Of a stretch of DNA of 64,000 bases, positions 1 to 64,000 are shown one piece after another. Origin of the DNA: Capsulimonadaceae bacterium. Its GTDB lineage: Bacteria; Armatimonadota; Armatimonadia; Armatimonadales; Capsulimonadaceae. The notes below the pieces were generated by a model. That model had not been told where the DNA came from and searched no databases. It saw nothing but the letters and a program-made list of their open reading frames with translations. Made by a program: the position numbers and the translations under genes. Location: NCBI GenBank assembly GCA_965213825.1, contig CBDCAE010000005.1, positions 70,443 to 134,442 of the forward strand, written 5' to 3'. How positions within the stretch are numbered: the stretch's first letter is position 1; each line of letters starts with the position of its first letter.

Positions 1-380
1 TTTCTGAGGCGGCTGAAAAACTCCTGCGCTTCCTGCCAGTTGCCCTGGTGGCCCTCCGTAAAGAACACAAACTTTTGGCTCCGTTCCAGATCGACGGCCC
101 GGTACAGGTCAGAAAGAACATCATGCACAAGATCGTGCAATGACCATGCGGAGCCGTCTGAACGCGCCTTCAACTGAACGATAGATTCATCTTCTGATCG
201 AATAAGAGCAGCATCCCCGCCACTCGATGGTTCTAATACTAGAGTTGCCTGAACTAAGCCTTCCCCTTCACCGCCCTGATTGGATTGGCGCACGTGCATA
301 CGCGATGCTTCTAGCAAGCACCACAGCATCTGGTAAATAACGCCGTTGATCATGGCGGAGCCGCCCGGTGGTACACTCAT
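1..380 (-). CDS. Partial ORF (first ~126 codons; continues beyond window start): PD-(D/E)xK-type nuclease N-domain resembling DUF4297/Cap4-like defence nucleases
   Basis: Absent from ORF track because it runs off the edge. My translation from ATG 380..378: MSVPPGGSAMINGVIYQMLWCLLEASRMH...ATLVLEPSSGGDAALIRSEDESIVQLKARSDGSAWSL... It shows a GG..A..G..YQ head followed by an E...D...QLK pattern. ATGA stop/start overlap with ORF 377..925. Confidence 0.35.
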   Translation of the reverse strand, partial: MSVPPGGSAMINGVIYQMLWCLLEASRMHVRQSNQGGEGEGLVQATLVLEPSSGGDAALIRSEDESIVQLKARSDGSAWSLHDLVHDVLSDLYRAVDLERSQKFVFFTEGHQGNWQEAQEFFSRLR

Positions 381-925
381 AGGTTATTATAGCATTTTGG
401 AAGATAAGGCAGATCGTACTGGGTCAGGCTTCCCTTGACGAACCCGCTGTCCACCACAGGCGCTGTCGGGATGCGTTGCAGCACGGCAAGTGTGTTACCA
501 TAATGATCTCGGTCCGGGTGCAAAGTGATCAGCATGTCAAGCCGTTTTACGCCGCGTTGCTGAAGTTCGGCAAACAGCATGGACCTGGCAGATGGCGGTC
601 CAGTGTCAATAAGAAGGTTCTTGCCGGAAGGCGTTTGAATGAACGCACTGTCTCCCTGGCCCACGTCCAGAAAGGAAACCAGCAGGGGCTGTGGGTAAGG
701 CGCAACAGCACCACGCTTTTGATGAAGATGAAAGCCGTAACCAGCAACACAGGCCACCAGAAACAGCAAGAGAAGAGGCGGCAGCCAGCGGCGGCGGGAA
801 GGATTGACTAACTTTTCGGGCGGAGGAAGACCCAGGCGCTTTCGTGCCAGACGGTCGAAGTCGTCCAAGGATTTAGTCGCATCTTGAAGATTATGGTGCT
901 TTCCTGGAAGCGGTTTCTTAGCCAT
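377..925 (-). CDS. Membrane-anchored MBL-fold protein, ComEC C-terminal-domain-like, apparently truncated
   Basis: TM segment WLPPLLLLFLVACVAGYGF, then FLDVGQGDSAFIQTPSGKNLLIDTG and LITLHPDRDHYGN (HxHxDH-like). The ORF ends ~45 aa later, before the distal metal ligands expected in an MBL fold. Confidence 0.6.
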   Translation of the reverse strand: MAKKPLPGKHHNLQDATKSLDDFDRLARKRLGLPPPEKLVNPSRRRWLPPLLLLFLVACVAGYGFHLHQKRGAVAPYPQPLLVSFLDVGQGDSAFIQTPSGKNLLIDTGPPSARSMLFAELQQRGVKRLDMLITLHPDRDHYGNTLAVLQRIPTAPVVDSGFVKGSLTQYDLPYLPKCYNNL

Positions 926-992
926 ATGTCACTGTACCGCATTCAATCGTGTTCGAATGCAGCATTGGCTTACCAGGCACACCCTAGGATTC

Positions 993-2066
993 CTACAAGT
1001 CCTCGAAGCGGGGGCTATAAACAAGCGTCACTTTGCCAACGATGTTCCCGCGTGGCAGAAACCCCCAGACATGCGAGTCATTGCTGTCGTTGCGGTTGTC
1101 GCCCAGAACGAAATACTCCCCCACGGGCACCCGGATCCACCAGATACCGTCATGCTTGACCAGCGACGAGCGACGCTTCTCGAACCAGTCGTCCTGGCTG
1201 TCCTCACTTTCCGGCTGAGGCAGGTTGCTGGAGTAGCCCATCGCGATGTAGGGTTCCCTAAGAGTACCCTTTCCGTAAATCATTACCCTGCCGTCTGCTA
1301 CCCGCAGGTCTTCGCCCGGCAGGCCGATAATGCGTTTTACATAATCGTCACCCCCAGACAGGTACGAAGCGGCGCTGGCTGGCGCATGGAACGCCACGAT
1401 GTCGCCGCGCCGGGGGAGATGAAAACGGTAGACGACTTTGTTCACCAGAAAGTGTGTGTTTTCCGGCAGCGTCGGGGCCATCGAGGGACTGGGAGCATAA
1501 AACGATTGCATCAAGAATGGACGGACCAGGCCGAACACAAGAGCAAAGGGAATGGCGAAGCCCAGAACCGCGCAGGCTGTAAGGGCAGGATAGCGCGGAC
1601 GGGTGGCGGCAATCACCCGCGTTCTGGTTGCTAAATCATGAAACGCCTGTTTTTGCGGCGTGACGAAGATTGCAACATAGTCCGCCAGTCCGATCAAGTA
1701 GTGCGTCAGCCCATAGAAAAACCAGTCCAGCATGCTTCTGCCAAGACTACGGCCAAATCCAATGGGTACATCGCCTGAACCGGCAAGCACTACGCGCAAG
1801 CCCGCCAGTCGGTAGCCGAGTGTTTGTCGCCCCCCACTTGTCCCGACAGCGAGATACAGAATGCCGAACAAGAGAAACACGCCAATGAGCCAGAAAACGA
1901 GTCTTGTACCGGGAACGCCGTCTGCTTGAAGAACAGCAAAGATAATGAGAAGGACACCGCAGAAAGCGTCTACCAACAGGAGATCCACGAATTTCGCCAG
2001 GAACCTGCGCCCGAACGGGGCCGGGCTTGGGCTAATGGATGTTGTTTCGGGAGATTGTTCAACCAT
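993..2066 (-). CDS. lepB: RDD-domain membrane protein fused to signal peptidase I (S26)
   Basis: N-terminal half: RRFLAKFVDLLLVD...GRQTLGYRLAGLRVV with several TM segments (RDD family). C-terminal half: APSPSMAPTL (catalytic Ser box), VKRIIGLPGED (Lys box), GDNRNDSNDSHVWGFLPRGNIVGKV. Confidence 0.8.
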   Translation of the reverse strand: MVEQSPETTSISPSPAPFGRRFLAKFVDLLLVDAFCGVLLIIFAVLQADGVPGTRLVFWLIGVFLLFGILYLAVGTSGGRQTLGYRLAGLRVVLAGSGDVPIGFGRSLGRSMLDWFFYGLTHYLIGLADYVAIFVTPQKQAFHDLATRTRVIAATRPRYPALTACAVLGFAIPFALVFGLVRPFLMQSFYAPSPSMAPTLPENTHFLVNKVVYRFHLPRRGDIVAFHAPASAASYLSGGDDYVKRIIGLPGEDLRVADGRVMIYGKGTLREPYIAMGYSSNLPQPESEDSQDDWFEKRRSSLVKHDGIWWIRVPVGEYFVLGDNRNDSNDSHVWGFLPRGNIVGKVTLVYSPRFEDL

Positions 2067-2207
2067 AGCGGTAGCATCGTAACATACAATTTACGGCCGT
2101 TTGCATTTTTGGATCTGTCCGGCCTCTAAAACATCCTCCGTGATGCCGACTATCTTGGGATGGGAAGACTAGTTTATATCCGCTTCTTCGGCAGATACAC
2201 GCTTTAT

Positions 2208-2423
2208 ATGAGTACGGTCTATAAGTGCCTCGCGGCCTTGATCGTGTGGGCTGTGGGTATCGTGCTCGTTGTTCATTCTGTACCTACCCCGCATCCACCC
2301 CCGCCGCCCGAATGTTACGAAGTTTTCAAGGATAGCCCTCCGGGCTGCACATACAAAGGCCTAACGGTAAGCCAACAATATGACGCAAGAGCGAGCCAGA
2401 AATACTGGAACCTCGGTAAATAA
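2208..2423 (+). CDS. Small hypothetical membrane protein (71 aa from internal ATG)
   Basis: ORF 2160..2423. Hydrophobic CLAALIVWAVGIVLVV followed by a proline run. No recognisable family. Confidence 0.3.
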   Translation: MSTVYKCLAALIVWAVGIVLVVHSVPTPHPPPPPECYEVFKDSPPGCTYKGLTVSQQYDARASQKYWNLGK

Positions 2424-2424
2424 G

Positions 2425-2691
2425 ATGCTGCTTACATTTATAATTCGCCTGGTCGTGTTGGTCTTGGGCACATGGGGACTCATCAGCATAGGAAACTTTG
2501 CTCTCGGCACAAGCAAAGCGGTGTATCAATCAACCCACAACAATCTTTTTGCCGGTGCTACCCTGCTCTTGATATGCGGCGTCGGTTTCTGCTTTCTGGC
2601 ATTCGCAACCTATGCCCTAGCGTTCGGGACTGTGACATTGTTCGGCGCGTTGATGCGCCTGTTCAACAGACTTAGAACGCACTCTGAATGA
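2425..2691 (+). CDS. Small hypothetical membrane protein (88 aa from internal ATG)
   Basis: ORF 2380..2691. ATG 2425 lies 1 nt after the stop of the previous ORF. Three hydrophobic segments. Confidence 0.35.
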   Translation: MLLTFIIRLVVLVLGTWGLISIGNFALGTSKAVYQSTHNNLFAGATLLLICGVGFCFLAFATYALAFGTVTLFGALMRLFNRLRTHSE

Positions 2692-3017
2692 TCGCCGTTG
2701 CGACCGGATTCGCCCGTATCCCTGTCGCTCCGGCTCCGGGGGTGGTGGCGTTCTCTCAACCTCGTTTTGCTTCAGGTAAGTGTTCAACAGTTGCGGGCTC
2801 CTTGCCCTTGCTGTCCCGGTCTTCTCTGCGGCCTTCGGGCAGTTCGGCTAGTTCCCGGTTCAACTCGTCCATCCCATAAAATCTTGATCGGCGCTACGGT
2901 TCGTTGTCAAGGTCAAGTGCAGTGGTCGGCTTCCTGCTGATGCTTGGCTGTTCGGCAAATGCCGAACAGACTCCTGCTCGTAGTTGCACTGCTTCGTCTG
3001 TTGCAGCGCTTCTTCTC

Positions 3018-3026
3018 TGGTATAAT
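3018..3026 (+). promoter_or_regulatory. Extended -10 promoter element TGgTATAAT
   Basis: ctGGTATAAT at 3018-3026, 25 nt upstream of ATG 3052. The identical CTGGTATAAT recurs at 30430-30439. Confidence 0.4.
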
Positions 3027-3051
3027 TTATGAGCCGCTGGGGGGCGGCGCT

Positions 3052-4169
3052 ATGCTCTTCAAGCCACTCGACAAAGACGCCTTCGCTCATGCCGTTCTCC
3101 AGATTGTCCAGACATCGGGCCTCGGCTCTGTGGTGTATGACCCAGAAACATTCTCGCTGAAAGCCGCCGACCGAGAGATCGTCATTCACCTCGGCAACAT
3201 CTTCGCGGAGCACCTTGCCGCAAAGCCCTGGCGGCGCAGCCGAGTTCTTGAAGGCTTCACACGCCATCTACAGGGCGTACTGGCGGCCGTGGAGCCGACG
3301 GCAGATTATGCCAAAACCGCGCTGCGTCCACGTGTTCGTGAGCGCACCTACTTTGAGGTGCAGCGTCTGCGTGACGAGATCGCAGGGACCCAAAGGCCCG
3401 AAATCCTCTTCCGCGAACTCGGCGGCGGGCATCTGGCACTGGAAGTCGTACTGGATCAACCCGACAGCCTGAGAAGCATATCCGTTGATGATCTGAACGA
3501 GTGGGGAATGACCTTTGAGGACGCCGTTCTTATCGCGAATGACAATTTGCTTACTCTTGGGCTGGGCCGCTTCCAGTCGCCGAGGCCAGGGCTGTTCGTA
3601 TCGGCCTGGCACGATGTGTATGATGCGTCGCGTCTGCATCTCGCAGAGATCGTCAGCGGCCTCGCGGTGAAGGGGCGTCCCGTGGCGATGGTGCCGAACC
3701 GGAATAGTCTGATCATTACCGGGGCAGATGACGCCGAAGGACTGTTGGCGATGGCGCGGCTGACGGAAGAAGCGCTGAAACAGCCTCGGCCCATGACAGG
3801 CTACGCATTCCGGCTGGACAACGGCTGGGTGCCGTTCCTGCCGCCGGCGGGTCATCCAGAGTATATCTCGCTGCATCGTTTGTTCGTGCAGACGCTGGCG
3901 GGGATTACGAGGAGCAGAAGGGGCTGCTGGAGGCACTGCACAAGAAGAAAGGCATGGACACTTTTGTTGCCAGCGTCATGGTGATGGAAGATCGAAGCAG
4001 CAAGAATCTGTCGTCGGTCGCGACCTGGGCTGAGGGGGTGGATGCGCTTTTGCCGCGTGTGGACCGCGTTGCGTTTATTGGGGCCGGCACTGCGAATGAC
4101 CCGAATATCCTGGGCATGGCGGATTGGGCGCGGGTTGAAGCGGTTTTGGGGGATCTGCTGGAAGCGTAG
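3052..4169 (+). pseudogene. Hypothetical conserved protein interrupted by a -1 frameshift in a G-run (or sequencing error)
   Basis: The frame of ORF 2944..3984 reads ...EYISLHRLFVQTLAG, then nonsense. The frame of ORF 3954..4169 continues DYEEQKGLLEALHKKKGMDTFVASVMV... from 3900. The junction is GGGG at 3900-3903; one extra G would fuse both parts. Confidence 0.5.
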
Positions 4170-4474
4170 GGGCTGTATCCGGAACGATACAGGGTGCGGG
4201 AGTTCCCGGCGTCGGAGCAGTTAAGTCGGCTGGAACTGGTATAAGAGGTGTTGCTTGTAATGTCTCTTCCCGGTGTTGACAAGAACCAATATCACACTGG
4301 ACAAACTTCAGTAAACAACCATAAAGATTTCCAGATCCCGGATAAAATTTTTAGAACTTCATCAACGATGGGAAGAAGGAATCGGTGAAGGTACAAGCGA
4401 ACATAACGTATATTATCCCTGCCTTTCCATAACAAAACTCCCAAAATAATTCCGTATTCACCCGTGTTGAGCAA

Positions 4475-5980
4475 ATGAATTTTGAAGATCTACCAACGGT
4501 TGGTTACGAAGAAGCAAAGCCAGATGCAGGTGGTGTAGCGCAGGCTTTTGCCAGAATCGGTTACCAACTTGAAGAAGCCTTAGCAGACCTAGTAGACAAC
4601 TCAATCGATGCCGGAGCAGGCAATATCCTGATCCGATTCTATCGCGATTCTAACTCCATCAAACGGATAGTTGTGGTCGATGATGGTCGTGGAATGTCGC
4701 CCACCGAGATGCGACGAGCCATGCAATTTGGCGTACGCCAAAAACACAAAAAGTCAGATCTAGGCAAGTACGGCATGGGTCTGAAAACGGCTTCATTCAG
4801 TCAATGTCGTTCTTTAACTGTCCTCACAAGACATCGAGAAGTATCAACAGGTCGTCGGTGGACTTTATCATCAATTGAAAAAGGTTGGCTTACGGAAAAG
4901 ATTTCTGATGCTGCGACACACAATTTTTTTTTGGGCTTCTGGACTTACTTTGACATCATCCAGCATGGGTCTATCATTGTGTGGGACGAACTTGATCAAT
5001 TCAAAGTTTTAGAGCATGGTTTCGAGGCTGGGCTAACGCGCATTCTGAGACAGATCGACAAGCATCTTGGATTGGTCTTTCATCGTCTTATTAACGAAAG
5101 CAAATGTCAAATCTCGGTAGACACATATAATTACCAAACGGATGCGCCCGGTCCGCAGTTTGTTGTCAAGCCACTCGACCCGTTTTCCTATATACGCACT
5201 GGTAAAACAGGTTACCCAAAGATATTCAAAATGCTATTTTCTGATCTTCCGCCACTCAGGTTGGAGGCTCATATTTGGCCGCCTCAGTCGGTTCTTCCAG
5301 GCTACAAATTGGGTGGAGGAAATGTTGCGGCCCGGCAGGGTTTTTATATATATCGGAACAACCGTCTTATACAAGCAGGTGGCTGGAATGGTTGGCGAGA
5401 AAGCGACTCCGAGCCACATGTTTCCTTGGCACGGATCAAGATTGACATCAACGATCAATATGGAGACGTGTTTCGTTTGAAGGTGCAGAAGTCAGGAACG
5501 GATGTATCTCAGGACTTTCGTAATGCTCTTAGCGTGGTTTCGAGCGGAAAAACAACGCTCACAGACTTTGTTCAGGATGCTGTCAGCACATACAGAAAGT
5601 CGCAGGCGAATCTACGAAGAACGTGCCTTGTTCCTGGAAAGGGCATACTGCCAAAACTTCAGTCCGCAATGAAGTCGGTCCTGGCAGAGAAAAATGACAT
5701 GATTGGAACAATAGACTTTGAATGGAAGCAAATGCCACCAAACATTGTCTTCTATGCTGCTGCCGATGAATGCCGTATTTACTTGAACAGTGAGTATCGT
5801 GAGAAACTATCCCAGAAAACAAGAGCGTCAACAAATGATGCTACTGTTGCAAAGACACTACTCTTCATGCTGTTGCGGGATGAGTTGCAGAGCAGACGGC
5901 AAAGCAAAAAAAGCACAAGAGCAACCGAAGCCCTTAATTCTATATTGTACGCGATAGTAAGCGGAGACCACAATGGCTGA
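4475..5980 (+). CDS. GHKL-superfamily (MORC/MutL-like, HATPase_c_3-type) ATPase, R-M associated
   Basis: Bergerat-fold motifs: EALADLVDNSIDAGA (N box), VVVDDGRGM (G1), LGKYGMGLKTAS (G2). 8-nt overlap (ATGGCTGA) with the next ORF. Confidence 0.85.
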   Translation: MNFEDLPTVGYEEAKPDAGGVAQAFARIGYQLEEALADLVDNSIDAGAGNILIRFYRDSNSIKRIVVVDDGRGMSPTEMRRAMQFGVRQKHKKSDLGKYGMGLKTASFSQCRSLTVLTRHREVSTGRRWTLSSIEKGWLTEKISDAATHNFFLGFWTYFDIIQHGSIIVWDELDQFKVLEHGFEAGLTRILRQIDKHLGLVFHRLINESKCQISVDTYNYQTDAPGPQFVVKPLDPFSYIRTGKTGYPKIFKMLFSDLPPLRLEAHIWPPQSVLPGYKLGGGNVAARQGFYIYRNNRLIQAGGWNGWRESDSEPHVSLARIKIDINDQYGDVFRLKVQKSGTDVSQDFRNALSVVSSGKTTLTDFVQDAVSTYRKSQANLRRTCLVPGKGILPKLQSAMKSVLAEKNDMIGTIDFEWKQMPPNIVFYAAADECRIYLNSEYREKLSQKTRASTNDATVAKTLLFMLLRDELQSRRQSKKSTRATEALNSILYAIVSGDHNG

Positions 5981-6965
5981 GGCAACTAGACACCTGACAT
6001 GGGACAACTTTAACACAATTATCACTGAGGCTATACCAGGGCTTCATCGGGTTACCGGCTCACCTCCGGTTGATCTCTTCGTTGATCCAGAAGGCGCGAG
6101 GATTGGTTTGCGAGTACCGTATCCGTATGAATGTACAGTCCCCCCAAGTCCACTATCAGAAGTGAAAATAGAGCGTATCATGATCGCAGGGGAGGCTTTT
6201 GTTGATATTACAACCGGTAGCAGGCTTCTTTACGCTGAGTTTTATTCGCTAATGATCACTATTGCCAATAAAATTCAAAGTGACAAAATGGATCCCCTTG
6301 TTGCATTCGGGGAAACACTGGACAGTTGGCGGGTCCTGTTGCGATCAGTAGCAGTTCTAACTGAGGACCAGCAACTGGGCCTTCTTGGAGAACTTTGGAT
6401 GCTAGAGCGTCTGCTCATGAACAAAGGACCACGGGCGATACGTTTCTGGGTTGGGCCTCTTGCTGAAGAACACGATTTTCGTCTGACTGATCATGATTTT
6501 GAGGTCAAGTCTACCCGATCGTTACAGCGCGTGCATATTATTAGTAGTCTTCAACAACTGCAAAATGGACTAGGGCGGCGGTTGTTCCTTTTGTCGTTAC
6601 AATATGGTCTAGCACCAACTAACTTATCGCTCCCAAGCGCGGTTCAGAATGTCCGCGCTTTGTTGAGCGGAGATATTGAAGAACTTGCGACCTTCAATGA
6701 CTTGCTCACAAATGGCTCTGGATACCGCGATGAGTACGCAATACATTACCCGGCAACTTATTTTATGAGAGCACAGCCAGTAATCGTGCCGATTGACGTA
6801 TCTTTTCCAAAAATAACACCGTCGACTATAGCCAGCATTCATGATGGCAACCGGATCAGCGATGTGAAATATCGCGTGAATATTGAAGGTATGGGCTTTA
6901 AGGATGGGAGCGATCCATTCTGTTCTATTTTACCAGCGGTGGGAGGAAGTATTGTCAAACTTTAA
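5973..6965 (+). CDS. PD-(D/E)xK motif protein (putative nuclease subunit)
   Basis: EEHDFRLTDHDFEVKSTRS fits D...(D/E)xK. Overlaps both neighbouring ORFs. Confidence 0.7.
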   Translation: MAEATRHLTWDNFNTIITEAIPGLHRVTGSPPVDLFVDPEGARIGLRVPYPYECTVPPSPLSEVKIERIMIAGEAFVDITTGSRLLYAEFYSLMITIANKIQSDKMDPLVAFGETLDSWRVLLRSVAVLTEDQQLGLLGELWMLERLLMNKGPRAIRFWVGPLAEEHDFRLTDHDFEVKSTRSLQRVHIISSLQQLQNGLGRRLFLLSLQYGLAPTNLSLPSAVQNVRALLSGDIEELATFNDLLTNGSGYRDEYAIHYPATYFMRAQPVIVPIDVSFPKITPSTIASIHDGNRISDVKYRVNIEGMGFKDGSDPFCSILPAVGGSIVKL

Positions 6966-9870
6966 CGTATCGACCGTTCTGCAGATTGTAAAGAGTGCTT
7001 TCGGCGGTATGGTGGCAGGACCCACAACTTTAGGTAGAAACCTGGAATTTTTTTCCAGCCAACTTTTGCCCGGCGAGACGTTGACGACGCAGAAGTTAAT
7101 CGATTGGCTCAGGCTTGAAGATGCAAATGATCCCATAAAAGCCGTAGTGAAAAGGCAACTTCAACAATGGGATTTTGAGGGTCATTTGGCGTGGATAGCC
7201 GACACCCTCAAAAACTCGAACAAGCGCAGGCAGCATATATACGACAGTCTTGGAATTGAAGGAGAAGATCGTAATTTCATGGATGATGTATTCCCGCCAT
7301 ACATCATGATCGAGCCTGTTGTCGTCATCGCTGAGGAGCATGAACCATGGTACCAATTATCTGCATCAAGACAAGAGTTCTATTGGAACGCTTATTGCAA
7401 GCAACTTCGGGAAGTAGCAGGTTGGTCTGAGGAAAGTGTACAGGTACTGGCTGATAGCACCGAGAAAGTAGTCGAGCGTATATCAAATCCGGAGCGTGCT
7501 GAAGCCTACCAGGCGAAAGGATTAGTTATCGGCTATGTTCAGAGTGGAAAAACCGCTAACTTCACAGGCGTAATTGCCCGCGCCGCTGATGCTGGCTACA
7601 GGCTGATCATTGTCCTTGCCGGAACCACCAACAATCTTCGCCAGCAAACACAGCGTCGTATTGATAAAGAGTTGGTCGGGATAGAGTTTCTTGAACACGA
7701 ATATGCAAATGATGATGACTATAGCGCGTTTCTGAGTCATGGAACATTGCCCTCGACGATGGGCGCGTTTGATTGGCAACGCCTCACCGGGCCAAACGAG
7801 GATTATCAGGCACTGCGTCAAGGTATCGAGTCGCTTAATTTTCCACGCTTTGATCCGTCACTTCCGTTTTATCATTCCGTCAATCTGCAACATGCAACCG
7901 CACGGATTATGGTGGTGAAGAAGAGCCCAGCAATTTTGAAGAAGGTTGCAGCGGACCTGAAACGGATCAAGGAGCAGAAAAAGGTGCGGATTGGAGATAT
8001 ACCTGCTCTGATTATTGATGATGAATCTGATCAGGCATCAGTAGACACCACCAAACCAAGTCCTCAGCAACGAAAAAAGCGAACGGCTACTAACAGAGCC
8101 ATAGTTGGTCTTTTGGAAGAACTGCCTAGGGCGCAGTATATAGGCTATACTGCTACGCCGTTCGCAAATGTCTTTATCAATCCTGAAGATGCTGCTGATC
8201 TTTTTCCAAAAGATTTTCTTGTTCCACTTCCGCGTCCGAAGGGATACATGGGAGCCAATGATTTCCACGATCTTGAAGCCGAAATTCCTGAAGGGTATCT
8301 ATCAAATGAACGTGCGTTTGTACGCCCTGTCACCGGATCGGATGAGCAGCCAGAAAATCTGCAAAAAGCACTGGACGCCTACGTCCTTTCCGGTGCCATC
8401 AAACTATTTCGCGAGAAGCATGTCCCACAGATCAGGTTCAAGCATCACACTATGCTCGTCCACCACTCGCAGAGCACTGAGACACATGAAACCGTTGCGA
8501 GGACAGTTGATCGCTTGCTAGAAAACTCTGGATACGATGCGGGGGCTGGTCTTCAGCGTCTTCAAAGCCTGTGGACGAATGATTTTCTTCCGATAAGTAA
8601 TGAACGTGAGACTCCTTGGCCTCTCCCGTCAACATTCTCCGAGTTACTGCCGTTTTTAGGGGAATGTCTTCATCGGTTACGTAGTGGTGGTAGATCAGTA
8701 ATTGTGGTCAATGGCGATCATGATGCTCCCGATTTCGACCGGGATCGAATATGGAAAATTCTAGTGGGCGGTGTCAAGTTATCACGCGGTTACACGGTCG
8801 AGGGACTTACAGTTAGTTATTACCGTAGAGTTACGCGTTCTGCGGACACCTTGATGCAGATGGGCAGATGGTTCGGGTTTCGCGAAGGTTATCAGGATCT
8901 AGTCCGCCTGTTCATAGGCACAAATGAGCCTTTAACAAGATACAAAAAAACTAATCTATTCAAAGCATTTGAGGCAGTCTGCCGTGACGAGATGGAATTT
9001 CGTACCGAATTGCAGCGTTACGCGATGCCTAGTGATGGCTCAAAACCTGTAACACCTATGCAGGTGCCTCCTCTCGTGCCTGCCCACCTATTACAACCGA
9101 CGGCAACGAACAAGATGTATAATGCTGTCATCAAGTCACAGAACTTTGGTGGTAAGAATATACAATCGACCTTGGCTCCCTTCAGGGACGAAGACGTGCT
9201 TCACAATGAGACGGCGATGAAGTCACTGCTTCAGAACCGCACATTGAAGATACGATCGCTGAAGGTTAAGACAGAAAAGGAAGCGCTTCAGAACTCTTCC
9301 TTTGTCACAGAAATAGAACCAGATGCGATAATCGAGTTCCTCAAAACATATCGCTGGCTTAACCTTAAGCAAAATTTAGCGTTGCAATTAGAGTTTCTCG
9401 CCGGAAAACATGGCGATCCTGAAATAGACCGCTGGCTTTTCATCGCACCAATAGCAGACACAGACAGAACTTGGACGGTTAATGATGCTGATCTGAATGT
9501 TGTAGAGCGTTCCAGGACAGAGACACCAACAGGAAGATACGGAGTTTATACCACATCGAGAGATGTAGACATTGCCAGACCGCTGGTTGGTCGGCATGGA
9601 GCCACTGAATTTAGTGACGATCTTCAAGAGTTAATTCGCCCGAAACAGGCAGTTCTTCTGTTCTACCCGGTGCGGGACCGCAACGATCCAGAATATGTCA
9701 AAACCGCTGAAGGCCCGAGGGCTTTTGTGACTATGGGTTTCGCACTCATGTTACCAGAAAACAGTATTAAGTCGAAAATAAAATTTGGCGTCAGAGACAG
9801 TAAAAGAAAAGATGAAGTTGTCGTTGAAACAGATGGTCTTCGGGAAGATCTGATAACTGACATTGTTTAG
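6952..9870 (+). CDS. Z1-domain P-loop NTPase (SF2-like)
   Basis: Walker A GYVQSGKTANF, Walker B-like ALIIDDESDQAS, GYTATPFAN, KLSRGYTVEGLTVSYY and LMQMGRWFGFREGY (Z1 hallmark). The longest ORF starts at 6883. TTG 6952, preceded by GGAGG (6942-6946), is the more likely start. Confidence 0.85.
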   Translation: MSNFNVSTVLQIVKSAFGGMVAGPTTLGRNLEFFSSQLLPGETLTTQKLIDWLRLEDANDPIKAVVKRQLQQWDFEGHLAWIADTLKNSNKRRQHIYDSLGIEGEDRNFMDDVFPPYIMIEPVVVIAEEHEPWYQLSASRQEFYWNAYCKQLREVAGWSEESVQVLADSTEKVVERISNPERAEAYQAKGLVIGYVQSGKTANFTGVIARAADAGYRLIIVLAGTTNNLRQQTQRRIDKELVGIEFLEHEYANDDDYSAFLSHGTLPSTMGAFDWQRLTGPNEDYQALRQGIESLNFPRFDPSLPFYHSVNLQHATARIMVVKKSPAILKKVAADLKRIKEQKKVRIGDIPALIIDDESDQASVDTTKPSPQQRKKRTATNRAIVGLLEELPRAQYIGYTATPFANVFINPEDAADLFPKDFLVPLPRPKGYMGANDFHDLEAEIPEGYLSNERAFVRPVTGSDEQPENLQKALDAYVLSGAIKLFREKHVPQIRFKHHTMLVHHSQSTETHETVARTVDRLLENSGYDAGAGLQRLQSLWTNDFLPISNERETPWPLPSTFSELLPFLGECLHRLRSGGRSVIVVNGDHDAPDFDRDRIWKILVGGVKLSRGYTVEGLTVSYYRRVTRSADTLMQMGRWFGFREGYQDLVRLFIGTNEPLTRYKKTNLFKAFEAVCRDEMEFRTELQRYAMPSDGSKPVTPMQVPPLVPAHLLQPTATNKMYNAVIKSQNFGGKNIQSTLAPFRDEDVLHNETAMKSLLQNRTLKIRSLKVKTEKEALQNSSFVTEIEPDAIIEFLKTYRWLNLKQNLALQLEFLAGKHGDPEIDRWLFIAPIADTDRTWTVNDADLNVVERSRTETPTGRYGVYTTSRDVDIARPLVGRHGATEFSDDLQELIRPKQAVLLFYPVRDRNDPEYVKTAEGPRAFVTMGFALMLPENSIKSKIKFGVRDSKRKDEVVVETDGLREDLITDIV

Positions 9871-9874
9871 CAGG

Positions 9875-10576
9875 TCAACGACCAGAATCGCTTTTCCTCT
9901 GGTTCTCACTCTGTGGTTGAATCAGGGCAAAGTAGGCGCAACGATTATCGACAGCAAAAGAACATAAGTTGCATCGGGGGCGAAGCGCAGTACAAACTTT
10001 CGCACCGAAATCCAGGACCGCATAGTGGTAACTCACTGGGTCTGGTGAATACACAACGGCCTGGATTGCTCTTTTTACGTCTGAGCGCCGACGCGCCTCA
10101 CCCTGAATCTTGAGACCGAATATTCTGCCTACAACTCGGACAATATTTGTATCAACCAGAGCGATGTTTTGCCCATCGGCGAAACAACTAATGGCAGCAC
10201 TGGAGTAGTCGCCAATTCCGGGCAATGCTTTAAGTTTCTCCGCGTCAACTGGTAGTTCTCCTCCATATTGGCTGGAAGCCTCTTTAACAAAGTTGACGAA
10301 TTTCTCTGCACGCCATGCTAATCCCAGTGACAACAGCATCCTTTTAACTTCAACAGGATCACCTTCTTTGGCATCGTTTAGAGTTGGATATTTCTTAACG
10401 AAGTCTCGATATACAGGCATGACTTGATCGGCTTTGGTCCTTTGCAACATGAACTCAGATACGGCCACACGATATGGTGTTCTGTTTGTCCTCCAGGGGT
10501 AGTCTCTCTTTCCTTCTTGCCACCAGTCAAGAAGAAGTTTCTGATACAAATAGATGTTTTCTCTGCTTTGATCCAT
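9875..10576 (-). CDS. HhH-GPD / [4Fe-4S] DNA glycosylase of the MutY/Mig type (short form, no NUDIX domain)
   Basis: DYPWRTNRTPYRVAVSEFMLQRTKADQV, LKALPGIGDYSSAAI (HhH), LVDTNIVRVVGR (catalytic Asp position), and C-terminal Cys cluster CTALRPRCNLCSFAVDNRC. ATG 10576 (MDQSRENIY...) overlaps the MTase 3' end by 50 nt. Confidence 0.8.
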   Translation of the reverse strand: MDQSRENIYLYQKLLLDWWQEGKRDYPWRTNRTPYRVAVSEFMLQRTKADQVMPVYRDFVKKYPTLNDAKEGDPVEVKRMLLSLGLAWRAEKFVNFVKEASSQYGGELPVDAEKLKALPGIGDYSSAAISCFADGQNIALVDTNIVRVVGRIFGLKIQGEARRRSDVKRAIQAVVYSPDPVSYHYAVLDFGAKVCTALRPRCNLCSFAVDNRCAYFALIQPQSENQRKSDSGR

Positions 10577-12167
10577 GAATTGTTTCCATGAGATTGTAAA
10601 CAATCTCTGCAATTTGCGATGCGAGCAAAGGGGGAACAGCATTACCAACCTGCTTGTATTGCTGTGTTCGCGATCCCTCGAAGAAGTAATTATCCGGAAA
10701 CGTCTGTAAACGTGCTGCCTCTCTTACCGTCATGCTTCGGCACTGGAGCGGATCGTAGTGTATTGTGTAATGACCATCCTTAGACATATGTGAGACAATA
10801 GTTGTGGATGGCCTTTGCTCAACTTGCACTCGAAAACGATCATCAAAATGGTCAGCAGAAGCGTCTAGAGCCACGTTCTTATGGTTAGGACGCAACGCTT
10901 TTGGAAAATTAGCCATTTTTGGTGAGGACTTGTAGACTTGAGCGAAACAGGCCGCAAAAAGATACCGGTGAAGATCCTCAGCGATATGTGAACGGGCAGT
11001 GTGATTGTAGACGCCTCCGAGACGCATGTCTTCAAACCAATCGGCTCGATAAGATACTTGTGGCTCCCACGGAACGAACTCGCCGCCTGTTGACAATCCC
11101 GCAGGAATAGTGTTAGCAGCATTTTCAATTGTGCATCTGAGATTTTCGATAAATAGGTCTTCGTCGGATTCTGCCAACTGAGCAAACCACGGCTGATCAA
11201 GAATACGTCGTATTGCCGCCCTCCATTCATCATCATTGTCTTCTTGTCGTGAAAGACGACTACGAAGTTTTGGCAGATCGCGCAGAACCCTGCCGGCAGC
11301 AACACGAGAACCATACTTTGTAAGCCCACCAGGAGTTGCGCCTAAATCCTTTCTAACGCCCAGCAGAATAACCCGATGTCGCGCTTGAGGAATGCCATAA
11401 TCTTCAGCCTTGATGATGAAATCAGTAGGCTGAAGATCATTGGGAGACGCCCGATCCATTACAAGCGAAAAAATTTCGTATTCTGTTTTCTTGTCCAGAG
11501 AAATCCCAGGTATTGTGGTTGTCGGTTCATCTGGTCTTAGAAGAGCAACAACTGGCTGTTTTAGGTCTGCAATGATTCTCTCGAATATTGGTTTGCCATC
11601 AACTGTCGCGGATAATATTCCAGTCACATTTTCCATAACGAACACAGAAGGCTGGAAGCGGGCAATAATTCGAAGGTACTCTCGATAAAGAAAATGTCTA
11701 TGGTCTTTGGCGAACTTTTCCGGGTTGCCCGAGCGCATTCTTGACCGTCCTATTGTTGAGTACGCCTGACAGGGGGGGCCGCCGATGAGAACCCAGTCCT
11801 TGTTGGGACTGATCTCTAACCTTCTTTCAATCCAGTGATTGATATTATCATCATCATCGGACCCAAGTTCTGCCAACCTCGCCTCTGTGCGTGAAGCCCT
11901 TGCCTGCACAGGGAACCGATCGAACAGTTCGGCTCTTGAAATTTCGCCTCGCAGATATTTGTAATAATCCGCAGGAACATCCAGGTAGACAAATTGCCGA
12001 TAGAAACTTCGCAGTTCAAGTGTCCGATGTGCATGAGCATCTTTTTCTACCGAAAGTTGAATCTTAAACGATGGGCGTCTGCTTCCGTTCCTCCGATAAC
12101 TCGCGAAACCTTCACCAAGCCCTCCCGGGCCAGCAAAAAGATCTATAACAGGAATGGACGTTCGCAT
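10527..12167 (-). CDS. DNA (cytosine-5)-methyltransferase
   Basis: Motif I VIDLFAGPGGLGEGF, IV GGPPCQAYS, VI VFVMENVTG, VIII PQARHRVILLGV, IX/X RLQTFPDNYFF ... QVGNAVPPLLA. Long variable region between VIII and IX. Confidence 0.95.
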   Translation of the reverse strand: MRTSIPVIDLFAGPGGLGEGFASYRRNGSRRPSFKIQLSVEKDAHAHRTLELRSFYRQFVYLDVPADYYKYLRGEISRAELFDRFPVQARASRTEARLAELGSDDDDNINHWIERRLEISPNKDWVLIGGPPCQAYSTIGRSRMRSGNPEKFAKDHRHFLYREYLRIIARFQPSVFVMENVTGILSATVDGKPIFERIIADLKQPVVALLRPDEPTTTIPGISLDKKTEYEIFSLVMDRASPNDLQPTDFIIKAEDYGIPQARHRVILLGVRKDLGATPGGLTKYGSRVAAGRVLRDLPKLRSRLSRQEDNDDEWRAAIRRILDQPWFAQLAESDEDLFIENLRCTIENAANTIPAGLSTGGEFVPWEPQVSYRADWFEDMRLGGVYNHTARSHIAEDLHRYLFAACFAQVYKSSPKMANFPKALRPNHKNVALDASADHFDDRFRVQVEQRPSTTIVSHMSKDGHYTIHYDPLQCRSMTVREAARLQTFPDNYFFEGSRTQQYKQVGNAVPPLLASQIAEIVYNLMETIHGSKQRKHLFVSETSS

Positions 12168-12619
12168 AAGTTGAAATTATTTTCTCCAGGCATGAATGAC
12201 ACACGAGGGCAGTAGTTTTTACCAATGCTTAGAATGGAGCATTAACGAAAGAACTTTCTTTGCTCCCACCAGTATTAGTCTCAAGGTGCTACCTGGTTTT
12301 GTTCGACAGTGTTGAAAATTATATTGGAGTTGTTGCAGCCAACAAATATGCTAGTCTTGAACCAGCATCCTGATTTATGATTCTGTCACGCCGTCTTTAG
12401 TCATAAATGCGTACAGCCGTCATATTTTGTATCGGGCTTTTCAGACGATGAGGTACGAAACAGGATGATCTTCTGAAGTATCCATGTCTATTATCTCAGA
12501 GGGAAGTCCATCCTTCTGTTTGTCGATCAGGCCAGTCAGTTCTGTCGCTGGTGTCACAGTAATGCCGCCGACAATGCTGTTCTCCCACTCCTCTACCGAT
12601 TTCTCATCGGTTCGTTAAA

Positions 12620-12641
12620 GACCGTCTATTCTGAGACGGTC
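12620..12641. other. Perfect 8-bp hairpin GACCGTCT-ATTCTG-AGACGGTC in a gene-free AT-rich spacer
   Basis: Read directly. No U-tract follows. Confidence 0.3.
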
Positions 12642-13106
12642 CATCAGGCTGACACACGAAAAAAGCCTTCTATGTCAACTTGTTTTGTTCCTTGTCAGCA
12701 ATCGGCTACCTCCGCGTCGATCCACTTAGCAAAGGAAAAATTGGTGCTATGGAAATATCTATTATACATCACTACCACAAGTTTCAAGCACAAAACAGAT
12801 GTTGTGGCCTACTACTCCGTTGAAGTTTCGGGTGTCGCCACTCGCACCCGTGTCATGGTCATTATCGGCATACATATGATGCCCGATACCGTTATGTAGT
12901 TTTGGCTAAATCTTGCGTCGACAAAGCCAGCACCCTGCAACGCTGGAAAAGCACGGGTCTCAACAGACAGTCACTTCCTTTTTCACTTCTCGTCTTCAAC
13001 CCGGAACCGGGTCTTCATCTTTCGCTCTGTTCGCAACCTTGGCTGGTTCCCTTGCTATGTTCACTATTTCGTTACACGCCTGTTACAAACTCAACAGCCA
13101 GCAACT

Positions 13107-13556
13107 TTAAGGCGTAGAAATCTTGCGCCGCGCCGCATCCAGAACTTTCTCAATCTGCGTCCCTGTCAGACTACAGTTCGTGCACACAAGGCGAAGTTCC
13201 TGAAAGAATCCCTCAGACAACCCAAGCGGCTCGGCTCCGGCTTCGCCTGTATGTCGGGCCAGAAGTATGCCTGGCTCCACGGCAATGATCTCCTCGATCG
13301 CAGGTTCTGTGGCCTTGAAGTCGCAGAGCCAGCCGACAATTGCAATGCCCTCCGGCGAGGCTCCCAACGTGCCATCAATGAGATGGCTCACGAGGACCTC
13401 CAGTGGGTTTTCGACGATAGGTGTTACGCTCAAAGATTTACTCCTGGCAAGTTTGGTTCCACTCGCGTAGGTTCGCCAGTTGAAGAGCGCAATCCTGCCG
13501 CGTTCATCCCTCCATCTTTCGGGCTGGGCAGGTGTTTTTGAGCGGGCAAAAGACAC
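13107..13556 (-). CDS. Hypothetical protein
   Basis: 149-aa ORF with a GTG start overlapping the upstream gene by 53 nt. No recognisable motifs. Confidence 0.4.
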   Translation of the reverse strand: MSFARSKTPAQPERWRDERGRIALFNWRTYASGTKLARSKSLSVTPIVENPLEVLVSHLIDGTLGASPEGIAIVGWLCDFKATEPAIEEIIAVEPGILLARHTGEAGAEPLGLSEGFFQELRLVCTNCSLTGTQIEKVLDAARRKISTP

Positions 13557-14295
13557 AACCTTCGCCGGGATTGGGCTGATGCTTCTTATCGGTAAGGGTT
13601 TTGACCGCCGCGTTCATCAGAACAGCATGAATACCTTTAAGGTCGCGGTCTTCAACTCTTTCCATTGTGACCCGGCCGTCAGCAACAAACAGAAACTCTA
13701 CGCAAAAGCGCTTGAAGCCAAGGTCCTTGTACTCACGTTTCGCCAATGCCAACTGGATGTACACCTTACGCAAATCAATACCTGGCGGGTCTTCCCCAAT
13801 AGTAGTTTTGATTTCGCGGACACAGAGCCGATCCGGCTCTGAGGCTCGGACCAACGTCTGATCCAGACGGCAGGAAAATAATCCGATGACTTCACTCTCG
13901 TGCCAGATTGGTCCTTCGAGCGGCAGTTCTAAATCTAAAATGCCGGCTACGGCTTCGGGATCGGACTCATCGTTTCCAATGATCGCGCAAACCGAGGAGA
14001 TAACACGTTGCGTCGCGTCCCTCTTATCGACGCCTTCCGGCCAGCGGCCCTTGAAAACGGCAGTACGCGCCCAGGCTTCCAGGTGATCAACGCAGGGCCG
14101 ATCGCCAACCCGATTTTGGTAGGCCAACTTCAGAGTTTCGTGAGTAGCAATGCCATGCGAAACTGACTCGGCTCGGGGCCTGCTCGGCCACAACTTCTTG
14201 TTGCGGAGAGTGTCCCACCGGTAACCACATTCAGTATCGGCGAGGGCCGATGGTGTAATACGAGGCAATTCCGCGAAACGGGCGGTGTCGAGCAT
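13504..14295 (-). CDS. Cas4/RecB-like PD-(D/E)xK exonuclease with Fe-S cysteines
   Basis: N-terminal Cys (DTECGYRW), ILDLELPLEG, CVREIKTT (ExK), YIQLALAKREY, C-terminal CVFCPLKNTC. Confidence 0.7.
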   Translation of the reverse strand: MLDTARFAELPRITPSALADTECGYRWDTLRNKKLWPSRPRAESVSHGIATHETLKLAYQNRVGDRPCVDHLEAWARTAVFKGRWPEGVDKRDATQRVISSVCAIIGNDESDPEAVAGILDLELPLEGPIWHESEVIGLFSCRLDQTLVRASEPDRLCVREIKTTIGEDPPGIDLRKVYIQLALAKREYKDLGFKRFCVEFLFVADGRVTMERVEDRDLKGIHAVLMNAAVKTLTDKKHQPNPGEGCVFCPLKNTCPARKMEG

Positions 14296-14458
14296 CTTAC
14301 GTCTCCGGGCGGGGATGCGTCCCGATACGGCTGGGTCGCTCGAAGGCAGTGTACCCTAAAAATCATCAAAACGATGATTTATTATGAAACGGGGCCTCAG
14401 ATTTTTTACAAACTATTGTTCGCTTGTTAAAGTCAGTTTGTAGCGGTATTCTGTCCCT

Positions 14459-14704
14459 ATGCCAGACCAGCCGCTTGATACTGCTGCAGGAGATCCCGAA
14501 AACCCAAACTACATCGGCACGAGAGAAGCGGCCTTGATCCTGGGTGTCAGCGAGATCACTGTCCGATCTGCAATCAATGAAGGCAGGCTACCATTCCGGT
14601 TGGCATACGGCCACAAGGTCGTTTCGCGTGCCGCACTCGAAGAATACCGCGCCCGAACACAACCCGACGGTCAGCCCAAGCGCGGCCGACCGAAAAGCAA
14701 ATAA
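14459..14704 (+). CDS. xis: Excisionase-family helix-turn-helix DNA-binding protein
   Basis: IGTREAALILGVSEITVRSAINEGRLPF, followed by a basic tail. Confidence 0.7.
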   Translation: MPDQPLDTAAGDPENPNYIGTREAALILGVSEITVRSAINEGRLPFRLAYGHKVVSRAALEEYRARTQPDGQPKRGRPKSK

Positions 14705-14740
14705 ACTCACCCACGTCGTAAAGTTCCGACGTGGGTGAGT
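14705..14740 (+). terminator. Perfect 14-bp hairpin right after the xis-like stop (no clear U-tract)
   Basis: ACTCACCCACGTCG-taaagttc-CGACGTGGGTGAGT. Confidence 0.45.
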
Positions 14741-15118
14741 TCACTGGTTGAAGAGCAACATTGGTGCGGCGTCACATGGTCACTCTCAGCCGTTGCATTC
14801 CGGGTGGCCGCCGGGGCGTGGTTCTGATCAATGAGGGTGGAAACAAGTTGTTAGCCTCAGTGGCTTTCCCCGCTCCCGGCTCTCGCCGGCAACTTCTGGC
14901 GCCCTGGCCGGAAATGAAACCACTGAAATATGAGCCTTGATACCAAAAGCGGCGGGTTATCCGTCTGATACAGAGGGACACTCTTCCAGGCATTCAGCCG
15001 TAAATGGCTGCCGAAGATTAGACGCCGTTTGTCAATCATTATACCAACAATCCCAAGGCGAGAAGTATTTCGCCTTGGGATTGTCATCTCCTGGCCTGCA
15101 CCCTGCAGTGCTGCGACT

Positions 15119-15982
15119 TCATTGCCGAAGGTTGACTACCCGGACAAAGGCACGCCGCTCTTCAAGGCATACCTCGCTCATCGCACGAATTCGTGCAACT
15201 GTCTGCACATGTTTGTCGACTAAAACCAGTTTTCCGGGCGCGTGAGGATCTCCTGCTGCAGCCTCTTTCATGAGTTCTAAACGTTCGGCAAGAAGGCTAT
15301 CATAGGACTCGTAGCGCCAGGAATCGTCAAAAATCCGTGTTCCATCGAAGATGCACTTGGTAATAGATTTCGCCATTTCGAGCCTGGCGGGCCAAACTTC
15401 GTAGTCCCAGAATAGACACCCCGCCAATTCCATCAGGTTTGGACACAAGGACTGGTTTACGACTGCATATCGAACGATCGCCTCGCGTGGGATATGGCCC
15501 TTGTATGTAACAAGGCCAACTTTCTCGAATGACCGTACCCATTCCCGACGTGCTAGGGGTAGGCGCATAGAAATTGGTGGCGGGACAGGTGCTTCATGGC
15601 CTTTTTCGTTGACCTCATCATTAGCCCATCCGAGGTAGATCTCACCTGGATAAAGTTTTGCCAGATCCAGAAAGGTCGTGTCAATTTCGAGAATGACTGG
15701 GTCTGGCTGGGCTCCATCCTCAGAGCAGAAAAAAGATTGGTCGCCTGCATAATAAAATCCGTTCGCGCGCGTCAGGCCGACAAATCCAATCGGCGAGGGG
15801 TACGCGGATCTACCTTCCTCGTCTTCTTCAAGGGGGGGCAAACCATGAAGCAGGATGCTTTCAAGATCGTTCGTCGTGGTTCCATTGTAGATGCGTGGTG
15901 TGTAAAGAATACCGGGATGAGGACCGCAGGGGGCAGAGGGTTGGGAAGAGCAACGTTCGTCGTTGCCTTGGTTGTCGATCAT
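15119..15982 (-). CDS. Hypothetical protein (possible divergent ADP-ribosyltransferase/Tpt1-like fold; speculative)
   Basis: 287-aa ORF. IYNGTTTNDLESILLHGL ... PVILEIDTTFL ... FEKVGLVTYKGHIPREAIVRYAVV. A hairpin AATCCCAAGGCGA/TCGCCTTGGGATT lies downstream at 15049-15082. Confidence 0.5.
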   Translation of the reverse strand: MIDNQGNDERCSSQPSAPCGPHPGILYTPRIYNGTTTNDLESILLHGLPPLEEDEEGRSAYPSPIGFVGLTRANGFYYAGDQSFFCSEDGAQPDPVILEIDTTFLDLAKLYPGEIYLGWANDEVNEKGHEAPVPPPISMRLPLARREWVRSFEKVGLVTYKGHIPREAIVRYAVVNQSLCPNLMELAGCLFWDYEVWPARLEMAKSITKCIFDGTRIFDDSWRYESYDSLLAERLELMKEAAAGDPHAPGKLVLVDKHVQTVARIRAMSEVCLEERRAFVRVVNLRQ

Positions 15983-16285
15983 AGTTCCTTGTTTCTCCGA
16001 TCTTTTTGATGTTTAAATTTTGTTCCTGCAAGAAATTGCAACAAGGCACAGTGCTGGCTGCTGAATTTATTCGGTAAGTACCAAGATACGATTTCAGTCT
16101 CTGCATTGATTTATCGAAGCGGTCAACTCAGTTAAGCAAATGGGTCTCCATCATCGCCAAGTGCCACTGCTGGCAACTCCGGCTACTCGAACCATGGGTG
16201 ACACTATCAGCGTTTCGGATCCGGATCCGCGTTTGAGACAAGAAGCAGCGAACGAAGAAGGAATTTCCGTTGTCCCTGCTGTGTA

Positions 16286-16507
16286 TCAATCGTCATCAAA
16301 ATCCGCTCCGTCGATCAACGCGAAACTACGCGGCGAAAGCATCGACTTGAGTGCCGCGCGGTGTGTCATTCCTCCGGCCCGTAATCTCTTCAACTCTTCA
16401 TCCTCGTCAACCGATAACAAATAGGGTAGCCATCCTGGCAATGTGCCGGGAAGTGGATCTTCGCCAAGTGGGTCGTCCAAGTTTTCTTCTATCTTCTTTC
16501 CCTTCAT
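16286..16507 (-). CDS. Small acidic hypothetical protein
   Basis: 73-aa ORF, 22 nt downstream of the 197-aa ORF. Confidence 0.35.
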   Translation of the reverse strand: MKGKKIEENLDDPLGEDPLPGTLPGWLPYLLSVDEDEELKRLRAGGMTHRAALKSMLSPRSFALIDGADFDDD

Positions 16508-16529
16508 GACCGTTCTGAGCGGCCTGAAT

Positions 16530-17123
16530 TTACAACCGGTTCCGGTCCTGAACTGAACTTCGAAGTCCCGAAACCAGGTAACGCATTACGTCGCTGCGCC
16601 GATAAATCCCACGGCGCAGCGGGCGGATGTACCGGCTCACGCTTGCCTCCGGGCAGGCCAAGAGCACCGCCGCTTGGCTGCGCGTGAGGGCACAGTCTTC
16701 GCGCAGAGGAGAGACATCTTTGACAGCGGCGATGAACTCGGCCATGACGGTCGCAAGATCGGTTTTGTGCTGGTTGAAGACTTGAAGTTCGGTAGTATTC
16801 ACCTCTTCAAGTGACTTGTCAACAGCCTCGCCCAAGTCGCCGTCTTTCAAGAACTCACGGAGCAACCGCGAGGCATGAGGCCGAATTCCTTTCCGACGGC
16901 GGTAGAAATCCAAAAAACCTTGGACGGCTTCCACTGCGTCGGGCGGGAAGGCCATCCGGTTCCGTCCACCCCGGGCACCTAACTGCACCGCGACATCGTC
17001 CGTGCCGGTCAGATCGCTGAGAGATTTGTAACTGATAGATACCCCTGCTGCTTCCAGGCCCTGGTGCAAAGCGCGGAGCGTAAGCGCTTCGCCGGGTTGG
17101 GGCGGCAGTGCTGCTGTAGTCAT
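16530..17123 (-). CDS. Hypothetical protein, possible HTH regulator
   Basis: 197-aa ORF. C-terminal LTRSQAAVLLACPEASVSRYIRPLRRG resembles an HTH. Confidence 0.45.
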   Translation of the reverse strand: MTTAALPPQPGEALTLRALHQGLEAAGVSISYKSLSDLTGTDDVAVQLGARGGRNRMAFPPDAVEAVQGFLDFYRRRKGIRPHASRLLREFLKDGDLGEAVDKSLEEVNTTELQVFNQHKTDLATVMAEFIAAVKDVSPLREDCALTRSQAAVLLACPEASVSRYIRPLRRGIYRRSDVMRYLVSGLRSSVQDRNRL

Positions 17124-17232
17124 GGTGGTTCACAAGTTCCCTTCTTTTTTCACGAGACAAAGCGAGAGACAGAAAACTTCGATTTCTATCCCAATCGAGC
17201 CGGGGATGGGGGCAGAAAGCGGCCAGGAACAT

Positions 17233-17278
17233 CCAAAAAACAGCCCCCAGCAACCCAAAGTCATTTTGGGCTGTTTTT
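17233..17278 (-). terminator. Rho-independent terminator (stem flanked by an A-run and a T-run, so potentially bidirectional)
   Basis: Minus-strand reading: AAAAAAACAGCCC...GGGCTGTTTTTT, immediately after the stop at 17279-17281. Confidence 0.6.
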
Positions 17279-18922
17279 TTATGTTTGGCGCTGATTCCAC
17301 AGATTTTTCGCCCGCGTCTCGATCGCTGCCGTCGCGACTTCTCCGCAGCCTAATTCGGCAATTTCCGCTTTTGCCTTGGACAACCAGACGGCTTTGTCGT
17401 CTGCAGACAGCGCATCGTACCCATCGCCTTGGTCTTGGGGTGTGCGGCCTCCTGCCTCCAACGGCCGGGCTGGCCGGCCAGGACGAGACGGGCGGCTTGA
17501 ACGGGGATTCAAGTTTTCAGCCTGACGCTGCTGGTCAGTCGCTTTCCATCCCTCGATCTCTTTGAAACCCATTCGCTCTGCCAGCAAATTTTTTGCAAAG
17601 CGATTCACGATTTGACTGTCGCGCTGTGATGGCCGGAGCAGGGCCTTTGTTGCTTCCAGCAGTTCGCCTCGTTTCCCGTCGTTCATCGCCGCCCATTCCT
17701 CGTCCACAGCAGCCTGGTCAGTTTCTGAAAGCGCTGGGGCAGGCTTGGCAGGGGCGTAATGCGTGCGCGGCGCATTGTCGTGGGCTGTCTTGGCGCCGGC
17801 GGCGGCTTTGGTGATCGTTTCACGCAGGTAGAACCACTTGTTGTCAATTTCCTTCCCTTGGCCGATCAGATCGTTGATTTTCTCCAAACTTTCCAAGCAC
17901 AGCCGCGTAGCCGTGGCGGGGCTTGCGCCTTCCAAGGCTTTGTTCAGGGCCTTGCGGAGCGCGGCGGGTCGGCACTTGTCATCGCAGAATTCCTCGATGA
18001 ATGACCGAACCACTTTTTCGTACGCGGGGTCCGGAGTCTCATGGTCGGCAGAGGCAGGTGGGTCGTCACCACTTAGCAAGGGCTGGGGGGCGTTGGGAGG
18101 CGCTACTGGGGCGTTGGGAGGCCCGCCCTCCGTGTCCGAGTCTTTGGCCTCGTCTTGCTCGAAAAGCGAAGCATCGACATCATCATCGTCGGTCGAGTAG
18201 CCACTATCGGCGCAGGGCATATAAATATAAGATGATGATGAATTTCCTTCAAGGTTTAATTCAAAGATTCTTAGTACCGCCATTTTACTCACAAAACTTG
18301 CAGAAAAATGTGCAGTTTTGAATGATTTTCCGTACTTGAATACTGATTTTTCTTCCGAAAATGAAGATTTTTTAGCCTTGCGAGCAGAAAAAAAACCATT
18401 CTTGGAAAAGGGCCGCGACGAAGCAAGCGACTCAGCCAACTTTTTCCGAGCCTGAGCGCGGGCGGCTTTGAGGTCTGCGGCTTTCTGCTTCTTTTCGTCT
18501 TCGCTTTTGATGATTTCGCGCAGACGTTCGCAGTGCGCTTCATCCGCGATGACGGCAATGATACTGCCGTTGAGACGACGGTGCTGGTGGATCAAGCCAT
18601 CCTTTTGGATTTGACCGAAACACTGCTTGAGGTATTTGACACTGCGATTGCATTTTGCTGCAAGGAGTTCAATTTCGCAGGCATTCACAGGCGCATAGCC
18701 CCGAATCGGGCCATCAGGCGCTTTGACATTCGAGGCGAATTCCACCCAACGAAAAAGTTTCTTCTTAATGCCGCCGAGTCGCGGGTCGTTGTAATCGGCA
18801 TCAACGTCCTGCCCCCAGGACTCGCCAGCGGCCTTCATCGCCTCCGAATCTTTCTGAGGCAAGTACGGAAAATTATTTGTGCAAGGCTTGACATCATCAA
18901 GCAAAAGAGGGTAAATAATCAT
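17279..18922 (-). CDS. Large element-encoded protein, putative replication/DNA-binding function
   Basis: Longest ORF runs to 19039; first ATG is at 18922 (MIIYPLLLDD...). Low-complexity acidic and proline linkers. AT-rich internal patch at 18210-18420. Confidence 0.5.
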   Translation of the reverse strand: MIIYPLLLDDVKPCTNNFPYLPQKDSEAMKAAGESWGQDVDADYNDPRLGGIKKKLFRWVEFASNVKAPDGPIRGYAPVNACEIELLAAKCNRSVKYLKQCFGQIQKDGLIHQHRRLNGSIIAVIADEAHCERLREIIKSEDEKKQKAADLKAARAQARKKLAESLASSRPFSKNGFFSARKAKKSSFSEEKSVFKYGKSFKTAHFSASFVSKMAVLRIFELNLEGNSSSSYIYMPCADSGYSTDDDDVDASLFEQDEAKDSDTEGGPPNAPVAPPNAPQPLLSGDDPPASADHETPDPAYEKVVRSFIEEFCDDKCRPAALRKALNKALEGASPATATRLCLESLEKINDLIGQGKEIDNKWFYLRETITKAAAGAKTAHDNAPRTHYAPAKPAPALSETDQAAVDEEWAAMNDGKRGELLEATKALLRPSQRDSQIVNRFAKNLLAERMGFKEIEGWKATDQQRQAENLNPRSSRPSRPGRPARPLEAGGRTPQDQGDGYDALSADDKAVWLSKAKAEIAELGCGEVATAAIETRAKNLWNQRQT

Positions 18923-19141
18923 GGAGTCCGCTGACTTTTGGACACGCACAACTTCCCGGAAGTCGTGTCCAACCTTTCTTTTTTGGAATAAAGGGGAGCA
19001 CGACCGCTGGTGCAAAAAGCCTTGGCGGGCTTTTTGCACGGAACGCGGTCATGTTTCCTTTGAACGACAGTGATCTTTGAATGATGATAAATCCCGGCCC
19101 GGCTTCCCACTAGGGAGTCCGGGTCGTTTCTACGAAAGCGG

Positions 19142-20296
19142 CTACTTCGTGTACACCCGCTTCCGGCTAGGCTTCACGGCCGCAGCCGCTTTCGCAGCGC
19201 GTTCGGCCTCTCGGGCTTGGTAGTTCGCCAGAACACCGGCGACAGGGGCGGCAGCGTCGTGAACTGCCTTCAACGCCTCGACTTCATCGTGCGAATAAAT
19301 GTCATGCGCTTGATCAGTCCGGTGTCCCATGATTTTTTTGGACATATCTTTATCCACGACGTCATGTTTTGATGAAGAATAATGGCGCAAGTCGTGCCGG
19401 CGAATCACGCGTTCAATGCCAGCACGGACGCGGCGTTTATTCCACTGTCGCCCCCAGGAACCTGGGTCGATTTTCCCCCCGGATTCGCTGACAAAAATGA
19501 AGTCATTACCAGTTTGCATTTTTAGGCGCATTTCCAACCACGGTTCGAAGGCCACGTCGCAATATTCCTTTGACAAGAACGCAAGCCGGTCGTCGCCATT
19601 TTTCGTTTTCTCCAACAAGATCGTTCGCCGCCCCTGGTCGTCACGCGGAGACAGGTGGCACAGACGCGCAGAGAAAAACTCCCCCACCCGCATTCCTGTC
19701 TCAGCCAGTCCCAATGTCGCAGCAATCTCGCGAACCCGGAAGTAACGCCGCGCATCCAGGGACTTGAAGCGCGACCCGCCAGTGGCTTCGTCAGCCCAGT
19801 CTTCCTCGATCTGTCTCACAATTGCGTCAAGTTCATGTTCGGCGACAGAGCGTTTTTCTGACTTGTCGCAGATTTCCCACGCTTCAGCGCGTTCCAGAAG
19901 GTCTTTCTTGAAAAGTTCGGCGCGGTAGGCCCACGCAAACACCGCCTTTGTCTTGACCTCCCGGTGCTTCACGCTGCGATCCTTCATTCCCCGAGCCTTG
20001 TATTCGCGCAGGCACTCCCAGAAATTTCGGGCATTAACCCCGGCAGGCCTGATTCCCTGTCGCGTATACCATTCTCCAACGTCTTCGAGCGTATTGCGAA
20101 CGTCGTACAGATGCTTACGCGTCCGGATTTTGTTTTTGTTTTTGAGGTACTCGTCGTACCCGGAAATTAACCCGTCCCAGCCAATCGTTTGACCGAGGCT
20201 GAACTGGCCTTCCTCTTCTTCTGCTTGTTGCCAGACGTATGACATTTCTCTCTCCCTGTGCTGTTCTGGGCTGCTGACCACATGCTGTTCGTCCAT
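19142..20296 (-). CDS. int: Tyrosine recombinase / phage-type integrase
   Basis: LAETGMRVGEF (Arg I), RRHDLRHYSSS (H-x-x-R), GHRTDQAHDIYSH (His/Tyr). Adjacent to the tRNA 3' end. Confidence 0.9.
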   Translation of the reverse strand: MDEQHVVSSPEQHREREMSYVWQQAEEEEGQFSLGQTIGWDGLISGYDEYLKNKNKIRTRKHLYDVRNTLEDVGEWYTRQGIRPAGVNARNFWECLREYKARGMKDRSVKHREVKTKAVFAWAYRAELFKKDLLERAEAWEICDKSEKRSVAEHELDAIVRQIEEDWADEATGGSRFKSLDARRYFRVREIAATLGLAETGMRVGEFFSARLCHLSPRDDQGRRTILLEKTKNGDDRLAFLSKEYCDVAFEPWLEMRLKMQTGNDFIFVSESGGKIDPGSWGRQWNKRRVRAGIERVIRRHDLRHYSSSKHDVVDKDMSKKIMGHRTDQAHDIYSHDEVEALKAVHDAAAPVAGVLANYQAREAERAAKAAAAVKPSRKRVYTK

Positions 20297-20363
20297 TCGC
20301 CGAAAACAACAGCGCAGTTTACCCGAAAACGCCTAGACTGTTCAACCCTCATTTCCGAAGCGC

Positions 20364-20400
20364 CAAAAAAATTCGGCCAGGAATTTTTCCTGGCCGAATT
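20364..20400 (-). terminator. Rho-independent terminator downstream of tRNA-Thr
   Basis: Minus-strand reading: AATTCGGCCAGGAA-AAA-TTCCTGGCCGAATT followed by TTTTTT. Confidence 0.7.
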
Positions 20401-20415
20401 ACTCTGAACTTGTTA

Positions 20416-20487
20416 AGCCGACACGCGGATTCGAACCGCGGACCTGCTGTTTACGAAACAGCTGCTCTACCACTGAGCCATGTCGGC
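20416..20487 (-). tRNA. tRNA-Thr (anticodon CGU)
   Basis: Reverse complement: GCCGACA-TG-GCTC-AGTGGTA-GAGC-A-GCTGT-TTCGTAA-ACAGC-AGGTC-CGCGG-TTCGAAT-CCGCG-TGTCGGC-T. Full cloverleaf. CCA is not encoded. Confidence 0.9.
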
Positions 20488-20520
20488 ATATTTGTTTTCT
20501 AAGAGGAAAGCGACGGCGAG

Positions 20521-20550
20521 AGTATACTCAAAATCGAATGTGCGTGTCAA
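20521..20550 (-). promoter_or_regulatory. Sigma70-type promoter for tRNA-Thr
   Basis: Minus-strand reading: TTGACA-18 nt-TATACT, about 30 nt upstream of the tRNA 5' end. Confidence 0.55.
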
Positions 20551-20606
20551 GAGGTGTAACAAATCAGAAGGTGCGCGGGTATACTTTTCACGAATGAGTT
20601 TCACGA

Positions 20607-21911
20607 ATGGACTATGATGACGCGCTGGCGTACCTTGACGGGCGGCTGCGGCTGGGGATCAAGCTGGGCAATGAGCGGTTTTCGGCACTGCTGCACCGGC
20701 TAGGTGATCCACAGGAGCGCCTGCGTGTGGTGCATATCGCAGGAACGAAAGGCAAAGGGTCTACCACGGCAATGACGGCAAGCGTACTGCATGCCGCCGG
20801 GTACCGCGTGGGAATGTATTTGTCGCCTTATGTCTATGATGTCCGCGAGCGTATCCAGGTCGGCGGCGTGATGATCTCCCGCGCGGATTTCGCCCGCTGG
20901 GTGTCCACGATTGAACCACATGTCGCCGCTTTGGAGCTGACAGAGTTTGGGCCGACCACGGAATTTGAGCTGAAAACTGCCGTGGGTCTGTGCTTTTTTG
21001 CTGAGCAGTCTGTTGATTATGCCGTGCTGGAAGTCGGCCTCGGCGGGCGTCTTGATGCCACTAATGTTATTTCGACGCCATTGGTGACGGCTATCACGAA
21101 CATCGGCCTGGATCATACGGAGCTGCTGGGGGATACGATTGCGGCAATCGCAGGCGAAAAGGCTGGTATCGTCAAGCCCAATGTTCCTTGTGTCACCGGT
21201 GTCCCCATCGGCGGCGACGCTTGGAACGTGATTGCGCGTGTGTGTGCGGAAAAAAATGCACCGCTGCTGGCGGTCACGCCGCCAAAGGTAGCGGCTGAGG
21301 GGCTGACGCTCACGACGCCGCGCCGGACCCTTTCGGGGCTGTATCTGCGGCTGCGGGGCGCTTTTCAAGAACTGAATGCGGCGGCGGCGCTGACGGCGCT
21401 GGACGCGATCACGGACCCGGCGGGACCGGTCATCACTGATCAGGCCGCGCGACGGGGGCTGGAAACGGCCTGGGTGCCGGGGCGGCTGGAACAAGTGTTA
21501 GAACATCCGGCCGTCGTATTGGATGTAGCGCACAACGAAATTTCGGCAGAAGCGCTGGTGTCTGCCCTGCGGGACCAGCACGGTGCGGACGCCCGGCGTC
21601 TGACGCTTGTTGTCGGTTTGTCGCGGAACCACGCCCCGGAGCCGTTTTTAGAGCCGCTGGCTGCGCTGCATCCGGTTCGGCTGATCGCGACGCAGCCGGC
21701 ATTCCGTCCGCGCCCGGCGGAGGAAGTCGCGGCAGCGGCCGAGGCGCTGGGCTTCGCGGGCGTAAGCCTGGTTGATAGCAGCGTTGCCAACGCGGTTCGT
21801 TTTGCTCTGGCGCAGTCTGGGCCAGACGATTTGCTCTGCGTTACCGGCTCGTTTTACACCGTCGGCGACCTGCCGCCGGAGTTCTGGTCTCAGTTCATCT
21901 CTCTCTCATAA
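20607..21911 (+). CDS. folC: Folylpolyglutamate synthase / dihydrofolate synthase
   Basis: Mur-ligase family P-loop HIAGTKGKGST. The length and remaining sequence are typical of FolC. Confidence 0.85.
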   Translation: MDYDDALAYLDGRLRLGIKLGNERFSALLHRLGDPQERLRVVHIAGTKGKGSTTAMTASVLHAAGYRVGMYLSPYVYDVRERIQVGGVMISRADFARWVSTIEPHVAALELTEFGPTTEFELKTAVGLCFFAEQSVDYAVLEVGLGGRLDATNVISTPLVTAITNIGLDHTELLGDTIAAIAGEKAGIVKPNVPCVTGVPIGGDAWNVIARVCAEKNAPLLAVTPPKVAAEGLTLTTPRRTLSGLYLRLRGAFQELNAAAALTALDAITDPAGPVITDQAARRGLETAWVPGRLEQVLEHPAVVLDVAHNEISAEALVSALRDQHGADARRLTLVVGLSRNHAPEPFLEPLAALHPVRLIATQPAFRPRPAEEVAAAAEALGFAGVSLVDSSVANAVRFALAQSGPDDLLCVTGSFYTVGDLPPEFWSQFISLS

Positions 21912-21922
21912 AGGAAAAGATC

Positions 21923-22048
21923 ATGCCGCATCAAGGATTTGTCTCACTGATTATTTCAGTCCTCTCAATCTGCCTGACGCTTGGCGTCGTGTTTTACGCT
22001 CTGCGCGAGGAAAAGCGGAACCGGACGCAGAACTCAGACAAGCATTAA
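21923..22048 (+). CDS. Possible 41-aa single-TM micro-protein
   Basis: Below the ORF-track cutoff. AAGGA lies 8 nt upstream. MPHQGFVSLIISVLSICLTLGVVFYALREEKRNRTQNSDKH. Confidence 0.3.
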   Translation: MPHQGFVSLIISVLSICLTLGVVFYALREEKRNRTQNSDKH

Positions 22049-22051
22049 AAA

Positions 22052-22075
22052 GCCCCAACTCCTGCGAGTTGGGGC
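22052..22075. terminator. Hairpin between convergent genes
   Basis: GCCCCAACTC-ctgc-GAGTTGGGGC. Confidence 0.45.
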
Positions 22076-22083
22076 CGGAGGAT

Positions 22084-23100
22084 TCAGAACTCGAATGCTT
22101 CGTCTAATCGGCGCAGGAAATCCAGCAGATCACCGATTTCGGTTGGCAGCGGGGCGTGGAACTGCAAACGCTGACCGGTACGCGGGTGGTCGAACGAGAG
22201 AGAATGGGCGTGCAGCGCCTGGCCGTGCAAGCGGCTCAGCAGGCTGTTCAGTGTTTGCAGTGGGGCACCCCGAAACAAATCGGCGCTGACTTTTCGCAGG
22301 CCGCCATAAGTGCCGTCGCCGACGACCGGATACCCGGCAAACGCGCAGTGGACACGGATTTGGTGGGTCCGACCCGTCTGCAGAATTGCCTCGGTCCAGC
22401 TAAACTCGGCTAAATGCTCTAAAAGCCGCACTTCGGTCACCGCCTCGCGGACACCCTGCGCGAAATCTTTCTGGCTTGAGCCGCCCTGCTCCAAAACCGT
22501 CATGCGTTTCCGGTCGCCGGGATGGCGGCCAATGGGTGCATCAATAACCGCATGCTTGAAAGGCACCCTCCCCCACAGCAGCGCGTGGTACTTGCGAACG
22601 GCGGTCCGGTCACGGATCTGCTTGGCGAGGCGCTCGTGCGCAAAATCGTTTTTTGCGACGACCAGGAGGCCGGAGGTGTCTTTGTCCAGACGGTGCACGA
22701 TACCGGGCCGAATCGGACCGCCGACAGTGGACAGGTTGGAACCGGCGTGAGCCAGCAGAGCATTGACAAGTGTTCCCGATTCTGCACCCGGCGCAGGATG
22801 AACGACAAGCCCAGTCTGCTTATTGACGACCAGCACATCGGCGTCCTCGTAAATGACATCCAAGGGAATATCTTCGGCTTGGACATCTTCTAAAGGGCGG
22901 GCTGCCGGGACTGCCACAACGACTTCGTCGCCAAAGCGCGTTCGGTAACCGGCCTTGCCCGCCTTGCCATTCACCAGGACGGCCTGGGTCGCGATCAGCC
23001 GCTGGACGTGGGCGCGGGAAAGATGCGGCAGGCGCTCCGCGACAAATATGTCGAGCCGGATATCACTTTCGTCATCCTTGATGTGCAGAGTTTCGGTCAA
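22084..23100 (-). CDS. rluD: 23S rRNA pseudouridine synthase, RluA family (RluD-like)
   Basis: S4-like N-terminus (RLDIFVAERL), HRLDKDTSGLLVVAKN, HQIRVH. TTG 23100 gives a TTGA overlap with the lgt stop; the longest ORF would start at 23220 inside lgt. Confidence 0.85.
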   Translation of the reverse strand: MTETLHIKDDESDIRLDIFVAERLPHLSRAHVQRLIATQAVLVNGKAGKAGYRTRFGDEVVVAVPAARPLEDVQAEDIPLDVIYEDADVLVVNKQTGLVVHPAPGAESGTLVNALLAHAGSNLSTVGGPIRPGIVHRLDKDTSGLLVVAKNDFAHERLAKQIRDRTAVRKYHALLWGRVPFKHAVIDAPIGRHPGDRKRMTVLEQGGSSQKDFAQGVREAVTEVRLLEHLAEFSWTEAILQTGRTHQIRVHCAFAGYPVVGDGTYGGLRKVSADLFRGAPLQTLNSLLSRLHGQALHAHSLSFDHPRTGQRLQFHAPLPTEIGDLLDFLRRLDEAFEF

Positions 23101-23939
23101 CGGGCAACTGCCTCCACAGGCCGCGACGACGGCGGCAGGGTTTTGGTCGGGGTCGGGAAATACCGGCGCAAAATTGCCATACCGACCAGGCCGAGGCTGA
23201 AGAGGCCAAGACACAGCCACTGAACGTCGGTCAGGAAGTGGATCGGCCCGACGCGGATAACATCAGAAGTCGTGCCGGCTCGCCAGATTTCCATGATGAA
23301 CCGCTCCGTCGCAGTCCCCAAAAGGAACCAGCACGAGACCTGGCCCAAGTAACGCCGGTGCCGCTCCACCCAAATCAAGCCGAGGAAGAACACCGTCGCC
23401 AGCACTGTCGCGTAAAGCTGAGTCGGATGGCTCGGCGGCGTCAAATGCCCCGTGCTGTCATCGAGGAAGCGAACGCCCCACGGCATCGTAGTCGGCGCTC
23501 CGTAGCAGCAGCCGTTCAGGAAACAGCCGATCCGCCCGATGGCATAAGCGATCATTACCGACGGCACGAACAAATCGGCGACCTTCAAGATGGACATTCG
23601 CTTGACGAGGCAGTAGACGACCAGTGCTCCAATACCACCGAACAAGCCGCCGTGGAACGATAGACCACCTTCCCAAACCTTGAAAATATTGCCGGGAAAG
23701 TCCGGGGCGCGGCTGTAATCGTGCCAGCCGATGACAACAAACATCAGACGTGCGCCGATAACACCAACAACAATCATCCAGATACCAACATCTAAAATGT
23801 TATCGGGAGGCATCTCCGGGTCCGCCTGCCGCTTGGCCACCGTGTAGGCTCGGCCCAGCGCAACGAGAAATGCCAGCATCAAGACGACGCCGTAGGTATG
23901 AACGACAAATGAACCAGCATGGAACAAGACAGGAAACAT
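23097..23939 (-). CDS. lgt: Prolipoprotein diacylglyceryl transferase
   Basis: GRIGCFLNGCCYGAPT, SFHGGLFGG, multiple TM segments. Confidence 0.9.
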   Translation of the reverse strand: MFPVLFHAGSFVVHTYGVVLMLAFLVALGRAYTVAKRQADPEMPPDNILDVGIWMIVVGVIGARLMFVVIGWHDYSRAPDFPGNIFKVWEGGLSFHGGLFGGIGALVVYCLVKRMSILKVADLFVPSVMIAYAIGRIGCFLNGCCYGAPTTMPWGVRFLDDSTGHLTPPSHPTQLYATVLATVFFLGLIWVERHRRYLGQVSCWFLLGTATERFIMEIWRAGTTSDVIRVGPIHFLTDVQWLCLGLFSLGLVGMAILRRYFPTPTKTLPPSSRPVEAVAR

Positions 23940-23945
23940 AGAGTT

Positions 23946-24449
23946 TTATTCTTTCACAGCCAGCGGCTTCGCAGATGCCGCTGGCTGACGGCTGTAATAT
24001 AATGCGAGCAGGCCGACCCCCGTGCAAATGGCGCTGTCGGCAACGTTGAAAATCGGAAACTGCCAGCGCCGCTCTGGGCCGGCATAAAGTGCGAGAAAGT
24101 CTACGACATGGTGCAGATGCACCCGGTCTACGAGGTTCCCGACCGCCCCGCCGAGCGGCAGGGCCAGCGCAACCGCCAGCAGGCGCGGCAGGGGCATTCT
24201 CGCCCGAATTGTATACGTCACAATTGCAATCGCAGCGACCGCCGCTGCCAGCGCCAGCAGAAGTGTTCCCTGCGGCAAGATCCCGAAAGCACCGCCGGTG
24301 TTGACGTTGTACGACATCGAGAAAAAGCCGGGGATCAGCACCAGATCGTCTTCCGGCCAGTGCAGGTAAGTCCGCACGACCCAGGCTTTAGAAGCCTGGT
24401 CGGCCAGCAGCACGAGAAGCGCGAGGCTATAAACCACCCAGCGGCTCAA
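23946..24449 (-). CDS. lspA: Lipoprotein signal peptidase II
   Basis: GGAVGNLVDRVHLHHVVDF and FNVADSAI motifs. TTG start. Confidence 0.9.
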   Translation of the reverse strand: MSRWVVYSLALLVLLADQASKAWVVRTYLHWPEDDLVLIPGFFSMSYNVNTGGAFGILPQGTLLLALAAAVAAIAIVTYTIRARMPLPRLLAVALALPLGGAVGNLVDRVHLHHVVDFLALYAGPERRWQFPIFNVADSAICTGVGLLALYYSRQPAASAKPLAVKE

Positions 24450-24464
24450 GATGTGACCTCGAAA

Positions 24465-24509
24465 GGCTTAGTCTTCAGAGGCTTAATCTTCAGAGACTTA
24501 ATCTTCAAT
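24465..24509. repeat. 3 x 15-nt tandem repeat spanning the stop codon of the dksA-like gene
   Basis: GGCTTAGTCTTCAGA / GGCTTAATCTTCAGA / GACTTAATCTTCAAT. Confidence 0.8.
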
Positions 24510-24881
24510 CGTATCTTCCGCCTGTTCCACGGTGATGTTGGCATACGGCAGGGCTTCCAGCCGGGCTTCCGGGATCGGCGTACCATCAATGTCGGACAGG
24601 CCGTAAGTGCCTTCGTCTATCTTTGCCAGAGCGCGGCTGACTTTCGCCAGCATCCGGTCCATGTTCTCAATCGCCGCTTGATCCCGCTCGCGGTCGAACA
24701 GGTCTGTCGCTTGGTCAGCAGGACTATTCATGTCTGCGCCGGACAACTCACCGGATGCGTCTTTCTCAGAGTCTTCGCGGTCCGGTCCGGCATACTGCTC
24801 GCGCTCGGTTTCGAGGCGCGTTTTTTCGTCTAAAAGCACTTGCTTAAAGTGGGCAATTTTGTCTGCGGTCAATGCGGTCAT
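24498..24881 (-). CDS. DksA/TraR-family-like protein lacking the C4 zinc-finger cysteines
   Basis: Coiled-coil N-terminal part, then ALAKIDEGTYGLSDIDGTPIPEARLEALPYA. Internal ATG 24881 chosen because the longer ORF would run into a repeat element. Confidence 0.6.
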   Translation of the reverse strand: MTALTADKIAHFKQVLLDEKTRLETEREQYAGPDREDSEKDASGELSGADMNSPADQATDLFDRERDQAAIENMDRMLAKVSRALAKIDEGTYGLSDIDGTPIPEARLEALPYANITVEQAEDTIED

Positions 24882-24911
24882 GTGTGGCCTTTCGTTGTCA
24901 GCTTCGGAAGT

Positions 24912-24999
24912 CCCCCCAGCCCCCAACAATGGGGGAGCAATGCGGAACGGACGGCGTCTGCGCTGAATTGTGGCTCCCCCAAAATTGGGGGCTGGGGGG
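24912..24999. repeat. REP-like composite palindrome, family 1 (two inverted 27-nt units, 34-nt spacer)
   Basis: CCCCCCAGCCCCCAACAATGGGGGAGC ... GCTCCCCCAAAATTGGGGGCTGGGGGG. Second copy at 50577-50665. Confidence 0.8.
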
Positions 25000-25002
25000 C
25001 GT

Positions 25003-27873
25003 CTAAATCAATTTTCGCGAAGCAACTTCCCCATCAGTGGATACCAGCCATCTTCGGGTGCAGCCGGCGGCGCAGAACGCCGCCGGGTCGTCGCCGCCAT
25101 CGCTCACGGCAACCCAGCAGCGGGCGCAGCGGGTTCCGGGGGCGGGGCCGTTGCTTTCAATATGCAGGCCCGGCACTTTGGACTCGCGCAGCGTGACGCG
25201 GGAAACCAGCAGCAGCGCGGGCAGTTGACTCAAGTACGGGTGTAAGTCCGCATAAGTTTCCGCGTCTGCGGTCAGCGTGATGCCAAGCTCAAGCCGCTTC
25301 TTGGTGCCTTCCAGCGCCTTGTTGACTTGCTCGCGGGCGACCAAGAGCGGTTCCCAGCGTGCTTCCAGGGCGTGATTGCGTAAGTCCACGCGGTAGGATG
25401 GCAAGGCAGCCAGAAGGACCGAGACTGGCTTATCGGGCATAGAGAGCTTCTGCCAAATTTCTTCTGCCGTGAACGACAGGATCGGAGCCAGCAGACGGGC
25501 CAAACAGCTTGTGATCTCGAACAGCACAGTCTGAGCTGACCGGCGCTCACGCGAGCCGGGCCGGAAGGCATACAAGCGGTCTTTCAGAACGTCTAAGTAG
25601 AATGCGCTTAGATCCTGGGCGCAGAATGACAGCAGCGTCTGAGCGACGCGCGGATATTCATAGATGTTATAGGCCTGAACACATTTATGCACCACTTCGT
25701 TCAAGCGGTGCATCGCCCACAAGTCAAGCTCTTCGAGCTTATCTAAAGGAACGGCGTGCAGGGCCGGGTCGAAGTCGTACAAGTTGCTGAGCGTAAAGCG
25801 CAGGGTGTTTCGGAGTGTCCGGTAGCTTGTCGCGGTCTGCTCAAGAACAGGCTCCCCCACCCGCACGTCGGCGAAGTAGTCCGACGACGCAACCCACAGG
25901 CGCAGGACATCCGCACCGTACTTGTCTACGACCAACTGCGGCGCGGCGCCGTTCATTTTGGACTTGGACATCTTGCGGCCGGTCTCGTCCAAAGTCCAGC
26001 CGTTCGTGATGACCTGCTTATATGGCGCTTCGCCTTTAGTGGCGACGCCAATCATCAGCGACGAGTTGAACCAGCCTCGGTGCTGGTCGCCGCCTTCTAA
26101 GTAAACGTCGGCGGGATACGACAGCTCCGGCCACTCTTCCAGCACGGTCCGGCAGGTGGAACCCGAATCAAACCAAACATCAAAGATGTCGGTTTCTTTC
26201 ACGAACTCGGTCTCGCCGGTCTCCGGGTGCGCGTAGCCTGCGGGCAGGATTTGGTCCACGGGCTTCTCAAACCACGCATCGGTGCCTTCGTTCAGCACTA
26301 AATCGCGGACATAGCCAATGCTGTCTTTAGTCAGAAGCGGCGTTCCCGACGGCTGGGCGTAGAAGACTGGAATACCAACGCCCCACGCTCGCTGGCGGGA
26401 GATGCACCAATCCGGGCGGCCTCCGACCATGGCTTCAATGCGGTTCTTAGACTCTTCCGGGAACCAGCGAACGCCGTCAATGGCTTTCAGGCACTTCTCC
26501 CGGTGACGGGCATTGTCAATAGACACGAACCACTGCACGGTCGCCCGGTAGACTAACGGATCGTGCGAGCGCCAGCCATGCGGGTAGGAGTGGAAGATTT
26601 CTTCCCGTGCCAGCAGCGCCCCGGCGTCGGCGAGCCGCTCCATGACTTTCTCTTGACCGGGTCCGAGCTTGAGGCCCGCGAACTCCGGCCCGGCCTCGTC
26701 GTTGAAATAGCCGTCGCCGGTCAGGACTTGCAGGGTCGGAAGTTTATACTTTTGCCCGGTCAGAAAGTCATCTTTGCCGTGGCCGGGAGCGGTGTGCACC
26801 ATGCCGGTGCCGTCGGTCGTCGTGACATAGTCGGCCAAGACCAGCGGTGAGCCGCGCTCGATGAATGGCAGCGGGTGCTGGAAGATCAAATTGGCGAGGT
26901 CGCGGCCTTTGACGGTCTTCAGCACTTCCCAGCCGGTGAAGTTCGCCGCGGCCATGGTCGCGCCAAGACGTGCCTCGGCAACTAAATAGCGGCAGCCGTT
27001 ATGGGCGACAACAACATAGTTAAAGCTCGGCCCGGCGGCGACGGCGACATTCGCGGGGATAGTCCAGGGCGTCGTGGTCCAGATGACCGTGTAGCAGTCG
27101 CCTTGCTTGGCATCGGCCCCGAACACGCCGTCGGGGTCCGAGCGCAGGGGAAAGCGGACATAGATGGATGGGTCGGTCCGGTCGGCGTACTCGATCTCGG
27201 CGTCGGCCAGCGCGGTTTCGTCTACCAGCGACCAGTAAACAGGCCGGAGGCCGCGGTAGACAAAGCCTTTTTCGACCATTTCGGCGAACACGTCCAGCTC
27301 TTTGGCTGCCATCTGCTGCGACATGGTCAGGTACGGCTGGTCCCAGTTCCCCCGGATGCCTAGTCTTTGGAACTGCTCCGACTGCTTGCCGACCCATTCA
27401 ACGGCGACTTCCCGGCAGCGTTTCCTGATCTCCATACGTGTCGGCGTCTGCTTTTTCTCGCGGAACTCTTTGGCAACCAGCACTTCTATCGGCAGGCCGT
27501 TGTTGTCCCAGCCCGGCACATAAGGAGCCGAGTAGCCTTCCATCGAGCGGAACTTAGTCGTCACGTCTTTCAGGATTTTGTTGAACGCATGGCCGATATG
27601 GATATTGCCGTTCGAGAAGGGCGGGCCATCGTGCAGAAGAAACGTCCCAAGGGCCGTGCGCGGCTTCAGGGACTTTTCGTAGACGCGCTGTGTCTTCCAA
27701 AACTCTAAAATCTGCGGCTCACGCTTCGGCAGGTTCGCTCTTTGGGGGATCGAATCTGGGTTCGTGTCCAGGCCGTCGGGGTTTTTGGTATCGGGTTTCG
27801 GGACATTCAGCGTCTTGCTGTAATCAGGCTTGGGTTCGGTCTTAGTTTCGATTGTGTCGTATACTTCGGTCAT
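25003..27873 (-). CDS. ileS: Isoleucyl-tRNA synthetase
   Basis: PPFSNGNIHIGHAFNK (HIGH), KMSKSK, C-terminal Cys cluster. 956 aa. Confidence 0.95.
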   Translation of the reverse strand: MTEVYDTIETKTEPKPDYSKTLNVPKPDTKNPDGLDTNPDSIPQRANLPKREPQILEFWKTQRVYEKSLKPRTALGTFLLHDGPPFSNGNIHIGHAFNKILKDVTTKFRSMEGYSAPYVPGWDNNGLPIEVLVAKEFREKKQTPTRMEIRKRCREVAVEWVGKQSEQFQRLGIRGNWDQPYLTMSQQMAAKELDVFAEMVEKGFVYRGLRPVYWSLVDETALADAEIEYADRTDPSIYVRFPLRSDPDGVFGADAKQGDCYTVIWTTTPWTIPANVAVAAGPSFNYVVVAHNGCRYLVAEARLGATMAAANFTGWEVLKTVKGRDLANLIFQHPLPFIERGSPLVLADYVTTTDGTGMVHTAPGHGKDDFLTGQKYKLPTLQVLTGDGYFNDEAGPEFAGLKLGPGQEKVMERLADAGALLAREEIFHSYPHGWRSHDPLVYRATVQWFVSIDNARHREKCLKAIDGVRWFPEESKNRIEAMVGGRPDWCISRQRAWGVGIPVFYAQPSGTPLLTKDSIGYVRDLVLNEGTDAWFEKPVDQILPAGYAHPETGETEFVKETDIFDVWFDSGSTCRTVLEEWPELSYPADVYLEGGDQHRGWFNSSLMIGVATKGEAPYKQVITNGWTLDETGRKMSKSKMNGAAPQLVVDKYGADVLRLWVASSDYFADVRVGEPVLEQTATSYRTLRNTLRFTLSNLYDFDPALHAVPLDKLEELDLWAMHRLNEVVHKCVQAYNIYEYPRVAQTLLSFCAQDLSAFYLDVLKDRLYAFRPGSRERRSAQTVLFEITSCLARLLAPILSFTAEEIWQKLSMPDKPVSVLLAALPSYRVDLRNHALEARWEPLLVAREQVNKALEGTKKRLELGITLTADAETYADLHPYLSQLPALLLVSRVTLRESKVPGLHIESNGPAPGTRCARCWVAVSDGGDDPAAFCAAGCTRRWLVSTDGEVASRKLI

Positions 27874-28049
27874 GGGAAATCCTCTATGCCTGCGGCATTG
27901 CTTCGTATCGCTTCGTAAAACCGGCGCGTCGTTTACGGGCGCAGCGCGAGGGTCCCAATCATGCGGCGCAGGCTTCCTGCCTGCGCCGGTTCCACCGTCA
28001 TATTCAGAAGAGGGTTATGAGTTCGTTTTAGCATAATTGTAAGAACCTG
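27874..28049 (-). promoter_or_regulatory. Structured ileS 5' leader with a T-box-like motif and mutually exclusive helices
   Basis: RNA sense: GACGGUGGAACCGGCGC (27999-27983). Hairpin GGCGCAGGC/GCCUGCGCC (27987-27965) competes with AACCGGCGC pairing to GCGCCGGUUUU (27927-27917). Confidence 0.35.
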
Positions 28050-28209
28050 CCCCGTCTCGTTCCTCGCCACCCCTCCCTAGGAAGGAAGGGTTAAGAGTAA
28101 GAGGTGCAGAGCTGTGTTCGCAATCTTGGTTCGCAGTGTTAGTTCCCAGTCTTGTTCTTTATCTTTTACCCTTCCTTCTTAGGGAGGGGTGGCGAGGAAC
28201 GAGACGGGG
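28050..28209. repeat. MITE-like element: 42-nt terminal inverted repeats (41/42 complementary) around a 76-nt core
   Basis: CCCCGTCTCGTTCCTCGCCACCCCTCCCTAGGAAGGAAGGGT ... ACCCTTCCTTCTTAGGGAGGGGTGGCGAGGAACGAGACGGGG. Starts 4 nt after the rmlD stop. Confidence 0.75.
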
Positions 28210-28213
28210 TAGG

Positions 28214-29110
28214 TCAAATCTTCCCCTGCTCCCGCGCGGACGCGAGGAACGCATCGAGGGCATCTTCCCAGGGGCGCAGGGTATCCTGGCCCATCAGCTC
28301 TAAAGCGTAGCGGCGCATGACACTGTACGCGGGGCGCTTGGTCGGCGAACCGAAGCGCTGGGCGTAGTCGTTGGATGTAATCGGCACAACGGGAACGCTG
28401 CCTAAGCTCGTTTTGGCAAGAATGGCCTTCGCGAAGCCTTCCCAATTCGTTTCTCCGGCGTTTGAGACATGGTAGACGCCGTAAAGCCCCGTCGAGACGA
28501 TCTGAATAATTGCGTTTATCAAGTCTACGGTGTAAGTCGGAGTGCCGTACTGGTCGGCGACAATCGGCAATTCAGGCTTGGTCTTAGCAAGATTAGCTAC
28601 TGTGTACGGGAAATTCTTGCCGTGGACGCCGTACAGCCAGGATGTTCGGACGACATAACAGCGCCGGCAAGCCGCACGGGCGAGGTTCTCACCTGTCAGT
28701 TTGGACGCCCCATAGTGACTGATTGGGTTCGGCGTGTCGAACTCCGTATAGGGTGTTTTTTTCGTGCCGTCAAACACGAAGTCGGTTGAGATGCAGACCA
28801 AAGCCGCGCCGACTTCTTCCGCCGCGCCTGCCACCGACCACGATCCCAAAGCGTTGACTTTATGTGCCAAATCGGGATCGCGCTCGCAGCCGTCCACATT
28901 TGTATAGGCCGCGCCGTGGAAGACCAGCTCCGGCTGAAGCTCGGCAAAGAGTGTCCGAACCGCATGGACATCGGTGATGTCCAGTGGGACAATACCATTG
29001 ACTGCCGCTGCACCGACATCGGTGGGGAAAACGTGATGCCCCTGCTCGGTGAAAATTCGCCGAGCATCCGTGCCGAGCATTCCCGCCGCGCCTGTGATGA
29101 GTATTCGCAT
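28214..29110 (-). CDS. rfbD: dTDP-4-dehydrorhamnose reductase
   Basis: MRILITGAAGMLG Rossmann start (internal ATG 29110), YGASKL, YHVSNAGETNWEGFAKAI. Confidence 0.85.
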   Translation of the reverse strand: MRILITGAAGMLGTDARRIFTEQGHHVFPTDVGAAAVNGIVPLDITDVHAVRTLFAELQPELVFHGAAYTNVDGCERDPDLAHKVNALGSWSVAGAAEEVGAALVCISTDFVFDGTKKTPYTEFDTPNPISHYGASKLTGENLARAACRRCYVVRTSWLYGVHGKNFPYTVANLAKTKPELPIVADQYGTPTYTVDLINAIIQIVSTGLYGVYHVSNAGETNWEGFAKAILAKTSLGSVPVVPITSNDYAQRFGSPTKRPAYSVMRRYALELMGQDTLRPWEDALDAFLASAREQGKI

Positions 29111-29172
29111 AGTGCCGTCTATTATACCTCCAAACGGAGCAGGCGCGTCAATTCGCGAACCAGGAACAAGGA

Positions 29173-29228
29173 CACGGGGCTGAACCCCCGTGCTTTGAAA
29201 GCGCAAGCCCCCACCTTCGCGGGCGAAG
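29173..29228. repeat. Modular hairpin repeat, family 2 (modules A+B)
   Basis: CACGGGGCTGAACCCCCGTG + CTTTGAAAGCGCAAGCCCCCACCTTCGCGGGCGAAG. Related copies at 41858-41953 and 58604-58721. Confidence 0.8.
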
Positions 29229-29257
29229 ACTGATTTAGCAAGAAGGCTCAGAGTAGA

Positions 29258-29518
29258 TTATTTGCTTGCCGGATACCCGATGACAATACCGCGCTGGCGC
29301 AGGGTTTCGACGGCGGCTGCCGCCCAATGGTCTTTTGGTACATCAGGAAATGGTCTGCCGGTGACAGGGCGCAGCACTTTGGGCCTCAGCGCAGGCGTGT
29401 GTAGCGACATCCGGTGCGGGCTGATATGCAGCCGCGTCGTACTGCTCTTAGTCTGAGCCGCGCAGGGCAGCAGGCAGGACGCAAGCAAGCACAGACAAAT
29501 CAGTGGTTTTTTCATCAT
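29258..29518 (-). CDS. Small secreted protein with a C-terminal SLH-like motif
   Basis: Signal peptide MMKKPLICLCLLASCLLPCAAQ. FPDVPKDHWAAAAVETLRQRGIVIGYP resembles an S-layer-homology motif. Confidence 0.55.
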   Translation of the reverse strand: MMKKPLICLCLLASCLLPCAAQTKSSTTRLHISPHRMSLHTPALRPKVLRPVTGRPFPDVPKDHWAAAAVETLRQRGIVIGYPASK

Positions 29519-29525
29519 GTTCTTT

Positions 29526-30416
29526 CTATTTGACGCCTCGGTACTGTTCAAACGCCACGGCCAAATATTCTAAGAAGTCGGCGTAGTTGACCGAGATGAC
29601 TCCGGCAGGAGGGACGATGCCGAGGCGCTGCATCAGAGGGACAGCAAGGCGCATGGCGGCGGTTTGCTGGATTTGGGGTGGGAGCTGCCAGCGGCGGTCA
29701 ATGGAGTGGCGGACGGCGCGGTATTCAGGGACGGTCATCTCGTAGACGTGGCGACCGATGTCGGCCAGCGCATACGCCGCCAGATGCTCCGGCAGGACGC
29801 GCGGCGGCGGGGCGAGGGCTTCCAGGGTTGGGACGCGCGGCGCCCGCTGCTTGACAACCATTGTTCCCGCGACAAAGTCCCCGATACGCTGGTAGCGGCC
29901 TGACACGAGGAGGCAAAGGACGGGAAGCAAGATGCACAGACCGCCCATTGCGGCAGTCCCCGGCTGATGGCCGAATACGCCGATGGTAATCAAAGCGAGG
30001 GCCACAATCGGCATTCCATCCAGAATGCGAATAAGATTGCGGATGATCGCGGCAAAAACATTGATCGGATAGCCGCCGTCCCGTATGACTCGGAGGCCGA
30101 TCTGACGCTTGCCCGGCGTCTGCCCGTTCCAGCGGGTCTCAAACCAGATAAAGTAGCCCCACAAAATGGCAAATGCGACAATGAGCGCGGCGGCGACTTC
30201 GATTTCGCCGAAGAACGTCGCCACGCTTTTGGAAAACGCGCTGGCACCTAGAGCCAGCAGCAGACCGACAATGCCGGCAACAATCCAAAGCGCCAAATAA
30301 ATCGCGCACTGAAACAGCGAGTCAAGAATGTTCGCGAGGAAGCGTGAGCCGATCCCGGCCAGCTCGTATTCGATCTCGATATTCTCCGGCGTGACCACTA
30401 AAATTTCGCGTGACAT
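29526..30416 (-). CDS. RDD family membrane protein
   Basis: RFLANILDSLFQ..., NGQTPGKRQIGLRVI, RIGDFVAGTMVV. Confidence 0.8.
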   Translation of the reverse strand: MSREILVVTPENIEIEYELAGIGSRFLANILDSLFQCAIYLALWIVAGIVGLLLALGASAFSKSVATFFGEIEVAAALIVAFAILWGYFIWFETRWNGQTPGKRQIGLRVIRDGGYPINVFAAIIRNLIRILDGMPIVALALITIGVFGHQPGTAAMGGLCILLPVLCLLVSGRYQRIGDFVAGTMVVKQRAPRVPTLEALAPPPRVLPEHLAAYALADIGRHVYEMTVPEYRAVRHSIDRRWQLPPQIQQTAAMRLAVPLMQRLGIVPPAGVISVNYADFLEYLAVAFEQYRGVK

Positions 30417-30430
30417 GAGTAAGCCTCGAC

Positions 30431-30439
30431 TGGTATAAT
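30431..30439 (+). promoter_or_regulatory. Extended -10 promoter TGgTATAAT only 10 nt before the ATG (leaderless or near-leaderless mRNA)
   Basis: ctGGTATAATaacgctattATG. Confidence 0.45.
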
Positions 30440-30448
30440 AACGCTATT

Positions 30449-31447
30449 ATGGCAATAGACGAACGCGCATTTATCAACGGCAAGCGGGCGAACTGGGAAC
30501 GGCTCTCGGTGATCGTCGAGCGGACCAAAAATGGCGGTCTCAAACAGTTGTCGCGGGAAGAACTGCCTGCGCTCGGCTCGCTGTACCGCCGCGCCGCCGC
30601 CGACCTTGCATTTGCGCGAGCGCAGGGTGCCAATCCTAATCTGGTATTATACCTGAATGAGCTGGTCGGCAATGCTCATGGGGTTATTTATGCGGAAGAA
30701 TCCGGCGGCTGGTCCCGGCTGTGGCAGTTCTTCGCTTATGGCCTTGCGGCCACCCTACGCCGGCGAATGCCGTTTGTTTTGGCGGCGATTGCCCTCAATG
30801 TAGTCGGGGCGCTGCTGGCGTATGTCATTATCCACCGCGACCCGACCCAGATGAGCCTGTATTTCCCGGATCAACTGCGGGACGCGGTAGACTTCTGGAA
30901 ATCCGGCGGAGCAGACAAAGGCGACATCCCGCTGGGTGACGGTGTTTTGTTTTCGTCGTCGCTGATGACCCACAACACGCAGGTCGGGATTACGGCGTTC
31001 GCGACCGGCATCACACTGGTCCTGCCGACCATTCTGATGTTCCAAAACGGCACCATGATTGGAGCATTGACCGCTGTGGTTCAGCCGACGGGACATCTCG
31101 CATCCATGTGGGCGGGCCTGCTGCCACACGGCATCTGCGAGCTGTCCGCGACCTTCATCTGCGGCGGTGCGGGGCTGCTGACAGGCTGGGCGCTCATCGC
31201 TCCTGGCCCTTACTCCCGCAAAGACGCGCTGATCGCCAATGGCCGAGATGCCTGCAAACTGATGGTCGGTACGGTTCCGCTCTGGATCATCGCCGGCATT
31301 TTGGAAGGCAATGTCTCACACTCGTCGCTCCCGCATTGGGCGAAGTTCAGCTTGGCAGGCGTACAAGCCGCCGCACTGATTTTCTACATCTATGGCAGCC
31401 GCCCGCGTCCCAGCTATTTGCACTCCACGCCCCGAAAGGCAGTCTAA
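30449..31447 (+). CDS. SpoIIM-like (DUF95) integral membrane protein
   Basis: LLPHGICELSATFICGGAG motif, multiple TM segments. An RDD gene lies divergently adjacent. Confidence 0.75.
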   Translation: MAIDERAFINGKRANWERLSVIVERTKNGGLKQLSREELPALGSLYRRAAADLAFARAQGANPNLVLYLNELVGNAHGVIYAEESGGWSRLWQFFAYGLAATLRRRMPFVLAAIALNVVGALLAYVIIHRDPTQMSLYFPDQLRDAVDFWKSGGADKGDIPLGDGVLFSSSLMTHNTQVGITAFATGITLVLPTILMFQNGTMIGALTAVVQPTGHLASMWAGLLPHGICELSATFICGGAGLLTGWALIAPGPYSRKDALIANGRDACKLMVGTVPLWIIAGILEGNVSHSSLPHWAKFSLAGVQAAALIFYIYGSRPRPSYLHSTPRKAV

Positions 31448-31575
31448 TAAGCCAAACCAGTTTCCCTCTGCTTTCGACAACCCCGCAGGAAAAGCCTGCG
31501 GTTCAGCCGGCAGATGTGCCGGAAGCCGCCGCCGATTTTGACTGGCAGTGTCAATGTAGCGAGTAGGCGGTTCAT

Positions 31576-32115
31576 ATGGCAATCCCAAATGGTCTTGCTG
31601 ACTCCTGGTTGCAGTTTGTAGACGGTCCCCTCTTGAACCAAGGCGACCTATTGGACGACTGCTATATTCCGATACTTCTCCCAAACTTTAGTCCGCTTGA
31701 AGGCGAGCTTGTCAATTTGGACTTGGAAGTCCGCAGCATTATCGTTCTCACGCAAAGCTGCGATCTTGAAAATGGCAAAGCACCCCTTGTCGCCGTCTGC
31801 CCTCTTTATCGTCTTAGCGAATGGGAAGAAGCCAATCCTGAATTTCGGGCTAAAGGCCGCTGGGAGTCCGTGCGGCAAGTCCGAGTGGAAGGTCTGCATC
31901 TTTTGGCAGGGCTTGCCGGTCCGGAAGTCAATCAAGACTGCCTTGCGGTAGACTTCCGCCAGATTTATAGCCTGCCAATCGGTTATTTGACAGCTCAGGC
32001 GGAACAAGCGGGCCGAAGGGCGCGGCTGCATTCGCCCTATTTGGAGCATTTCGCCCAGGCGTTTGCCCGCTTTTTCATGCGGGTTGGCCTGCCTTCCAAC
32101 ATTGCCAAGTTTTAG
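31576..32115 (+). CDS. Hypothetical protein
   Basis: 179-aa ORF. IIVLTQSCDLENGK ... no family recognised. Confidence 0.45.
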   Translation: MAIPNGLADSWLQFVDGPLLNQGDLLDDCYIPILLPNFSPLEGELVNLDLEVRSIIVLTQSCDLENGKAPLVAVCPLYRLSEWEEANPEFRAKGRWESVRQVRVEGLHLLAGLAGPEVNQDCLAVDFRQIYSLPIGYLTAQAEQAGRRARLHSPYLEHFAQAFARFFMRVGLPSNIAKF

Positions 32116-32141
32116 TCCGGCGAGAAGGCGGCCCCCGTCTG

Positions 32142-32756
32142 CTACTTCGCCGGCGGCGGAAAGTTCTTTAAGGCTGCACTGACGGCGTTGCTGACGGTTT
32201 TTTCATCGGGTTGGTCTACCGGCCCGGACACATAGGCACGCCAGACGAGCTTTTTGGTGCGCGGGTCAATCAGATCCAGAATCAGTGTCCCCTGCGTGTA
32301 GGTGTTGGTGTAGAACTGATTGTAGCCCGCCCCAAAGTAAGCGCCTCGGTCAAACCCGAACGGCCCGCCGAAGTAGGGCGAGTTGTAGGGGTCCGGCCCC
32401 ATACTTTCAATGTCCTGTTTGGTTTTCGCGCCGGCGACATAAGTGGCAACTAAATCGGGGTTCTGCGTGACGGGCTGTAAGCCCTTCGCCGTGAGCTGGT
32501 TGACGACGGCGTTTTGAATGCGGCCTGCGACCAGCGTGTTGTTCGGGTCGGGCGTTCCCAGGCGGCTGACGATGCGGCCCGGCTGGAACGCAAACGTGTG
32601 GTACTGGGCGAAGTTGACATTTTTGTCGTAATCGGTCTTGACGCTCTGCCCGCTGTCGCTGTTGCAGCCGGCAAGCAGGGCGGCGGCGAGGCCAAGGGCG
32701 GCGACGGAGACAAGGGGCGCTTTGAGTGTTCGGAATGACCAAGATTGTGTTTTCAT
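32142..32756 (-). CDS. DUF4136-type lipoprotein
   Basis: Lipobox LLAGC after MKTQSWSF... (internal ATG 32756). DYDKNVNFAQYHTFAF. Confidence 0.65.
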   Translation of the reverse strand: MKTQSWSFRTLKAPLVSVAALGLAAALLAGCNSDSGQSVKTDYDKNVNFAQYHTFAFQPGRIVSRLGTPDPNNTLVAGRIQNAVVNQLTAKGLQPVTQNPDLVATYVAGAKTKQDIESMGPDPYNSPYFGGPFGFDRGAYFGAGYNQFYTNTYTQGTLILDLIDPRTKKLVWRAYVSGPVDQPDEKTVSNAVSAALKNFPPPAK

Positions 32757-32860
32757 CGGTTGACTTACCTTGCTGATGAGAGAGAATGCTTTATCATACC
32801 CACACAGGCATTTATAGATGTGAGGCGGACGCAGAGTTGAAGACCATGCGTTAAAACGCA

Positions 32861-32999
32861 CGGCTATTGGGCGCGGACGCCGGGGACCCGGCACTGGAAG
32901 TACCGGGCTACTGTTGAGTGGAAGTCGAAGCGACTAAAGACTCGCGTTCGGTCTCAGCCCCGCGAAGCGGTGGGTTCCCGGCGTCTGCGCCCAATAGCC
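32861..32999. repeat. Long inverted repeat: 28-nt arms (2 mismatches) separated by about 82 nt
   Basis: GGCTATTGGGCGCGGACGCCGGGGACCC ... GGGTTCCCGGCGTCTGCGCCCAATAGCC, in a divergent intergenic region. Confidence 0.7.
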
Positions 33000-33040
33000 A
33001 TGTCCTTCAGGACAGGGTTCCTTTTCAGCACCACGAACAA

Positions 33041-33442
33041 ATGCCTCAGCCGCCAAACAACCAGAAACCGCCTCAGCCGGAGCAGCACGGCAAAATCTGG
33101 CCTCCTCCCCTAAAGACGCCTCCGCCTCAGCGCGTCCCTGCGTCCTTAAATGACCCTACCTACTTGACAGGCAAAAATTGGCTGGACGCGATTTTAGGAA
33201 TTCCCGCTGGCTTCTTGACCGGGTTCCTGCTGTATGGTGTCTTCAGTCTTTGCTTTCAGTTGTTCTGCAAGCCGCCCTGGCACCAGCCCCAGATGCTCAC
33301 CATGTGCAGCGTCGGTGCTATCTTAACGACTGCTTCTTACCTGCTGATCAGCAGGAAATACTCTTTGTTCGCGTTCACCATGTGGTTTGGCGGCATTCCG
33401 CTCTACGCCGTGCTGTTTCTGCTGGCTTGGATATTCTCATGA
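33041..33442 (+). CDS. Hypothetical membrane protein with a proline/glutamine-rich N-terminus
   Basis: ATG 33041 (MPQPPNNQKPP...). Three hydrophobic segments. Confidence 0.45.
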   Translation: MPQPPNNQKPPQPEQHGKIWPPPLKTPPPQRVPASLNDPTYLTGKNWLDAILGIPAGFLTGFLLYGVFSLCFQLFCKPPWHQPQMLTMCSVGAILTTASYLLISRKYSLFAFTMWFGGIPLYAVLFLLAWIFS

Positions 33443-33459
33443 GTCTCCAATTGTAAGTC

Positions 33460-33557
33460 GCTAAATCAGCGAGCGGCTTAGAGGTATAGATAGTGACTGA
33501 TGAGATCGGCGCTTAATGCTTCGGGTGATCTGTCTATGGTTTAGACGCCACGGCGCT
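33460..33557 (-). pseudogene. Decayed second copy of the DUF58 gene 3' end (last ~33 codons)
   Basis: My hand alignment to 34750-34848 gives about 80 of 98 positions identical plus one 1-nt indel. The copy contains in-frame TAA stops. Confidence 0.75.
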
Positions 33558-33570
33558 TGAAGTCGCAGTT

Positions 33571-34113
33571 TCATCTATTGATCCTTGCGGCAATTTTTGG
33601 ATACAGCGCATCCAAATCATCTTCTTCCCATTTCATGCCGGCAGGCTCGCCTGGAATGAAACCGGCTCCATCAGACGGCATCTCACGGCCTGCCTTTTCT
33701 TCATAAACTTCACCTGCAACGTAGCCGAGTTCTTCGCATTCCAGCCAAGCATCACCCCACTCGATGTCAGTTTTGGTGAGATCAGCGAGGCCGTCTGGGT
33801 CAGCTAACGCCGCCTCAAATATGGTCTGCCCTTGCCCAATGAGCCACCGGCGAAAATACTCGAAGCCATCATCCGAGCCGCCGCCATTTATCAGATAGGC
33901 GGCTCCCCACAAATCCCACCGATACGCGGCTTGTCGGCACTCGTTGAAGATGCGCTCAAACGCAATGAGTTCTTCTACCGGAATTAGCGACAGAGAAGAT
34001 TTAAGAGCAACAGCCTGCGCCTCGCATTCGCCGCCGCTTTTCGCGTGAGCGTCCTCAATTAGTTGCCAGAATTGTGCTTTATCCAAATCGTCTTTCTCAA
34101 TCCACAAGGCCAT
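33571..34113 (-). CDS. DUF4240 domain protein
   Basis: YRWDLWGAAYLINGGGSDDGFEYFRRWLIGQG. Confidence 0.7.
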   Translation of the reverse strand: MALWIEKDDLDKAQFWQLIEDAHAKSGGECEAQAVALKSSLSLIPVEELIAFERIFNECRQAAYRWDLWGAAYLINGGGSDDGFEYFRRWLIGQGQTIFEAALADPDGLADLTKTDIEWGDAWLECEELGYVAGEVYEEKAGREMPSDGAGFIPGEPAGMKWEEDDLDALYPKIAARINR

Positions 34114-34741
34114 TGTGCCTCAGCCAGCCCACTACCTGCGACATTTGTTCGCGGCGTCCCTGCCAAAAAGCGTTCGTCAATCTTCCTTTGTACAAGCTAT
34201 TTTTCGAAGCAACAAACTCGATGAGATGGTTAATTGCCATGTCGGTTTTCAGGTTCTGCCAGGCATCAAGGTAACTTGATAAATCATCTTCCGCTTGCCC
34301 GATCGCACACAGGTACTCGTCTATCGCAACCGCCTCCATCGGTATGGACAGTACGAACAGCCACAGTGCCATCAGGTAGTGCCGAACAGCCGCGCGTTCC
34401 TGCTCCGGCCAGTCCTTCCAGTCTGCATAATGCAGCTTGCCGAAAAGAACTTCTACATCTATTTCATGGGCGATGCTGTCTGCTTCGGTGACCAGTTCCA
34501 GCAGACGCGGCAGGAAGTGCTTGAAGTCATTCTCAGTTCCCCATGTCGTTAAGGCTTTGAAGGCGTAGCGGCTGAGGTCATCCGTCATAAGGCCACGCAA
34601 AGGTTTCCGATGAAGATTGCTTTTATCTTCGTCCGAAGCGCAGCAAGGGCATCCATCTATCTTTTGGGCAATCGGATAATCTGTGAAGACTTTGTAAAGT
34701 TCTTCAATCGCCACTGCCAGCGCTTGTTTTTCTGAAGTCAT
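34097..34741 (-). CDS. Hypothetical protein (CPCC motif; immunity-protein-like context)
   Basis: 214-aa ORF starting 8 nt after the DUF58 stop. IDGCPCCASDEDK ... FKHFLPRLLELV. Confidence 0.5.
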   Translation of the reverse strand: MTSEKQALAVAIEELYKVFTDYPIAQKIDGCPCCASDEDKSNLHRKPLRGLMTDDLSRYAFKALTTWGTENDFKHFLPRLLELVTEADSIAHEIDVEVLFGKLHYADWKDWPEQERAAVRHYLMALWLFVLSIPMEAVAIDEYLCAIGQAEDDLSSYLDAWQNLKTDMAINHLIEFVASKNSLYKGRLTNAFWQGRREQMSQVVGWLRHNGLVD

Positions 34742-34749
34742 AGATGTCT

Positions 34750-36069
34750 CTAAATCAGCGAGCGGGCTTTGAGGTCTAAGTAGTGGTTGATGAGGTCGGC
34801 GCTGAGGTCTTCGGGAGGGCTGTCTACGGTCCAGACGCCCCGGCGCTTTAGTACCGAAATGGCGGCGCGGCGCTCCTGCAAGACCTGGACGGCGACGGCT
34901 TTCTGGTAGACTCCCGCGCTGTCTTCGGGAATGCTGTTGGCGGCGGCCAGGATGTTCGGGTCGCTCACGGTGACGCAGACGACGCGGTGGCTGTCGGAGA
35001 GCATGGGGACGGCGTCGAGGATTTGGGCGGAGGAGTCCGGGTCTACGAGGTCAGAGAACAGCACAATCAAAGAGCGGCGGCGCCAGCGGGTGGAGAGGTT
35101 CTGGAAGGCCGCTTTGTAGTCGGTCTCGACCATGCGGGCGTTGAGGTTGTAGAGGCTTTCCAGAATGCCGTAGACCTGGGCTTTGCTTTTGGCGGGCGGC
35201 AGGTAGGCACGGACTTCGGCGTCAAAGGCCATCAGGCCCACTTTGTCGTCGCCTGCCGCCGCGACATACGCCAGCATCAGGGCGGTGTTGACCACATAAT
35301 CCAGCTTCGCCATCTTCTGAATTCCTTGCAGCATGTTCCGGCCTGTGTCCAGCATCAAAATGATGTTCTGCGAGCGCTCCGCCTCATACTGCCGCGAAAT
35401 CAGCTTGCCCCGGCGGGCGGTCGCGCTCCAATCAATCTTTTTGTATTCATCCCCCGGCACATACTCCCGCAGTGACTCAAACTCCGAGCCGCCTCCGCGC
35501 ACTTTGGCCGTGCGGATGCCGAGCTGCATCAGCCGCCCGCGCCGGGCCAGCAGCTCGTATTTCGCCGTTTCCACGAGGTTCGGATAGACTTTGATCGTCT
35601 GTTCAGCGCGAATTCGGCCCTGACGCTCGATCAGCCCTAAGCGCCCCGGATAGCGAAAAAAGAGGTCTCCAAAGGCAAAGTCCCCTTTCGCGGGCGGCGT
35701 CACCTGGTAGGCGAATGACAGCGGGCGCGGGTCAGGCGGCAAAAGGAGTGTGCGCTCGGCAGAGCTGCCCAGGTCAAAGGTCGGCGGCGGCAGGTCACGC
35801 ACCCGCAGGCGCAGAGCCATTGGTGACTTGTTCTGCGCCGTCACCGTCACAGGGTTTGCAACCCCTAACGACAGTTTTTCGTCTACCGCGCGGGTCAGCG
35901 TCAGGGCCGTTTCCGGCTTTGGCGCGGCGAAGAAATCGGCCAGTGTGCAGGCCGCAAGCACGGCATTGTAAACCAGCACGACGGCCAGCAGCCAGGGCGC
36001 GAAACCGACAAGCAGCAGCGGCAGTGCACCGAGGGCGAGAAGAACGACAAAGCGGGGAGTTAAACGCAT
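34750..36069 (-). CDS. DUF58 (vWA-like) protein
   Basis: GGSEFESLREYVPGDEYKKIDW, two N-terminal TM segments. Confidence 0.85.
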   Translation of the reverse strand: MRLTPRFVVLLALGALPLLLVGFAPWLLAVVLVYNAVLAACTLADFFAAPKPETALTLTRAVDEKLSLGVANPVTVTAQNKSPMALRLRVRDLPPPTFDLGSSAERTLLLPPDPRPLSFAYQVTPPAKGDFAFGDLFFRYPGRLGLIERQGRIRAEQTIKVYPNLVETAKYELLARRGRLMQLGIRTAKVRGGGSEFESLREYVPGDEYKKIDWSATARRGKLISRQYEAERSQNIILMLDTGRNMLQGIQKMAKLDYVVNTALMLAYVAAAGDDKVGLMAFDAEVRAYLPPAKSKAQVYGILESLYNLNARMVETDYKAAFQNLSTRWRRRSLIVLFSDLVDPDSSAQILDAVPMLSDSHRVVCVTVSDPNILAAANSIPEDSAGVYQKAVAVQVLQERRAAISVLKRRGVWTVDSPPEDLSADLINHYLDLKARSLI

Positions 36070-36108
36070 GGATTATTATAACTTATGTTGGGCAGATAAG
36101 TATCGTTT

Positions 36109-36915
36109 CTACTCGCGCCAAATGGACCCTGCCGGAATGAGGCGCAGGCCCGCCCGCTCCTGGTTGCGAAAGGTCGTCGTGCCGGGACTGCCGCCGCCGA
36201 CTACCAGGCTGCACCCTAAAGCAGCGGCATCGTGCAGGCGCTGCCGGATAAGAGCCGACTGAATGCCGCGCCGGCGATACTCCGGCAAAACTCCGGCGGC
36301 TCCGAAATAGCCGACTCCGTCTACGCAGGGAAAAGACGCCATGCCGACCGGCTGCCCGGCGATCTCGGCGATGTACCGGGCGCCGCCCGGCAGACTGTCT
36401 TCCGCCCATTGAAAGGCCCGGTATTCCGGCTCCTGTTCGGGCCAGCCCGCGAACGACTGCTGAAAGAGGTCAAGATAGCGTTCTTTTTCTTCCGGGCCGG
36501 ATCGCCGCACCGTGATTTCCGGGGCGGGAGTCAGTTCGCCACTCTCAGGCACGAGAACCGGCACCGTTCCGCTTCCGGGCGACCACAGCCCGGCGTCAGT
36601 CAGTCCCTGAAAGAGTTCGCGGTTCATCGCTCCCGGCGGAACATGAACCGTGCAGGTCAGGCCGTCGGCCCTGTACCACGTCAGCAAATCCGCTAACAAG
36701 TGCAAGTCGCCGGGCTGAAACCCGTAGACGCGGTTCTTGCCGCGCAGCAGAGGGTGACGCACTTTGACCGCGACGCCAGCGCCGAAGTGCCGCATCTCAA
36801 CACCAAACGGATTATCGGGAAGCGCCGCCGCTGCCCCGAACCGGGCGGCGTTGAACCGGGCACCGAAGCGGTCCACCTGCGCGATCATCTCGGTCGAAGC
36901 GTGGAGAATACTCAT
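36109..36915 (-). CDS. GNAT family N-acetyltransferase
   Basis: VLPEYRRRGIQSALIRQRL (acetyl-CoA motif A). Confidence 0.7.
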   Translation of the reverse strand: MSILHASTEMIAQVDRFGARFNAARFGAAAALPDNPFGVEMRHFGAGVAVKVRHPLLRGKNRVYGFQPGDLHLLADLLTWYRADGLTCTVHVPPGAMNRELFQGLTDAGLWSPGSGTVPVLVPESGELTPAPEITVRRSGPEEKERYLDLFQQSFAGWPEQEPEYRAFQWAEDSLPGGARYIAEIAGQPVGMASFPCVDGVGYFGAAGVLPEYRRRGIQSALIRQRLHDAAALGCSLVVGGGSPGTTTFRNQERAGLRLIPAGSIWRE

Positions 36916-36993
36916 GCCCTAGTATACAGAAAGCAGGCGAACAAGTCAAATTGAGGAAAGCTTAAAAATAAATTAACTATTTTAATATAAGCA

Positions 36994-37022
36994 TTGACTT
37001 TTTTAATTTATGAGCCTATAAT
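36994..37022 (+). promoter_or_regulatory. Consensus-like sigma70 promoter
   Basis: TTGACT-17 nt-TATAAT in an AT-rich spacer, 17 nt upstream of ATG 37040. Confidence 0.55.
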
Positions 37023-37039
37023 ACAAGAGAAGGTAACAA

Positions 37040-37486
37040 ATGACACAGCCGATGCCGAATAAATGCCCGCTTTGCAGCGGCGAGCTGGAAGTGACCGAGA
37101 TCCACTGTTTGCAGTGCGACGTGCAGATACACGGGCAGTTTGCGATTGCGCCGTACCGTAATTTGGACGCCGAGCAAATCCGCTTTTTGGAGACGTTCCT
37201 GCGCTGCCGGGGCGTCATCCGGGATATGGAAGCCGCCCTCGGCATTTCCTACCCCACCGTCCGGGCCCGTCTGGACGCGCTTTTGGTCTCACTGGGGTTT
37301 GACGGAGGTCCGTATGCCGAGCCGAAGGCTCCTGCCGAGCCGCAAGCCCCGCCGGTGCCCGCGCCGCTGACCGCCGCTCAGAAGGCGGTCCGGCGCAAAG
37401 AGATTCTCACCGCGATTGAAAACGGCACGCTGGATGCCGACACCGGGCTGACCGCCCTGCACGCTTTGTCTGAAGAAAAGTCGTGA
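37040..37486 (+). CDS. DUF2089 protein (zinc ribbon + HTH)
   Basis: CPLCSGELEVTEIHCLQCDVQIHGQF; FLRCRGVIRDMEAALGISYPTVRARLDALL. Confidence 0.75.
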   Translation: MTQPMPNKCPLCSGELEVTEIHCLQCDVQIHGQFAIAPYRNLDAEQIRFLETFLRCRGVIRDMEAALGISYPTVRARLDALLVSLGFDGGPYAEPKAPAEPQAPPVPAPLTAAQKAVRRKEILTAIENGTLDADTGLTALHALSEEKS

Positions 37487-37509
37487 GACTCAGAATGAGG
37501 AGACACACC

Positions 37510-37749
37510 ATGATTAGCGCACCGCTCCGCCCGATCCAAACAACATCAACGGAAACAACGCCCAGCGTCAAAACTCAAGGCCATCTGGCACTTCTGGAAT
37601 GGGACGAGACTTTGCCCGTCCCCGCCGCCGCGCCCAGCACGTTCGGTCCGCACAAAAAGTCTTTGCTGGACCGCTGCTATGAAGGCGGCACATTGGTCCT
37701 GCTCGCCGTCACCGCTGCCGCACTGGCCGCGTCTTTGTGCCGCTTTTAA
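37510..37749 (+). CDS. Small hypothetical protein with a C-terminal TM segment
   Basis: GAGGAG lies 7 nt before ATG 37510. Confidence 0.4.
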   Translation: MISAPLRPIQTTSTETTPSVKTQGHLALLEWDETLPVPAAAPSTFGPHKKSLLDRCYEGGTLVLLAVTAAALAASLCRF

Positions 37750-37782
37750 CGCCTGTGCCACTTGTAATGAAAGAAGAAACCT

Positions 37783-39441
37783 ATGTCTGAAGAAAGCGTT
37801 TTGATCTTAAACATGCTCCGCGAGGGCAAAGTCACCGCCGAGCAGGCCGATTCTCTGCTCCGGGCCGTTCGTGAGAACATCCCATCGTCCTCCTCGTCCG
37901 TGCCGCCGGTTGCCCCAGTGCCGCCCGTCCCGCCGGTTCCCCCGGTGATTGAGCCGGACACGGCGGCGATTGCGGCGATGTCGGCGAAGCTGGCCGAGCT
38001 GCAAGGAAAGCTCGGCGACTTGCAGGGCAAGCTCGGCGCAGCCCAGACATCCCGTACGACCGATTTCACCTCGGCACTGGCCGGCAAGATTTTCGACACC
38101 CTGCCGAAGCCGGAACTCGACATGGGCAAGATCAACAAAGCTGTGGACGAAGCGATGCGCGGCCTGAACTCGCTCAAAAATGATGCCCTGCGGACGGCAA
38201 AGACTGCCGCTCGGCAGGCGTCGCATGAGGCCCGCCGGGCCGGACGCGAGAGCCGCAAGGCCATGAAGTTCGAGTTCAATTTCAATCTCGGCGGCGAGAC
38301 TCCCAGCGGTCGGCCCCGGAACACATCAGGGGAGCCGGAAGCGGTTCAAACCAGCACCGAAAACATTGCCTGGAGCGGCGCAGACAAGCTGGCCCTCGAA
38401 AACCACTACGGCAGCATCACGATGATCGGCGCAGACATTCCGGCAGGCACGGCGGAAGCGATTATGACTAAGACCGCCTGGGCGGAGTCGGAGGCCGAAG
38501 CGCGGGTGTTTTTGCAGCAGGTGTTTCTGACCCATCAAACCGAAAATGGCCGGTGCAAGATCGGGATTGCCGCCCCGCGCGACGCCGCCGAGCGCCTGAC
38601 CGTGGATTACGAGATCAAAGTGCCGCGTACCGTGCCGCTGGAAGCGACAACCACCTACGGCGCGGTTTCAGCGACGGGGACTGCCGGGACGCTGAATGTG
38701 CATTCGGCGTCAGGCAAAATCCAGGCGTTTGAGCCGAACACCGACGCGCCCGGCGAGACCCGCCTGCACTCTCATTCGGGGGATGTCAAAATCGCCCGCT
38801 GGAACTTGCCGCAGGGCAGCGTCTTTGTCGAGACCAGCAGCGCGGCGATTGAGGCATCGGAGCTCTCCGGCGAAACCGTGAGCTTGACCAGCCGCAGCGG
38901 AGACATTGACGCACGCACGGTTCACGCCGGGTCGCTGGGGGTGTTCGAGTCCGCCAGCGGCGATGTCTGCGTTTCCGAAAGTACGGCGAAAACGCGGGTG
39001 CATCTTCGCACCCAGAGCGGGCAGGCCGAGCTGACCAATACCCAGGCCGAGCAGGTGCAGGTGGAGACGGTCAGCGGCGACGCCAGGCTTCGGTCGGTTT
39101 CCGGGACGCTGACGGTCAAGACCATCAGCGGCGACGTGAGCGCCGAAGAAGCCGAAAGCGAGGCAATTTCGCTGGTCACGGTCAGCGGCGACACGCGCTG
39201 GGTCCTGCCGTCCTCCTTCAGCGGCGCGTTTTCCGGCACCACCGTCAGCGGCGACCTGCATTTGTTCGTGCCATCCGGGTCCGATGCGCGGGTCGAGCTG
39301 AACACGACCAACGGGACTTTGGCTCTGAAACTACCGACCACCGACACCGTGACGGCGGAGCGTCATGCCGTCGGCACGCTGGGCAGCGGAACCGGCTCCA
39401 TTCGCCTGCAATCGGTTTCAGGAGATTTGGTGGTGGAGTAG
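37783..39441 (+). CDS. DUF4097 beta-strand-repeat protein with a SHOCT-like N-terminus
   Basis: ILNMLREGKVTAEQADSLLRAV, PV-repeat linker, repeated SGD(V/I/T) beta-helix units. Confidence 0.75.
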   Translation: MSEESVLILNMLREGKVTAEQADSLLRAVRENIPSSSSSVPPVAPVPPVPPVPPVIEPDTAAIAAMSAKLAELQGKLGDLQGKLGAAQTSRTTDFTSALAGKIFDTLPKPELDMGKINKAVDEAMRGLNSLKNDALRTAKTAARQASHEARRAGRESRKAMKFEFNFNLGGETPSGRPRNTSGEPEAVQTSTENIAWSGADKLALENHYGSITMIGADIPAGTAEAIMTKTAWAESEAEARVFLQQVFLTHQTENGRCKIGIAAPRDAAERLTVDYEIKVPRTVPLEATTTYGAVSATGTAGTLNVHSASGKIQAFEPNTDAPGETRLHSHSGDVKIARWNLPQGSVFVETSSAAIEASELSGETVSLTSRSGDIDARTVHAGSLGVFESASGDVCVSESTAKTRVHLRTQSGQAELTNTQAEQVQVETVSGDARLRSVSGTLTVKTISGDVSAEEAESEAISLVTVSGDTRWVLPSSFSGAFSGTTVSGDLHLFVPSGSDARVELNTTNGTLALKLPTTDTVTAERHAVGTLGSGTGSIRLQSVSGDLVVE

Positions 39442-39501
39442 GAACGACAGGGGTTTCGAGGCTTGCGCTCTCAAGAGACCAGCCCTGTTTGCAGATTACC
39501 C

Positions 39502-39530
39502 TTGACGCAGGCGGCGTTTTGTTGTAACAT
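39502..39530 (+). promoter_or_regulatory. Sigma70-type promoter
   Basis: TTGACG-17 nt-TAACAT. Confidence 0.4.
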
Positions 39531-39606
39531 AGAGAAGTAACTCATTTTGAAACAAACGGTCCTGTCGGCGGTTATCCGGTGGGGCCGCGAAAGGAACTTC
39601 TTTATT

Positions 39607-40554
39607 TTGACACGCTTTCCCCTGCGCTGGTCTGCGACGGCTGCTTTCCTGCTCGCCGCCGCGCCCGCCGTCTTCGCCCAAGCGGTACCAATGAACCCCG
39701 GCCTGCCGCCCGCCCCGCCGGTTGCCCCGCCGCCGACCATCACGCCCACGACTCCCGGCCCGCCCGGAGTCGCGGCGGTCGTCAACGGCCAGAACATTAC
39801 CCGCACTCAGGTGGCCGACCAGGCCATCAGTCTCTACGGGCAGCAGATCTTTGAGACAATGGTGCTGATTGCGCTGATTAACCAGCAGGCTCAAAAGCAG
39901 AACGTTGTTATCACGCCCGCGCAGGTGGACGCCCGGATCACGGACCTGCGGGCACGAGCCGCCGCGCAGGGTGTCCCCGGCGGTCTGGACACGGTTCTGG
40001 CCCAGCGCCACGAGACCATTGCATCGTTCAAGCAGCAATTAATCCCCCAGATGCAGGCGGAAGCCCTCGTCGAGAAAACCCTGCCGCCTCCGACCACGGT
40101 ACGCTACCACGCCCGGCACCTACTGATTTTGACCACGGCGCAGGGCGGCGGGAAAGCGCCGCACACGGACGCCGAAGCGCTGGCGCTGATCGCGAAAGCC
40201 CAAGCGGAGCTGAAAGCTGGCAAAAGCTTCTCAGTGGTCGCCGATGAATACACCGAGGACCCTTCCGGCAAAGGCAAAGGCGGAGACCTCGGCATCATTG
40301 ACGCGAGCACGCCGTTCGACCCAAACTTCCTGAAGGCTGCGCTGGCGCTGAAGCCCGGTCAGGTGACTCCTACCCCAGTGAAGTCCCAGTACGGCTACCA
40401 CTTGATCAAAATTGACAGCACCAGCGCTGCGCCGACGCCCGCCGACGCCAAGCTGTACGCAGATGCCCGCCGCCAGCAGGTCGAGGCCGCTATCCCTGCC
40501 TATGTCCAGAACCTGCGGAAGACTGCAACAGTCATCAATTACTTAGGCCAGTAA
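39607..40554 (+). CDS. Parvulin-type peptidyl-prolyl isomerase (PpiC/SurA/PrsA-like), secreted
   Basis: Signal peptide ...AAFLLAAAPAVFAQ. HARHLLIL, GGDLGIID, QYGYHLIKI. The longest ORF starts at TTG 39547; TTG 39607 gives a clean signal peptide. Confidence 0.8.
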   Translation: MTRFPLRWSATAAFLLAAAPAVFAQAVPMNPGLPPAPPVAPPPTITPTTPGPPGVAAVVNGQNITRTQVADQAISLYGQQIFETMVLIALINQQAQKQNVVITPAQVDARITDLRARAAAQGVPGGLDTVLAQRHETIASFKQQLIPQMQAEALVEKTLPPPTTVRYHARHLLILTTAQGGGKAPHTDAEALALIAKAQAELKAGKSFSVVADEYTEDPSGKGKGGDLGIIDASTPFDPNFLKAALALKPGQVTPTPVKSQYGYHLIKIDSTSAAPTPADAKLYADARRQQVEAAIPAYVQNLRKTATVINYLGQ

Positions 40555-40567
40555 TGGCATTCTCATC

Positions 40568-40600
40568 GCCCGCCGAATTGCATTCGGCGGGCTATTTTTA
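40568..40600 (+). terminator. Rho-independent terminator
   Basis: GCCCGCCGAAT-tgc-ATTCGGCGGGC followed by TATTTTTA. Confidence 0.75.
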
Positions 40601-40636
40601 TCACCTATTTTTTATCACAAATTGAGGAGACCTAGT

Positions 40637-41800
40637 GTGGCAGCAAAAACACTCAATGTCGGCATGGTCGGCTATAAATTCATGGGCAAGGCCCATTCCA
40701 ATGCGTACCGCCAGGTTGGGCGCTTCTTTCCTGAGCTGGAAGTCGTTCCCGTGATGAAAGCGCTCTGCGGGCGGGACGAAGCCGGGGTTCAAAAGGCCGT
40801 TGAAACCTTTGGCTGGGAGGGGTACGAAACCGATTGGCGGACGCTCATCGCTAGGGGCGACATTGACATCATTGACATCGGCGCACCGGGGAACATGCAC
40901 GCGGAGATCGCGATAGCCGCCGCGCAGGCCGGCAAACACGTCTTCTGCGAGAAACCGCTGGGCAACACGTCCGCCGAGGCCAAGCAGATGCTGGACGCCG
41001 TCACACAGGCGGGCGTCAAGAACATGGTCTGGTTCAACTACCGGGCTAACCCGGCCGTGTCGTTTGCCAAGCAGCTCATTGACGACGGCATTCTGGGCCA
41101 ACTCTACCACTGCCGGGCTTTGTTTTTGCAGGACTGGCTGGTCAACCCGGACGTTCCGCTCTTGTGGCGTCTGCGAAAAGACCTCGCCGGTTCCGGCTCC
41201 CACGGCGATTTGCTGGCGCATTGTTTGGATACCGCCCGCTACTTAGTCGGCGAGATCACCGAGGTCAGCGGCGTTTTGGAGACATTCATTAAAGAGCGCC
41301 CGGAATTGGCCGCATCCGACGACCGCATGGGAGGTGTCGCCTCAGATGTGATGGGAGAAGTCACGGTAGACGACGCTTCTCTGGCCCTGGCCCGCTTTGA
41401 GAATGGCGCTCTCGGCACGTTCGAAGCCACGCGGTTCGCACTGGGCCGCAAGAACCACAACCGCATTGAGATCAACGGCTCCAAAGGCAGCCTCATCTTC
41501 AACGCCGAGCGTCCCAATGAACTCGAAATCTACACCGAGGACACCCACGCCGGCACCCACGGCTTTCGCACCGTTTCCGTCACCGGTGGGCAGGACCGCT
41601 ACACAAGCCACTACTGGCCCACCGCCCACAACATCGGCTACGAGCACACGTTTACGAACCTTTTGTACGATGCGTTCACGGCGATTGGCAATGGTGAAAA
41701 CCCTTCCCCCTCTTTTCGCGACGGCTACCTGAACAATGTGCTCTTGGATACCATCGCCAAGTCCGCCGAAACAAAGAAGTGGGAGACGGTCGAGCCGTGA
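40637..41800 (+). CDS. Gfo/Idh/MocA family oxidoreductase
   Basis: LNVGMVGYKFMGKAHSNAY Rossmann N-terminus; EKPL motif (FCEKPLGN). GTG 40637 lies 8 nt after GAGGAG. Confidence 0.8.
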   Translation: MAAKTLNVGMVGYKFMGKAHSNAYRQVGRFFPELEVVPVMKALCGRDEAGVQKAVETFGWEGYETDWRTLIARGDIDIIDIGAPGNMHAEIAIAAAQAGKHVFCEKPLGNTSAEAKQMLDAVTQAGVKNMVWFNYRANPAVSFAKQLIDDGILGQLYHCRALFLQDWLVNPDVPLLWRLRKDLAGSGSHGDLLAHCLDTARYLVGEITEVSGVLETFIKERPELAASDDRMGGVASDVMGEVTVDDASLALARFENGALGTFEATRFALGRKNHNRIEINGSKGSLIFNAERPNELEIYTEDTHAGTHGFRTVSVTGGQDRYTSHYWPTAHNIGYEHTFTNLLYDAFTAIGNGENPSPSFRDGYLNNVLLDTIAKSAETKKWETVEP

Positions 41801-41857
41801 AAACCTGTCATTCGGGAAAGCCAGAAGTACAGGTTGAGGCGGCTTAGAGATGATTTC

Positions 41858-41953
41858 ACGGGGCTGAACCCTCGTGCTTTGAAGTACAAGCCCCCGCCTT
41901 CGCGGGCGAAGGCGGGGGCTTGCTCTTTTAAAGCCCTGCCGTTTAGGGCAGGG
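41858..41953. repeat. Modular hairpin repeat, family 2 (modules A+B+C)
   Basis: CACGGGGCTGAACCCTCGTG; perfect 16-bp hairpin CAAGCCCCCGCCTTCG-cggg-CGAAGGCGGGGGCTTG; AAAGCCCTGCCGTTTAGGGCAGGG. Confidence 0.8.
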
Positions 41954-41957
41954 GGGG

Positions 41958-42548
41958 TCAGCGTGGATACTCCTCCCGAATGCGGGCAAAGAACGGCTGG
42001 ACCGGGGGCGAGGCTAATACTTGTCGAATTGCGTTGATCGCCTCTTGCGTGGTCTGGGTCAGTGTGTTGACTTCGGCATCGTAGGGGGCGTGGGTATGGA
42101 CCAGCTCCACTTGGAAGCGGGCATAGCCGGAAGGGCGGTCGCCCCGTGCAACTTCGCGCCGTTCCAGCTCTTCCAGTGGGCAGTGAACGCCGATGCAGAG
42201 CGCGTCGAGGCCGTCCAGTGTATGCGCGAGTTGCTGAAGCTGGGAGGTTTGGAGCCAGCCGCCGACCGCTATCACATTGGTACCGGTTTTCGCGATTGTC
42301 GCCAGGCAGCCGAAGTAGCCGTCAAACCAGCGCGACAGGCGCAGGGCAGGGTCCCAGGAAGGATGCGGCCTTTCTTCCGAGGCGGGGTTCCACCAAGCGT
42401 TTCGCGCCGAAGTCGGCGTCATCCGCGTGATGTCGTCGGCTTCCAGTATCCACCAGCACTCGTCGAGGCTGACTTGCAGTGCATTCGCCAGCGTGCTTTT
42501 CCCGGCGCTGGATACCCCCTGCAAAAACAAAATCCTGCCGCTGCTCAA
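41958..42548 (-). CDS. Chloramphenicol-phosphotransferase-like (CPT family) P-loop kinase
   Basis: ILFLQGVSSAGKSTLANAL; GVHCPLEELERREVARGDRPSGYARFQ. Confidence 0.7.
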   Translation of the reverse strand: MSSGRILFLQGVSSAGKSTLANALQVSLDECWWILEADDITRMTPTSARNAWWNPASEERPHPSWDPALRLSRWFDGYFGCLATIAKTGTNVIAVGGWLQTSQLQQLAHTLDGLDALCIGVHCPLEELERREVARGDRPSGYARFQVELVHTHAPYDAEVNTLTQTTQEAINAIRQVLASPPVQPFFARIREEYPR

Positions 42549-42572
42549 GGTTTGCTCTCCTATAGAAAGAAG

Positions 42573-43067
42573 TCACCAGCCCATCGTGCCGGGGTCGCCC
42601 TTGAACGGGCCGACGATGTTTGACGTAATCCAGCCGCCGTAGAAGTCGCCGGGCTGGGCGGTGACAGTTTCGCCGTTTACGGTGCAGGAGTCCATGCGGC
42701 TAGGATAGACCGCGATGTAGTTTTCAATAGCTGCGAACGCAGGCGTCGGGTTTGGGTAGTACCAGGCGGACTGAGCGGCAGTATTGCCGCCGGCGGTTAT
42801 GGTATAGTAGCTTGCAATACCTTTCCACTCGCAGCAGGATTGGCCCGGCACTGGAGTGAAGCAGTCCAAGCGGACATCTTCGGGCGGCAGGTAATACACA
42901 GGCGGGTGGCTGGTTTCGAGGACGCGCTTCGCTCGGCGGCTGTCGGCAATTACTACGCCGCCGAAGACAATTTGAATGTGCGCGTCGGTATCTTCTAACC
43001 GCGGCGGTCGGGGATAATCCCAAACGGATTCCTGTCCGGGGCCAGGCTCAATGCGTCGAGTGTTCAT
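42573..43067 (-). CDS. DUF427 protein
   Basis: VWDYPRPPRLE, RVLETSHPPVYYLPPEDV, CEWKGIASYY. Confidence 0.7.
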   Translation of the reverse strand: MNTRRIEPGPGQESVWDYPRPPRLEDTDAHIQIVFGGVVIADSRRAKRVLETSHPPVYYLPPEDVRLDCFTPVPGQSCCEWKGIASYYTITAGGNTAAQSAWYYPNPTPAFAAIENYIAVYPSRMDSCTVNGETVTAQPGDFYGGWITSNIVGPFKGDPGTMGW

Positions 43068-43111
43068 AAACGGGTAACAAGAGGGCAGCGGACCAGGTTC
43101 CGCAGGAGAAC

Positions 43112-44773
43112 ATGATGGCGGCAAAACCAGTGATACTTGCGGTGGATGATGACGCCGATGTGCTGCGGCTGATCAAAAGCGACCTGCGGCGTCAGTACGG
43201 CCACGATTACCGTGTGCTGAGCGCCGGCGGCGGGCAGACCGCTTTAGACGCTTTGACCCAGCTGAAAGAACGGGACGAACCCGTGGCGCTTCTCGTGGTG
43301 GACCAGCGGATGCCGGGCATGGGCGGCGTGGACTTCTTGGAGCAGGCGATCAAGCTCTACCCGGACTGCAAGCGCATTCTGCTGACCGCGTATGCCGATA
43401 CGGAAGCGGCAATCAAGGCGATCAACAAAGTCAAAACCGATTACTACCTGCTGAAGCCCTGGGACCCGCCGGAAGAGCAGTTGTACCCCGTGCTGACGGA
43501 CCTCTTGGATGACTGGAAGGCCGGCTACCGGGTGCCGTTCGGGGGCATCAAAGTTATCGGCAACCGCTGGTCGTCGGACTCGCACCGCGTGAAAGATTTT
43601 CTGGCCCGCAATCAGGTTCCCTACGAATGGCAGGACATTGAAGACAGCCCGGAAGCGTGCGGGATTTATGAGGAGGCCGACGCGCCGAAGCTGCCGATTG
43701 TCGTCTTCCCGGATGGCACCAAGCTGGAAGACCCGGATGCCGGGACACTGGCAGAGAAAGTCGGCCTGAAAACGTCGGCGGAGCAGCCATTTTACGATCT
43801 TGTGATTATCGGCGGCGGCCCGGCGGGCCTGGCGGCGGCGGTCTACGGGGCATCGGAAGGGCTGAAAACCCTCTTAATCGAAAAAGAAGCGCCGGGCGGG
43901 CAGGCGGGGACTTCGTCCCGCATTGAAAATTATCTCGGCTTTCCCAGTGGCCTCAGCGGCGCAGACTTGGCCCGGCGGGCGGTCGCGCAGGCCCAGCGTT
44001 TTGGGGTCGAAATTCTCAGTCAGGAAGTGACCAATCTGCGGGTGCAGGACCAATATCGCCTTCTGACGCTGGGCGACGGCTCAGAAGTCTCCTGCCATGC
44101 GCTCCTCATTGCAACAGGCGTTTCCTGGCGCAAGATGAACATTCCCGGCGAGGACAAGCTGGCAGGCGCAGGGGTCTACTACGGCGCGGCGATGACCGAG
44201 GCGCTGGCGTGCAAGGATGACGACGTGTATCTCATCGGCGGGGCGAACTCGGCAGGACAGGCCGCGCTGCATTTCGCGAAGTATGCCCGGTGCGTGACGC
44301 TTCTCGTGCGCGGCGACTCTTTAGAAAAGGGCATGTCCCAGTATCTGGTTGACGAAATCAAAGAACAGCCAAACATCCGGGTCCGGCTTAATGCTTCGGT
44401 GACCGCGGTGGAGGGCGAGACGCAATTAGAGCGCATCACAGTCGCGCATTCGGACACCGGCGAAACGGAAGTGGTTTCGGCCCGGTCACTGTTCATCTTT
44501 ATCGGCGCGTCCCCCCGGACGGACTGGCTGGACGGCGTGGTGGAGCGCGACAAGAACGGCTTCCTTCTCGCCGGGCCGTCGCTGATGCCTAACGGCAAGC
44601 GGCCCGACGGCTGGCCGCTGAACCGGGACCCGTTTCTGTTAGAGACCAGCGTTCCCGGCATCTTTGTCGCGGGCGACGTCATGCACGACAGCGTCAAGCG
44701 CGTTGCCTCGGCGGTAGGCGGCGGGGCGATTGCGGTCATGTTCATTCATCAATACCTCGCGAAAGTGCGGTAG
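43112..44773 (+). CDS. Response-regulator receiver domain fused to a thioredoxin-reductase-like FAD/NAD(P) oxidoreductase
   Basis: ILAVDDDADVL...VVDQRMPGMGG...LLKPW (REC); DLVIIGGGPAGLAAAVYGASEGL and GGANSAGQAAL (TrxB-like). Confidence 0.85.
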   Translation: MMAAKPVILAVDDDADVLRLIKSDLRRQYGHDYRVLSAGGGQTALDALTQLKERDEPVALLVVDQRMPGMGGVDFLEQAIKLYPDCKRILLTAYADTEAAIKAINKVKTDYYLLKPWDPPEEQLYPVLTDLLDDWKAGYRVPFGGIKVIGNRWSSDSHRVKDFLARNQVPYEWQDIEDSPEACGIYEEADAPKLPIVVFPDGTKLEDPDAGTLAEKVGLKTSAEQPFYDLVIIGGGPAGLAAAVYGASEGLKTLLIEKEAPGGQAGTSSRIENYLGFPSGLSGADLARRAVAQAQRFGVEILSQEVTNLRVQDQYRLLTLGDGSEVSCHALLIATGVSWRKMNIPGEDKLAGAGVYYGAAMTEALACKDDDVYLIGGANSAGQAALHFAKYARCVTLLVRGDSLEKGMSQYLVDEIKEQPNIRVRLNASVTAVEGETQLERITVAHSDTGETEVVSARSLFIFIGASPRTDWLDGVVERDKNGFLLAGPSLMPNGKRPDGWPLNRDPFLLETSVPGIFVAGDVMHDSVKRVASAVGGGAIAVMFIHQYLAKVR

Positions 44774-44781
44774 TGAGAGAT

Positions 44782-44809
44782 GGAACGAGTGATTTCAGTC
44801 ACTCGTTCC
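44782..44809 (+). terminator. Hairpin plus T-rich tract between the REC-TrxR and kinase genes (terminator or attenuator)
   Basis: GGAACGAGTGA-tttcag-TCACTCGTTCC followed by GTTCGCTTCTTGTTCTTC. Confidence 0.5.
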
Positions 44810-44842
44810 GTTCGCTTCTTGTTCTTCAAAGGCTTACCCACG

Positions 44843-46210
44843 ATGACTACCGAAACGCCGAACCCGCTTTTCCCGACGCTTTCTGCGGAAGAGATCACCT
44901 GTCTTATTCCCTATGGAACCTGCGTTGAACTCGAACCAGGCGCGAGCTTGTTCGGCGAGGGGGAAGTGGAAACGGATTTCTATGTGATTTTAGAAGGCGG
45001 CTTGAAAGTCACCCGCCGGGCGGGCGGCGGCGAGATCATGATCGTGGAGCATCGTCCAGGCCAATTTTCTGGGGCTTTGTCGCTTTTCAGCGGCGAGCGG
45101 TCTATCGCGACGGGCCATGCCGTTGGGAAGCTTTCAGTCCTTCGGATCACGCTGGAAGGCTTTCAGAAGCTCATGACCGCCTGTCCGGAGATCGCGACGA
45201 AGATCATTGCGACGATGGCACAGCGGCGGCCCGAAGCCGACGCTTTAGTCCAGCAGCGCGAGAAGATGGCGGCGCTAGGAAAGCTGTCGGCGGGGCTGGC
45301 GCACGAGCTGAACAACCCGGCGGCTGCCGTGCGGCGGGCGGCGGCGCGTCTGCGCGAAGCATTGGAGGCCGTACAAAGGTCGTCGTTTCTGCTCGGTGGA
45401 AAGCAGCTCTCGGAGGCGGATCAGGACTTGCTGCTTGGCCTCCAGCACAATGCGGTCCCACCCGGTTTAGACAGCCTTGCGTTAAGTGAGCGCGAGGATG
45501 GGATCGCCGATTGGATGGACGCGCGGGGCGTGCCGGAAGGCTGCGATCTGGCGGCTCCACTGGCAGAAGCCGGGTTCACCGAGGGTGCCCTGGACACACT
45601 CGCGGCGCAGGTGACGGACCCGGACACGCTGGCTGAAAGCCTGATCTGGCTGGGATCAAGCCTCGAAGCCGTCGAGCTGCTGCGGACTGTGGAACAGAGC
45701 GCCGACCGGATTTCGGATCTCGTGACGGCGATTAAAGCCTATTCGTACATGGATCAAGCCCCGCAGCAGGAAGTATGCGTCGAAGACAGCCTCGAAACGA
45801 CCCTGACCATTTTGCAGTTCAAGTGGAAGCATGGCGTCGAGGTGGTCCGGGATTACGCGCCGCATCTGCCCTGCATCACAGCCTACGGCAGCGAGCTAAA
45901 CCAGGTCTGGACCAATCTCATAGATAATGCTTTAGACGCGCTCGACGGCAAAGGCCATTTGTTCGTTCGCACTGGGGTAGAGAATGACTGCGTTTTAGTA
46001 GAAATCGGCGACGATGGCCCCGGCATCCCAGAAGAAGTGCAGTCACGCATCTTCGAGCCGTTCTTCACCACCAAAGAGGTCGGCCACGGGACGGGTCTCG
46101 GCTTAGACACGGCTTACCGCATTGTTGTCACCCGCCACGGCGGCGATTTGAGCGTCATCTCCGAACCGGGCGACACCCGCTTCCAGGTGCGGCTGCCGCG
46201 GGGAAAGTAG
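44843..46210 (+). CDS. Cyclic-nucleotide-binding-domain sensor histidine kinase
   Basis: cNMP-binding-like N-terminus (LFGEGEVETDFYVILEGG), H-box LSAGLAHELNNPAAAV, and the N/G boxes of HATPase_c (NLIDNALDA, DDGPGI, GTGLGL). Confidence 0.85.
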   Translation: MTTETPNPLFPTLSAEEITCLIPYGTCVELEPGASLFGEGEVETDFYVILEGGLKVTRRAGGGEIMIVEHRPGQFSGALSLFSGERSIATGHAVGKLSVLRITLEGFQKLMTACPEIATKIIATMAQRRPEADALVQQREKMAALGKLSAGLAHELNNPAAAVRRAAARLREALEAVQRSSFLLGGKQLSEADQDLLLGLQHNAVPPGLDSLALSEREDGIADWMDARGVPEGCDLAAPLAEAGFTEGALDTLAAQVTDPDTLAESLIWLGSSLEAVELLRTVEQSADRISDLVTAIKAYSYMDQAPQQEVCVEDSLETTLTILQFKWKHGVEVVRDYAPHLPCITAYGSELNQVWTNLIDNALDALDGKGHLFVRTGVENDCVLVEIGDDGPGIPEEVQSRIFEPFFTTKEVGHGTGLGLDTAYRIVVTRHGGDLSVISEPGDTRFQVRLPRGK

Positions 46211-46214
46211 AAGC

Positions 46215-47393
46215 TTACTGCCGCCGGGCCATGACGAGGCAAACGTCGTCGCGGAAGGTGCCGCCGCCGAAAGCTCGCGCTCCATCCAGGATCGCCTGGG
46301 CTTTTTGTTCCAGCGCGCCCAGCGCTTCTGTACCTTTGACCAGACGGCATAGACCCTTGCTGCCGAGCTGGTCTTGGCCGGTTCGTGCTTCCGTAATCCC
46401 ATCCGTCGTCATCAAAAGCATGTCGCCGTTTTCCAGATGGAAGGGCGTCGCCCGATATTCCTGATCCCCTTCGATTCCCAGCAGCAGGCCCGAAACTTGG
46501 ACTGTTTCGATTTGCCCGTCGGCGCGAACTAAAAGCGGCGGCTCCATTCCCGCGAGTGCGATGCTGCCTTCTCCTGAAGACGCATTCAGGACCGCCAGGG
46601 TCAGGCATACCGGCGCATCGTCCCCTTCGTCGTTCAGCCCCTCCCGAAACAAGCGGTGACTCTCGCAGAGGTAGTTGTTGAGATGATCTAAAACTATCGC
46701 GGGCTGCTCATGCTCGCGCAGGAACGCCCGCAGGATAAACCGGATCTCGGCGGTAAAAACAGCGGCGGTCAGGCCGTGGCCCATCACGTCACCGATGACA
46801 AACGCAATATGGCCGTTGTCGTAGGCAAAAATGTCCCAGAAGTCGCCGCCTACTAAAGCCTCCTCTGACGCCGGCTCGTGGAGCATCTTGACTTCCAGCC
46901 CCGGAAACGCATTTTCATCCGGCATGAATAGCAAGGCCCGCTGAAGCGTGGACGCAATGTGCCGGTCGCGCTGCTGAGCGTCTGCAAGCTGCCGCTCAGC
47001 TTTCCGGCGCTCGGTAATGTCTTCCAGAGCCAGCACCAGCAGGACGGTGCGGTTGCCGGGGCGGTACAGCTTACGGGCGTTCAGCAGCATGGTCCTTGCG
47101 CCGAGACCGGGAAACGTATGGGTGACTTCAAAATTATCAAAGCTGCTATGGACAGGGACAATGTTTTGAAGCCGCTCCAGCAGCGCGGGGATGTTCCACT
47201 GTCCATCGCCCAGTTCGCTAATGGGCCGTCCTTCAGTTTCTTCAGGGAAGACTTTGAACGTCTTATAAAACGCGCGGTTTGCGGATTTAACACACAGATC
47301 CCGGTCTAAAATGATCAGCGGGTCACGGATCGTGTCGCCGATGTTTTGGGCATACGTTTCAATCTCTTGCAGCAATAGTTTTGCCCGCGCCAT
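46215..47393 (-). CDS. PAS-domain PP2C/SpoIIE-family serine phosphatase
   Basis: PAS-like N-terminus; GGDFWDIF...VIGDVMGHGLTAA...LLMTTDGITEA. Confidence 0.8.
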   Translation of the reverse strand: MARAKLLLQEIETYAQNIGDTIRDPLIILDRDLCVKSANRAFYKTFKVFPEETEGRPISELGDGQWNIPALLERLQNIVPVHSSFDNFEVTHTFPGLGARTMLLNARKLYRPGNRTVLLVLALEDITERRKAERQLADAQQRDRHIASTLQRALLFMPDENAFPGLEVKMLHEPASEEALVGGDFWDIFAYDNGHIAFVIGDVMGHGLTAAVFTAEIRFILRAFLREHEQPAIVLDHLNNYLCESHRLFREGLNDEGDDAPVCLTLAVLNASSGEGSIALAGMEPPLLVRADGQIETVQVSGLLLGIEGDQEYRATPFHLENGDMLLMTTDGITEARTGQDQLGSKGLCRLVKGTEALGALEQKAQAILDGARAFGGGTFRDDVCLVMARRQ

Positions 47394-47560
47394 AAAAACC
47401 TCAATCCGGACCTGCAATTCCGCATCTTATCATACAAGCAGTGTCAGGATTTTATCATACCCGGAACCCAGTGGTTATATGCCGCGCCGGTGCAGGCGCG
47501 CCGAAGACGCTTGAAGTTTTTGCTGCCTTGTTCGGCAGCTGTGAAATTGCAATCATTCGG

Positions 47561-47569
47561 TGCTATAAT
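47561..47569 (+). promoter_or_regulatory. Extended -10 promoter TGcTATAAT
   Basis: ggTGCTATAAT about 40 nt upstream of ATG 47610. AAGGA SD at 47598-47602. Confidence 0.45.
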
Positions 47570-47609
47570 AGCAAAAGAGACACAAAAGGACAGTTATTAA
47601 GGATACTTT

Positions 47610-49139
47610 ATGCAGACAACGCAGCGCATCATCGTTCTGCCGGAAGAAACCATCGGCACGATCAATCCTTTCCTGCACGGTCACTTTGCCGAGCATCTTG
47701 GCGAGCTGGTGTACCCCGGCATTTACGTCGGCCCGGACAGTGCCATCCCAAACACCGACGGCATCCGCACCGATGTGGTGGAGGCCCTCAAACCACTCAG
47801 CATCCCAGTTCTGCGCTGGCCCGGCGGCTGCTTCGCTGACACCTACCACTGGAAAGACGGGATTGGGCCGGTTTCGGCGCGGCCGCTGCGGGTCAACACC
47901 CACTGGGGCATGGCGGAGGAACCGAATTCTTTTGGGACGCATGAGTTCATGGCGTTCTGCCGCGCTCTCGGCGCAGAGCCTTACTTTGCCGCAAACCTCG
48001 GCTCCGCACCGCCGTCCGAAACCCGCGACTGGGTGGAATACTGCAACTTCGCCGGCAAGTCTGCGCTCGTCGATGAGCGCCGGGCAAACGGGGCCGACGC
48101 GCCGTTTGGAGTCGAGTTCTGGGGCATCGGCAACGAAACTTGGGGCTGCGGCGGAAACATGAGTCCGCAGCATTACGCCGAAGAGTTCGCCCGCTACCGC
48201 TCATCGGTGTTCAACTACCCCGGCACGCAGGTTCAGGCGGTCGCCTGCGGGGCAAACGAGTGGAACTGGGACTGGACACGCGGCTTTTTGGAGCAGCTTC
48301 AATCGCAGGGCCGCCTGCACTTGGTCCAGGCGCTGGCAGGTCACTACTACTGCTGGACCGCGGGCACGGCGACGGAGTACACCGCCGACCAGTGGCTGGA
48401 GCTGCTGGCGAAAGGTGCGGCGGTGGAAGGCATCATCACCGGCCACCGGGCAATTATGGATGAGTTCGACCCGGAGCGCCGAATCAAGATGATCTACGAC
48501 GAATGGGGAACGTGGCATCCGGTTGAAAAAGGCAAGCCGGCCGGCGGTCTGTACCAGCAGAACACGATCCGGGATGCCTGCGTGGCCGCGCTGAGTTTGG
48601 ACATCTTCCACACCCACGCCGATAAGCTGTATATGACCAACATCGCCCAGCTTATCAATGTTCTGCAGGCCCTGCTGCTGGTGGAAGAAGACCGCTGTAT
48701 CAAGACCCCGACCTACCATGTCTTCGACTTGTATCAGCCCCATCAAGGCGGCACGTCGGTCCGGCTAGTTTCGCTGGCCGAGACAATCAGCGACGGCGGG
48801 GCGCAGGCGGCACACTGCCGCAACTGCTACCGGGACAAGCAGCCATTCGCGCTGAGGGCTGTGCAAGGATCGGCGTCGGTGAAGAACGGCGTACTGTGCG
48901 TCACGGCCGTCAATTCCCACCCGACGGAGCCGGTCGAGCTGGATCTGGAAGCCGCCGGTGCCCGGTTCGAAACGGCGGAAGTGGTGACACTCAGTGCCGG
49001 CGAAATGCACGCGCACAACACCTTTGAACAGCCGAACACTGTTCATCTGTCCGCCCCGGTGCAGGTGTCGGGCCAGAATGGCCGCCTGCGTGTCCCGATG
49101 CCCGCCGGCAGCGTGGTTCGTGTGCTGGCCCGGCTGTAG
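47610..49139 (+). CDS. abfA: Alpha-L-arabinofuranosidase, GH51
   Basis: LRWPGGCFADTYHWKDGIGP; FWGIGNETWGCGG; YDEWGTW. Confidence 0.9.
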   Translation: MQTTQRIIVLPEETIGTINPFLHGHFAEHLGELVYPGIYVGPDSAIPNTDGIRTDVVEALKPLSIPVLRWPGGCFADTYHWKDGIGPVSARPLRVNTHWGMAEEPNSFGTHEFMAFCRALGAEPYFAANLGSAPPSETRDWVEYCNFAGKSALVDERRANGADAPFGVEFWGIGNETWGCGGNMSPQHYAEEFARYRSSVFNYPGTQVQAVACGANEWNWDWTRGFLEQLQSQGRLHLVQALAGHYYCWTAGTATEYTADQWLELLAKGAAVEGIITGHRAIMDEFDPERRIKMIYDEWGTWHPVEKGKPAGGLYQQNTIRDACVAALSLDIFHTHADKLYMTNIAQLINVLQALLLVEEDRCIKTPTYHVFDLYQPHQGGTSVRLVSLAETISDGGAQAAHCRNCYRDKQPFALRAVQGSASVKNGVLCVTAVNSHPTEPVELDLEAAGARFETAEVVTLSAGEMHAHNTFEQPNTVHLSAPVQVSGQNGRLRVPMPAGSVVRVLARL

Positions 49140-49268
49140 CGTTCTAGCCTGTCACCCGGCATCAGGAAACTGGCCCTGCCTCGTGCGCCTGGTCACTTAT
49201 TGCCAGATGCAGAAGGCAGTGCCAGTTTCCTGGAGTCTACTTCCTGTCACTATTCCAGAAAGACACCG

Positions 49269-50570
49269 ATGTCTCGCATCCGAAAACCCTCTTTTGCCCC
49301 GTTTCAACTCGCCGCGCTCTGCGTATCGCTTCTCCTGCTGCTGTCCGGCGGCTGCGGGCCAAGTCGCCCGCAGGCAACGGACGGTGGGAAAATTGTGCTG
49401 AATTACTGGAATGGATTCAGCGGGCCGGACGGCAAGACCATGTCCGCGATGGTGCGGCAGTTTGAGTCGGAGAACCCCGATATTGAAGTCCGCATGCAGA
49501 TCATCCCGTGGGGGACTTACTACGACAAGCTGACACTGGCGCTCGCCTACGGCGGCGCTCCCGACGTGTTTATCGTGCAGGCGGCTCGCTTCCCGGAGTT
49601 CGCGTCGTTCCATACGCTCCACCCAGTCGCCGATGTCTTTGCGGACGCTAAGACGCCGCTTGGCGAAAAAGACTTTGCGCCGGTCCCGTGGCGCGAGAGC
49701 TTTTATCAAGGAACGCAGTACGCACTGCCACTGGACACGCACCCGCTTGGGCTGTACTACAACACGAAGCTATTCCAAGACGCCGGAATTGTGGATGCGC
49801 AGGGGCAGGCGAAGCCGCCGACGAACCTGCCGGAGTTTTTGGCCGATGCCAAAAAGCTGACCCGCGACACCACCGGTGAGGGTCGCCCGGACCAGTGGGG
49901 CTTCGCGTTCACCAATGAGCATAGCAACTGGCTGACGTTCGCGCACCAGTTCGGCGGCGATATTTTGACACCTGACGGCAAACATGGCGCGATGTCGTCA
50001 CCGGGCAGTCTCGCGGCGACCCATCTCATGTGCGATTTGATCTACAAGTACAAGATCGCTCCCAAGCCCGAAGGCATTGACTCGTGGCTGGCGATGCGCC
50101 AGGGCAAAGTCGCGATGGCAATGGAGGGCATCTATATGCTTTCATCGCTTAAAGAGACCACAGGACTCCAGTTTGCCGGAGCGCCGGTGCCGCAGTTCGG
50201 CCCGAAGCAGGGCATTTGGGGCGGCTCGCATCTCTTGTGTGAGCCGGCGGGCATTGACCCGGCGCACGCGAAAGCGGCAGGACGACTGATGCTGTTTTTG
50301 TCGAACCACAGCCTGACCTGGGGGCTGGGCGGGCAAATCCCCGCACGGGTTGCAGTCACGCGGTCGGCGGACTTCCAGTCTCAGCCGGTGCAGGCCCAGT
50401 TCGCCCGCCAGATCGGCTATGTCGTATACGACCCGCAGGTGCCCCTCGCCAATGCCCTCAATCAATTCGTGGACCCGGCGATTGATGCCGCGCTGTCGGA
50501 GGAGCAGACACCGGAAGTCGCCATGCGCGATGCCGACCGGCGCATCAACCAGGTGCTGGCGCGGCCTTAG
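49269..50570 (+). CDS. Sugar ABC transporter substrate-binding lipoprotein
   Basis: Lipobox LLLSGGC after ATG 49269. Family-1 SBP-like sequence. Confidence 0.8.
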   Translation: MSRIRKPSFAPFQLAALCVSLLLLLSGGCGPSRPQATDGGKIVLNYWNGFSGPDGKTMSAMVRQFESENPDIEVRMQIIPWGTYYDKLTLALAYGGAPDVFIVQAARFPEFASFHTLHPVADVFADAKTPLGEKDFAPVPWRESFYQGTQYALPLDTHPLGLYYNTKLFQDAGIVDAQGQAKPPTNLPEFLADAKKLTRDTTGEGRPDQWGFAFTNEHSNWLTFAHQFGGDILTPDGKHGAMSSPGSLAATHLMCDLIYKYKIAPKPEGIDSWLAMRQGKVAMAMEGIYMLSSLKETTGLQFAGAPVPQFGPKQGIWGGSHLLCEPAGIDPAHAKAAGRLMLFLSNHSLTWGLGGQIPARVAVTRSADFQSQPVQAQFARQIGYVVYDPQVPLANALNQFVDPAIDAALSEEQTPEVAMRDADRRINQVLARP

Positions 50571-50576
50571 AAACCG

Positions 50577-50665
50577 CCCCCCGGCCCCCGATAAGGGGGG
50601 AGCCAGAGTCAAAAGAGGTCTGCTCCTGTCTTAATCATGCTCCCCCATTATTGGGGGCTGGGGGG
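50577..50665. repeat. REP-like composite palindrome, family 1 (second copy)
   Basis: CCCCCCGGCCCCCGATAAGGGGGGAGC ... GCTCCCCCATTATTGGGGGCTGGGGGG, between the SBP and permease genes. Confidence 0.8.
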
Positions 50666-50700
50666 AGTCTTTATCTGTTCCTCATCTTGGAGATGTAACG

Positions 50701-51708
50701 ATGACTGTTGCGGAAAAAATGCTTTACCGGCGAACGGTGACTTTGCCGGCGGCAGCCAGCCGGACCAAGCCTCGGCGTGATGACGGCTTCTACGGCTGGC
50801 TCTTTGCCCTGCCCCACCTGCTGCTGTTTCTCGTATTTCTCTTTGCCCCCACCCTTCTCGGATTCTGGATTTCCCTGCATAACTGGCACGTTCTGGCGAA
50901 GACGCACCCGTTTATCGGCATGGAAAATTATGGGGCTGCGCTGCACGATGACATTTTCTGGCTGGCCCTCCGCAACACGGCCTATTTCGCCGTGCTGGTC
51001 GTGCCGCTCGGCAATCTCGTGTCTCTGCTGCTGGCGGTCGGATTGTCACAGGTGAAGCGGTTTACGACGTTCTATAAGGTCGCGTTTTACCTGCCCGTTA
51101 TCATCTCGATTACAGTGGTTGCCGTCTTGTGGCAATGGCTGTATAACACCGAAGTCGGCCTGCTGAACTTATATCTGAAGTCGGCGGTGGCCGGGCTGCG
51201 GCATCTGGGATTGCCATTGGCCCCGTTCTCACCGCTGCCCTGGCTGACCGACCCGCACTGGGTCATGCCGTCGGTCGCTTTGATGTCTATCTGGTGGGGC
51301 GCGGGCGGCAACATGATCTTATATCTTGCCGGCATCAACAACATCCCGCCGGACTACTATGAAGCGGCGACGCTCGACGGTGCAAGTGGCTGGCGGCAGT
51401 TCTGGGCGATTACCTGGCCGCTGCTGCGTCCGACCCGGTTGTTCTGCCTGGTGTTTTCGGTGCTGGGTGCGTTCCAGATTTTCGGCCAGTCGTATGTACT
51501 ATTCGGCGGCGCGTCTGGGCCGGGCCGGGCCGGCCTCACTCTCGTTTTGTATATGTACCAGCAGGGCTTTTCGCAGTATGAGATCGGCTACGGGGCAGCC
51601 GTCGCCTACCTGCTGTTTGCGATTGTGCTGATCTTTACGGGCATTCAGTTCGGCCTGCTGTCTGACCGAGATAGAACGAAAAGTAGTAGGAAGGCAGCGA
51701 AATCATGA
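50701..51708 (+). CDS. Carbohydrate ABC transporter permease (MalF-like)
   Basis: EAATLDGASGWRQFWAITWPLLRP (EAA loop). Confidence 0.85.
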   Translation: MTVAEKMLYRRTVTLPAAASRTKPRRDDGFYGWLFALPHLLLFLVFLFAPTLLGFWISLHNWHVLAKTHPFIGMENYGAALHDDIFWLALRNTAYFAVLVVPLGNLVSLLLAVGLSQVKRFTTFYKVAFYLPVIISITVVAVLWQWLYNTEVGLLNLYLKSAVAGLRHLGLPLAPFSPLPWLTDPHWVMPSVALMSIWWGAGGNMILYLAGINNIPPDYYEAATLDGASGWRQFWAITWPLLRPTRLFCLVFSVLGAFQIFGQSYVLFGGASGPGRAGLTLVLYMYQQGFSQYEIGYGAAVAYLLFAIVLIFTGIQFGLLSDRDRTKSSRKAAKS

Positions 51709-52547
51709 AAGCTCTTGGACGTTACCAGATCCCGCTGCATCTTATTCTGCTGCTGACGACCGCGCTGTTTGTCGCGCCGCTGGTCTGGATGCTGTCTACA
51801 TCGCTGAAGACGCCGGGTGATATTATTTCGGGCCTCGGAGCGCTGCGCTGGTGGCCGCACCCTGTTTCGGCGGTCAACTACAAGCAGGTGCTGACGAATG
51901 TTGAGGAGTTTCCGGTCTGGCGCTGGACCGGCAACAGTGTCTTTGTCGCGCTTGCCGCGACTTTGCTGGTGCTGACCGTGGATACGATGGCGGCGTTTGC
52001 CTATTCGCGCCTGCGCTGGCGGGGTCGGGACGCTGTGTTCGCCATTTTAGTCGCGACAATGCTGGTGCCGGGCCAGGTGCTGCTTATTCCCTCTTACTTG
52101 CTCATTCGCGAGCTGCACTGGTTTGACACGTACTGGGCGCTGATCGTGCCGGCAGGCGCGAATGCGTTCGGCGTGTTTCTCCTGCGCCAGTTCTTCCTGA
52201 CGATCCCGAATGAGCTGGAAGAGGCCGCCCGGCTCGATGGGTGCGGGCCGCTCGGCGTCTTCTGGCACGTGATCCTGCCCTTGTCCCGCCCGGCGCTGGC
52301 AACGCTTGGCATTTTCACGTTCATGGGGGTCTGGAATGCCTTTGAAGGGCCGCTGATTTACACCGACAGCACGGACATGCGGACCTTGCCTATCGGGGTG
52401 ATGATCTTTCAAGGCCATTACAGCACCGAATACGGCCCGCTGATGGCGGCGGCGGCGCTGGCTGCAATCCCGGTGCTGATCGCATTCCTGCTGTTCCAAA
52501 AGCATCTGATCAAAGGCATCTCGCTGACAGGTCTCGCAGGACGCTGA
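51705..52547 (+). CDS. Carbohydrate ABC transporter permease (MalG-like)
   Basis: EEAARLDGCGPLGVFWHVILPLSRP (EAA loop). 4-nt overlap with the previous gene. Confidence 0.85.
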   Translation: MKALGRYQIPLHLILLLTTALFVAPLVWMLSTSLKTPGDIISGLGALRWWPHPVSAVNYKQVLTNVEEFPVWRWTGNSVFVALAATLLVLTVDTMAAFAYSRLRWRGRDAVFAILVATMLVPGQVLLIPSYLLIRELHWFDTYWALIVPAGANAFGVFLLRQFFLTIPNELEEAARLDGCGPLGVFWHVILPLSRPALATLGIFTFMGVWNAFEGPLIYTDSTDMRTLPIGVMIFQGHYSTEYGPLMAAAALAAIPVLIAFLLFQKHLIKGISLTGLAGR

Positions 52548-52552
52548 CAGTT

Positions 52553-53000
52553 AGGAATAATCTACTCACGCTTCTCTTCGTGGGCGCGTCGCTTCTGTGG
52601 GCAGCCCCAGCTCCGGCCCTGGAAACGGACTGCGTCATCCATGAACCGTCAACGATTGTCAAGAGCGGCGGCCGGTACTGGGTCTTCGGAACCGGTGCCG
52701 GAGCCACTGTTTACTCGTCATGGGACACACAGCCCCCTATTTAGACAAAGAAGGCCGCGACATGCTGGCAGGCGGCGGCGAGCTATTCCTAAGTGCGGCT
52801 GCCGACAACAGCGCCGGACACAAAGAAGTTGGCCCCGGTCAATCAGGGATTTTCATAGACAATGGACAATGCTATTTTTCCTGACACAATACTATTTTTC
52901 CTGCCACTATGAATGGGCCGAGGACCATAACGGCGCTCCATCGCTTAACGTTCGGAAACTCTCCTGGGGCGCAGAGGGGTGGCCGACGCTGTCCGACTAG
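52553..53000 (+). pseudogene. Decayed GH43 (arabinanase-like) gene: no start codon, internal deletion, 20-nt tandem duplication
   Basis: Three frames in succession. First: ...LLTLLFVGASLLWAAPAPALETDCVIHEPSTIVKSGGRYWVFGTGAG..YSSWD. Second: YLDKEGRDMLAGGGELFL...GPGQSGIFIDNGQCYFS*. Third: CHYEWAEDHNGAPSLNVRKLSWGAEGWPTLSD*. Confidence 0.65.
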
Positions 53001-53009
53001 GGGAAACTC

Positions 53010-54689
53010 ATGCCAACGTATACAATCGGCCTCGATTACGGGACAAGCTCGGTACGCGGCATGCTAGTGGACACCGCGAATGGGCGGGAAGTCGCGGTGT
53101 CTGAGTTTGCTTATCGGCACGGCGTCGGCGGTGTTTTGACGGACCCACGAGACACGCTGCTCGCCCGGCAGCACCCACAGGATTATCTGGACGGCACAGT
53201 TGCCGTGCTTCAAGACGTACTCGCAGCGGCAGAAAGCATATCGGGATTTGAGGCAGCGCAAGTTGTGGGTCTGGGGATAGACACGACCGGCTCGTCGCCG
53301 CTGCCGGTGAACGCGGATGGTATGCCGCTGGCACTGACACCGGAGTTCGCGGACACTCTTGGCGCGATGGTCTATCTGTGGAAAGACCACACAAGCCACG
53401 CCGAAGCGGCGGAAATCACCGCGCTTGCCGCCGAGATACGCCCGGAGTATCTTCTGAAATGCGGCGGCGTCTACAGCGCGGAGTGGTTCTGGGCCAAAAT
53501 CCTTCACTGCCGACGGGCCGACCCGGATGTTTTCGCCGCTGCTTTTACCTGGGTGGAACACGCTGACTGGATGCCCGCCGTGCTGACCGGGACCGCCCGC
53601 CCAGCGCAAATGAAGCGCGGCATTTGTGCGGCGGGCCACAAAGGGCTGTTTCACCCGGACTGGGGCGGTTACCCAGACGAAGAGTTCGTAGCCCGGCTGG
53701 ACCCAAAGCTTGCGGCTCTGCGGCGGACACTGCCGGATAAAGCGTCTGCGGTCGGGCAGGCGGCGGGACTGCTCAGCACGGAATGGGCGACCGATACAGG
53801 CCTCCCGGCTGGCATCCCCGTTTCCATAGGAGCGATTGACGCGCATTTGGGCGCGGTCGGCTGCGGGATTGCGCCGGGAACGCTGGTCAAGAATATCGGA
53901 ACGTCTACCTGCGACATGATGGTTGCGCCGCTTGACCGTCCGATGCCGGACATTCCGGGGCTGTGCGGGATCGTGCCGGGGTCGATCCTGCCCGGCTTCT
54001 ACGGGTTAGAAGCCGGACAGTCAGCAGTTGGTGACATCTTTAACTGGTTTGCCGGGACAATCCAGCCGGCCGGGATGGACCATGCCGCGCTGACGACAGC
54101 CGCCGCACAGTCCGCGCCCGGCGCGAGCGGCCTGCTGGCACTGGACTGGCACAACGGCAACCGGACCGTGCTGGTAGACCAGCGGCTCTCCGGCGCCCTG
54201 CTGGGAATGACCCTGCACACGACCCCCGGCGAGATGTACCGGGCCTGGATCGAGGCTACGGCGTTCGGCGCACGGGTCATCGCCGAGCGGCTGGAAGAAC
54301 ACGGGCAAAACATTGAAAGAATTGTCGTCTGCGGCGGCATTCCCGCCAAAAGTCCTTTGGTGATGCAGGTTTACGCCGATGTCTTGGGCCGCCCGATTGC
54401 TATCTCCCGGTCATCGCAGACGGCTGCGCTCGGCGCGGCGATTGCCGGCGCAGTCGCCGCCGGTGTTTACCCATCGTTTCGCGAGGCGATGGCCTCGATG
54501 ACTGCCGTGCAGCCGCAGGCGCTCGCGCCGAACCCGCAGAGCCGGGCGATCTACAACCGCTTGTACGCCCAGTACAAGCTTATTCACGATGCCTTTGGCC
54601 TGCGCGGCGCGTCCGAGAACTTGTCCGGTGTAATGAAAGAGCTGCTGCTGATCCGGGACAAAGTGCGCCGGGACACTGCCCGCGTTTAG
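53010..54689 (+). CDS. araB: L-ribulokinase (FGGY family)
   Basis: YTIGLDYGTSSVRGMLVD N-terminus. 559 aa. Lies in an arabinose-utilisation context. Confidence 0.85.
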   Translation: MPTYTIGLDYGTSSVRGMLVDTANGREVAVSEFAYRHGVGGVLTDPRDTLLARQHPQDYLDGTVAVLQDVLAAAESISGFEAAQVVGLGIDTTGSSPLPVNADGMPLALTPEFADTLGAMVYLWKDHTSHAEAAEITALAAEIRPEYLLKCGGVYSAEWFWAKILHCRRADPDVFAAAFTWVEHADWMPAVLTGTARPAQMKRGICAAGHKGLFHPDWGGYPDEEFVARLDPKLAALRRTLPDKASAVGQAAGLLSTEWATDTGLPAGIPVSIGAIDAHLGAVGCGIAPGTLVKNIGTSTCDMMVAPLDRPMPDIPGLCGIVPGSILPGFYGLEAGQSAVGDIFNWFAGTIQPAGMDHAALTTAAAQSAPGASGLLALDWHNGNRTVLVDQRLSGALLGMTLHTTPGEMYRAWIEATAFGARVIAERLEEHGQNIERIVVCGGIPAKSPLVMQVYADVLGRPIAISRSSQTAALGAAIAGAVAAGVYPSFREAMASMTAVQPQALAPNPQSRAIYNRLYAQYKLIHDAFGLRGASENLSGVMKELLLIRDKVRRDTARV

Positions 54690-54769
54690 AGGGCGCATCT
54701 TTCGGGCAACTTTGTAGCAGGCGCGAGAACTGTAAGCCGCCTCCAAGTACGCTCGCCGGGAGACACATC

Positions 54770-55030
54770 ATGGCCGCACAATGCACGCATCTTAATCAAA
54801 TTCAGCACGTCACGCCCCGCACACCGAACGGCTGCGAGGAATGCTTAGCCAGTGGGGACACCTGGGTGCATCTGCGCGAGTGTCTCGAATGCGGCCACAT
54901 CGGCTGCTGCGATTCGTCCAAAAATAAGCACGCGACCAAGCACTTCGGGCAGACTCAGCACGCGATTATGAAGTCGTTCGAGCCGGGGGAAGACTGGCGC
55001 TGGTGCTATGTAGATGAGATGGAGGTCTAG
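54770..55030 (+). CDS. UBP-type zinc-finger protein
   Basis: CEECLASGDTWVHLRECLECGHIGCCDSSKNKHATKHF. Confidence 0.75.
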   Translation: MAAQCTHLNQIQHVTPRTPNGCEECLASGDTWVHLRECLECGHIGCCDSSKNKHATKHFGQTQHAIMKSFEPGEDWRWCYVDEMEV

Positions 55031-55035
55031 CGGCG

Positions 55036-55995
55036 ATGAAAGCTATTCGCGTTCACGAGTTCGGCGGGCCGGACAGGCTGCATCTCGAAGACACCGCCGA
55101 TTTAGTTCCGGGACCGGGACAAGTCTTGGTGAAGCTGGAAGCTGTCGGCGTCAACCCCGTGGATGTCTACATCGCCACCGGCAGCTACGGCCAGCGCCCT
55201 CTGCCTTACACGCCGGGATCCGATGCAGCGGGTGTGGTAGAAGCCGTCGGCGATGGTGTTTCAGGATTTGCGGCAGGCCAGCGCGTCTACACCGCCGGCA
55301 CATTGACCGGCGCTTATGCGGAGAAAGCCTTGTGCCGTCCCGCGCAGGCACAGCCTTTGGCGGACCGCCTCTCGTTCGCGCAGGGCGCGGCCATTCACGT
55401 CCCCTATTACACGGCCTACTACGGCCTGCATTTCAAGGCGGGCGCAAAGCCGGGCGAAACGGTGCTGGTGCATGGCGCGAGCGGCGGGGTCGGCCTTGCC
55501 GCGGTGCAGATCGCACGCGCGGCAGGCTTGACCGTGGTTGGAACGGCAGGCAGCGACAAGGGAAAAGAAGCGGTCCGAGCAGCAGGGGCTGATGTCGTGC
55601 TGGACCATACGCAAGATGGCTACATGGACGAAGTAAAAGCGCTCACGGACCGCAAAGGGCCGGACATCATCTTGGAGATGCTGGCGAACGTCAATCTCGC
55701 CGGAGACTTAGGCGTGATCGCGCAGAATGGCCGAGTGGTTGTCATCGGCAGCCGAGGGCCAGTGGAAATTGACGCGCGGCTGACCATGCAGCGTAATTCT
55801 TCAATTCTCGGCATGAGCCTGATGAACGCGACCGAGGCTGATCTCACTCAGCTTCACGCCGCTCTCGGCGCGGGCTTCGCGAACGGCACACTGAACCCAG
55901 TGGTCGCCCGCGAGTTTTCACTGGCCGATGCTCCGGCCGCGCACAAAGCGATTATGGAGCCGGGGGCTGCCGGCAAGATCGTCCTAGTCCCCTAA
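55036..55995 (+). CDS. NADPH:quinone oxidoreductase (zeta-crystallin-like MDR)
   Basis: MKAIRVHEFGGPDRL...GVNPVDVY...VLVHGASGGVGLAAVQIA. Confidence 0.85.
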   Translation: MKAIRVHEFGGPDRLHLEDTADLVPGPGQVLVKLEAVGVNPVDVYIATGSYGQRPLPYTPGSDAAGVVEAVGDGVSGFAAGQRVYTAGTLTGAYAEKALCRPAQAQPLADRLSFAQGAAIHVPYYTAYYGLHFKAGAKPGETVLVHGASGGVGLAAVQIARAAGLTVVGTAGSDKGKEAVRAAGADVVLDHTQDGYMDEVKALTDRKGPDIILEMLANVNLAGDLGVIAQNGRVVVIGSRGPVEIDARLTMQRNSSILGMSLMNATEADLTQLHAALGAGFANGTLNPVVAREFSLADAPAAHKAIMEPGAAGKIVLVP

Positions 55996-56035
55996 CTGCC
56001 TAGGAAAATGACGGCCTCTTGGAAACGGAAAATGC

Positions 56036-57697
56036 TTGCGCGACGCTGAGATAATTGTCGGACTGATGTCAGTGATCGTTGCGCTGGTTTCCCTGTCGCG
56101 GCGTCTCAATCTGCCCTACCCGATCCTGCTGGTGCTGGGGGGGCTTGCGCTGGGATTCCTGCCGGGCCTGCCCCGCGTTTCCATGCCCCCGGATTTAGTG
56201 CTGGTGGCTTTTTTGCCGCCGCTGCTGTATTCCTCGGCATTGACGCTTTCCTGGCGTGAGTTTCAGGCCAATCTGCGCCCGATCAGTTTGCTTGCGACCG
56301 GGCTTGTCCTGGCCACGACCGCCGGAGTCGCGCTGGCGGCCCATGCCCTGGTGCCGGGGCTTCCCTGGGCCGCCGCTGCCGTGCTGGGCGCGATTGTCGC
56401 GCCGACGGATGCGGTAGCGTCCGGGGCGATCGCCCGGCAGATCCATCTGCCGCGCCGCCTGGTCACGATTATTGAAGATGAAAGCCTTGTCAATGATGCG
56501 ACTTCGCTGGTGGTCTACCGGCTGGCGGTAGTCGCAGCGGCGACCGGCCACTTCTCGGCCCTGGCGGCGGGCGGCCAGTTTCTGTGGGCCAGCGCCGGCG
56601 GAATCGGGGTCGGCCTTGCCGTGGGCTGGGCAATCGGCCACCTGCGCCGGCGGATGCCGGAAGACCCGACCCTGGAAGCGACCGTGTCGCTGCTAACGCC
56701 GTTTGTCGCCTACATCCCCGCCGAACTGCTGCACGTCTCCGGCGTCCTGGCCGTGCTGGCGCAGGGCGCGTTTCTGGGACGGCTGGGAGCGCATATCCTG
56801 ACCGCGCCTACCCGCCTGCTGACAAGCAGCATGTGGCGGATGGTTGATTTTCTGCTGAACGGCCTGCTGTTCCTGCTGGTCGGTCTTCAGCTCCGTCCCA
56901 TCTTGGAGCGGCTGTCCGGGCAGCCGCTTGGGACACTGGCTCTGCAAGCCGTGCTGATCAGCCTGACGGTGATTGCCGCCCGTTTCATTTGGGTCTTTCC
57001 GCTGGCCTACTTGCCTCACCTGTTCAGCCCGCGCCTGCGCGAACGTGACCCCCTGCCGCCCTGGCAGTGGACGACGGTGCTGGCCTGGACGGGGATGCGG
57101 GGCGGCTTGTCTCTGGCGGCGGCGCTGGCCCTGCCGCTGACTATCGGAACGGGAAAGCCGTTCCCGCAGCGCGATCTGCTGATTTTTTTGACGTTCGGCG
57201 TGATCTTGGCGACGCTGGTTGCCCAGGGCCTGACTTTGACGCCGCTTATCAAGCGCCTCGCCGTGCGCGACGACGGCGAATCGGAGCGGGAAACGACCGA
57301 GGCGCGGATGAAAGGAGCGCAGGCGGCGCTGGCCCGACTCGATGAGCTGGAACAAGACAGCAATGTTCCGGCGGAGGTCATCTCGGAGATACGCAGCCAT
57401 TTCCAGCACAAGTCGGATCGCCTGGAAGCGCGGCACACCGGCGACATGGACACGGATGCCGATACCCTCGCCGCAAGTTACCGCCGCCTGCTGCGCGAAG
57501 TGGTCACGGCGGAGCGGCAGTCAGCGGTCACTCTGCGCGACGAGGCGGTCATCAGCGACGACGTGCTGCACGGGATTCAAGAAACGCTGGATTTGGAAGA
57601 ACAGCGGCTGGCGTCGGAAGAAAAGGCCGAGGCCGCCGAAGAGGGAGACAAAGGATCTGAAGAAGAGGCTGAAGAGGACCGGGCGTCAGACAAGTAG
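56036..57697 (+). CDS. Na+/H+ antiporter (CPA1 family) with an acidic cytoplasmic tail
   Basis: About 11 TM segments. GAIVAPTDAVA, ESLVNDATSLV. TTG start. Confidence 0.8.
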   Translation: MRDAEIIVGLMSVIVALVSLSRRLNLPYPILLVLGGLALGFLPGLPRVSMPPDLVLVAFLPPLLYSSALTLSWREFQANLRPISLLATGLVLATTAGVALAAHALVPGLPWAAAAVLGAIVAPTDAVASGAIARQIHLPRRLVTIIEDESLVNDATSLVVYRLAVVAAATGHFSALAAGGQFLWASAGGIGVGLAVGWAIGHLRRRMPEDPTLEATVSLLTPFVAYIPAELLHVSGVLAVLAQGAFLGRLGAHILTAPTRLLTSSMWRMVDFLLNGLLFLLVGLQLRPILERLSGQPLGTLALQAVLISLTVIAARFIWVFPLAYLPHLFSPRLRERDPLPPWQWTTVLAWTGMRGGLSLAAALALPLTIGTGKPFPQRDLLIFLTFGVILATLVAQGLTLTPLIKRLAVRDDGESERETTEARMKGAQAALARLDELEQDSNVPAEVISEIRSHFQHKSDRLEARHTGDMDTDADTLAASYRRLLREVVTAERQSAVTLRDEAVISDDVLHGIQETLDLEEQRLASEEKAEAAEEGDKGSEEEAEEDRASDK

Positions 57698-57726
57698 CTG
57701 TTGGGCGCAGCTTAAAGGCTGCGCGA

Positions 57727-58593
57727 TCAGCCTGCGCTCCGGGCCAGCAAGGCAAACTCCGAAAGTGTCAGCGTTTCCCCCCGTCGTCCGCCGTTAATCC
57801 CCGCCGCCGCAAGCGCCGCCGCCGCCTGCTCCCGGTCCCAGCCCAGAGACGGATCGCCGCTGAGAGCGTTCAGAAGCGCTTTGCGCCGCTGCCCAAACGC
57901 CGCCCGGACAATCGCGAAAAGCTGCGCCTCACTCGGCACGTCTACGGGGGGGTTGTCAAAGGGCGTCAGCCGCACTACGGCGCTGTCAACGTCGGGGGGC
58001 GGGAAAAAGACGCGCCGCGGAACAATGCCGACAGTTTCGACCTCGGCGTGGTACTGCACAAAGACGCTGAGCGAGCCGTATTCGGGCGTCCCGGCTTTGG
58101 CCCCCATCCGCGCCGCGACCTCTTTCTGGACCAGCAGGACCACCCGCGAAAACCGCCCGTGCTGCTCTAACAGCGTCGTCAAGAGCGGCGACGTGATATT
58201 ATAGGGGATATTGGCGACGACCGCCGGCTTGACGCCACTTAGAAAATGTTCGTCCAGAAACAGCGGCCAATCCAACGCCATTGCATCCGCCGTCACAACC
58301 TGCACCTGCGGCTTTTCGCCGACAGTTTCCGCAAGTGCCGGCAGCAAGTCCGTGTCCACTTCCACCGTGACTACTCGACCCGTTCCCGTCACGGCGTCCG
58401 CCAGTGCCGCTGTCAGGACGCCGAGACCTGCACCGATTTCCAGCGCCGTGCCGCCCGGTTCCAGCACTCCGGCAGCGACAATTTTTGCCAGCGTGTTGCC
58501 GTCCACAAGAAAGTTCTGCCCAAACCGCTTGCGCGGATGCAGATTATGGCGTTTGAGGAGGGCCGAGACAGCGGCGGGGCTGGAAAGGTTCAT
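57727..58593 (-). CDS. rsmA: 16S rRNA (adenine1518/1519-N6)-dimethyltransferase
   Basis: PRKRFGQNFLVD, LEIGAGLGVLT, VVANIPYNITSP. Confidence 0.9.
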   Translation of the reverse strand: MNLSSPAAVSALLKRHNLHPRKRFGQNFLVDGNTLAKIVAAGVLEPGGTALEIGAGLGVLTAALADAVTGTGRVVTVEVDTDLLPALAETVGEKPQVQVVTADAMALDWPLFLDEHFLSGVKPAVVANIPYNITSPLLTTLLEQHGRFSRVVLLVQKEVAARMGAKAGTPEYGSLSVFVQYHAEVETVGIVPRRVFFPPPDVDSAVVRLTPFDNPPVDVPSEAQLFAIVRAAFGQRRKALLNALSGDPSLGWDREQAAAALAAAGINGGRRGETLTLSEFALLARSAG

Positions 58594-58603
58594 ACAAGGA
58601 GTA

Positions 58604-58721
58604 CCCTGCCCTGAACGGCAGGGCTTTAAAAGTGCAAGCGCCCGCCTTCGCGGGCGAAGAATATATCCGATGCCCGCTCAGGCGGGGAATTGCCCTTCAA
58701 GGCACAGGGGTTCAGCCCCGT
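58604..58721. repeat. Modular hairpin repeat, family 2 (modules C-inverted, B, extra hairpin, A-inverted)
   Basis: CCCTGCCCTGAACGGCAGGGCTTT; AAAAGTGCAAGCGCCCGCCTTCGCGGGCGAAG; CCCGCtcagGCGGG; CACAGGGGTTCAGCCCCGTG. Confidence 0.75.
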
Positions 58722-58729
58722 GTTCTCAG

Positions 58730-59332
58730 TCAGCCCCACGTCTTCGGCAGGTGCAGGGTTTCGCCGTTCAGCGACAGATAATCTTCCGCGCCAACACTTG
58801 CCAGCAAATCCGCCGCCATCGGGTCGAAGCCGCCGCTTTCGGTCACAAACTCATCCCGCAGATAAACGCCGACAATCTGCGCCGCCACAAACTCACACTT
58901 GCTTGGTGGCAGCGCAAAGATGCTGGTCACACGGCATTCTATGCTCGCCGGACACTCGCCGATGCGGGGGCAATCTACGGTCCCGACTTGAATTGCCGTC
59001 AGACCCAGCCGCGCAAAATCGTCTTCCACCGTCGTGCCTTCTGCCGACTGATTCATAATCTCGGCCAAATAACGCGGGACTAAGTTAATCACAAACACCT
59101 GCGTCGCCTTGATGTTCTCCAGCGTGTGCTTGTCTTCGCCCTGCCGCTGCGAGAACGAGACACCCAGCATCGGCGGGTAGGTCGCCAGCCCCGCATACGA
59201 ATTATACGGCGCGATATTCGGTACGCCCGAAGCGCTCTGGGTCGAAATCAGCGCAAGGGGCCGGGGCGCAATCAAAGCCGCCCAGATTTTCCCGTTGACC
59301 TCGCGCGGAATGTCTTCAGCGATGTAGTGCAT
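58730..59332 (-). CDS. Flavin reductase-like (FMN-binding split-barrel) protein
   Basis: ALIAPRPLALISTQSASGVPNIAPYNSY. Confidence 0.7.
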   Translation of the reverse strand: MHYIAEDIPREVNGKIWAALIAPRPLALISTQSASGVPNIAPYNSYAGLATYPPMLGVSFSQRQGEDKHTLENIKATQVFVINLVPRYLAEIMNQSAEGTTVEDDFARLGLTAIQVGTVDCPRIGECPASIECRVTSIFALPPSKCEFVAAQIVGVYLRDEFVTESGGFDPMAADLLASVGAEDYLSLNGETLHLPKTWG

Positions 59333-59345
59333 AAGAGTGTTGTTT

Positions 59346-59771
59346 CTAAGACGAATCTAGTTCGCCTTCTTCATTAAGATAAAAGTCACCCCCGTTGAAA
59401 TCAAGCACGAATTCGCCGGATTCGCGCCAGCTCTCGATTTTTGCCGGGTAGTAAGAATGTTCCTCTTCGGTGGCATTCTCCGGGTGGTCCAGAAAATCCT
59501 GATAATGCTCCGCCAAGTCTGTAATGCCAATCCACTGGTCAGAGATAAAGAACTTTTTAATGGGGATGGTTCCGGGCGTAAATCGCAGCGGGCTAAAGGG
59601 CGGTCCAGTTTCTTCCGTGTAGGCGCCAAGCAGATTGCCGTCTTTATCGAACTCTACGAGCGGGAAAGTGGGTGTCTCTATCTTCTTGCCGTCACTGTTT
59701 GTGTCGGCACTGCCCATGTTTTGTATCTTGTAAAGGCGCTCGATGGATTCAGTTTCAGGCTCGCAGTTCAT
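59346..59771 (-). CDS. Hypothetical acidic protein
   Basis: 141-aa ORF, visibly lower GC than its neighbours. No motif recognised. Confidence 0.4.
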   Translation of the reverse strand: MNCEPETESIERLYKIQNMGSADTNSDGKKIETPTFPLVEFDKDGNLLGAYTEETGPPFSPLRFTPGTIPIKKFFISDQWIGITDLAEHYQDFLDHPENATEEEHSYYPAKIESWRESGEFVLDFNGGDFYLNEEGELDSS

Positions 59772-59776
59772 AGAAG

Positions 59777-59829
59777 TTACTCTTCCACCCGAATCCAGTT
59801 TTCAATGGCGAAAGCGATGTGCAGGCAGT
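59777..59829 (-). pseudogene. Second, orphan copy of the hom 3' end (last 16 codons plus stop)
   Basis: 44/53 nt identical to 60547-60599 (hand count). Reads CLHIAFAIENWIRVEE*, against hom RLHIVSAIENWIRVEE*. Confidence 0.8.
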
Positions 59830-59831
59830 AA

Positions 59832-60176
59832 TTAGAACGGCAAATAGCGGACTTGGTTGGCGTACTCTTCTAGCTCACTGACAAAAGCTATGGTTTCCAG
59901 GTCGTCAATGCACTGGCCGATGACGGTGGTTTGCTGATGCTGGTAAAGGACGCCGACAAAATATGTGCCGTTTGTTTGACGCCGGTTGGCTTCAATGAGA
60001 AAATCGTCGTCCTGCGTGAATATCAGGCGGTTCAGCACTGCCGCGCGGTCTAAGAGAGCGGAGTCATCCAGCCGCGCCGAGCCGTCTTCCTGCGCGGTCA
60101 CCACGTCCACACCTCGCCGCCGCAAGCCGCGCGTGATGGCTTCTTTGACGTGTACATCCATGTAGAGCGCAACCAT
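59832..60176 (-). CDS. DUF5615 (PIN-like, Mut7-C-type) putative toxin
   Basis: MDVHVKEAITRGLRRRGVDVVTAQEDG...LIFTQDDDFL. 1-nt overlap (TGATG) with the upstream gene. Confidence 0.75.
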   Translation of the reverse strand: MVALYMDVHVKEAITRGLRRRGVDVVTAQEDGSARLDDSALLDRAAVLNRLIFTQDDDFLIEANRRQTNGTYFVGVLYQHQQTTVIGQCIDDLETIAFVSELEEYANQVRYLPF

Positions 60177-60544
60177 CAGGCAGCGACTTCTCCGTTCTTC
60201 GCCGCGTTGCGCCGACGTATCTCATCGCGCCATGCCGTATTACTAGTTCTTTCGTAGCCACGTTGATAGGCGGCTTGACCGATGCGGATTAGCTCGTCAA
60301 TTTCAGGCTGATGATCGTAATAGTAGGCAAGAGCGGCATGGATTTGGGCAAGGGTCAAGTGCGGGTGGTCCGCCTGGATGTCTTCGGCAAGCTGTCCCTG
60401 CACATGGTCTAAGACCACTTCCACGACCTTGACATTGCTGTCATCAATCCAGGCGACGCCGCGCTCGTCCCGATGGATATGCAGGGTTGCGGTGTAAGGC
60501 CCGATCTCAACCGGCAGCGGTGGTTGGAGCGAAGAGGTTGACAT
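60176..60544 (-). CDS. DUF433 putative antitoxin
   Basis: VKVVEVVLDHVQGQLAEDIQADHPHLTLAQIHAALAYYYDH. Starts 2 nt after the hom stop. Confidence 0.75.
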   Translation of the reverse strand: MSTSSLQPPLPVEIGPYTATLHIHRDERGVAWIDDSNVKVVEVVLDHVQGQLAEDIQADHPHLTLAQIHAALAYYYDHQPEIDELIRIGQAAYQRGYERTSNTAWRDEIRRRNAAKNGEVAA

Positions 60545-60546
60545 GG

Positions 60547-61839
60547 TTATTCTTCTACCCGTATCCAGTTCTCGATGGCGGAGACGATGTGCAGGCGGTT
60601 GATGACATCGAGCGCAGAGCGTAAATTGGCTTCCAAAGTTTGGTGGGTAATCCAGACGATCTCGGCGTCGCCGCCCGGCAGGGCACGCTGGACGACGCTT
60701 TCAATACTCACGTTGAAGTCGCCGAAGACGGAGGCAAGGCTTGCCAAGACTTTCGGGCGGTCGTGGGCGGTCAGGCGGATGTAGTATTTTGTGCGAAGCC
60801 GGTCAATCGGCAGTGCGGGTTTTTGGTCATAGCAGGTGCAGCCTAAACGGCCCGTCGCGCCTCTTTGGATGTTGCGGGCGATCTCGATGACGTCCCCGGC
60901 GACCGCACTGCCCGTCGGCAGGCTGCCCGCGCCGCGCCCGTAGAACATGACATCGCCGACGGCGTTGCCCTTTAAGTAGATGCCGTTGTAAACGTCATTG
61001 ACCGATGCTAAAGGATGCGAGATAGGAAGCAGGACTGGGTGAACGCGAACTTGCAGAGCATCGCCGAGGTCCTGTCCCATGCCGACGATTTTGATGACAT
61101 AGCCGAGTTCTTTGGCGACGGCGATGTCTCGCTTAGAGATCTTGGTGATGCCTTCGACATAAATGTCTTCGGGCAGGACGCGCGACGTGAACGCAATAGA
61201 CGAGAGAATGGCCGTCTTGTACTGGGCGTCGTAACCTTCAATGTCGTTGGTCGGGTCGGCCTCGGCGTAGCCCTTTGCCTGCGCTTCGGCCAGCACATCG
61301 GCGAAGTCGGCGTCTTCGGCGGTCATTTTGGAGAGAATGTAGTTGGTCGTACCGTTGACAATACCCATGATCTCGGAGAATTTGTTTGCGGCAAGCGCTT
61401 GTTTCAGAGGCTGAATGATCGGGATGCCGCCTCCGACACTGCCTTCAAAGCTGAAGTCCAGGTCGCGGTTTTCAGCCTCGTGCAGCAAGTCATGGCCCGC
61501 TTTCGCCATCATTTCTTTGTTGGCTGTGACGATATTCTTGTTGTTTTTAATCGCCCGAAGCACGAACTCGTGTGCAGGGTCTACGCCGCCGATCAGCTCG
61601 CAGACAATGTCTATTTCGGGGTCATCGGTGACATCTTCGGGCCGCTCGGTCAAAATAGCCGGGTCAACGTCCACCGCGCGGGCTTTGGACTTGTCCCGGA
61701 CTGCGATGCGCCGCACAACCACCGGAACGCCGACTTTGCGGGCGATGTCTTCGGCGTTTTCGGCCAGCACACGCACGGTGCCACTACCGACGACGCCGAG
61801 ACCGAGTATTCCGACGTTAATTTGTTTTTTATCGCTCAC
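60547..61839 (-). CDS. hom: Homoserine dehydrogenase with a C-terminal ACT domain
   Basis: INVGILGLGVVGSGTVRVL, TANKEMMA, GIVNGTTNYIL, C-terminal ACT-like region. Confidence 0.9.
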   Translation of the reverse strand: MSDKKQINVGILGLGVVGSGTVRVLAENAEDIARKVGVPVVVRRIAVRDKSKARAVDVDPAILTERPEDVTDDPEIDIVCELIGGVDPAHEFVLRAIKNNKNIVTANKEMMAKAGHDLLHEAENRDLDFSFEGSVGGGIPIIQPLKQALAANKFSEIMGIVNGTTNYILSKMTAEDADFADVLAEAQAKGYAEADPTNDIEGYDAQYKTAILSSIAFTSRVLPEDIYVEGITKISKRDIAVAKELGYVIKIVGMGQDLGDALQVRVHPVLLPISHPLASVNDVYNGIYLKGNAVGDVMFYGRGAGSLPTGSAVAGDVIEIARNIQRGATGRLGCTCYDQKPALPIDRLRTKYYIRLTAHDRPKVLASLASVFGDFNVSIESVVQRALPGGDAEIVWITHQTLEANLRSALDVINRLHIVSAIENWIRVEE

Positions 61840-61844
61840 GGGGG

Positions 61845-62357
61845 TTACTGCGGCTCCACAAAAATCAGCGGCTGCCCCTGCTGGACCAGCTTGCCGCTCT
61901 CAACCGGCATTTCGGTGACACGGCCCGCCACTTCCGACGGCACTTCGCTGTAAACCTTCATCGCTTCGATCAGGCCAATGGACTGACCGACTTTCACGAA
62001 GTCGCCGACCGAGACAAACGGCGGGTCGTCGGGCGACGGCGACTGGTAGAAGACGCCGACCATGGGGGACTCCAAAGCGATTGCCGTGGACTTCGCTTTT
62101 ACCGGCGTCAGTACCGGCGTTTCCGAGTACGCGGGGGACTGCGCCGCCGGCAGCAAATGCGGATGCGCCGGGACTGCCAGCCCCGCGGGCGCAGCAGCCG
62201 GTGCAGAGACCGCCGCTTTGACCGTCAGCGAGACGCCGCCCTCTTCTACGGTCAGCTCCGACAGGCCGTGCGCCGCGACAAGCTGCGCGAGTGTTCGCAC
62301 CGACGCCGTAATTGTCTCATTTTCGATTTCTTCGGCCACGCAATACTCCTGCGTCAT
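61845..62357 (-). CDS. accB: Biotin carboxyl carrier protein-like (biotinyl domain)
   Basis: GQSIGLIEAMKVYSEVPSEVAGRV (EAMK biotinylation motif), Ala/Pro linker. Internal ATG 62357 avoids overlap with pheA. Confidence 0.7.
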   Translation of the reverse strand: MTQEYCVAEEIENETITASVRTLAQLVAAHGLSELTVEEGGVSLTVKAAVSAPAAAPAGLAVPAHPHLLPAAQSPAYSETPVLTPVKAKSTAIALESPMVGVFYQSPSPDDPPFVSVGDFVKVGQSIGLIEAMKVYSEVPSEVAGRVTEMPVESGKLVQQGQPLIFVEPQ

Positions 62358-62411
62358 TGTAGCACAGGAGCGGCAGGAATTCCTATGCTGCCTGCCGAAT
62401 ACACATTCACT

Positions 62412-63479
62412 ATGAGCCTCCAAGACCTGCGACAAAAGATTGACGGCATTGACGCCGAGATTGTCCGGCTGCTGAATGACCGGGCGGAAATATCGCTGGA
62501 AGTAGGCCGGCAGAAGTCGGAAGACAAAAGCGCCCGGTACTTTGCGCCGGAGCGCGAGCGGGACATGATCGGACGGCTGTTAGAATTGCACGGCACCGGC
62601 GCACTGCCGAAAGAGTCACTTCTTGCCATCTACCGAGAGATTATCTCGGCATCCATCGCCCTGCAAAAGCCGATGACCGTGGCGTATTGGGGGCCATCGG
62701 GAACATTTACGGAGATGGCCGCCATGTCCCGCTTCGGCTCGTCGGCATCATACTACGACTGTGCGGGGATCGCGGACGTATTCGGGGAAGTCGAGCGCGG
62801 GCGGGCGGACTACGGGGTCGTGCCGGTGGAGAACTCGACCGAGGGCGTGGTCAACTACACGCTCGACATGTTCCACGAAACATCGCTCCGCATCTGCGCC
62901 GAAATTTTTGTCACGATTATCCAAAACCTGCTAACCCATGCGAAGTCTCTCGGCGAAATCCAGCGCCTCTACACTGGCCCGCAGCCGCTGGCCCAGTGCC
63001 GCCGGTGGCTGGACCAGCATCTGCCGGGCGTCGAAATCATCGAGATTATGCCGACCTCAAAGTCAGCCGAACGCGCCGCCGCCGATCCGCAGGGCGCAGC
63101 GATTGCCCCGAAGCGCTCGTCGGAAGTCTACGGCGTCCCGATGCTGTTTGAGTCCATTGAAGACAGCCCGCACAACCGCACCCGCTTTCTGGTCATCGGC
63201 CGCAACGAGCCGCCGCCGACAGGCCGGGACAAGACTTCAGCCCTGTTCGCCGTCAAAAACGAGCCGGGGTCTCTGGGCCGCGCCCTCCGGGCCTTCGAGA
63301 CCTTCGGCGTCAACCTGACGATGGTCGCCACTCGTCCCGCCCGTAACACGGCCTGGGAGTATGTGCAGTTTGTGGACTTTCAAGGCCATGAGAACGACGA
63401 GCCGGTCAAGCTCGCTTTGGATGCCCTACGGGCGCAGTCCATCTATGTGAACGTGCTAGGTTCGTATCCAGAGGGTTAA
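62412..63479 (+). CDS. pheA: Bifunctional chorismate mutase / prephenate dehydratase (P-protein)
   Basis: LQDLRQKIDGIDAEIVRLLNDRA (CM), VAYWGPSGTFTE and VPVENSTEGVV (PDT), ACT domain ALFAVKNEPGSLGRAL. ATG 62412. Confidence 0.9.
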   Translation: MSLQDLRQKIDGIDAEIVRLLNDRAEISLEVGRQKSEDKSARYFAPERERDMIGRLLELHGTGALPKESLLAIYREIISASIALQKPMTVAYWGPSGTFTEMAAMSRFGSSASYYDCAGIADVFGEVERGRADYGVVPVENSTEGVVNYTLDMFHETSLRICAEIFVTIIQNLLTHAKSLGEIQRLYTGPQPLAQCRRWLDQHLPGVEIIEIMPTSKSAERAAADPQGAAIAPKRSSEVYGVPMLFESIEDSPHNRTRFLVIGRNEPPPTGRDKTSALFAVKNEPGSLGRALRAFETFGVNLTMVATRPARNTAWEYVQFVDFQGHENDEPVKLALDALRAQSIYVNVLGSYPEG

Positions 63480-63866
63480 ATGGCTGACGCGAACGCTTTG
63501 TCTGTTGTTGAGTTAAATCATGTCACGTTGTATGTTCGGGACCTCGCCACGTCGGTCCACTTCTACAGCGAGGTTCTCGGCCTGCCTTCTCTGCCGCGCC
63601 CGGAGTTCGGATTTGCCGGGGCGTGGTTTGCGCTCGGCTCGCAGCAATTACATCTGAACGTAGACACGCAGAACCAGAACAAAGAGCGGCACTCGCTGCA
63701 TGTCGCCTTCTTAGTTCAAGATGCCGCAGCGGCGGCTCAGGCATTGCAGCAGCGTGGGGTGGCACTTCAGCGTGGTCCTTCTGTCCGGCCTGATGGTGCA
63801 GTTCAAACATTCTTTCAAGACCCTGATGGCTACCTGTTGGAGCTTGTATCTCAAAGCAGACCGTGA
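63480..63866 (+). CDS. VOC/glyoxalase family protein
   Basis: LNHVTLYVRDLATSVHFYSEVLGL; HVAFLV; FFQDPDGYLLEL. Confidence 0.8.
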   Translation: MADANALSVVELNHVTLYVRDLATSVHFYSEVLGLPSLPRPEFGFAGAWFALGSQQLHLNVDTQNQNKERHSLHVAFLVQDAAAAAQALQQRGVALQRGPSVRPDGAVQTFFQDPDGYLLELVSQSRP

Positions 63867-63933
63867 CAGAAATATCACGATTTGCTATCACCATGCCGGG
63901 AACCCGCTCTCTTTTATGGGCATTTGACACAGT

Positions 63934-64000
63934 ATGCGATTTACGAAGATGCAGGGGGTCGGGAATGACTTTGTTGTGGTGGACGCGGCAGGGTTTGACG
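63934..64000 (+). CDS. dapF: Diaminopimelate epimerase, first 22 codons only (runs off window)
   Basis: MRFTKMQGVGNDFVVVDAAGFD matches the DapF N-terminal signature. Confidence 0.6.
   Translation, partial: MRFTKMQGVGNDFVVVDAAGFD

Follow-up and report, generated by a model that had tools for sequence, protein, structure and literature searches.

Operons that combine a MORC/paraMORC ATPase, an SFII helicase (Z1), and a new RE-fold protein were designated "type 3" by Iyer, Abhiman, and Aravind in 2008 (PMC2292703), and the combination of Z1, DUF4420, and a C5-methylase was described by Miller et al. in 2022 as a putative defence system, Type I (PMC9523054). Both descriptions are predictions only, with no mechanism given (PMC2292703, PMC9523054). 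The anti-phage system mzaABCDE was reported by Gao et al. in 2020, and its E. coli version has been tested; it provides 10^3- to 10^4-fold protection with no growth arrest, and purified MzaD is a DNA-cutting nuclease (bioRxiv 10.1101/2022.06.16.496414). CglI and NgoAVII are ATP-dependent restriction enzymes, and in CglI the DEAD-Z1 motor translocates on double-stranded DNA and activates cleavage (PMC4267653, PMC5861437). These two enzymes are the sole biochemical precedent for the Z1 motor. Among DNA glycosylases, the gene for Mig.MthI lies on plasmid pFV1, adjoining the MthTI R-M system. The enzyme itself, from Methanobacterium thermoautotrophicum (1KEA), acts on T:G mismatches that result from 5-methylcytosine deamination (PMC2714593).

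The window analyzed here is a stretch of 64,000 nucleotides from a Capsulimonadaceae bacterium (contig CBDCAE010000005.1, positions 70,443 to 134,442 of the forward strand). It holds a five-gene cassette that we consider, with fairly good confidence, to be a horizontally acquired, ATP-dependent, multi-subunit R-M system of the MORC/Z1/DUF4420 type. An earlier note had called the cassette an R-M-like island and a poorly characterized defence candidate. The former reading was supported, although previous work on the type had been overlooked (Iyer 2008, Miller 2022, mzaABCDE, and CglI), and the latter description was fair, since no mechanism for a GHKL, Z1, and DUF4420 complex was found in the papers searched. 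The cassette type is thus real and poorly studied but, having been predicted already in 2008, is no new kind of system. Its features are as follows.

4283..12187, no strand: low-GC acquired block with the five genes inside (from composition and alignment to related contig L004)
4475..5980, plus strand: MORC-like GHKL ATPase, 501 aa (Pfam HATPase_c_3, 3.6e-32)
5973..6965, plus strand: DUF4420 PD-(D/E)XK nuclease, 330 aa (Pfam DUF4420, 1e-39)
6952..9870, plus strand: DEAD-Z1 SF2 translocase-like protein, 972 aa (Pfam Z1, 4e-50)
9184..9867, plus strand: variable C-terminal domain of the Z1 protein, aa ~745-972, a candidate target-recognition module
9875..10576, minus strand: short Mig-like HhH-GPD/[4Fe-4S] DNA glycosylase, 233 aa (Pfam HhH-GPD, 3e-07)
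10527..12167, minus strand: C5 cytosine DNA methyltransferase, 546 aa (Pfam DNA_methylase, 2.3e-43)

All five open reading frames were present with the overlaps first reported (plus strand, 4475-5980, 5973-6965, and 6883/6952-9870; minus strand, 9875-10648 and 10527-12167), every motif quoted for them was located at a defined position, and the Pfam hits (HATPase_c_3, DUF4420, Z1, HhH-GPD, and DNA_methylase) all scored well above their cut-offs. The first two genes share the 8-nt overlap ATGGCTGA at 5973-5980, and a GGAGG followed by TTG 6952 within the end of the second gives a 14-nt overlap with the Z1 gene; both junctions had been noted and were confirmed. Public gene calls agree with the TTG start at 6952, but the Z1 product is 972 aa long and not 970 aa. 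The Z1 and glycosylase genes converge, with 4 nt between their stop codons. On the minus strand, the glycosylase is 233 aa in the public call (ATG 10576), with its reading frame open to TTG 10648, and overlaps the 3' end of the methylase gene by 50 nt, so that these two genes are probably translationally coupled. The catalytic motifs are intact in all five genes. Neither a promoter nor a regulator could be assigned to the cassette.

As also observed earlier, the block is AT-richer than its flanks, with 46.6% GC over 4283-12187 compared to 56 to 59% outside (56% upstream and 58.9% downstream). In a nucleotide alignment, window positions 2939-12187 matched positions 6007-15237 of L004 with 81.6% identity and the sequences diverged thereafter, so that the right edge of the block, 20 bp beyond the methylase start codon, is the end of similarity to that contig. 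The five genes were kept as one block in a relative with 84% Z1 identity. Together, the reading frames, overlaps, motifs, and low-GC block are far beyond chance expectation.

The GHKL protein carries an N-box (EALADLVDNSIDAG, aa 34-47), a G1 motif (DDGRGM, aa 69-74), and a G2 motif (GKYGMGLK, aa 97-104), and among solved structures its best matches are human MORC2 and MORC4 (E ~1e-06). The DUF4420 protein consists of a beta-rich N-terminal domain (aa 20-81), a helical domain (aa 84-158), and the core thereafter, and its AlphaFold2 model has a pLDDT of 88.8. Its catalytic residues are E140, D168, and E177-x-K179, and E140, H167, D168, E177, and K179 were invariant among 27 homologues; no significant relative of the model was found in the PDB. 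The Z1 protein has Walker A (GYVQSGKT, aa 194-201), Walker B (DDESD, aa 356-360), and TAT (aa 400-402) motifs and the Z1 hallmark DTLMQMGRWFGFR at aa 632-644. PADLOC assigned it to "Type II helicase domain protein" (1e-33) and to MzaC (3.9e-73). A PDB sequence search with E up to 1 gave no match. The AlphaFold2 model (pLDDT 80.5) resembled two-RecA SF2 motors, including EcoR124I HsdR, ZorD, FANCM, and ISWI.

The least conserved region of the Z1 protein is its C-terminal domain (mean identity, 29% versus 58% for the motor). In actinobacterial relatives, the C-terminal ~230 residues have been swapped as a module, with the change point in identity always at aa 731-759, the domain boundary. Moreover, the identity of this domain tracks that of the methylase in related actinobacterial loci. 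Physical adjacency confounds this link, L031 departs clearly from it, and within the DUF4420 clade to which the window belongs it is weak (partial correlation, 0.29). Since the swap occurs at a domain boundary and tracks the methylase, the domain is a candidate specificity (target-recognition) domain. Neither invariant acidic or lysine residues within it nor a sequence relative of it in the PDB was found.

The methylase contains motifs I (FAGPGG), IV (GPPCQ), VI (ENV), VIII (QARHR), IX (TVREAARLQTFPD), and X (GNAVPP), and the region between motifs VIII and IX is long and variable. The enzyme scored 135 bits against TIGR00675 (cut-off, 100.65), and its top PADLOC model was DrmMII (1.7e-95). The accompanying glycosylase had been described as MutY-like, a label that gave way to Mig-like. 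It matched MutY catalytic domains in the PDB (5e-37) and also Mig.MthI over the full Mig.MthI length (1.4e-33), as well as a 221-position PADLOC model named "Type II nicking endonuclease" (4e-34). It is the catalytic domain only, collinear with Mig.MthI, with key residues E41, A49, Y124, D142, and Y185 and a four-cysteine cluster at aa 195-213; when residues were mapped according to PMC2714593, Ala and Tyr were found to replace the MutY adenine determinants V45 and Q182. Its close homologues are all 182 to 235 aa long and lay beside C5 methylases in five of the six places examined. Within the cassette it occupies the position held by Vsr in other cassettes, and among 85 loci only the window and one close relative have a Mig-like glycosylase as the repair gene. 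The enzyme most likely replaces Vsr and is no adenine glycosylase. Since it lacks the MutY adenine residues and stands in the place of Vsr, its probable function is T:G repair after 5-methylcytosine deamination, which would correct the mutations that methylation causes.

To the earlier note, a failure of trio homologues to co-occur with methyltransferases in other genomes would have spoken against an R-M system. We compiled 84 related loci, 64 of them flanked on each side by 6 kb or more of sequence, and a C5-methylase lay within 6 kb in 52 of these 64 (81%); Vsr was present in 63%. The median gap between methylase and trio was 420 bp over all C5-methylase-bearing loci (n = 68). This linkage spans Actinomycetota, Chloroflexota, Nitrospirota, and Pseudomonadota in several gene orders, and annotated plasmids of Arthrobacter and Rhodovastum carry examples of the cassette, the Rhodovastum one with Vsr. 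The GHKL gene was immediately upstream of Z1 in 81 of the 84 loci. DUF4420 was absent from about half of the loci, and thus the nuclease role is not family-wide. Approximately 15 to 20% of the loci had no C5 methylase within 6 kb; since Mza is also methylase free, the trio may not strictly need a methylase.

We considered the possibility that two independent neighbors are present, a methylation-independent, Mza-like defence trio that would respond to a cue other than methylation state and a solitary C5 methylase with its Mig-like repair partner. This is unlikely. In its favor, mzaABCDE defends without any methylase, neither methylase nor Vsr was found within 6 kb in 9 of the 64 full-flank loci (the neighbors checked there were unrelated genes), the convergent arrangement of the two modules implies separate transcription, and short Mig-like glycosylases partner C5 methylases elsewhere, including at a DISARM-like locus. 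Against it stand the frequency, closeness, and phyletic breadth of the methylase linkage, the covariation of the Z1 C-terminal module with the methylase, and the inheritance of the entire block together; in addition, the Mza-specific MzaA and AIPR MzaE are missing from the window, whose scores fall far short of the Mza cut-offs.

A very improbable explanation is that the cassette serves repair and not defence, as a self-sufficient unit for very-short-patch repair that moves together with the methylase and in which GHKL and Z1 process Vsr or glycosylase nicks or abasic sites at deaminated 5-methylcytosine. Both MutL and MORC are relatives of the GHKL protein, and in E. coli MutL not only stimulates Vsr but also recruits UvrD. 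The same MutL parallel was drawn by Iyer et al. in 2008 (PMC2292703), and operons of the form GHKL-Z1-Vsr-methylase, without DUF4420, make up half of the related loci. In the window, however, the two ATPases are translationally coupled to a DUF4420 nuclease that lies between them and whose catalytic residues are invariant. Moreover, Mza is anti-phage without methylase or Vsr and has a nuclease that cuts DNA, the sole characterized Z1 motor works in restriction, and ordinary R-M C5 methylases are also accompanied by Vsr and Mig. Marginally less probable still is a modification-dependent, Type IV-like trio directed against foreign methylated or hypermodified DNA, with a methylase of non-target specificity. 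Eukaryotic MORCs are involved in methylation-linked pathways and Mza restricts hmC-carrying T4, but Mza is no less effective against unmodified T4(C) than against T4(hmC), and it restricts glucosylated T4 worse. A tight, widespread linkage to a C5 methylase and deamination repair is characteristic of systems protected by methylation, and the Pfam search detected no known modified-base reader domain.

For the preferred reading, an acquired R-M system, we infer restriction, methylation specificity, and complex formation from homology and context. The C5 methylase would mark a specific host sequence, and the Mig-like glycosylase would remove T (or U) from T:G mismatches after 5-methylcytosine deamination, filling the role of Vsr in most sister cassettes. 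The three translationally coupled plus-strand proteins likely form an ATP-driven restriction enzyme. Unmethylated sites on incoming DNA would be read most likely by the swappable Z1 C-terminal domain, possibly aided by the DUF4420 N-terminal domain, which is variable. Upon ATP hydrolysis, the DEAD-Z1 motor would translocate or loop double-stranded DNA, as does the CglI H-subunit, while a MORC-like GHKL dimer may serve as a clamp, gated by ATP, for assembling or licensing the complex. The DUF4420 PD-(D/E)XK subunit would then cut the DNA.

With the Iyer "type 3" operon and the Miller et al. system, the window shares the GHKL ATPase, the E-D-ExK protein, the adjacent cytosine methylase, and the deamination-repair gene, and the Iyer helicase motif DThhQXuRhFG reads DTLMQMGRWFG in its Z1 protein; the repair gene, in contrast, is a Mig-like HhH-GPD glycosylase and not Vsr. 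Like Mig.MthI, this glycosylase comprises only an HhH-GPD/FeS catalytic domain of ~220 to 230 aa with collinear E, A, Y, and D residues. It has Tyr185 where Mig has Leu187, is bacterial, accompanies an ATP-dependent system of several subunits, and has a predicted activity. CglI and NgoAVII likewise combine a C5 methylase with a DEAD-Z1 helicase-like subunit, and cleavage requires the ATP-driven movement of this subunit along double-stranded DNA. The H subunit of CglI is shorter than the window Z1 protein, however, its R subunit belongs to the PLD nuclease family and carries a DNA-recognition domain of its own, and CglI lacks the GHKL ATPase and DUF4420 that are both found in the window. MzaB, MzaC, and MzaD were the top PADLOC and NCBIfam matches of the window GHKL, Z1, and DUF4420 proteins, in the gene order B-D-C, with scores of 165, 298, and 95 bits versus equivalog cut-offs of 850, 1500, and 420. 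MzaA and the AIPR protein MzaE occur only in Mza, and the C5 methylase and glycosylase only in the window. The trio is distantly related to the validated mzaABCDE system and, unlike it, is linked to a methylase.

The five open reading frames (ORFs) of the cassette were all found where the earlier note had placed them, and a Pfam profile search returned a match for the product of each.

Genes of the cassette: position, strand, gene and Pfam match
4475-5980, plus strand, GHKL ATPase gene (HATPase_c_3, 3.6e-32)
5973-6965, plus strand, DUF4420 gene (DUF4420, 1e-39)
6952-9870 (ORF open from 6883), plus strand, Z1 gene (Z1, 4e-50)
9875-10576 (ORF to 10648), minus strand, glycosylase gene (HhH-GPD, 3e-07)
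10527-12167, minus strand, C5 methylase gene (DNA_methylase, 2.3e-43)

These starts agree with public gene calls, which give a Z1 protein of 972 amino acids (aa) and a glycosylase of 233 aa that begins at ATG 10576. The genes are tightly packed, as had been described. On the plus strand, neighboring genes share 8 and then 14 nt; ATGGCTGA at 5973-5980 is the first junction, and the end of ORF2 contains GGAGG and, after it, the TTG at 6952. On the minus strand, the start of the glycosylase gene overlaps the 3' end of the methylase gene by 50 nt, and the convergent stop codons of the Z1 and glycosylase genes are separated by 4 nt; the island has space for five genes only. The block is AT-richer than its surroundings, with 46.6% GC at 4283-12187 compared to 56% upstream and 58.9% downstream. 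Promoter-like sites were not in excess (14 versus 12.8 in shuffled sequence), and terminator-like sites were somewhat more common (16 versus a shuffled mean of 8.6 with a standard deviation of 3.0); none of the latter could be matched to a gene end, and hence none was assigned. Directly past the methylase start, 12188-12900 has about 45% GC and no ORF of 100 aa or more, and might represent a promoter region or what is left of other cargo.

The ATPase, nuclease and Z1 motifs quoted in the earlier note were each located at a defined position in the three plus-strand proteins (the trio). In the GHKL protein, whose gene adjoins that of the helicase, the N, G1 and G2 boxes are intact, and among proteins of solved structure human MORC2 and MORC4 come nearest to it in sequence, with MutL and PMS behind. 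The Z1 hallmark DTLMQMGRWFG occupies aa 632-642 and fits the DThhQXuRhFG motif, and the PADLOC "Type II helicase domain protein" model matched the Z1 protein at 1e-33. In an AlphaFold2 model built with 45 homologues (pLDDT 80.5), aa ~145-740 resembled the two-RecA SF2 motors of eIF4AIII, HsdR of EcoR124I, ZorD, FANCM, ISWI and DrmAB, and these matches agree with the published view of DEAD-Z1 as a helicase-like motor. Sequence searches of the PDB with the whole Z1 protein and with a profile of its C-terminal domain returned no relative. In the DUF4420 protein, residues E140, H167, D168, E177 and K179 were invariant among 27 homologues, and E140, D168 and E177-x-K179 form an E-D-ExK pattern; the model was confident (pLDDT 88.8), and a Foldseek comparison of it with the PDB gave nothing significant (best E 0.04, TM <=0.21). 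The methylase carries motifs I (FxGxG), IV (PCQ), VI (ENV), VIII (QxRxR), IX and X and scored above the curated cut-off. The statement that the mechanism of this trio had not been worked out also held in our literature search, in which no paper giving the mechanism of a GHKL + Z1 + DUF4420 complex was found.

Relatives of the Z1 protein are widespread, with at least 7,828 protein clusters at E <= 1e-20 and full-length relatives at 45-52% identity in many phyla, and scanning the GTDB species genomes by pattern gave at least 592 stretches with a relative (592 of the 600 candidates listed). No match to the island was obtained by megablast in 5,426 E. coli genomes. A close relative, metagenomic contig L004, encodes a Z1 protein that is 84% identical and has the same five genes; it is 81.6% identical to the window at the nucleotide level over 2939-12187, shares the left flank, and ceases to be similar at 12187, 20 bp past the methylase start codon. 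About 870 bp of the window (2067-2939) are missing from the otherwise collinear L004 contig and hold two small hydrophobic-looking ORFs (2160-2423 and 2380-2691) without a family match.

The gene neighborhood was surveyed in 84 comparator loci with HMMs that were built in iterations on ORFs of the loci. Streptomyces is strongly represented in the sample, which also takes in Chloroflexota, Nitrospira, Alphaproteobacteria, Massilia, and Arthrobacter and Rhodovastum plasmids. The GHKL gene adjoins the Z1 gene in 81 of the 84 loci; in the 64 loci flanked by 6 kb or more on each side (full-flank loci), Vsr was found in 40 (63%) and DUF4420 in 28. About half of the related loci (~34 actinobacterial loci, L009-L075, e.g., L018 at 8247-15489) have the order GHKL-Z1-Vsr-methylase(-methylase) and no DUF4420, and the GHKL and Z1 proteins of these operons contain no added nuclease-sized domain. 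Loci L028 and L083 have a second Z1 + DUF4420 pair nearby. In L084 (1106-7407), a relative of the trio lies directly downstream of DUF1156 and HEPN_Swt1-DUF499 genes, which makes this a defense-island setting; the locus lacks a C5 methylase within 6 kb.

The glycosylase had been called MutY-like. MutY catalytic domains match it at 5e-37, but it falls below the cut-off of the MutY equivalog TIGR01084 (160 bits versus 286.5), and both adenine determinants of MutY are missing. The protein consists of the catalytic domain only, the C-terminal NUDIX-like domain with which MutY recognizes 8-oxoG being absent, and it is matched over its full length by the T:G mismatch glycosylase Mig.MthI (PDB 1KEA; 1.4e-33). 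E. coli MutY reads 37-EVMLQQTQV-45 and 182-QAMMD-186, and Mig.MthI has E42, A50, Y126 and L187 at the matching positions (PMC2714593). The glycosylase of the window reads EFMLQRTKA and YAVLD, giving E41, A49, Y124, D142 and Y185, of which Ala49 and Tyr185 stand where E. coli MutY has its adenine determinants, Val45 and Gln182. Residues E41, A49, Y124 and D142 are collinear with Mig residues, whereas Leu187 of Mig is replaced by Tyr. By this residue mapping the glycosylase is nearly collinear with Mig and has neither MutY determinant.

Among 85 loci (window included), an HhH-GPD gene was found only in the window and in L004, and most of the others have Vsr beside the methylase. Most of the nearest glycosylase homologues (37-81% identity) are short proteins of 182-235 aa, and in five of the six places read the gene for such a protein comes immediately downstream of one for a C5 methylase. 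The sixth, L090 (1-6669), is a GHKL-Z1 (925 aa)-DUF4420-AIPR operon that ends with a short HhH-GPD glycosylase; its order is Mza-like, yet its glycosylase is Mig-like, and the stretch read (1-6669) contains no C5 methylase. One of the five is the DISARM-like locus L085 (1-6684), in which a C5 methylase gene, itself preceded by genes for a large DEAD/Helicase_C protein and an MZB (DUF1998) protein, is followed by that of a short Mig-like glycosylase; an N6/N4 methylase gene and transposase genes adjoin. The best PADLOC model for the methylase of the window is DrmMII. By inference from residues and gene order, the short-glycosylase clade is predicted to be a T/U:G repair partner of C5 methylases and thus a functional analogue of Vsr; as a second, non-Vsr answer to deamination of 5mC in restriction-modification (R-M) as well as DISARM-like loci of bacteria, it is a lead that can be tested. 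A REBASE-derived PADLOC model (221 positions) labeled "REase_II / Type II nicking endonuclease" also matches this glycosylase (4e-34), so automated annotation may pair the methylase with the glycosylase as a Type II R-M system and pass over the trio, the real restriction genes.

Based on these features, we consider it probable that the cassette specifies an ATP-dependent three-subunit restriction enzyme, the C5 methylase cognate to it and a Mig-like glycosylase for deamination repair, and that it was acquired horizontally. Co-occurrence of the trio with methyltransferases in other genomes had been set beforehand as a test of the restriction reading, which it passed: a C5 methylase was found within 6 kb in 52 of the 64 full-flank loci (81%), although these loci are not phylogenetically independent because the sample is Streptomyces-rich; the median gap between trio and methylase was 420 bp (n = 68 loci with a methylase). 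Alternatively, the trio might be a methylation-independent, Mza-like defense system that happens to lie beside an independent methylase and glycosylase pair, a reading that we regard as unlikely. The Mza models were indeed the best defense-system match for the trio (MzaB, 165 bits; MzaD, 95 bits; MzaC, 298 bits), but none of the three proteins reached the NCBIfam equivalog cut-offs (850, 420 and 1500 bits, respectively). With scores so far under these cut-offs, the trio proteins are remote relatives of Mza rather than members. Moreover, Mza has no methylase and includes an AIPR protein, whereas the window has a C5 methylase and neither MzaA nor the AIPR protein MzaE; no match to AIPR, MzaA or MzaE was obtained for the five island proteins (Pfam, NCBIfam and PADLOC) or the flanking ORFs (Pfam and PADLOC). 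In E. coli, mzaABCDE gave 10^3- to 10^4-fold protection against T4(C) and T4(hmC) with no growth arrest, and purified MzaD cut DNA (bioRxiv 10.1101/2022.06.16.496414). We give very little weight to the idea that the cassette is a repair machine, and marginally less to the trio being a modification-dependent enzyme.

The Z1 protein offers a lead to target recognition. Pairs of Z1 proteins from an actinobacterial sub-clade are 85-97% identical through the motor and then fall suddenly to ~35-49%, with a maximum-likelihood change point at window-equivalent aa 731-759 in all 42 of 42 such pairs, where a linker joins the Z1 domain to the C-terminal domain. In 72 pairs with motor identity of at least 85%, which are not independent of one another, identity of the C-terminal domain followed that of the methylase (Spearman 0.76), and the corresponding values for the Z1 N terminus and motor were -0.02 and 0.09. 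C-terminal types and methylase types also agreed (adjusted Rand index, 0.39; permutation p ~2e-4). Physical linkage adds to the correlation, because the 3' end of the Z1 gene adjoins the Vsr and methylase genes in these loci. One locus, L031, is a clear exception, unless divergent methylases share a specificity: its Z1 C-terminal domain is 81-90% identical to those of L073, L018 and L043, and both neighboring C5 methylases are only ~43-45% identical. ORF calls in the high-GC DNA of the Streptomyces loci made methylase region profiles too noisy to refine the test. In the DUF4420-containing clade to which the window belongs, phylogeny dominates co-variation; the partial correlation for the Z1 C terminus was weak (0.29), though the highest of ten regions, and the most variable regions were the Z1 C terminus and the DUF4420 N terminus (29% and 27% mean identity, respectively). 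No acidic or lysine residue is invariant in the C-terminal domain, which is therefore not a nuclease. The swaps resemble the way in which other R-M enzymes shuffle their target-recognition domains, which makes this domain a candidate specificity module and a testable lead. It is possible, though we hold this only tentatively, that such cassettes form a distinct ATP-dependent R-M class outside Types I-IV, in which recognition would reside on the swappable C terminus of a DEAD-Z1 translocase and a separate PD-(D/E)XK nuclease would depend on licensing by a GHKL clamp of MORC type. In that case, the cassette would offer a tractable bacterial model for the coupling of a MORC ATPase to DNA-methylation state.

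With respect to the flanks, a tyrosine integrase gene (19142-20296, minus strand) directly follows a tRNA-Thr(CGT) gene (20416-20487, minus strand), and past them lie housekeeping genes (Mur-ligase-like, pseudouridine synthase and lgt). The R-M cassette may have come as distal cargo of an integrative island linked to a tRNA gene; a search of 1-20300 for att repeats of the tRNA-Thr 3' end gave none (any 18-mer, <=2 mismatches). Between cassette and integrase, amid ORFs without matches, is a 263-aa PDDEXK_1 (Cas4/RecB-like) exonuclease ORF (13504-14295, minus strand) with a weak match to PADLOC Cas4 and a match to a PHROG exonuclease.

The family is large and includes the prokaryotic relatives of eukaryotic MORC proteins. 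The present cassette is a good experimental entry point to it, being compact (~7.9 kb), with all catalytic motifs intact and a natural variant at 84% Z1 identity for comparison. As for known systems, the BsuMI restriction genes of B. subtilis (ydiR/ydiS/ydjA) were rejected as a case of the same trio, being McrBC/LlaI-like according to the literature, and the papers on MANTIS and VcSduA describe unrelated systems. The restriction enzymes CglI and NgoAVII share with the window the DEAD-Z1 H subunit (Pfam Z1, the PADLOC match and the SF2 fold), which in CglI translocates on double-stranded DNA and activates a nuclease of the PLD family (PMC4267653, PMC5861437). The window has no counterpart of their R subunit, a PLD-family nuclease with its own site-recognition domain; its nuclease is instead a DUF4420 PD-(D/E)XK protein, and the GHKL ATPase is extra. 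Closest is the type-3 MORC R-M operon predicted by Iyer et al. in 2008, who proposed DNA looping between recognition and cleavage sites (PMC2292703); its Z1 + DUF4420 + C5-methylase core was found again by Miller et al. in 2022 and called an unvalidated putative defense system (PMC9523054). The GHKL protein, the Z1 helicase, the E-D-ExK DUF4420 protein and the neighboring C5 methylase of this type are all found in the window, whereas Vsr, which is frequent but not obligatory in it, is absent. The cassette is therefore of a kind already predicted, with one modest variation, the replacement of Vsr by a glycosylase.

Follow-up and report, generated by a model that had tools for sequence, protein, structure and literature searches.

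A probable Mig-type DNA glycosylase encoded in overlap with a C5 cytosine methyltransferase, a candidate substitute for Vsr

The DNA analysed here (a stretch of 64,000 nucleotides, hereafter the window) carries a low-GC, restriction-modification-like island in which a C5 cytosine DNA methyltransferase gene and a gene for a small helix-hairpin-helix (HhH) protein follow each other on the same strand. The reading frame of the latter begins with an ATG at position 10576 and ends with a stop codon at 9875–9877 of the minus strand, giving a product of 233 aa. In the program-made ORF list the frame was lengthened to a TTG at 10648; the ATG is the start used by a database protein identical at 233/233 aa (P0001) and by an 81%-identical orthologue (locus L001). 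An earlier note on this DNA had put the glycosylase start within the methyltransferase gene, 50 nt before its 3′ end, and the ORF coordinates show this figure to be exact. Both the identical 50-nt overlap and the ATG are kept in L001, where DNA identity to the window is 88% in the overlap and 77–79% in the remainder of both genes, a comparison of low power with 50 nt only. The overlap probably reflects translational coupling of the two genes. Promoter and terminator scans, inspection of small ORFs upstream of the methylase gene and a search for att repeats at the island ends gave nothing usable. The features of the locus are collected in Table 1.

Table 1. Features of the glycosylase-methyltransferase locus and the convergent module, in window coordinates
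Feature	Position	Strand	Basis
MzaB-like HATPase_c_3 ATPase of the MutL/GHKL type; opens the convergent module	4475..5980	+	Pfam PF13589 3.6e-32; PADLOC MzaB 2.6e-46
DUF4420 predicted PD-(D/E)XK nuclease, MzaD-like	5973..6965	+	Pfam PF14390 1e-39
Z1-domain helicase-like protein, MzaC-like	6883..9870	+	Pfam PF10593 4e-50; start codon uncertain, L001 orthologue 972 aa
Putative Mig-type HhH-GPD/[4Fe-4S] DNA glycosylase gene, 233 aa, without NUDIX	9875..10576	-	ORF, Pfam, PDB matches, AlphaFold2, Foldseek
Four-Cys [4Fe-4S] loop, C195-X6-C202-X2-C205-X7-C213	9938..9994	-	Motif; Cys columns invariant or nearly so in the clade
YHYA: Tyr185, aligned with Mig.MthI L187 / E. coli MutY Q182	10019..10030	-	Alignment; PMC2714593
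VDTN, residues 141–144: catalytic Asp142 and Asn144	10145..10156	-	Aligned to Bacillus MutY VDGN, Mig.MthI D144/N146
Helix-hairpin-helix LPGIGDYSSAAI, residues 118–129	10190..10225	-	Alignment; motif
SEFMLQRTKA: catalytic Glu41; Arg46 and Ala49 equivalent to Mig.MthI R47 and A50 (MutY: Gln, Val)	10430..10459	-	Alignment; PMC2714593
YPWR: Tyr26 (F27 in Mig.MthI) and Arg29 (R30 in Mig.MthI), both in the proposed thymine-methyl pocket	10490..10501	-	Alignment; PMC2714593
50-nt overlap, methyltransferase 3′ end / glycosylase 5′ end	10527..10576	-	ORF coordinates
C5 cytosine DNA methyltransferase of 546 aa, immediately upstream, same operon	10527..12167	-	Pfam PF00145 2.3e-43; NCBIfam dcm superfamily 135 bits, above cut-off

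HhH-GPD was the only domain that Pfam detected in the glycosylase. Neither a NUDIX domain (NUDIX_4) nor the Vsr domain PF03852 was matched, and the protein stops 20 residues past the Cys cluster. The sequence features attributed to it earlier, namely 233 aa, HhH-GPD, SEFMLQRT (residues 40–47), the hairpin LPGIGDYSSAAI, VDTN, a four-Cys cluster and no NUDIX domain, were all present. Glu41, Asp142 and Asn144 are invariant across the clade, and the last Cys spacer, X7, is two residues longer than the canonical X5. Tyr124 of the hairpin aligns with Mig.MthI Y126 and with Lys120, the lyase residue of E. coli endonuclease III (Nth), so that the window protein has no lyase Lys at this position.

Similarity of the protein to MutY and Mig structures is far above chance. 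Among solved structures it matched MutY (5e-37, 131 bits, 34% identity) and Mig.MthI (1kea; 1.4e-33, 120 bits, 28.5% identity); the reference sequences were checked and agree exactly with 1kea, 1kg2 and 2abk. Since pairwise similarity is slightly nearer MutY than Mig.MthI, assignment to the Mig kind rests on residue signature, profile scores and gene context. An AlphaFold2 model of the glycosylase (pLDDT 91.4) was matched by Foldseek to 1kea with TM 0.85/0.91 and to MutY structures with TM 0.82–0.85; judged from this predicted model, with TM all 0.82–0.85, fold comparison cannot tell Mig from a MutY catalytic domain. The closest protein among the species-representative genomes scanned was 50% identical.

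The alignment allows the base-binding pocket to be compared residue by residue. At the columns of Mig.MthI F27, R30, R47, A50, Y126 and L187 the window protein has Y, R, R, A, Y and Y, whereas MutYs have L, R/Q, Q, V, S/Y and Q/E; the predicted pocket matches that of the thymine glycosylase Mig.MthI and not that of MutY. The adenine-reading Gln (E. coli MutY Q182) is absent. The Tyr that replaces Leu at Mig position 187 is frequent in other clade members too, the homologue set having Leu, Phe, Tyr or Trp there. Published work names A50 and L187 of Mig, against V45 and Q182 of MutY, as determinants of specificity, and T/G activity requires Mig Y126 (PMC2714593). The signature residues look necessary, while their sufficiency is unproven, because E. 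coli MutY V45A/Q182L mutants gained no T/G activity (PMC2714593).

For profile comparison, a profile of methylase-linked homologues was held out from the query by leaving out window relatives at least 42% identical. The window protein scored 242.5 bits against this profile and 204.2 against a MutY profile (38 bits better), and Mig.MthI itself scored 220.3 and 195.5 bits, respectively (25 bits better). With a PADLOC model based on Mig.MthI, the window protein reached 116.5 bits, true MutYs about 98 and a short protein with the MutY signature 121. In a neighbour-joining tree, 85 of 100 bootstraps recovered a clade of MutY-signature sequences to which neither the window protein nor Mig.MthI belonged; Mig.MthI fell outside the methylase-linked group, on a long branch joined to the single Nth outgroup (long-branch attraction). 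The endonuclease III model of NCBIfam, TIGR01083, gave 62.5 bits, below its cut-off of 211.7.

These data bear on the reading suggested by the database names, that the product is a shortened MutY-like enzyme which removes adenine from A:G or A:8-oxoG, as a housekeeping enzyme or a spare island-borne copy. Relatives are named 'A/G-specific adenine glycosylase' in public records, the top pairwise matches are MutY catalytic domains, and MutY has the same catalytic Glu, Asp and Asn. The best NCBIfam model is likewise mutY (TIGR01084), but its 160.5 bits are far under the cut-off of 286.5, the NUDIX-like domain that reads 8-oxoG is lacking, the equivalents of Val45 and Gln182 are Ala and Tyr, and the MutY profile is outscored by the methylase-linked one. 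The gene is also located in a low-GC island. We therefore consider an adenine glycosylase very unlikely, a judgement to which the gene neighbourhoods described below also contribute.

Gene context was analysed in 80 loci from species-representative genomes, chosen by glycosylase sequence alone. The peptide patterns used to fetch them included RT[KQ]A, which makes the frequency of the signature in this set partly a product of the selection but does not affect the methylase linkage. A C5-methylase lay within 8 kb in 69 of the 80 loci, and 5 further loci were at contig edges. In 49 of the 80 the methylase gene immediately precedes the glycosylase gene on its strand, and the two often overlap by 4 nt. 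Closer relatives from metagenomes show the same linkage in all five cases where the flanks were informative (P0002, P0005, P0008, P0011 and P0014), and so does the single viral match. Three fusions of an N-terminal glycosylase to a C-terminal C5-methylase exist, all with the Mig signature; a NUDIX-like domain is present in long homologues that have the MutY signature. An enzyme of oxidative damage would give no rationale for such linkage and fusions. A literature search turned up no survey of Mig-like genes next to methylase genes of bacteria, which is not proof of absence, and plasmid pFV1 was not among the plasmid matches listed (the best 40 of 80).

The linked C5-methylases come from no fewer than three or four kinds of system, and some loci consist of a methylase and a glycosylase only, with no recognisable defence partner. 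Among pairs of glycosylases at least 60% identical (n = 128), the methylases beside them were at most 30% identical in 24. That closely related glycosylases lie beside very different methylases speaks against adaptation to a single target sequence, and the earlier claim of an enzyme dedicated to the methyltransferase target, taken as tailoring to sequence context, is not supported. Target-specific co-evolution of glycosylase and methylase was likewise dropped as an explanation: the correlation of glycosylase with methylase distances was weak (Spearman 0.16), with none among deep pairs.

The finding of close glycosylases beside very different methylases could also speak for a general enzyme excising uracil or damaged pyrimidines, with no special tie to 5-methylcytosine (5mC) and merely co-travelling on mobile restriction-modification cassettes. 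The broad specificity of Mig.MthI, U/G = T/G > G/G and others (PMC2714593), would fit such an enzyme. The linkage is, however, specifically to C5-methylases, holds across the different system types and extends to overlapping or fused frames; hitch-hiking alone would not yield fusions or such consistent 4-nt overlaps, and in a related system the same slot is occupied by Vsr (see below). General excision appears very unlikely.

Vsr itself was searched for with jackhmmer and a verified E. coli Vsr seed, and no homologue was found in the window or in 88 related loci, in agreement with the original description of the gene as MutY/Mig-type and not Vsr. Downstream of the glycosylase gene and convergent with it lies a three-gene module encoding HATPase, DUF4420 and Z1 proteins, the Z1-gene stop and the glycosylase stop being 4 nt apart. 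By sequence comparison the module genes are homologous to MzaB, MzaC and MzaD and are not equivalogs, with NCBIfam equivalog scores below the cut-offs (MzaB 165/850, MzaC 298/1500 and MzaD 94.6/420 bits). An AIPR gene is absent from the window and present in L005 and L062. A search for MZA literature returned only unrelated papers. On annotated plasmids the HATPase-DUF4420-Z1 trio occurs together with a cytosine methylase. In the closest such module found elsewhere (L096; Z1 50% identical) a Vsr gene shares 8 nt with the 3′ end of the methylase gene and holds the same slot as the window glycosylase gene, and on the Rhodovastum plasmid L094, which has a homologous HATPase-DUF4420-Z1 system, an annotated Vsr lies next to the methylase.

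The position of the gene inside a defence-like module and convergent with it raises the question of a defence function, in which the enzyme would excise or sense bases in invading DNA (unmethylated sites, modified phage bases) and feed the HATPase, DUF4420 and Z1 proteins. Such a function would have analogues in restriction glycosylases, Brig1 and END nucleases, the last of which use HhH/EndoIII-like domains as sensors (PMC12191111), and at L049 (Stenomitos) an inactivated Mig-like domain is fused to a methylase. Yet the catalytic residues of the window protein are intact, unlike those of END sensor domains (PMC12191111), its pocket looks like a mismatch-thymine pocket, and across very different systems, including those without a defence partner, the gene tracks the methylase and not the nuclease module. 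We regard a defence component as most improbable. The chance is just as slight that the glycosylase is a working part of the island, which would supply abasic sites (at U:G/T:G or at unmethylated targets in incoming DNA) to the HATPase-DUF4420-Z1 proteins or act as a damage sensor coupling the methylase to the nuclease module; the close convergent arrangement of the genes, the fusions of methylase and glycosylase and the inactivated L049 domain are compatible with this reading.

The Mig-like reading proposed in the earlier note is favoured by the Mig-type pocket, the held-out profiles, the linkage to C5-methyltransferases, the fusions and the Vsr slot. On these sequence-based grounds it is quite probable that the window gene encodes a monofunctional iron-sulfur HhH N-glycosylase of the Mig type, which would repair T:G and U:G mismatches arising by deamination at 5mC target sites, a task that usually falls to Vsr, and replace the latter. 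The glycosylase and the C5-methyltransferase would be made together, from a single transcript with overlapping reading frames. The 5mC made by the methylase would give T:G mismatches on hydrolytic deamination, and U:G would arise where the enzyme itself promotes deamination of its target cytosine. The mispaired T or U would be flipped into a pocket comprising Tyr26, Arg29, Arg46, Ala49, Tyr124 and Tyr185, and Asp142 and Glu41 would cut the glycosidic bond, leaving an abasic site. Host AP endonuclease, polymerase and ligase would rebuild the C:G pair, which would then be re-methylated. As a non-homologous functional substitute for Vsr, the glycosylase would cut the mutational cost of a horizontally acquired m5C island (the methylase together with HATPase-DUF4420-Z1). 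Mig enzymes have been described as evolved against 5mC deamination, with U/G accepted too (PMC1636421).

It is well supported that the locus is a new example of a kind of enzyme known since the Mig.MthI precedent of 1996, and it brings no new principle. If the proposed function holds, the locus would be one case of a large, systematically mislabelled family, whose public labels are 'A/G-specific adenine glycosylase', which is probably wrong, or 'hypothetical'. The family would then replace Vsr beside C5-methyltransferases in many Bacteria and Archaea, across several unrelated restriction-modification or defence architectures and sometimes fused to the methylase. Estimates of the mutational cost of m5C in prokaryotes should in that case include a Mig-type repair route, and the residues at position 187 (Leu, Phe, Tyr, Trp) would offer a natural Mig/MutY pocket series for thymine versus adenine selection.

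Among known systems, the window protein most resembles Mig.MthI of the Methanothermobacter plasmid pFV1 and Pa-Mig of Pyrobaculum, which are also single-domain HhH-GPD/[4Fe-4S] proteins of about 220 aa without NUDIX. Mig.MthI has the same catalytic Glu (E42), Asp (D144) and Asn, and the window protein has a similar pocket, in which position 27 is aromatic, 30 and 47 are Arg, 50 is Ala, 126 is Tyr and 187 is non-polar. Mig.MthI differs from it in overall sequence (28.5% identity), in Leu at 187 where the window protein has Tyr and in the Cys spacer X5 instead of X7, and a GEARRR motif kept in the window clade sets the latter apart. The mig gene presumably adjoins the M.MthTI methylase gene on pFV1. 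Unlike that of Mig.MthI and Pa-Mig, the context of the window gene is bacterial-looking and apparently mesophilic, with a HATPase-DUF4420-Z1 partner. MutY, the closest solved structure (5e-37, 34%), has in common with the window protein the catalytic triad and the iron-sulfur cluster and differs in its NUDIX-like C-terminal domain, Val45/Gln182 and gene context.

With Vsr the window glycosylase would share its role, and both genes lie directly after a C5-methylase gene and overlap it. The two proteins are not homologous. Vsr makes a nick 5′ of the mispaired T; the window enzyme would instead excise the base and leave an abasic site for base-excision repair. The adjoining trio matches MzaB, MzaD and MzaC models (NCBIfam, PADLOC) of MZA-type clusters, far below the NCBIfam equivalog cut-offs, and the island differs from related Z1/HATPase_c_3/DUF4420 clusters in having a glycosylase instead of Vsr. 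Repair of 5mC deamination would also be a task shared with MBD4 and TDG. MBD4 is a distant HhH-GPD relative (a weak, partial match, E about 1e-4) and, unlike the window protein, has no iron-sulfur cluster, while TDG belongs to a different superfamily, that of the UDG fold.

The 233-aa minus-strand ORF of the earlier note was confirmed by coordinates and translation. A mechanical ORF list extends it to TTG 10648; the ATG is the start used by P0001, a database protein identical over 233 residues, and by the 81%-identical orthologue on contig L001. All motifs listed in that note were found in the protein: SEFMLQRT (residues 40-47), the HhH hairpin LPGIGDYSSAAI (residues 118-129), VDTN (residues 141-144) and the cluster C195-X6-C-X2-C-X7-C213. 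The absence of a NUDIX domain was likewise borne out by Pfam, with HhH-GPD as the sole domain. The protein clearly resembles solved structures (Bacillus MutY, 5e-37; the mismatch glycosylase Mig.MthI, PDB 1kea, 1.4e-33; endonuclease III, ~1e-10). A confident AlphaFold2 model (pLDDT 91.4) was superposed on MutY catalytic domains with TM 0.82-0.85 and on 1kea with 0.85/0.91.

Simple pairwise comparison does not point to Mig rather than MutY (131 bits and 34% identity to MutY; 120 bits and 28.5% to Mig.MthI). The PADLOC model PDLC03398, which is in effect Mig.MthI itself (Mig scores 533 bits), gave the window protein 116.5 bits. True MutYs reached ~98, and a short protein with the MutY signature 121. 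Clearer separation was obtained with profiles. A methylase-linked profile was built from 80 homologues, with exclusion of every sequence sharing 42% identity or more with the window protein; Mig.MthI was held out of both this and the MutY profile. The window protein scored 242.5 bits versus 204.2 bits with the MutY profile, and Mig.MthI 220.3 versus 195.5.

Positions telling Mig.MthI from MutY were taken from PMC2714593, with reference sequences matching PDB chains 1kea, 1kg2 and 2abk exactly. Aligned jointly with these references, the window protein retains catalytic Glu41, Asp142 and Asn144 and is Mig-like at the distinguishing positions. In Mig.MthI numbering these are 27 (window Tyr26; Phe in Mig.MthI, Leu in MutY), 30 (Arg29; Arg; Gln in E. 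coli and Arg in Bacillus MutY), 47 (Arg46; Arg; Gln), 50 (Ala49; Ala; Val45 in E. coli numbering), 126 (Tyr124; Tyr; Ser in E. coli, Tyr in Bacillus) and 187 (Tyr185; Leu; Gln182 or Glu). Endonuclease III differs in having its lyase Lys in the column of Tyr124. All long, NUDIX-bearing homologues carry the MutY pattern. A phylogeny was proposed earlier; in a neighbour-joining tree, sequences with the MutY signature formed a clade of their own, from which both Mig.MthI and the window protein were absent in 85 of 100 bootstraps. Mig.MthI was only loosely placed, on a long branch next to the one Nth outgroup. A truncated adenine glycosylase is disfavoured by the gene context, the missing NUDIX domain, a sub-threshold mutY score and the replacement of the Val and Gln typical of MutY.

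The strongest line of evidence is comparative genomics. One genome per species was scanned with peptide patterns from the glycosylase alone, yielding 80 loci in bacteria (Chloroflexota, Cyanobacteria, Armatimonadota, Bacillota, Desulfobacterota, Spirochaetota, Bacteroidota/Ignavibacteria, Actinomycetota and others) and archaea (Methanosarcina, Methanoperedens, ANME-1, Bathyarchaeia, Thermoplasmatota, Thermococcaceae and others). Neighbours were counted by ORF calling and iterated HMM searches. The survey of how often such genes follow methylases, suggested earlier, placed a C5-methylase directly upstream on the same strand in 49 of 80 loci, very commonly with a 4-nt overlap. It was adjacent in another orientation in 5 and 0.3-4.5 kb away in the same cluster in 15; 5 glycosylase loci lay at a contig edge. 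No methylase was detected by these searches in the remaining 6, three of which had restriction-type neighbours on their short flanks (AIPR; helicase-MZB-PLD; a 720-aa HATPase). The sole match among 2.9 million viral contigs also had a methylase directly upstream.

Further partners vary. Eleven loci, as well as the window, L001 and L005, have a HATPase-Z1-DUF4420 set, in some cases joined by AIPR; in 28 loci the partner is a HATPase homologue of ~700-780 aa, and elsewhere it is an MZB-domain helicase (L003, L028) or a PLD-type restriction enzyme (annotated Caldicellulosiruptor plasmid pCALKR01). Some loci have only the methylase and the glycosylase. The order methylase, ~700-780-aa HATPase_c_3-homologous protein, ~1.1-2.4 kb gap, glycosylase recurs in L029, L047, L050, L052, L053, L057, L065, L067, L068, L071, L081 and L084.

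The short form is a large family. In a search of 1.84 billion representative proteins, the best 150 clusters (at least 211 bits) were almost all 180-300 aa long. Excluding the query, Arg/Lys47 with Ala50 occurred in 106 of 149, and the MutY combination of Gln47 and either Val50 or Ile50 in just 3. Three of the best 150 (P0091, P0109, P0156) are fusions with the Mig signature, the glycosylase N-terminal and the C5-methyltransferase C-terminal, the reverse of the usual operon order. Separately, in the 5970-8696 region of L049 (Stenomitos frigidus ULC18), a 633-aa C5-methylase ORF has a degenerate Mig-like HhH domain at its C-terminus (aa 423-615), with catalytic Glu and Asp positions replaced and the Cys cluster retained, and is followed by an intact stand-alone glycosylase gene; the domain may be an inactivated glycosylase reused for DNA binding or sensing.

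Features of the probable island and its flank in the window
Feature	Position	Strand	Remarks
RDD + signal-peptidase S26 fusion protein	993-2066 (L001 9951-11048)		flanks island in both
GHKL/HATPase_c_3 ATPase	4475-5980	+	MzaB model match
DUF4420 PD-(D/E)XK protein	5973-6965	+	MzaD model match
Z1-domain protein	6883-9870	+	MzaC model match
Glycosylase	ATG 10576, stop 9875-9877	-	233 aa
C5 cytosine methyltransferase	10527-12167	-	546 aa; PF00145 2.3e-43; NCBIfam dcm above cut-off
Cas4-like PD-(D/E)XK ORF	13504-14295	-	between restriction-modification-like block and integrase/tRNA
HTH_17 excisionase-like ORF	14459-14704	+	between restriction-modification-like block and integrase/tRNA
Tyrosine integrase	19142-20296	-	abuts tRNA-Thr
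tRNA-Thr(CGT)	20416-20487	-	

The 50-nt overlap noted earlier is exact, the methyltransferase stop lying 50 nt downstream of the glycosylase ATG, and is identical in L001. DNA identity with L001 is 88% in the overlap and 77-79% in the remainder of both genes, which fits dual coding, at low power. Inspection of the ~940 nt upstream of the methylase (12168-13106) turned up no ORF, promoter match or gene for a controller protein that was convincing. The pair is faced by three convergent plus-strand genes, whose matches to the MZA-system models are all far under NCBIfam equivalog cut-offs. The Z1 and glycosylase stop codons are 4 nt apart (9870-9875), and a scan revealed no terminator-like site between the genes; in L001 they overlap by 4 nt (3058-3061). 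The listed Z1 start is a TTG giving an 83-nt overlap with DUF4420 (6883-6965). The gene call for the orthologue in L001 is 23 aa shorter (14-nt overlap), so the real start is probably further downstream.

The region ~4000-20500 looks like a horizontally acquired, tRNA-integrated genomic island: GC is 47% in the ~4-13 kb block versus 55-63% around it, and the integrase gene adjoins a tRNA gene. A search for att direct repeats of the island found none. L001 has the same five-gene arrangement and the same adjoining RDD/signal-peptidase gene, and this shared flank suggests that the island occupies one chromosomal position in two related organisms.

No Vsr homologue was found in the window or 88 related loci with a verified search seed. 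Vsr is carried instead by related HATPase-DUF4420-Z1 systems. Metagenome contig Ga0182027_10010185 (L096, 5208-12649) encodes HATPase-DUF4420-Z1-methylase-Vsr on one strand, Vsr overlapping the methylase end by 8 nt; its Z1 module is the closest found besides the L001 orthologue (Z1 50% identical). On a Rhodovastum plasmid, ATPase-Z1-PD-(D/E)XK genes converge on an annotated pair of Vsr and methylase. The glycosylase therefore occupies the Vsr slot, and L096 compared with the window is a direct example of the two alternating there.

Pocket residues, held-out profiles and gene context support the Mig-type assignment, and the protein is most likely a monofunctional glycosylase removing T (and U) opposite G. 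The co-expressed methylase would make 5-methylcytosine, whose deamination leaves a mismatch with G, or may itself promote deamination of its target cytosine; the glycosylase would excise the mispaired T or U, passing the abasic site to host base-excision repair. Mig enzymes are described as having evolved for deamination-mismatch repair (PMC1636421). A generic pyrimidine-repair enzyme that merely hitch-hikes is hard to square with the fusions to methylases, the overlapping frames and a linkage specific to C5-methylases. A direct defence role, as a restriction glycosylase or sensor, is unlikely: the gene tracks the methylase, not the nuclease module, and its catalytic site is intact, whereas END nucleases have EndoIII sensor domains that are inactivated (PMC12191111). 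The idea that the mismatch glycosylase is dedicated to the methylase target calls for qualification. Glycosylase and methylase distances are only weakly correlated (Spearman 0.16), and among 128 pairs of glycosylases sharing 60% identity or more, 24 have neighbouring methylases that share no more than 30%. The module appears exchangeable between methylases, in keeping with a mismatch enzyme that tolerates different contexts and is not tuned to one recognition sequence.

Less widely appreciated is how broad the family is, how consistently it replaces Vsr, that fusions exist and that its members are routinely annotated as 'adenine glycosylase'; we found no survey of these points in the searchable literature. 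The window locus, a new bacterial, mesophile-looking Mig-type example in a Z1/HATPase/DUF4420 island, merits modest interest and is not surprising; Mig.MthI had already established both this type of enzyme and the reason for it, and a Mig model is already in the REBASE-derived PADLOC set.

Follow-up and report, generated by a model that had tools for sequence, protein, structure and literature searches.

How does a two-gene toxin-antitoxin (TA) cassette come to lie between a housekeeping gene and a second copy of that gene's own 3' end, when the insert itself holds neither integrase nor transposase? We addressed this question in a 64,000-nucleotide stretch of DNA from a Capsulimonadaceae bacterium (hereafter the window, or WIN where loci are compared), in which a DUF433/DUF5615 gene pair follows hom, and in a comparison set that includes 67 orthologous hom loci; the compared loci are denoted by L numbers. 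A sequence-only reading of the window had proposed that the two hom termini diverged as functional gene ends in different lineages, that they are not an in-situ duplication, and that the cassette arrived by recombination together with a foreign hom 3' end, or the reverse.

Results

Anatomy of the hom locus

The features of the locus, together with a second locus of similar design in the window, are listed in Table 1.

Table 1 Features of the hom and DUF58 loci in the window.
Feature	Position	Strand	Basis
hom, homoserine dehydrogenase, 430 aa; host gene with duplicated 3' end	60547-61839	minus	Pfam Homoserine_dh (1.2e-64), NAD_binding_3, ACT
DUF433 (COG2442) antitoxin-like gene, 122 aa	60176-60544	minus	Pfam DUF433, 31.0 bits against a cut-off of 23.6
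DUF5615 / Mut7-C-like PIN toxin-like gene, 114 aa	59832-60176	minus	Pfam DUF5615, 40.4 bits against a cut-off of 23.8
Tail A, functional last 17 hom codons plus stop; left repeat member	60546-60599	minus	Repeat search, alignment
Tail B, non-coding copy of the hom 3' end with its stop codon; right repeat member	59776-59829	minus	Repeat search
orf141, hypothetical protein; gene 3' of the hom tail at the empty site	59346-59771	minus	Homologues P0001-P0008, contexts in L148-L156
Flavin reductase-like gene; conserved right border of the cassette hot spot	58730-59332	minus	Pfam Flavin_Reduct
Biotin carboxyl carrier-like gene upstream of hom; same-strand operon context	61845-62435	minus	Pfam Biotin_lipoyl
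Low-divergence tract common with L007, from hom nt 1111 to the first DUF433 bases, tail A included	60537-60729	minus	
DUF58 locus, second case in the window	33457-34848	minus	DUF58 3' end 34746-34848 repeated at 33457-33558

The ORF coordinates bear out the compact arrangement described from sequence: the ATG of the DUF433 gene lies 2 nt past the hom stop codon, the start of the DUF5615 gene overlaps the DUF433 stop by 1 nt, and tail B begins 2 nt beyond the stop codon of this PIN-like gene. The insert measures 0.72 kb and contains only the two TA genes, as judged from its ORFs and Pfam matches. The biotin carboxyl carrier-like gene is kept upstream of hom in relatives, and orf141 has no Pfam match. 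From the former gene to the latter, a scan of the minus strand for sigma-70-like promoters and for terminators found neither, and the tail region matched no known RNA family and held no tRNA. The sole Phage_integrase ORF of the window (19142-20296) lies next to tRNA-Thr, 40 kb from the TA locus.

The DUF433 and DUF5615 genes are adjacent on the same strand with the antitoxin-like gene first, both scoring above the Pfam gathering thresholds, and comparison with L007 gave dN/dS values of approximately 0.13 and 0.1, respectively, indicating purifying selection on both. Residues D7, E30, D31, D56 and D92 of the PIN-like protein are invariant in five orthologues and are predicted to be catalytic. 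The pair is a putative VapBC-like type II TA system, with predicted toxin and antitoxin activity. The order of DUF433 first and PIN-like gene second, with overlapping stop and start codons, is also that of PIN-COG2442 VapBC-type systems (VapBC10, PMC3834315; COG4634 / Mut7-C-like PIN, PMC5499597 and PMC2701414), and toxicity and neutralisation have been shown for one related pair, VapBC10 of Synechocystis (PMC3834315). By contrast, VapBC10 has its own autoregulated promoter (PMC3834315), whereas none was detected here and the pair abuts the hom stop codon.

A repeat search recovered tails A and B as a 54-nt direct repeat with 45/54 identical positions (83%), which equals the 53-nt copy with 44/53 identities (59777-59829) counted earlier. 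The peptide read from tail B is CLHIAFAIENWIRVEE and the hom C-terminus is RLHIVSAIENWIRVEE, each followed by a stop codon. When the 4 kb past every ORF of 100 aa or longer in the 64-kb window were searched for a stop-terminated repeat of the last 16 residues of that ORF, tail B was the only one found, and gene-tail copies at the DNA level occur at two loci only, hom and DUF58. Tail B lies outside any ORF; translation was ruled out, as the open stretch in its frame spans only 30 codons, with no ATG, GTG or TTG start. Compared with the fresher copies of L148 and L150, its left edge (up to 59831) has decayed through the loss of 1 nt, and in such fresher copies the tail-copy unit is 57 nt long. 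The tail contains no inverted repeats, and the predicted folding of B (both strands) and of A (coding strand) was no stronger than that of shuffled controls (z = +0.4 to +1.0). A 14-nt inverted match between tail A (60582-60595) and the interior of DUF433 (60397-60410) was discarded, being no better than many chance pairs.

At the DUF58 locus, the repeat copies flank a 1.2-kb cargo consisting of a 214-aa ORF (34097-34741) and a DUF4240 gene (33571-34113), and the tail copy has decayed, with stops in frame and 1 nt missing. Inspection revealed no junction motif common to the hom and DUF58 cassettes. Members of the same TA family are flanked by repeats of other host genes in L082 (203 nt of the 3' end of a 119-aa gene) and L097 (38 nt of the 3' end of a 90-aa gene), and such flanking repeats were found at 0/61 control pseudo-cassettes. 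Four further metagenome loci (L074, L078, L090 and L104) were set aside, their repeats looking, from the repeat sequence, like the ends of paralogues of another small TA-like gene and not like target duplications, as was L103, where the repeat is a pair of paralogous gene 5' ends.

The hom junction in related genomes

Across Capsulimonadaceae, the junction between hom and the flavin reductase gene contains TA pairs, MazEF, immunity-like genes or nothing, and in L012, L021, L023 and L025 the flavin reductase gene follows the hom stop codon after 3-4 nt. The TA pair is present at 14 loci, with no integrase inside or beside any of them. No recombinase was found in the TA-tail cassette units; IS-type DDE transposases occur in the interval in L010, L030 and L042 only, outside these units.

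Copy B is kept at seven of the 13 scorable TA-bearing loci in the hom context (WIN, L006, L009, L072, L073, L148 and L150), all of which have one common left boundary, ATCAACCGCC abutting the PIN stop codon, suggesting a single origin of the copy B unit. The local-alignment score for a second hom tail was 61 in the window, as against 13-24 in all TA-less relatives; the TA-bearing loci L007, L015 (cut) and L030 also scored 13-24 and are without copy B. A check set beforehand asked for TA-less relatives with a duplicated hom terminus; among approximately 40 TA-less hom loci no second hom tail was found, and no refutation came from this side.

L154, whose hom is 98% identical to the window hom over 134 aa, represents the empty site: its hom tail is followed by 5 nt, orf141 and then the flavin reductase gene. 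The junction of hom tail and orf141 reads GAAGAGTAACTTATATGAGCTGCGAGCCTGAAACTGAA in L154 and GAAGAGTAACTTCTATGAACTGCGAGCCTGAAACTGAA past tail B in the window, and the window B and orf141 junction is collinear with the real hom tail and orf141 of L154. In L155 and L156 the order is MazF, a 50-nt tail with a different left boundary, and orf141. The two types are stacked in L148, where MazF, the 50-nt tail (tail50), DUF433/PIN, the 57-nt tail (tail57), orf141 and flavin reductase follow one another. The suggestion of a recurrent route without a linked integrase is supported by the DUF58 locus, the family-wide hot spot and the series L154, WIN, L155 and L148, which runs from empty to single and stacked sites.

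The statement that the cassette arrived in the window lineage was overstated, given the 14 TA loci, the rough congruence of the TA and hom identity matrices, and the single B boundary at seven loci. These comparisons show that the TA-plus-tail unit is old and family-wide and not a recent arrival. Exact-sequence searches with the window orf141 and PIN proteins gave no match, so that the comparison contained no genome of the same species, and no near-identical donor/recipient pair was present in the collections; all relatives stand at pS of approximately 0.4-0.6, so that no actual transfer event was caught. Tail B differs from the L004 hom tail at 5/51 positions and from its own A at 9/51, with no clear nearest allele.

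The tails as recombination joints

The right part of the tail varies with the gene that follows it. The form GGATACGGGTAGAAGAATAAC..ATG precedes DUF433 in WIN, L150, L007 and L148 regardless of the upstream content, the form ..GAAGAGTAACTT.TATG precedes orf141 in WIN-B, L148-B and L154, and a variant, GAAGAATAACTT.TATG, precedes orf141 in L155/L156. Each tail is linked at its left edge to the upstream cassette and in its right part to the downstream gene, which makes the tails recombination joints. The changeover from upstream-linked to downstream-linked sequence falls mid-tail, at a divergence too high for mapping, and the left boundaries lie at 57 or 50 nt.

The tract common with L007 (Table 1) contains 9 differences in 193 nt, compared with approximately 18% divergence elsewhere, and over the last ~190 nt of hom and the DUF433 junction pS against L007 is 0.19, compared with 0.46-0.71 in other hom segments. 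We read it as a probable short recombination tract. It includes tail A and directly supports the second option of the sequence-only reading ("or the reverse"). The left part of B, in turn, is an inherited pseudo-sequence and not a newly acquired foreign hom end, because it carries B-specific derived substitutions common to several lineages.

Partitions of the loci by B-specific states conflict with one another. Only in L009 and L073 does B follow its own A, which does not establish concerted evolution in general, and L072 and L073 vary together; patchy gene conversion from A to B also plays a part. The copies in L006, L009, L072 and L073 are decayed or frameshifted.

Synonymous bias between the tails

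The window tails differ by six synonymous and three non-synonymous changes (P=0.064 under a model of an in-situ duplicate in which A is under purifying selection and B neutral). A recount agreed that all five differences in the last 10 sense codons are synonymous; this 5:0 result gives P=0.004 in a sub-window picked post hoc, and in the window alone the bias is not significant unless that sub-window is selected. The synonymous to non-synonymous counts at individual loci were 6:3 in WIN, 7:2 in L150, 3:1 in L148, 4:1 in L097 and 12:6 in L082. Pooled over these five loci, 32/45 differences are synonymous (P<1e-5 against the same neutral-B model), and pooled over three unrelated host genes, 22/32 (P=6e-4). 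The near-intact B copies of L148 and L150 lie at pS 0.30-0.55 from A with only 1-2 amino-acid changes. The preponderance of synonymous differences therefore indicates that both tails descend from functional hom alleles. The proposal that the tails diverged as functional hom termini is thus carried by the pooled bias (32/45 and 22/32), the window by itself being marginal.

Explanations for the duplicated tails

The best explanation, which we regard as somewhat probable, is that the hom-tail copies serve as short homology arms and that cassettes are exchanged by homologous recombination within the tail. The unit would consist of the cargo plus a trailing hom tail, with no detected promoter of its own, and crossovers within the ~50-nt tail, with genomes carrying different cassettes or none as partners, would allow cassettes to be inserted, deleted, stacked and swapped. 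Tails A and B would come from different functional hom alleles and for that reason would differ mostly at synonymous sites. The direct repeats would also permit precise cassette loss and gene conversion from A to B. Transcription of the cassette probably occurs as part of the hom operon, and the tail copy may restore the original ribosome-binding context of the displaced downstream gene. We infer the enzyme and the direction of transfer from sequence; since the unit encodes no recombinase, RecA-type homologous recombination following DNA uptake would be the most economical system.

Several points temper this explanation. A length of 50-57 nt is short for an arm in RecA-dependent exchange, and vertical descent with loss explains much of the TA distribution without cassette mobility. 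Selection on the ribosome-binding context, and not co-inheritance, could account in part for the linkage between the right part of the tail and the downstream gene. The derived changes and indels in the left part of B, together with the decayed copies at four loci (L006, L009, L072 and L073), are what is expected of an old in-situ pseudo-copy.

The alternative to which this last point belongs is possible, although we doubt it: a single ancient in-situ event at TA insertion, such as staggered-break repair or replication template switching, would have duplicated the last ~57 nt of hom, the cassette being immobile. B would then be a vertically inherited, decaying pseudo-tail, occasionally overwritten from the resident A by gene conversion, and the synonymous excess would result from later replacement of hom alleles, including A, by ordinary homologous recombination. 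The one left boundary, the B-specific derived states across TA subclades, the decay or frameshifting of four B copies, the following of own A in L009 and L073 with the co-variation of L072/L073, the roughly congruent TA and hom matrices, and a recombination tract that includes A and not the TA genes are all consistent with such a history, and for the founding event the earlier assertion that the tails are not an in-situ duplication is unsupported. However, the stacked MazEF-tail50-TA-tail57 array is left unexplained by it alone, as is the right part of tail50, which is of the DUF433 type in L148 yet of the orf141 type in L155/L156. The recurrence of this synonymous bias in other organisms, at unrelated host genes (L082 and L097), also argues against it, as does the synonymous divergence between B and A in L148/L150, which equals the between-species level of hom.

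An unlikely explanation is that the tails are attL and attR sites of a tyrosine or serine recombinase encoded elsewhere, the cassettes being minimal integrative elements or trans-mobilised remnants. Integrase-mediated islands typically have repeats of 40-60 nt where they adjoin the 3' end of a conserved gene, with a replacement end supplied by the element; serial insertion at one site could also give arrays such as that of L148, and a Phage_integrase ORF beside tRNA-Thr is present in the window. That ORF, however, is 40 kb off and at a classical tRNA site, whereas integrases were found inside or adjacent to 0/14 TA loci. Further points against it are a cargo of just 0.72 kb at most 2 nt from both tails, left boundaries that differ by cassette type (57 vs 50 nt) with repeats of 38-203 nt at other loci, and a tail that has no inverted repeats or hairpin. 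Two other systems were rejected: integron attC sites, as the tails form no hairpin, and a diversity-generating retroelement, as the neighbouring ORFs included no reverse transcriptase and the mismatches are not confined to adenines (A at 1/9 in B and 3/9 in A). The ORFs between 58.5 and 64 kb and the related-locus intervals included no integrase, IntI or other.

Chance similarity, or an assembly chimera of cassette-plus and cassette-less strains, is highly improbable: although the relatives are all metagenome-assembled genomes and the window organism is probably uncultured, the 45/54 match lies in stop-codon register 2 nt past the cargo stop and, by the peptide test, is the only one in 64 kb, and the same architecture and boundary recur in six other independent assemblies from different samples, some of them titled as single chromosomes of ~4 Mb (e.g., L006).

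Discussion

The closest described phenomenon is the insertion with long target duplication (Nobusato et al. 2000, Gene 259:99; Furuta et al. 2010, PMC2853133; review PMC3874152), in which the insertion of restriction-modification systems leaves target duplications that are long (~100 bp) and vary in length, with no mobility genes linked to them (PMC2853133, PMC3874152). In both cases, a small addiction-type unit without a mobility gene lies between direct repeats of variable length, tens to hundreds of bp, which greatly exceed the target duplications of transposons, the repeat is single at the empty site of a related genome, and some of the published repeats likewise overlap the 3' end of a neighbouring gene. 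The features used by Furuta et al. 2010, namely repeats longer than 30 bp, a single-copy empty site with both flanks aligned (here L154) and an insert below 20 kb free of integrases and transposases, are all found at the hom locus. By contrast, the published cargo consists entirely of restriction-modification systems, whereas here it is a TA pair, MazEF and, at DUF58, the DUF4240 pair. The published repeats are 95-100% identical (44/46 to 47/47), whereas those of the window are 83% identical and differ mainly at synonymous sites, a pattern that speaks for two alleles and not for a recent duplication. The stacking of hom-tail units in an array, their shuffling and the Armatimonadota host are further differences.

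The hom junction also resembles an integron array in that cassettes without a detected promoter lie in one orientation downstream of an expressed gene, with a repeated site between them and variable content among relatives. TA cassettes are common integron cargo. Here, however, there is no IntI and there are no attC hairpins, the linker is the coding 3' end of a housekeeping gene, and arrays comprise 1-3 units. Integrative elements at gene or tRNA 3' ends similarly carry the target end on both sides and leave the host gene intact, and their displaced attL/attR copy can differ because it comes from another lineage; the hom units differ from them in having no integrase in the element, a size of 0.7 kb and variable boundaries. 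We tentatively suggest that 3'-end copies of housekeeping genes could act as the linker sites of an integrase-free, integron-like array, offering portable homology arms by which small cassettes (TA pairs and immunity-like genes) could be captured behind that conserved gene in any relative, stacked and precisely lost under expression from the host operon, and that this could be a general route of chromosomal TA spread that needs no mobile-element machinery.

Intercistronic TA insertions have been reviewed in Enterobacteria, such as mazEF in relA-mazG and ccdO157 in folA-apaH (Fraikin et al. 2020, PMC7167474). As at hom, these TA systems are inserted between genes of functioning operons, and the loci are plastic, with elements that vary from strain to strain; in contrast to hom, the review describes no flanking gene-tail duplication and calls the integration mechanism "unelucidated" (PMC7167474).

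In summary, our analysis extends insertion with long target duplication to TA pairs, to other small cassettes and to Armatimonadota, and the synonymous-difference signature could serve as a cross-genome screen. The hom locus and its relatives provide a concrete, testable route for TA insertion. If hom-tail copies do act as homology arms, this would explain why TA pairs are so frequently placed in the intercistronic spots of housekeeping operons, why such spots hold different elements from strain to strain, and how TA pairs can be lost precisely.

Results

The second copy of the hom 3' end (copy B) comprises the last 17 codons and the stop of hom, lies 2 nt beyond the stop of the PIN-like gene, and is identical to the functional hom end (tail A) at 45/54 positions (59776-59829 versus 60546-60599). 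The peptide in its frame is CLHIAFAIENWIRVEE, against RLHIVSAIENWIRVEE at the hom C-terminus, each closed by a stop. When coordinates, repeat and peptides were re-derived, the layout of hom, toxin-antitoxin (TA) pair and copy B described in the sequence-only reading was correct in every factual statement. When ORFs of 100 aa or longer were searched for duplicates of their own C-termini further downstream, copy B was the sole stop-terminated one in the whole window, and at the DNA level it is one of two gene-tail copies there; it lies outside any ORF, has no hairpin and matched no Rfam family, indicating that it is not a product of chance. A scan of the coding strand from the upstream gene to orf141, a 141-aa ORF, detected neither a sigma-70-like promoter nor a terminator, and co-transcription of the TA pair with hom is plausible. 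Copy B ends in GGTGGAAGAGTAA, 5 nt ahead of the orf141 ATG, and so may retain the ribosome-binding context that this ORF originally had.

Features of the window (WIN) and of relatives' loci (L-numbers); tail57 and tail50 are 57-nt and 50-nt hom tail copies with different left boundaries
Locus	Feature	Position	Strand	Remark
WIN	biotin-carrier-like gene	61845-62435	minus	first in same-strand order, upstream of hom
WIN	hom	60547-61839	minus	after biotin-carrier-like gene
WIN	DUF433 gene	60176-60544	minus	starts 2 nt past hom stop
WIN	DUF5615/PIN-like gene	59832-60176	minus	1-nt overlap with DUF433 stop
WIN	orf141	59346-59771	minus	after copy B
WIN	flavin-reductase-like gene	58730-59332	minus	after orf141
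WIN	DUF58 gene	34750-36069	minus	then 214-aa ORF and DUF4240 gene
WIN	DUF58 tail copy A	34746-34848	minus	
WIN	DUF58 tail copy B	33457-33558	minus	~102 nt, decayed, including stop
L154	empty site			real hom tail, 5 nt, orf141, flavin reductase
WIN, L009, L150	one unit			hom, TA, tail57, orf141
L155, L156	one unit, different cargo			MazF, tail50, orf141
L148	stacked array	1-2359		MazF/PemK toxin, 50-nt tail (412-461), DUF433/PIN, 57-nt tail (1178-1234), orf141, flavin reductase
WIN, L006, L009, L072, L073, L148, L150	second hom tail			directly after PIN stop
L007, L030, L068-L071	TA pair			no second tail
L010; L030; L042	IS-type transposase genes (DDE_3 plus HTH, DDE_Tnp_1, rve)	8111-9213; 8383-9465; 8017-8997		in hom-to-flavin-reductase interval

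A query with the hom protein returned 67 loci, the close ones all from Capsulimonadaceae or Armatimonadota metagenome-assembled genomes and related to the window at the species level (synonymous divergence pS 0.45-0.60, dS 0.7-1.2). The interval between hom and the flavin reductase is hypervariable across these relatives: it shrinks to 3-4 nt in L012, L021, L023 and L025, and other genomes hold 1-3 small same-strand genes whose starts lie no more than a few nt from the hom stop, their cargo including DUF7660, a PemK/MazF pair, DinB, SMI1/KNR4, DUF2750 and several unknowns. The transposase genes found there in three relatives show that the spot accepts conventional mobile elements too. Downstream of copy B in L006 (~8040-8100) there is no flavin-reductase match; the sequence past the copy, GGGGGGGACTCGAACCC, resembles by eye an opposite-strand tRNA T-arm, and this locus may be rearranged.

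The DUF433/PIN pair follows hom in the window, L006, L007, L009, L015, L030, L068-L073 and L150, and occurs in L148 as well, where the upstream gene on the contig is MazF, not hom. L015 was left out of second-tail scoring because its contig ends. No TA-less hom locus carried a second tail, so the finding named beforehand as fatal to the sequence-only reading, a duplicated hom terminus in relatives lacking the pair, did not appear. All seven copies share one left boundary, which lies at the PIN stop and reads (TA)ATCAACCGCC; this argues for a single founding event behind the TA-plus-tail unit. The identity matrices of PIN and DUF433 are roughly congruent with that of hom, and purifying selection acts on both genes (dN/dS ~0.1). 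The PIN toxin gene has decayed in some lineages: in L070 (4001-4345) and L071 (1774-2118) a stop codon interrupts its frame at the conserved TAQEDG motif, and in L150 (3390-3735) its ORF is split. DUF433 is intact in all three. These comparisons indicate that the unit is old and family-wide and did not enter the window's lineage recently.

The contexts of orf141 homologues form a series with common downstream genes, from an empty site in L154, whose hom fragment has 98% protein identity to that of the window, to a stacked array in L148, both of whose pseudo-tails are nearly intact at the amino-acid level. The window junction after copy B (GAAGAGTAACTTCTATGAACTGCGAGCCTGAAACTGAA) is collinear with the L154 junction after the real hom tail, and tail50 has a left boundary of its own (GCCTGCA...). 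Every tail copy is a hybrid, with its left boundary linked to the upstream cassette and its right part to the downstream neighbour: GGATACGGGTAGAAGAATAAC..ATG stands ahead of DUF433 in the window, L150, L007 and L148, including where MazF lies upstream, and ..GAAGAGTAACTT.TATG stands ahead of orf141 at copy B of the window and of L148 and in L154, with the variant GAAGAATAACTT.TATG in L155 and L156. Because the two ends follow different neighbours in this way, we lean, by a little over even chances, towards the hom tail copies being recombination joints.

Tails A and B of the window differ by six synonymous and three non-synonymous changes over 16 comparable codons, a ratio with P=0.005 under neutrality of both copies and P=0.064 with purifying selection on A and a neutral B; the last-10-codon subset (5:0, P=0.004) was picked after the fact. 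Other hom tails gave 7:2 (L150) and 3:1 (L148). Two unrelated metagenome contigs from other organisms share the TA family, next to host genes unrelated to hom: in L082 (947-2357) it is flanked by a 203-nt repeat, 91% identical, of the 3' end of a 119-aa gene (12:6), and in L097 (3267-4388) by a 38-nt repeat, 87% identical, of the 3' end of a 90-aa gene (4:1). Pooled over these five loci, 32/45 differences are synonymous (P<1e-5), and over the three different host genes 22/32 (P=6e-4). The earlier proposal that the tails are diverged functional termini, with both copies having diverged mostly while coding, is thus supported by the collection of loci rather than by the window alone. The 90-aa gene of L097 sits in a cluster of small ORFs including another DUF433-like ORF. 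Direct repeats of 29-263 nt that are not gene tails also surround TA-family members, in L084 (3329-3357/4423-4451), L093 (3275-3317/5401-5443), L101 (3-79/1135-1211) and L103 (146-408/3565-3827), in the last of which a 3.4-kb segment is enclosed by the 5' ends of a pair of paralogous genes.

Derived states common to different TA subclades occur in the left 20 nt of copy B; for instance, the window, L006 and L009 have T at the Arg codon, L006 and L072/73 have C at column 8, and the window and L072/73 have GCTTT. The groupings implied by these states conflict with one another, indicating patchy conversion or recombination. Copies with indels or stops occur in L006, L009, L072 and L073, and in L009 and L073 B follows the A of its own locus. 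Between hom nt 1111 and the first DUF433 bases, stop included (60537-60729), the window and L007 differ at 9 of 193 nt (95% identical), against ~18% divergence (~82% identity) outside; pS in this tract is 0.19, the lowest among all pairs and segments, versus 0.46-0.71 elsewhere. The TA genes proper have diverged like the rest. The segment looks like a short recombination tract (~190 nt) ending at the cassette junction, and since it covers tail A and not the TA genes, tail A would have been exchanged. This is the alternative that the earlier reading allowed for as the reverse. The shared derived states, decayed copies, A-tracking and exchanged tail A complicate the simple picture of a foreign hom end arriving with the cassette. 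The main rival, in which an in-situ duplicate was reshaped by gene conversion and allele replacement, would draw on the same signs of conversion and exchange; set beside the hybrid tails and the pooled synonymous bias, we regard it as rather unlikely.

The DUF58 tail copies flank a 1.2-kb cargo (33457-34848) of a 214-aa ORF without a Pfam match and a DUF4240 gene; copy B there carries a 1-nt deletion along with in-frame stops and looks like a decaying pseudo-tail. This second gene-tail duplication supports the recurrent route suggested for this genome. Elsewhere in the window, three adjoining plus-strand genes with HATPase_c_3, DUF4420 (PD-(D/E)XK-like) and Z1 domains (4475-9870) look like a defence-type cluster, and a Phage_integrase-family ORF (19142-20296, minus) directly adjoins tRNA-Thr(CGT) (20416-20487), the sole tRNA gene in the window; 19142-20487 probably marks the border of an integrated element.

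Discussion

The best-supported reading has three parts: one founding insertion would have produced a long duplication of its target, crossovers within the tail would later have recurred between genomes differing in cassette content, and the direct repeats would also have allowed deletion and gene conversion. Hybrid tails could arise if a circular molecule carrying tail plus cargo integrated by a single crossover, or if a double crossover used hom for its long arm and B for its short one, routes that are formally equivalent in this respect. No recombinase was present in any unit of the window or the relatives' loci examined, and the enzyme system would presumably be RecA.

The window's VapBC-like pair belongs to the predicted PIN-COG2442 type, of which VapBC10 is one experimentally validated member (PMC3834315); COG4634 has been grouped with Mut7-C-like PIN domains (PMC5499597). 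The hom locus does not pass as an integron, a diversity-generating retroelement or an integrase island, since defining features of each are missing. With the restriction-modification systems for which "insertion with long target duplication" was described (PMC2853133, PMC3874152), it shares direct repeats, an empty site and the lack of mobility genes. A full-text phrase search, with incomplete journal coverage, found no TA case of that mode, and a review calls TA integration mechanisms "unelucidated" (PMC7167474). Collectively, the finding is real and non-trivial, a variant of this known but poorly understood insertion mode that differs in its cargo, its diverged and synonymously biased repeats and its stacked units, and the family-wide comparative series makes the mechanism testable.
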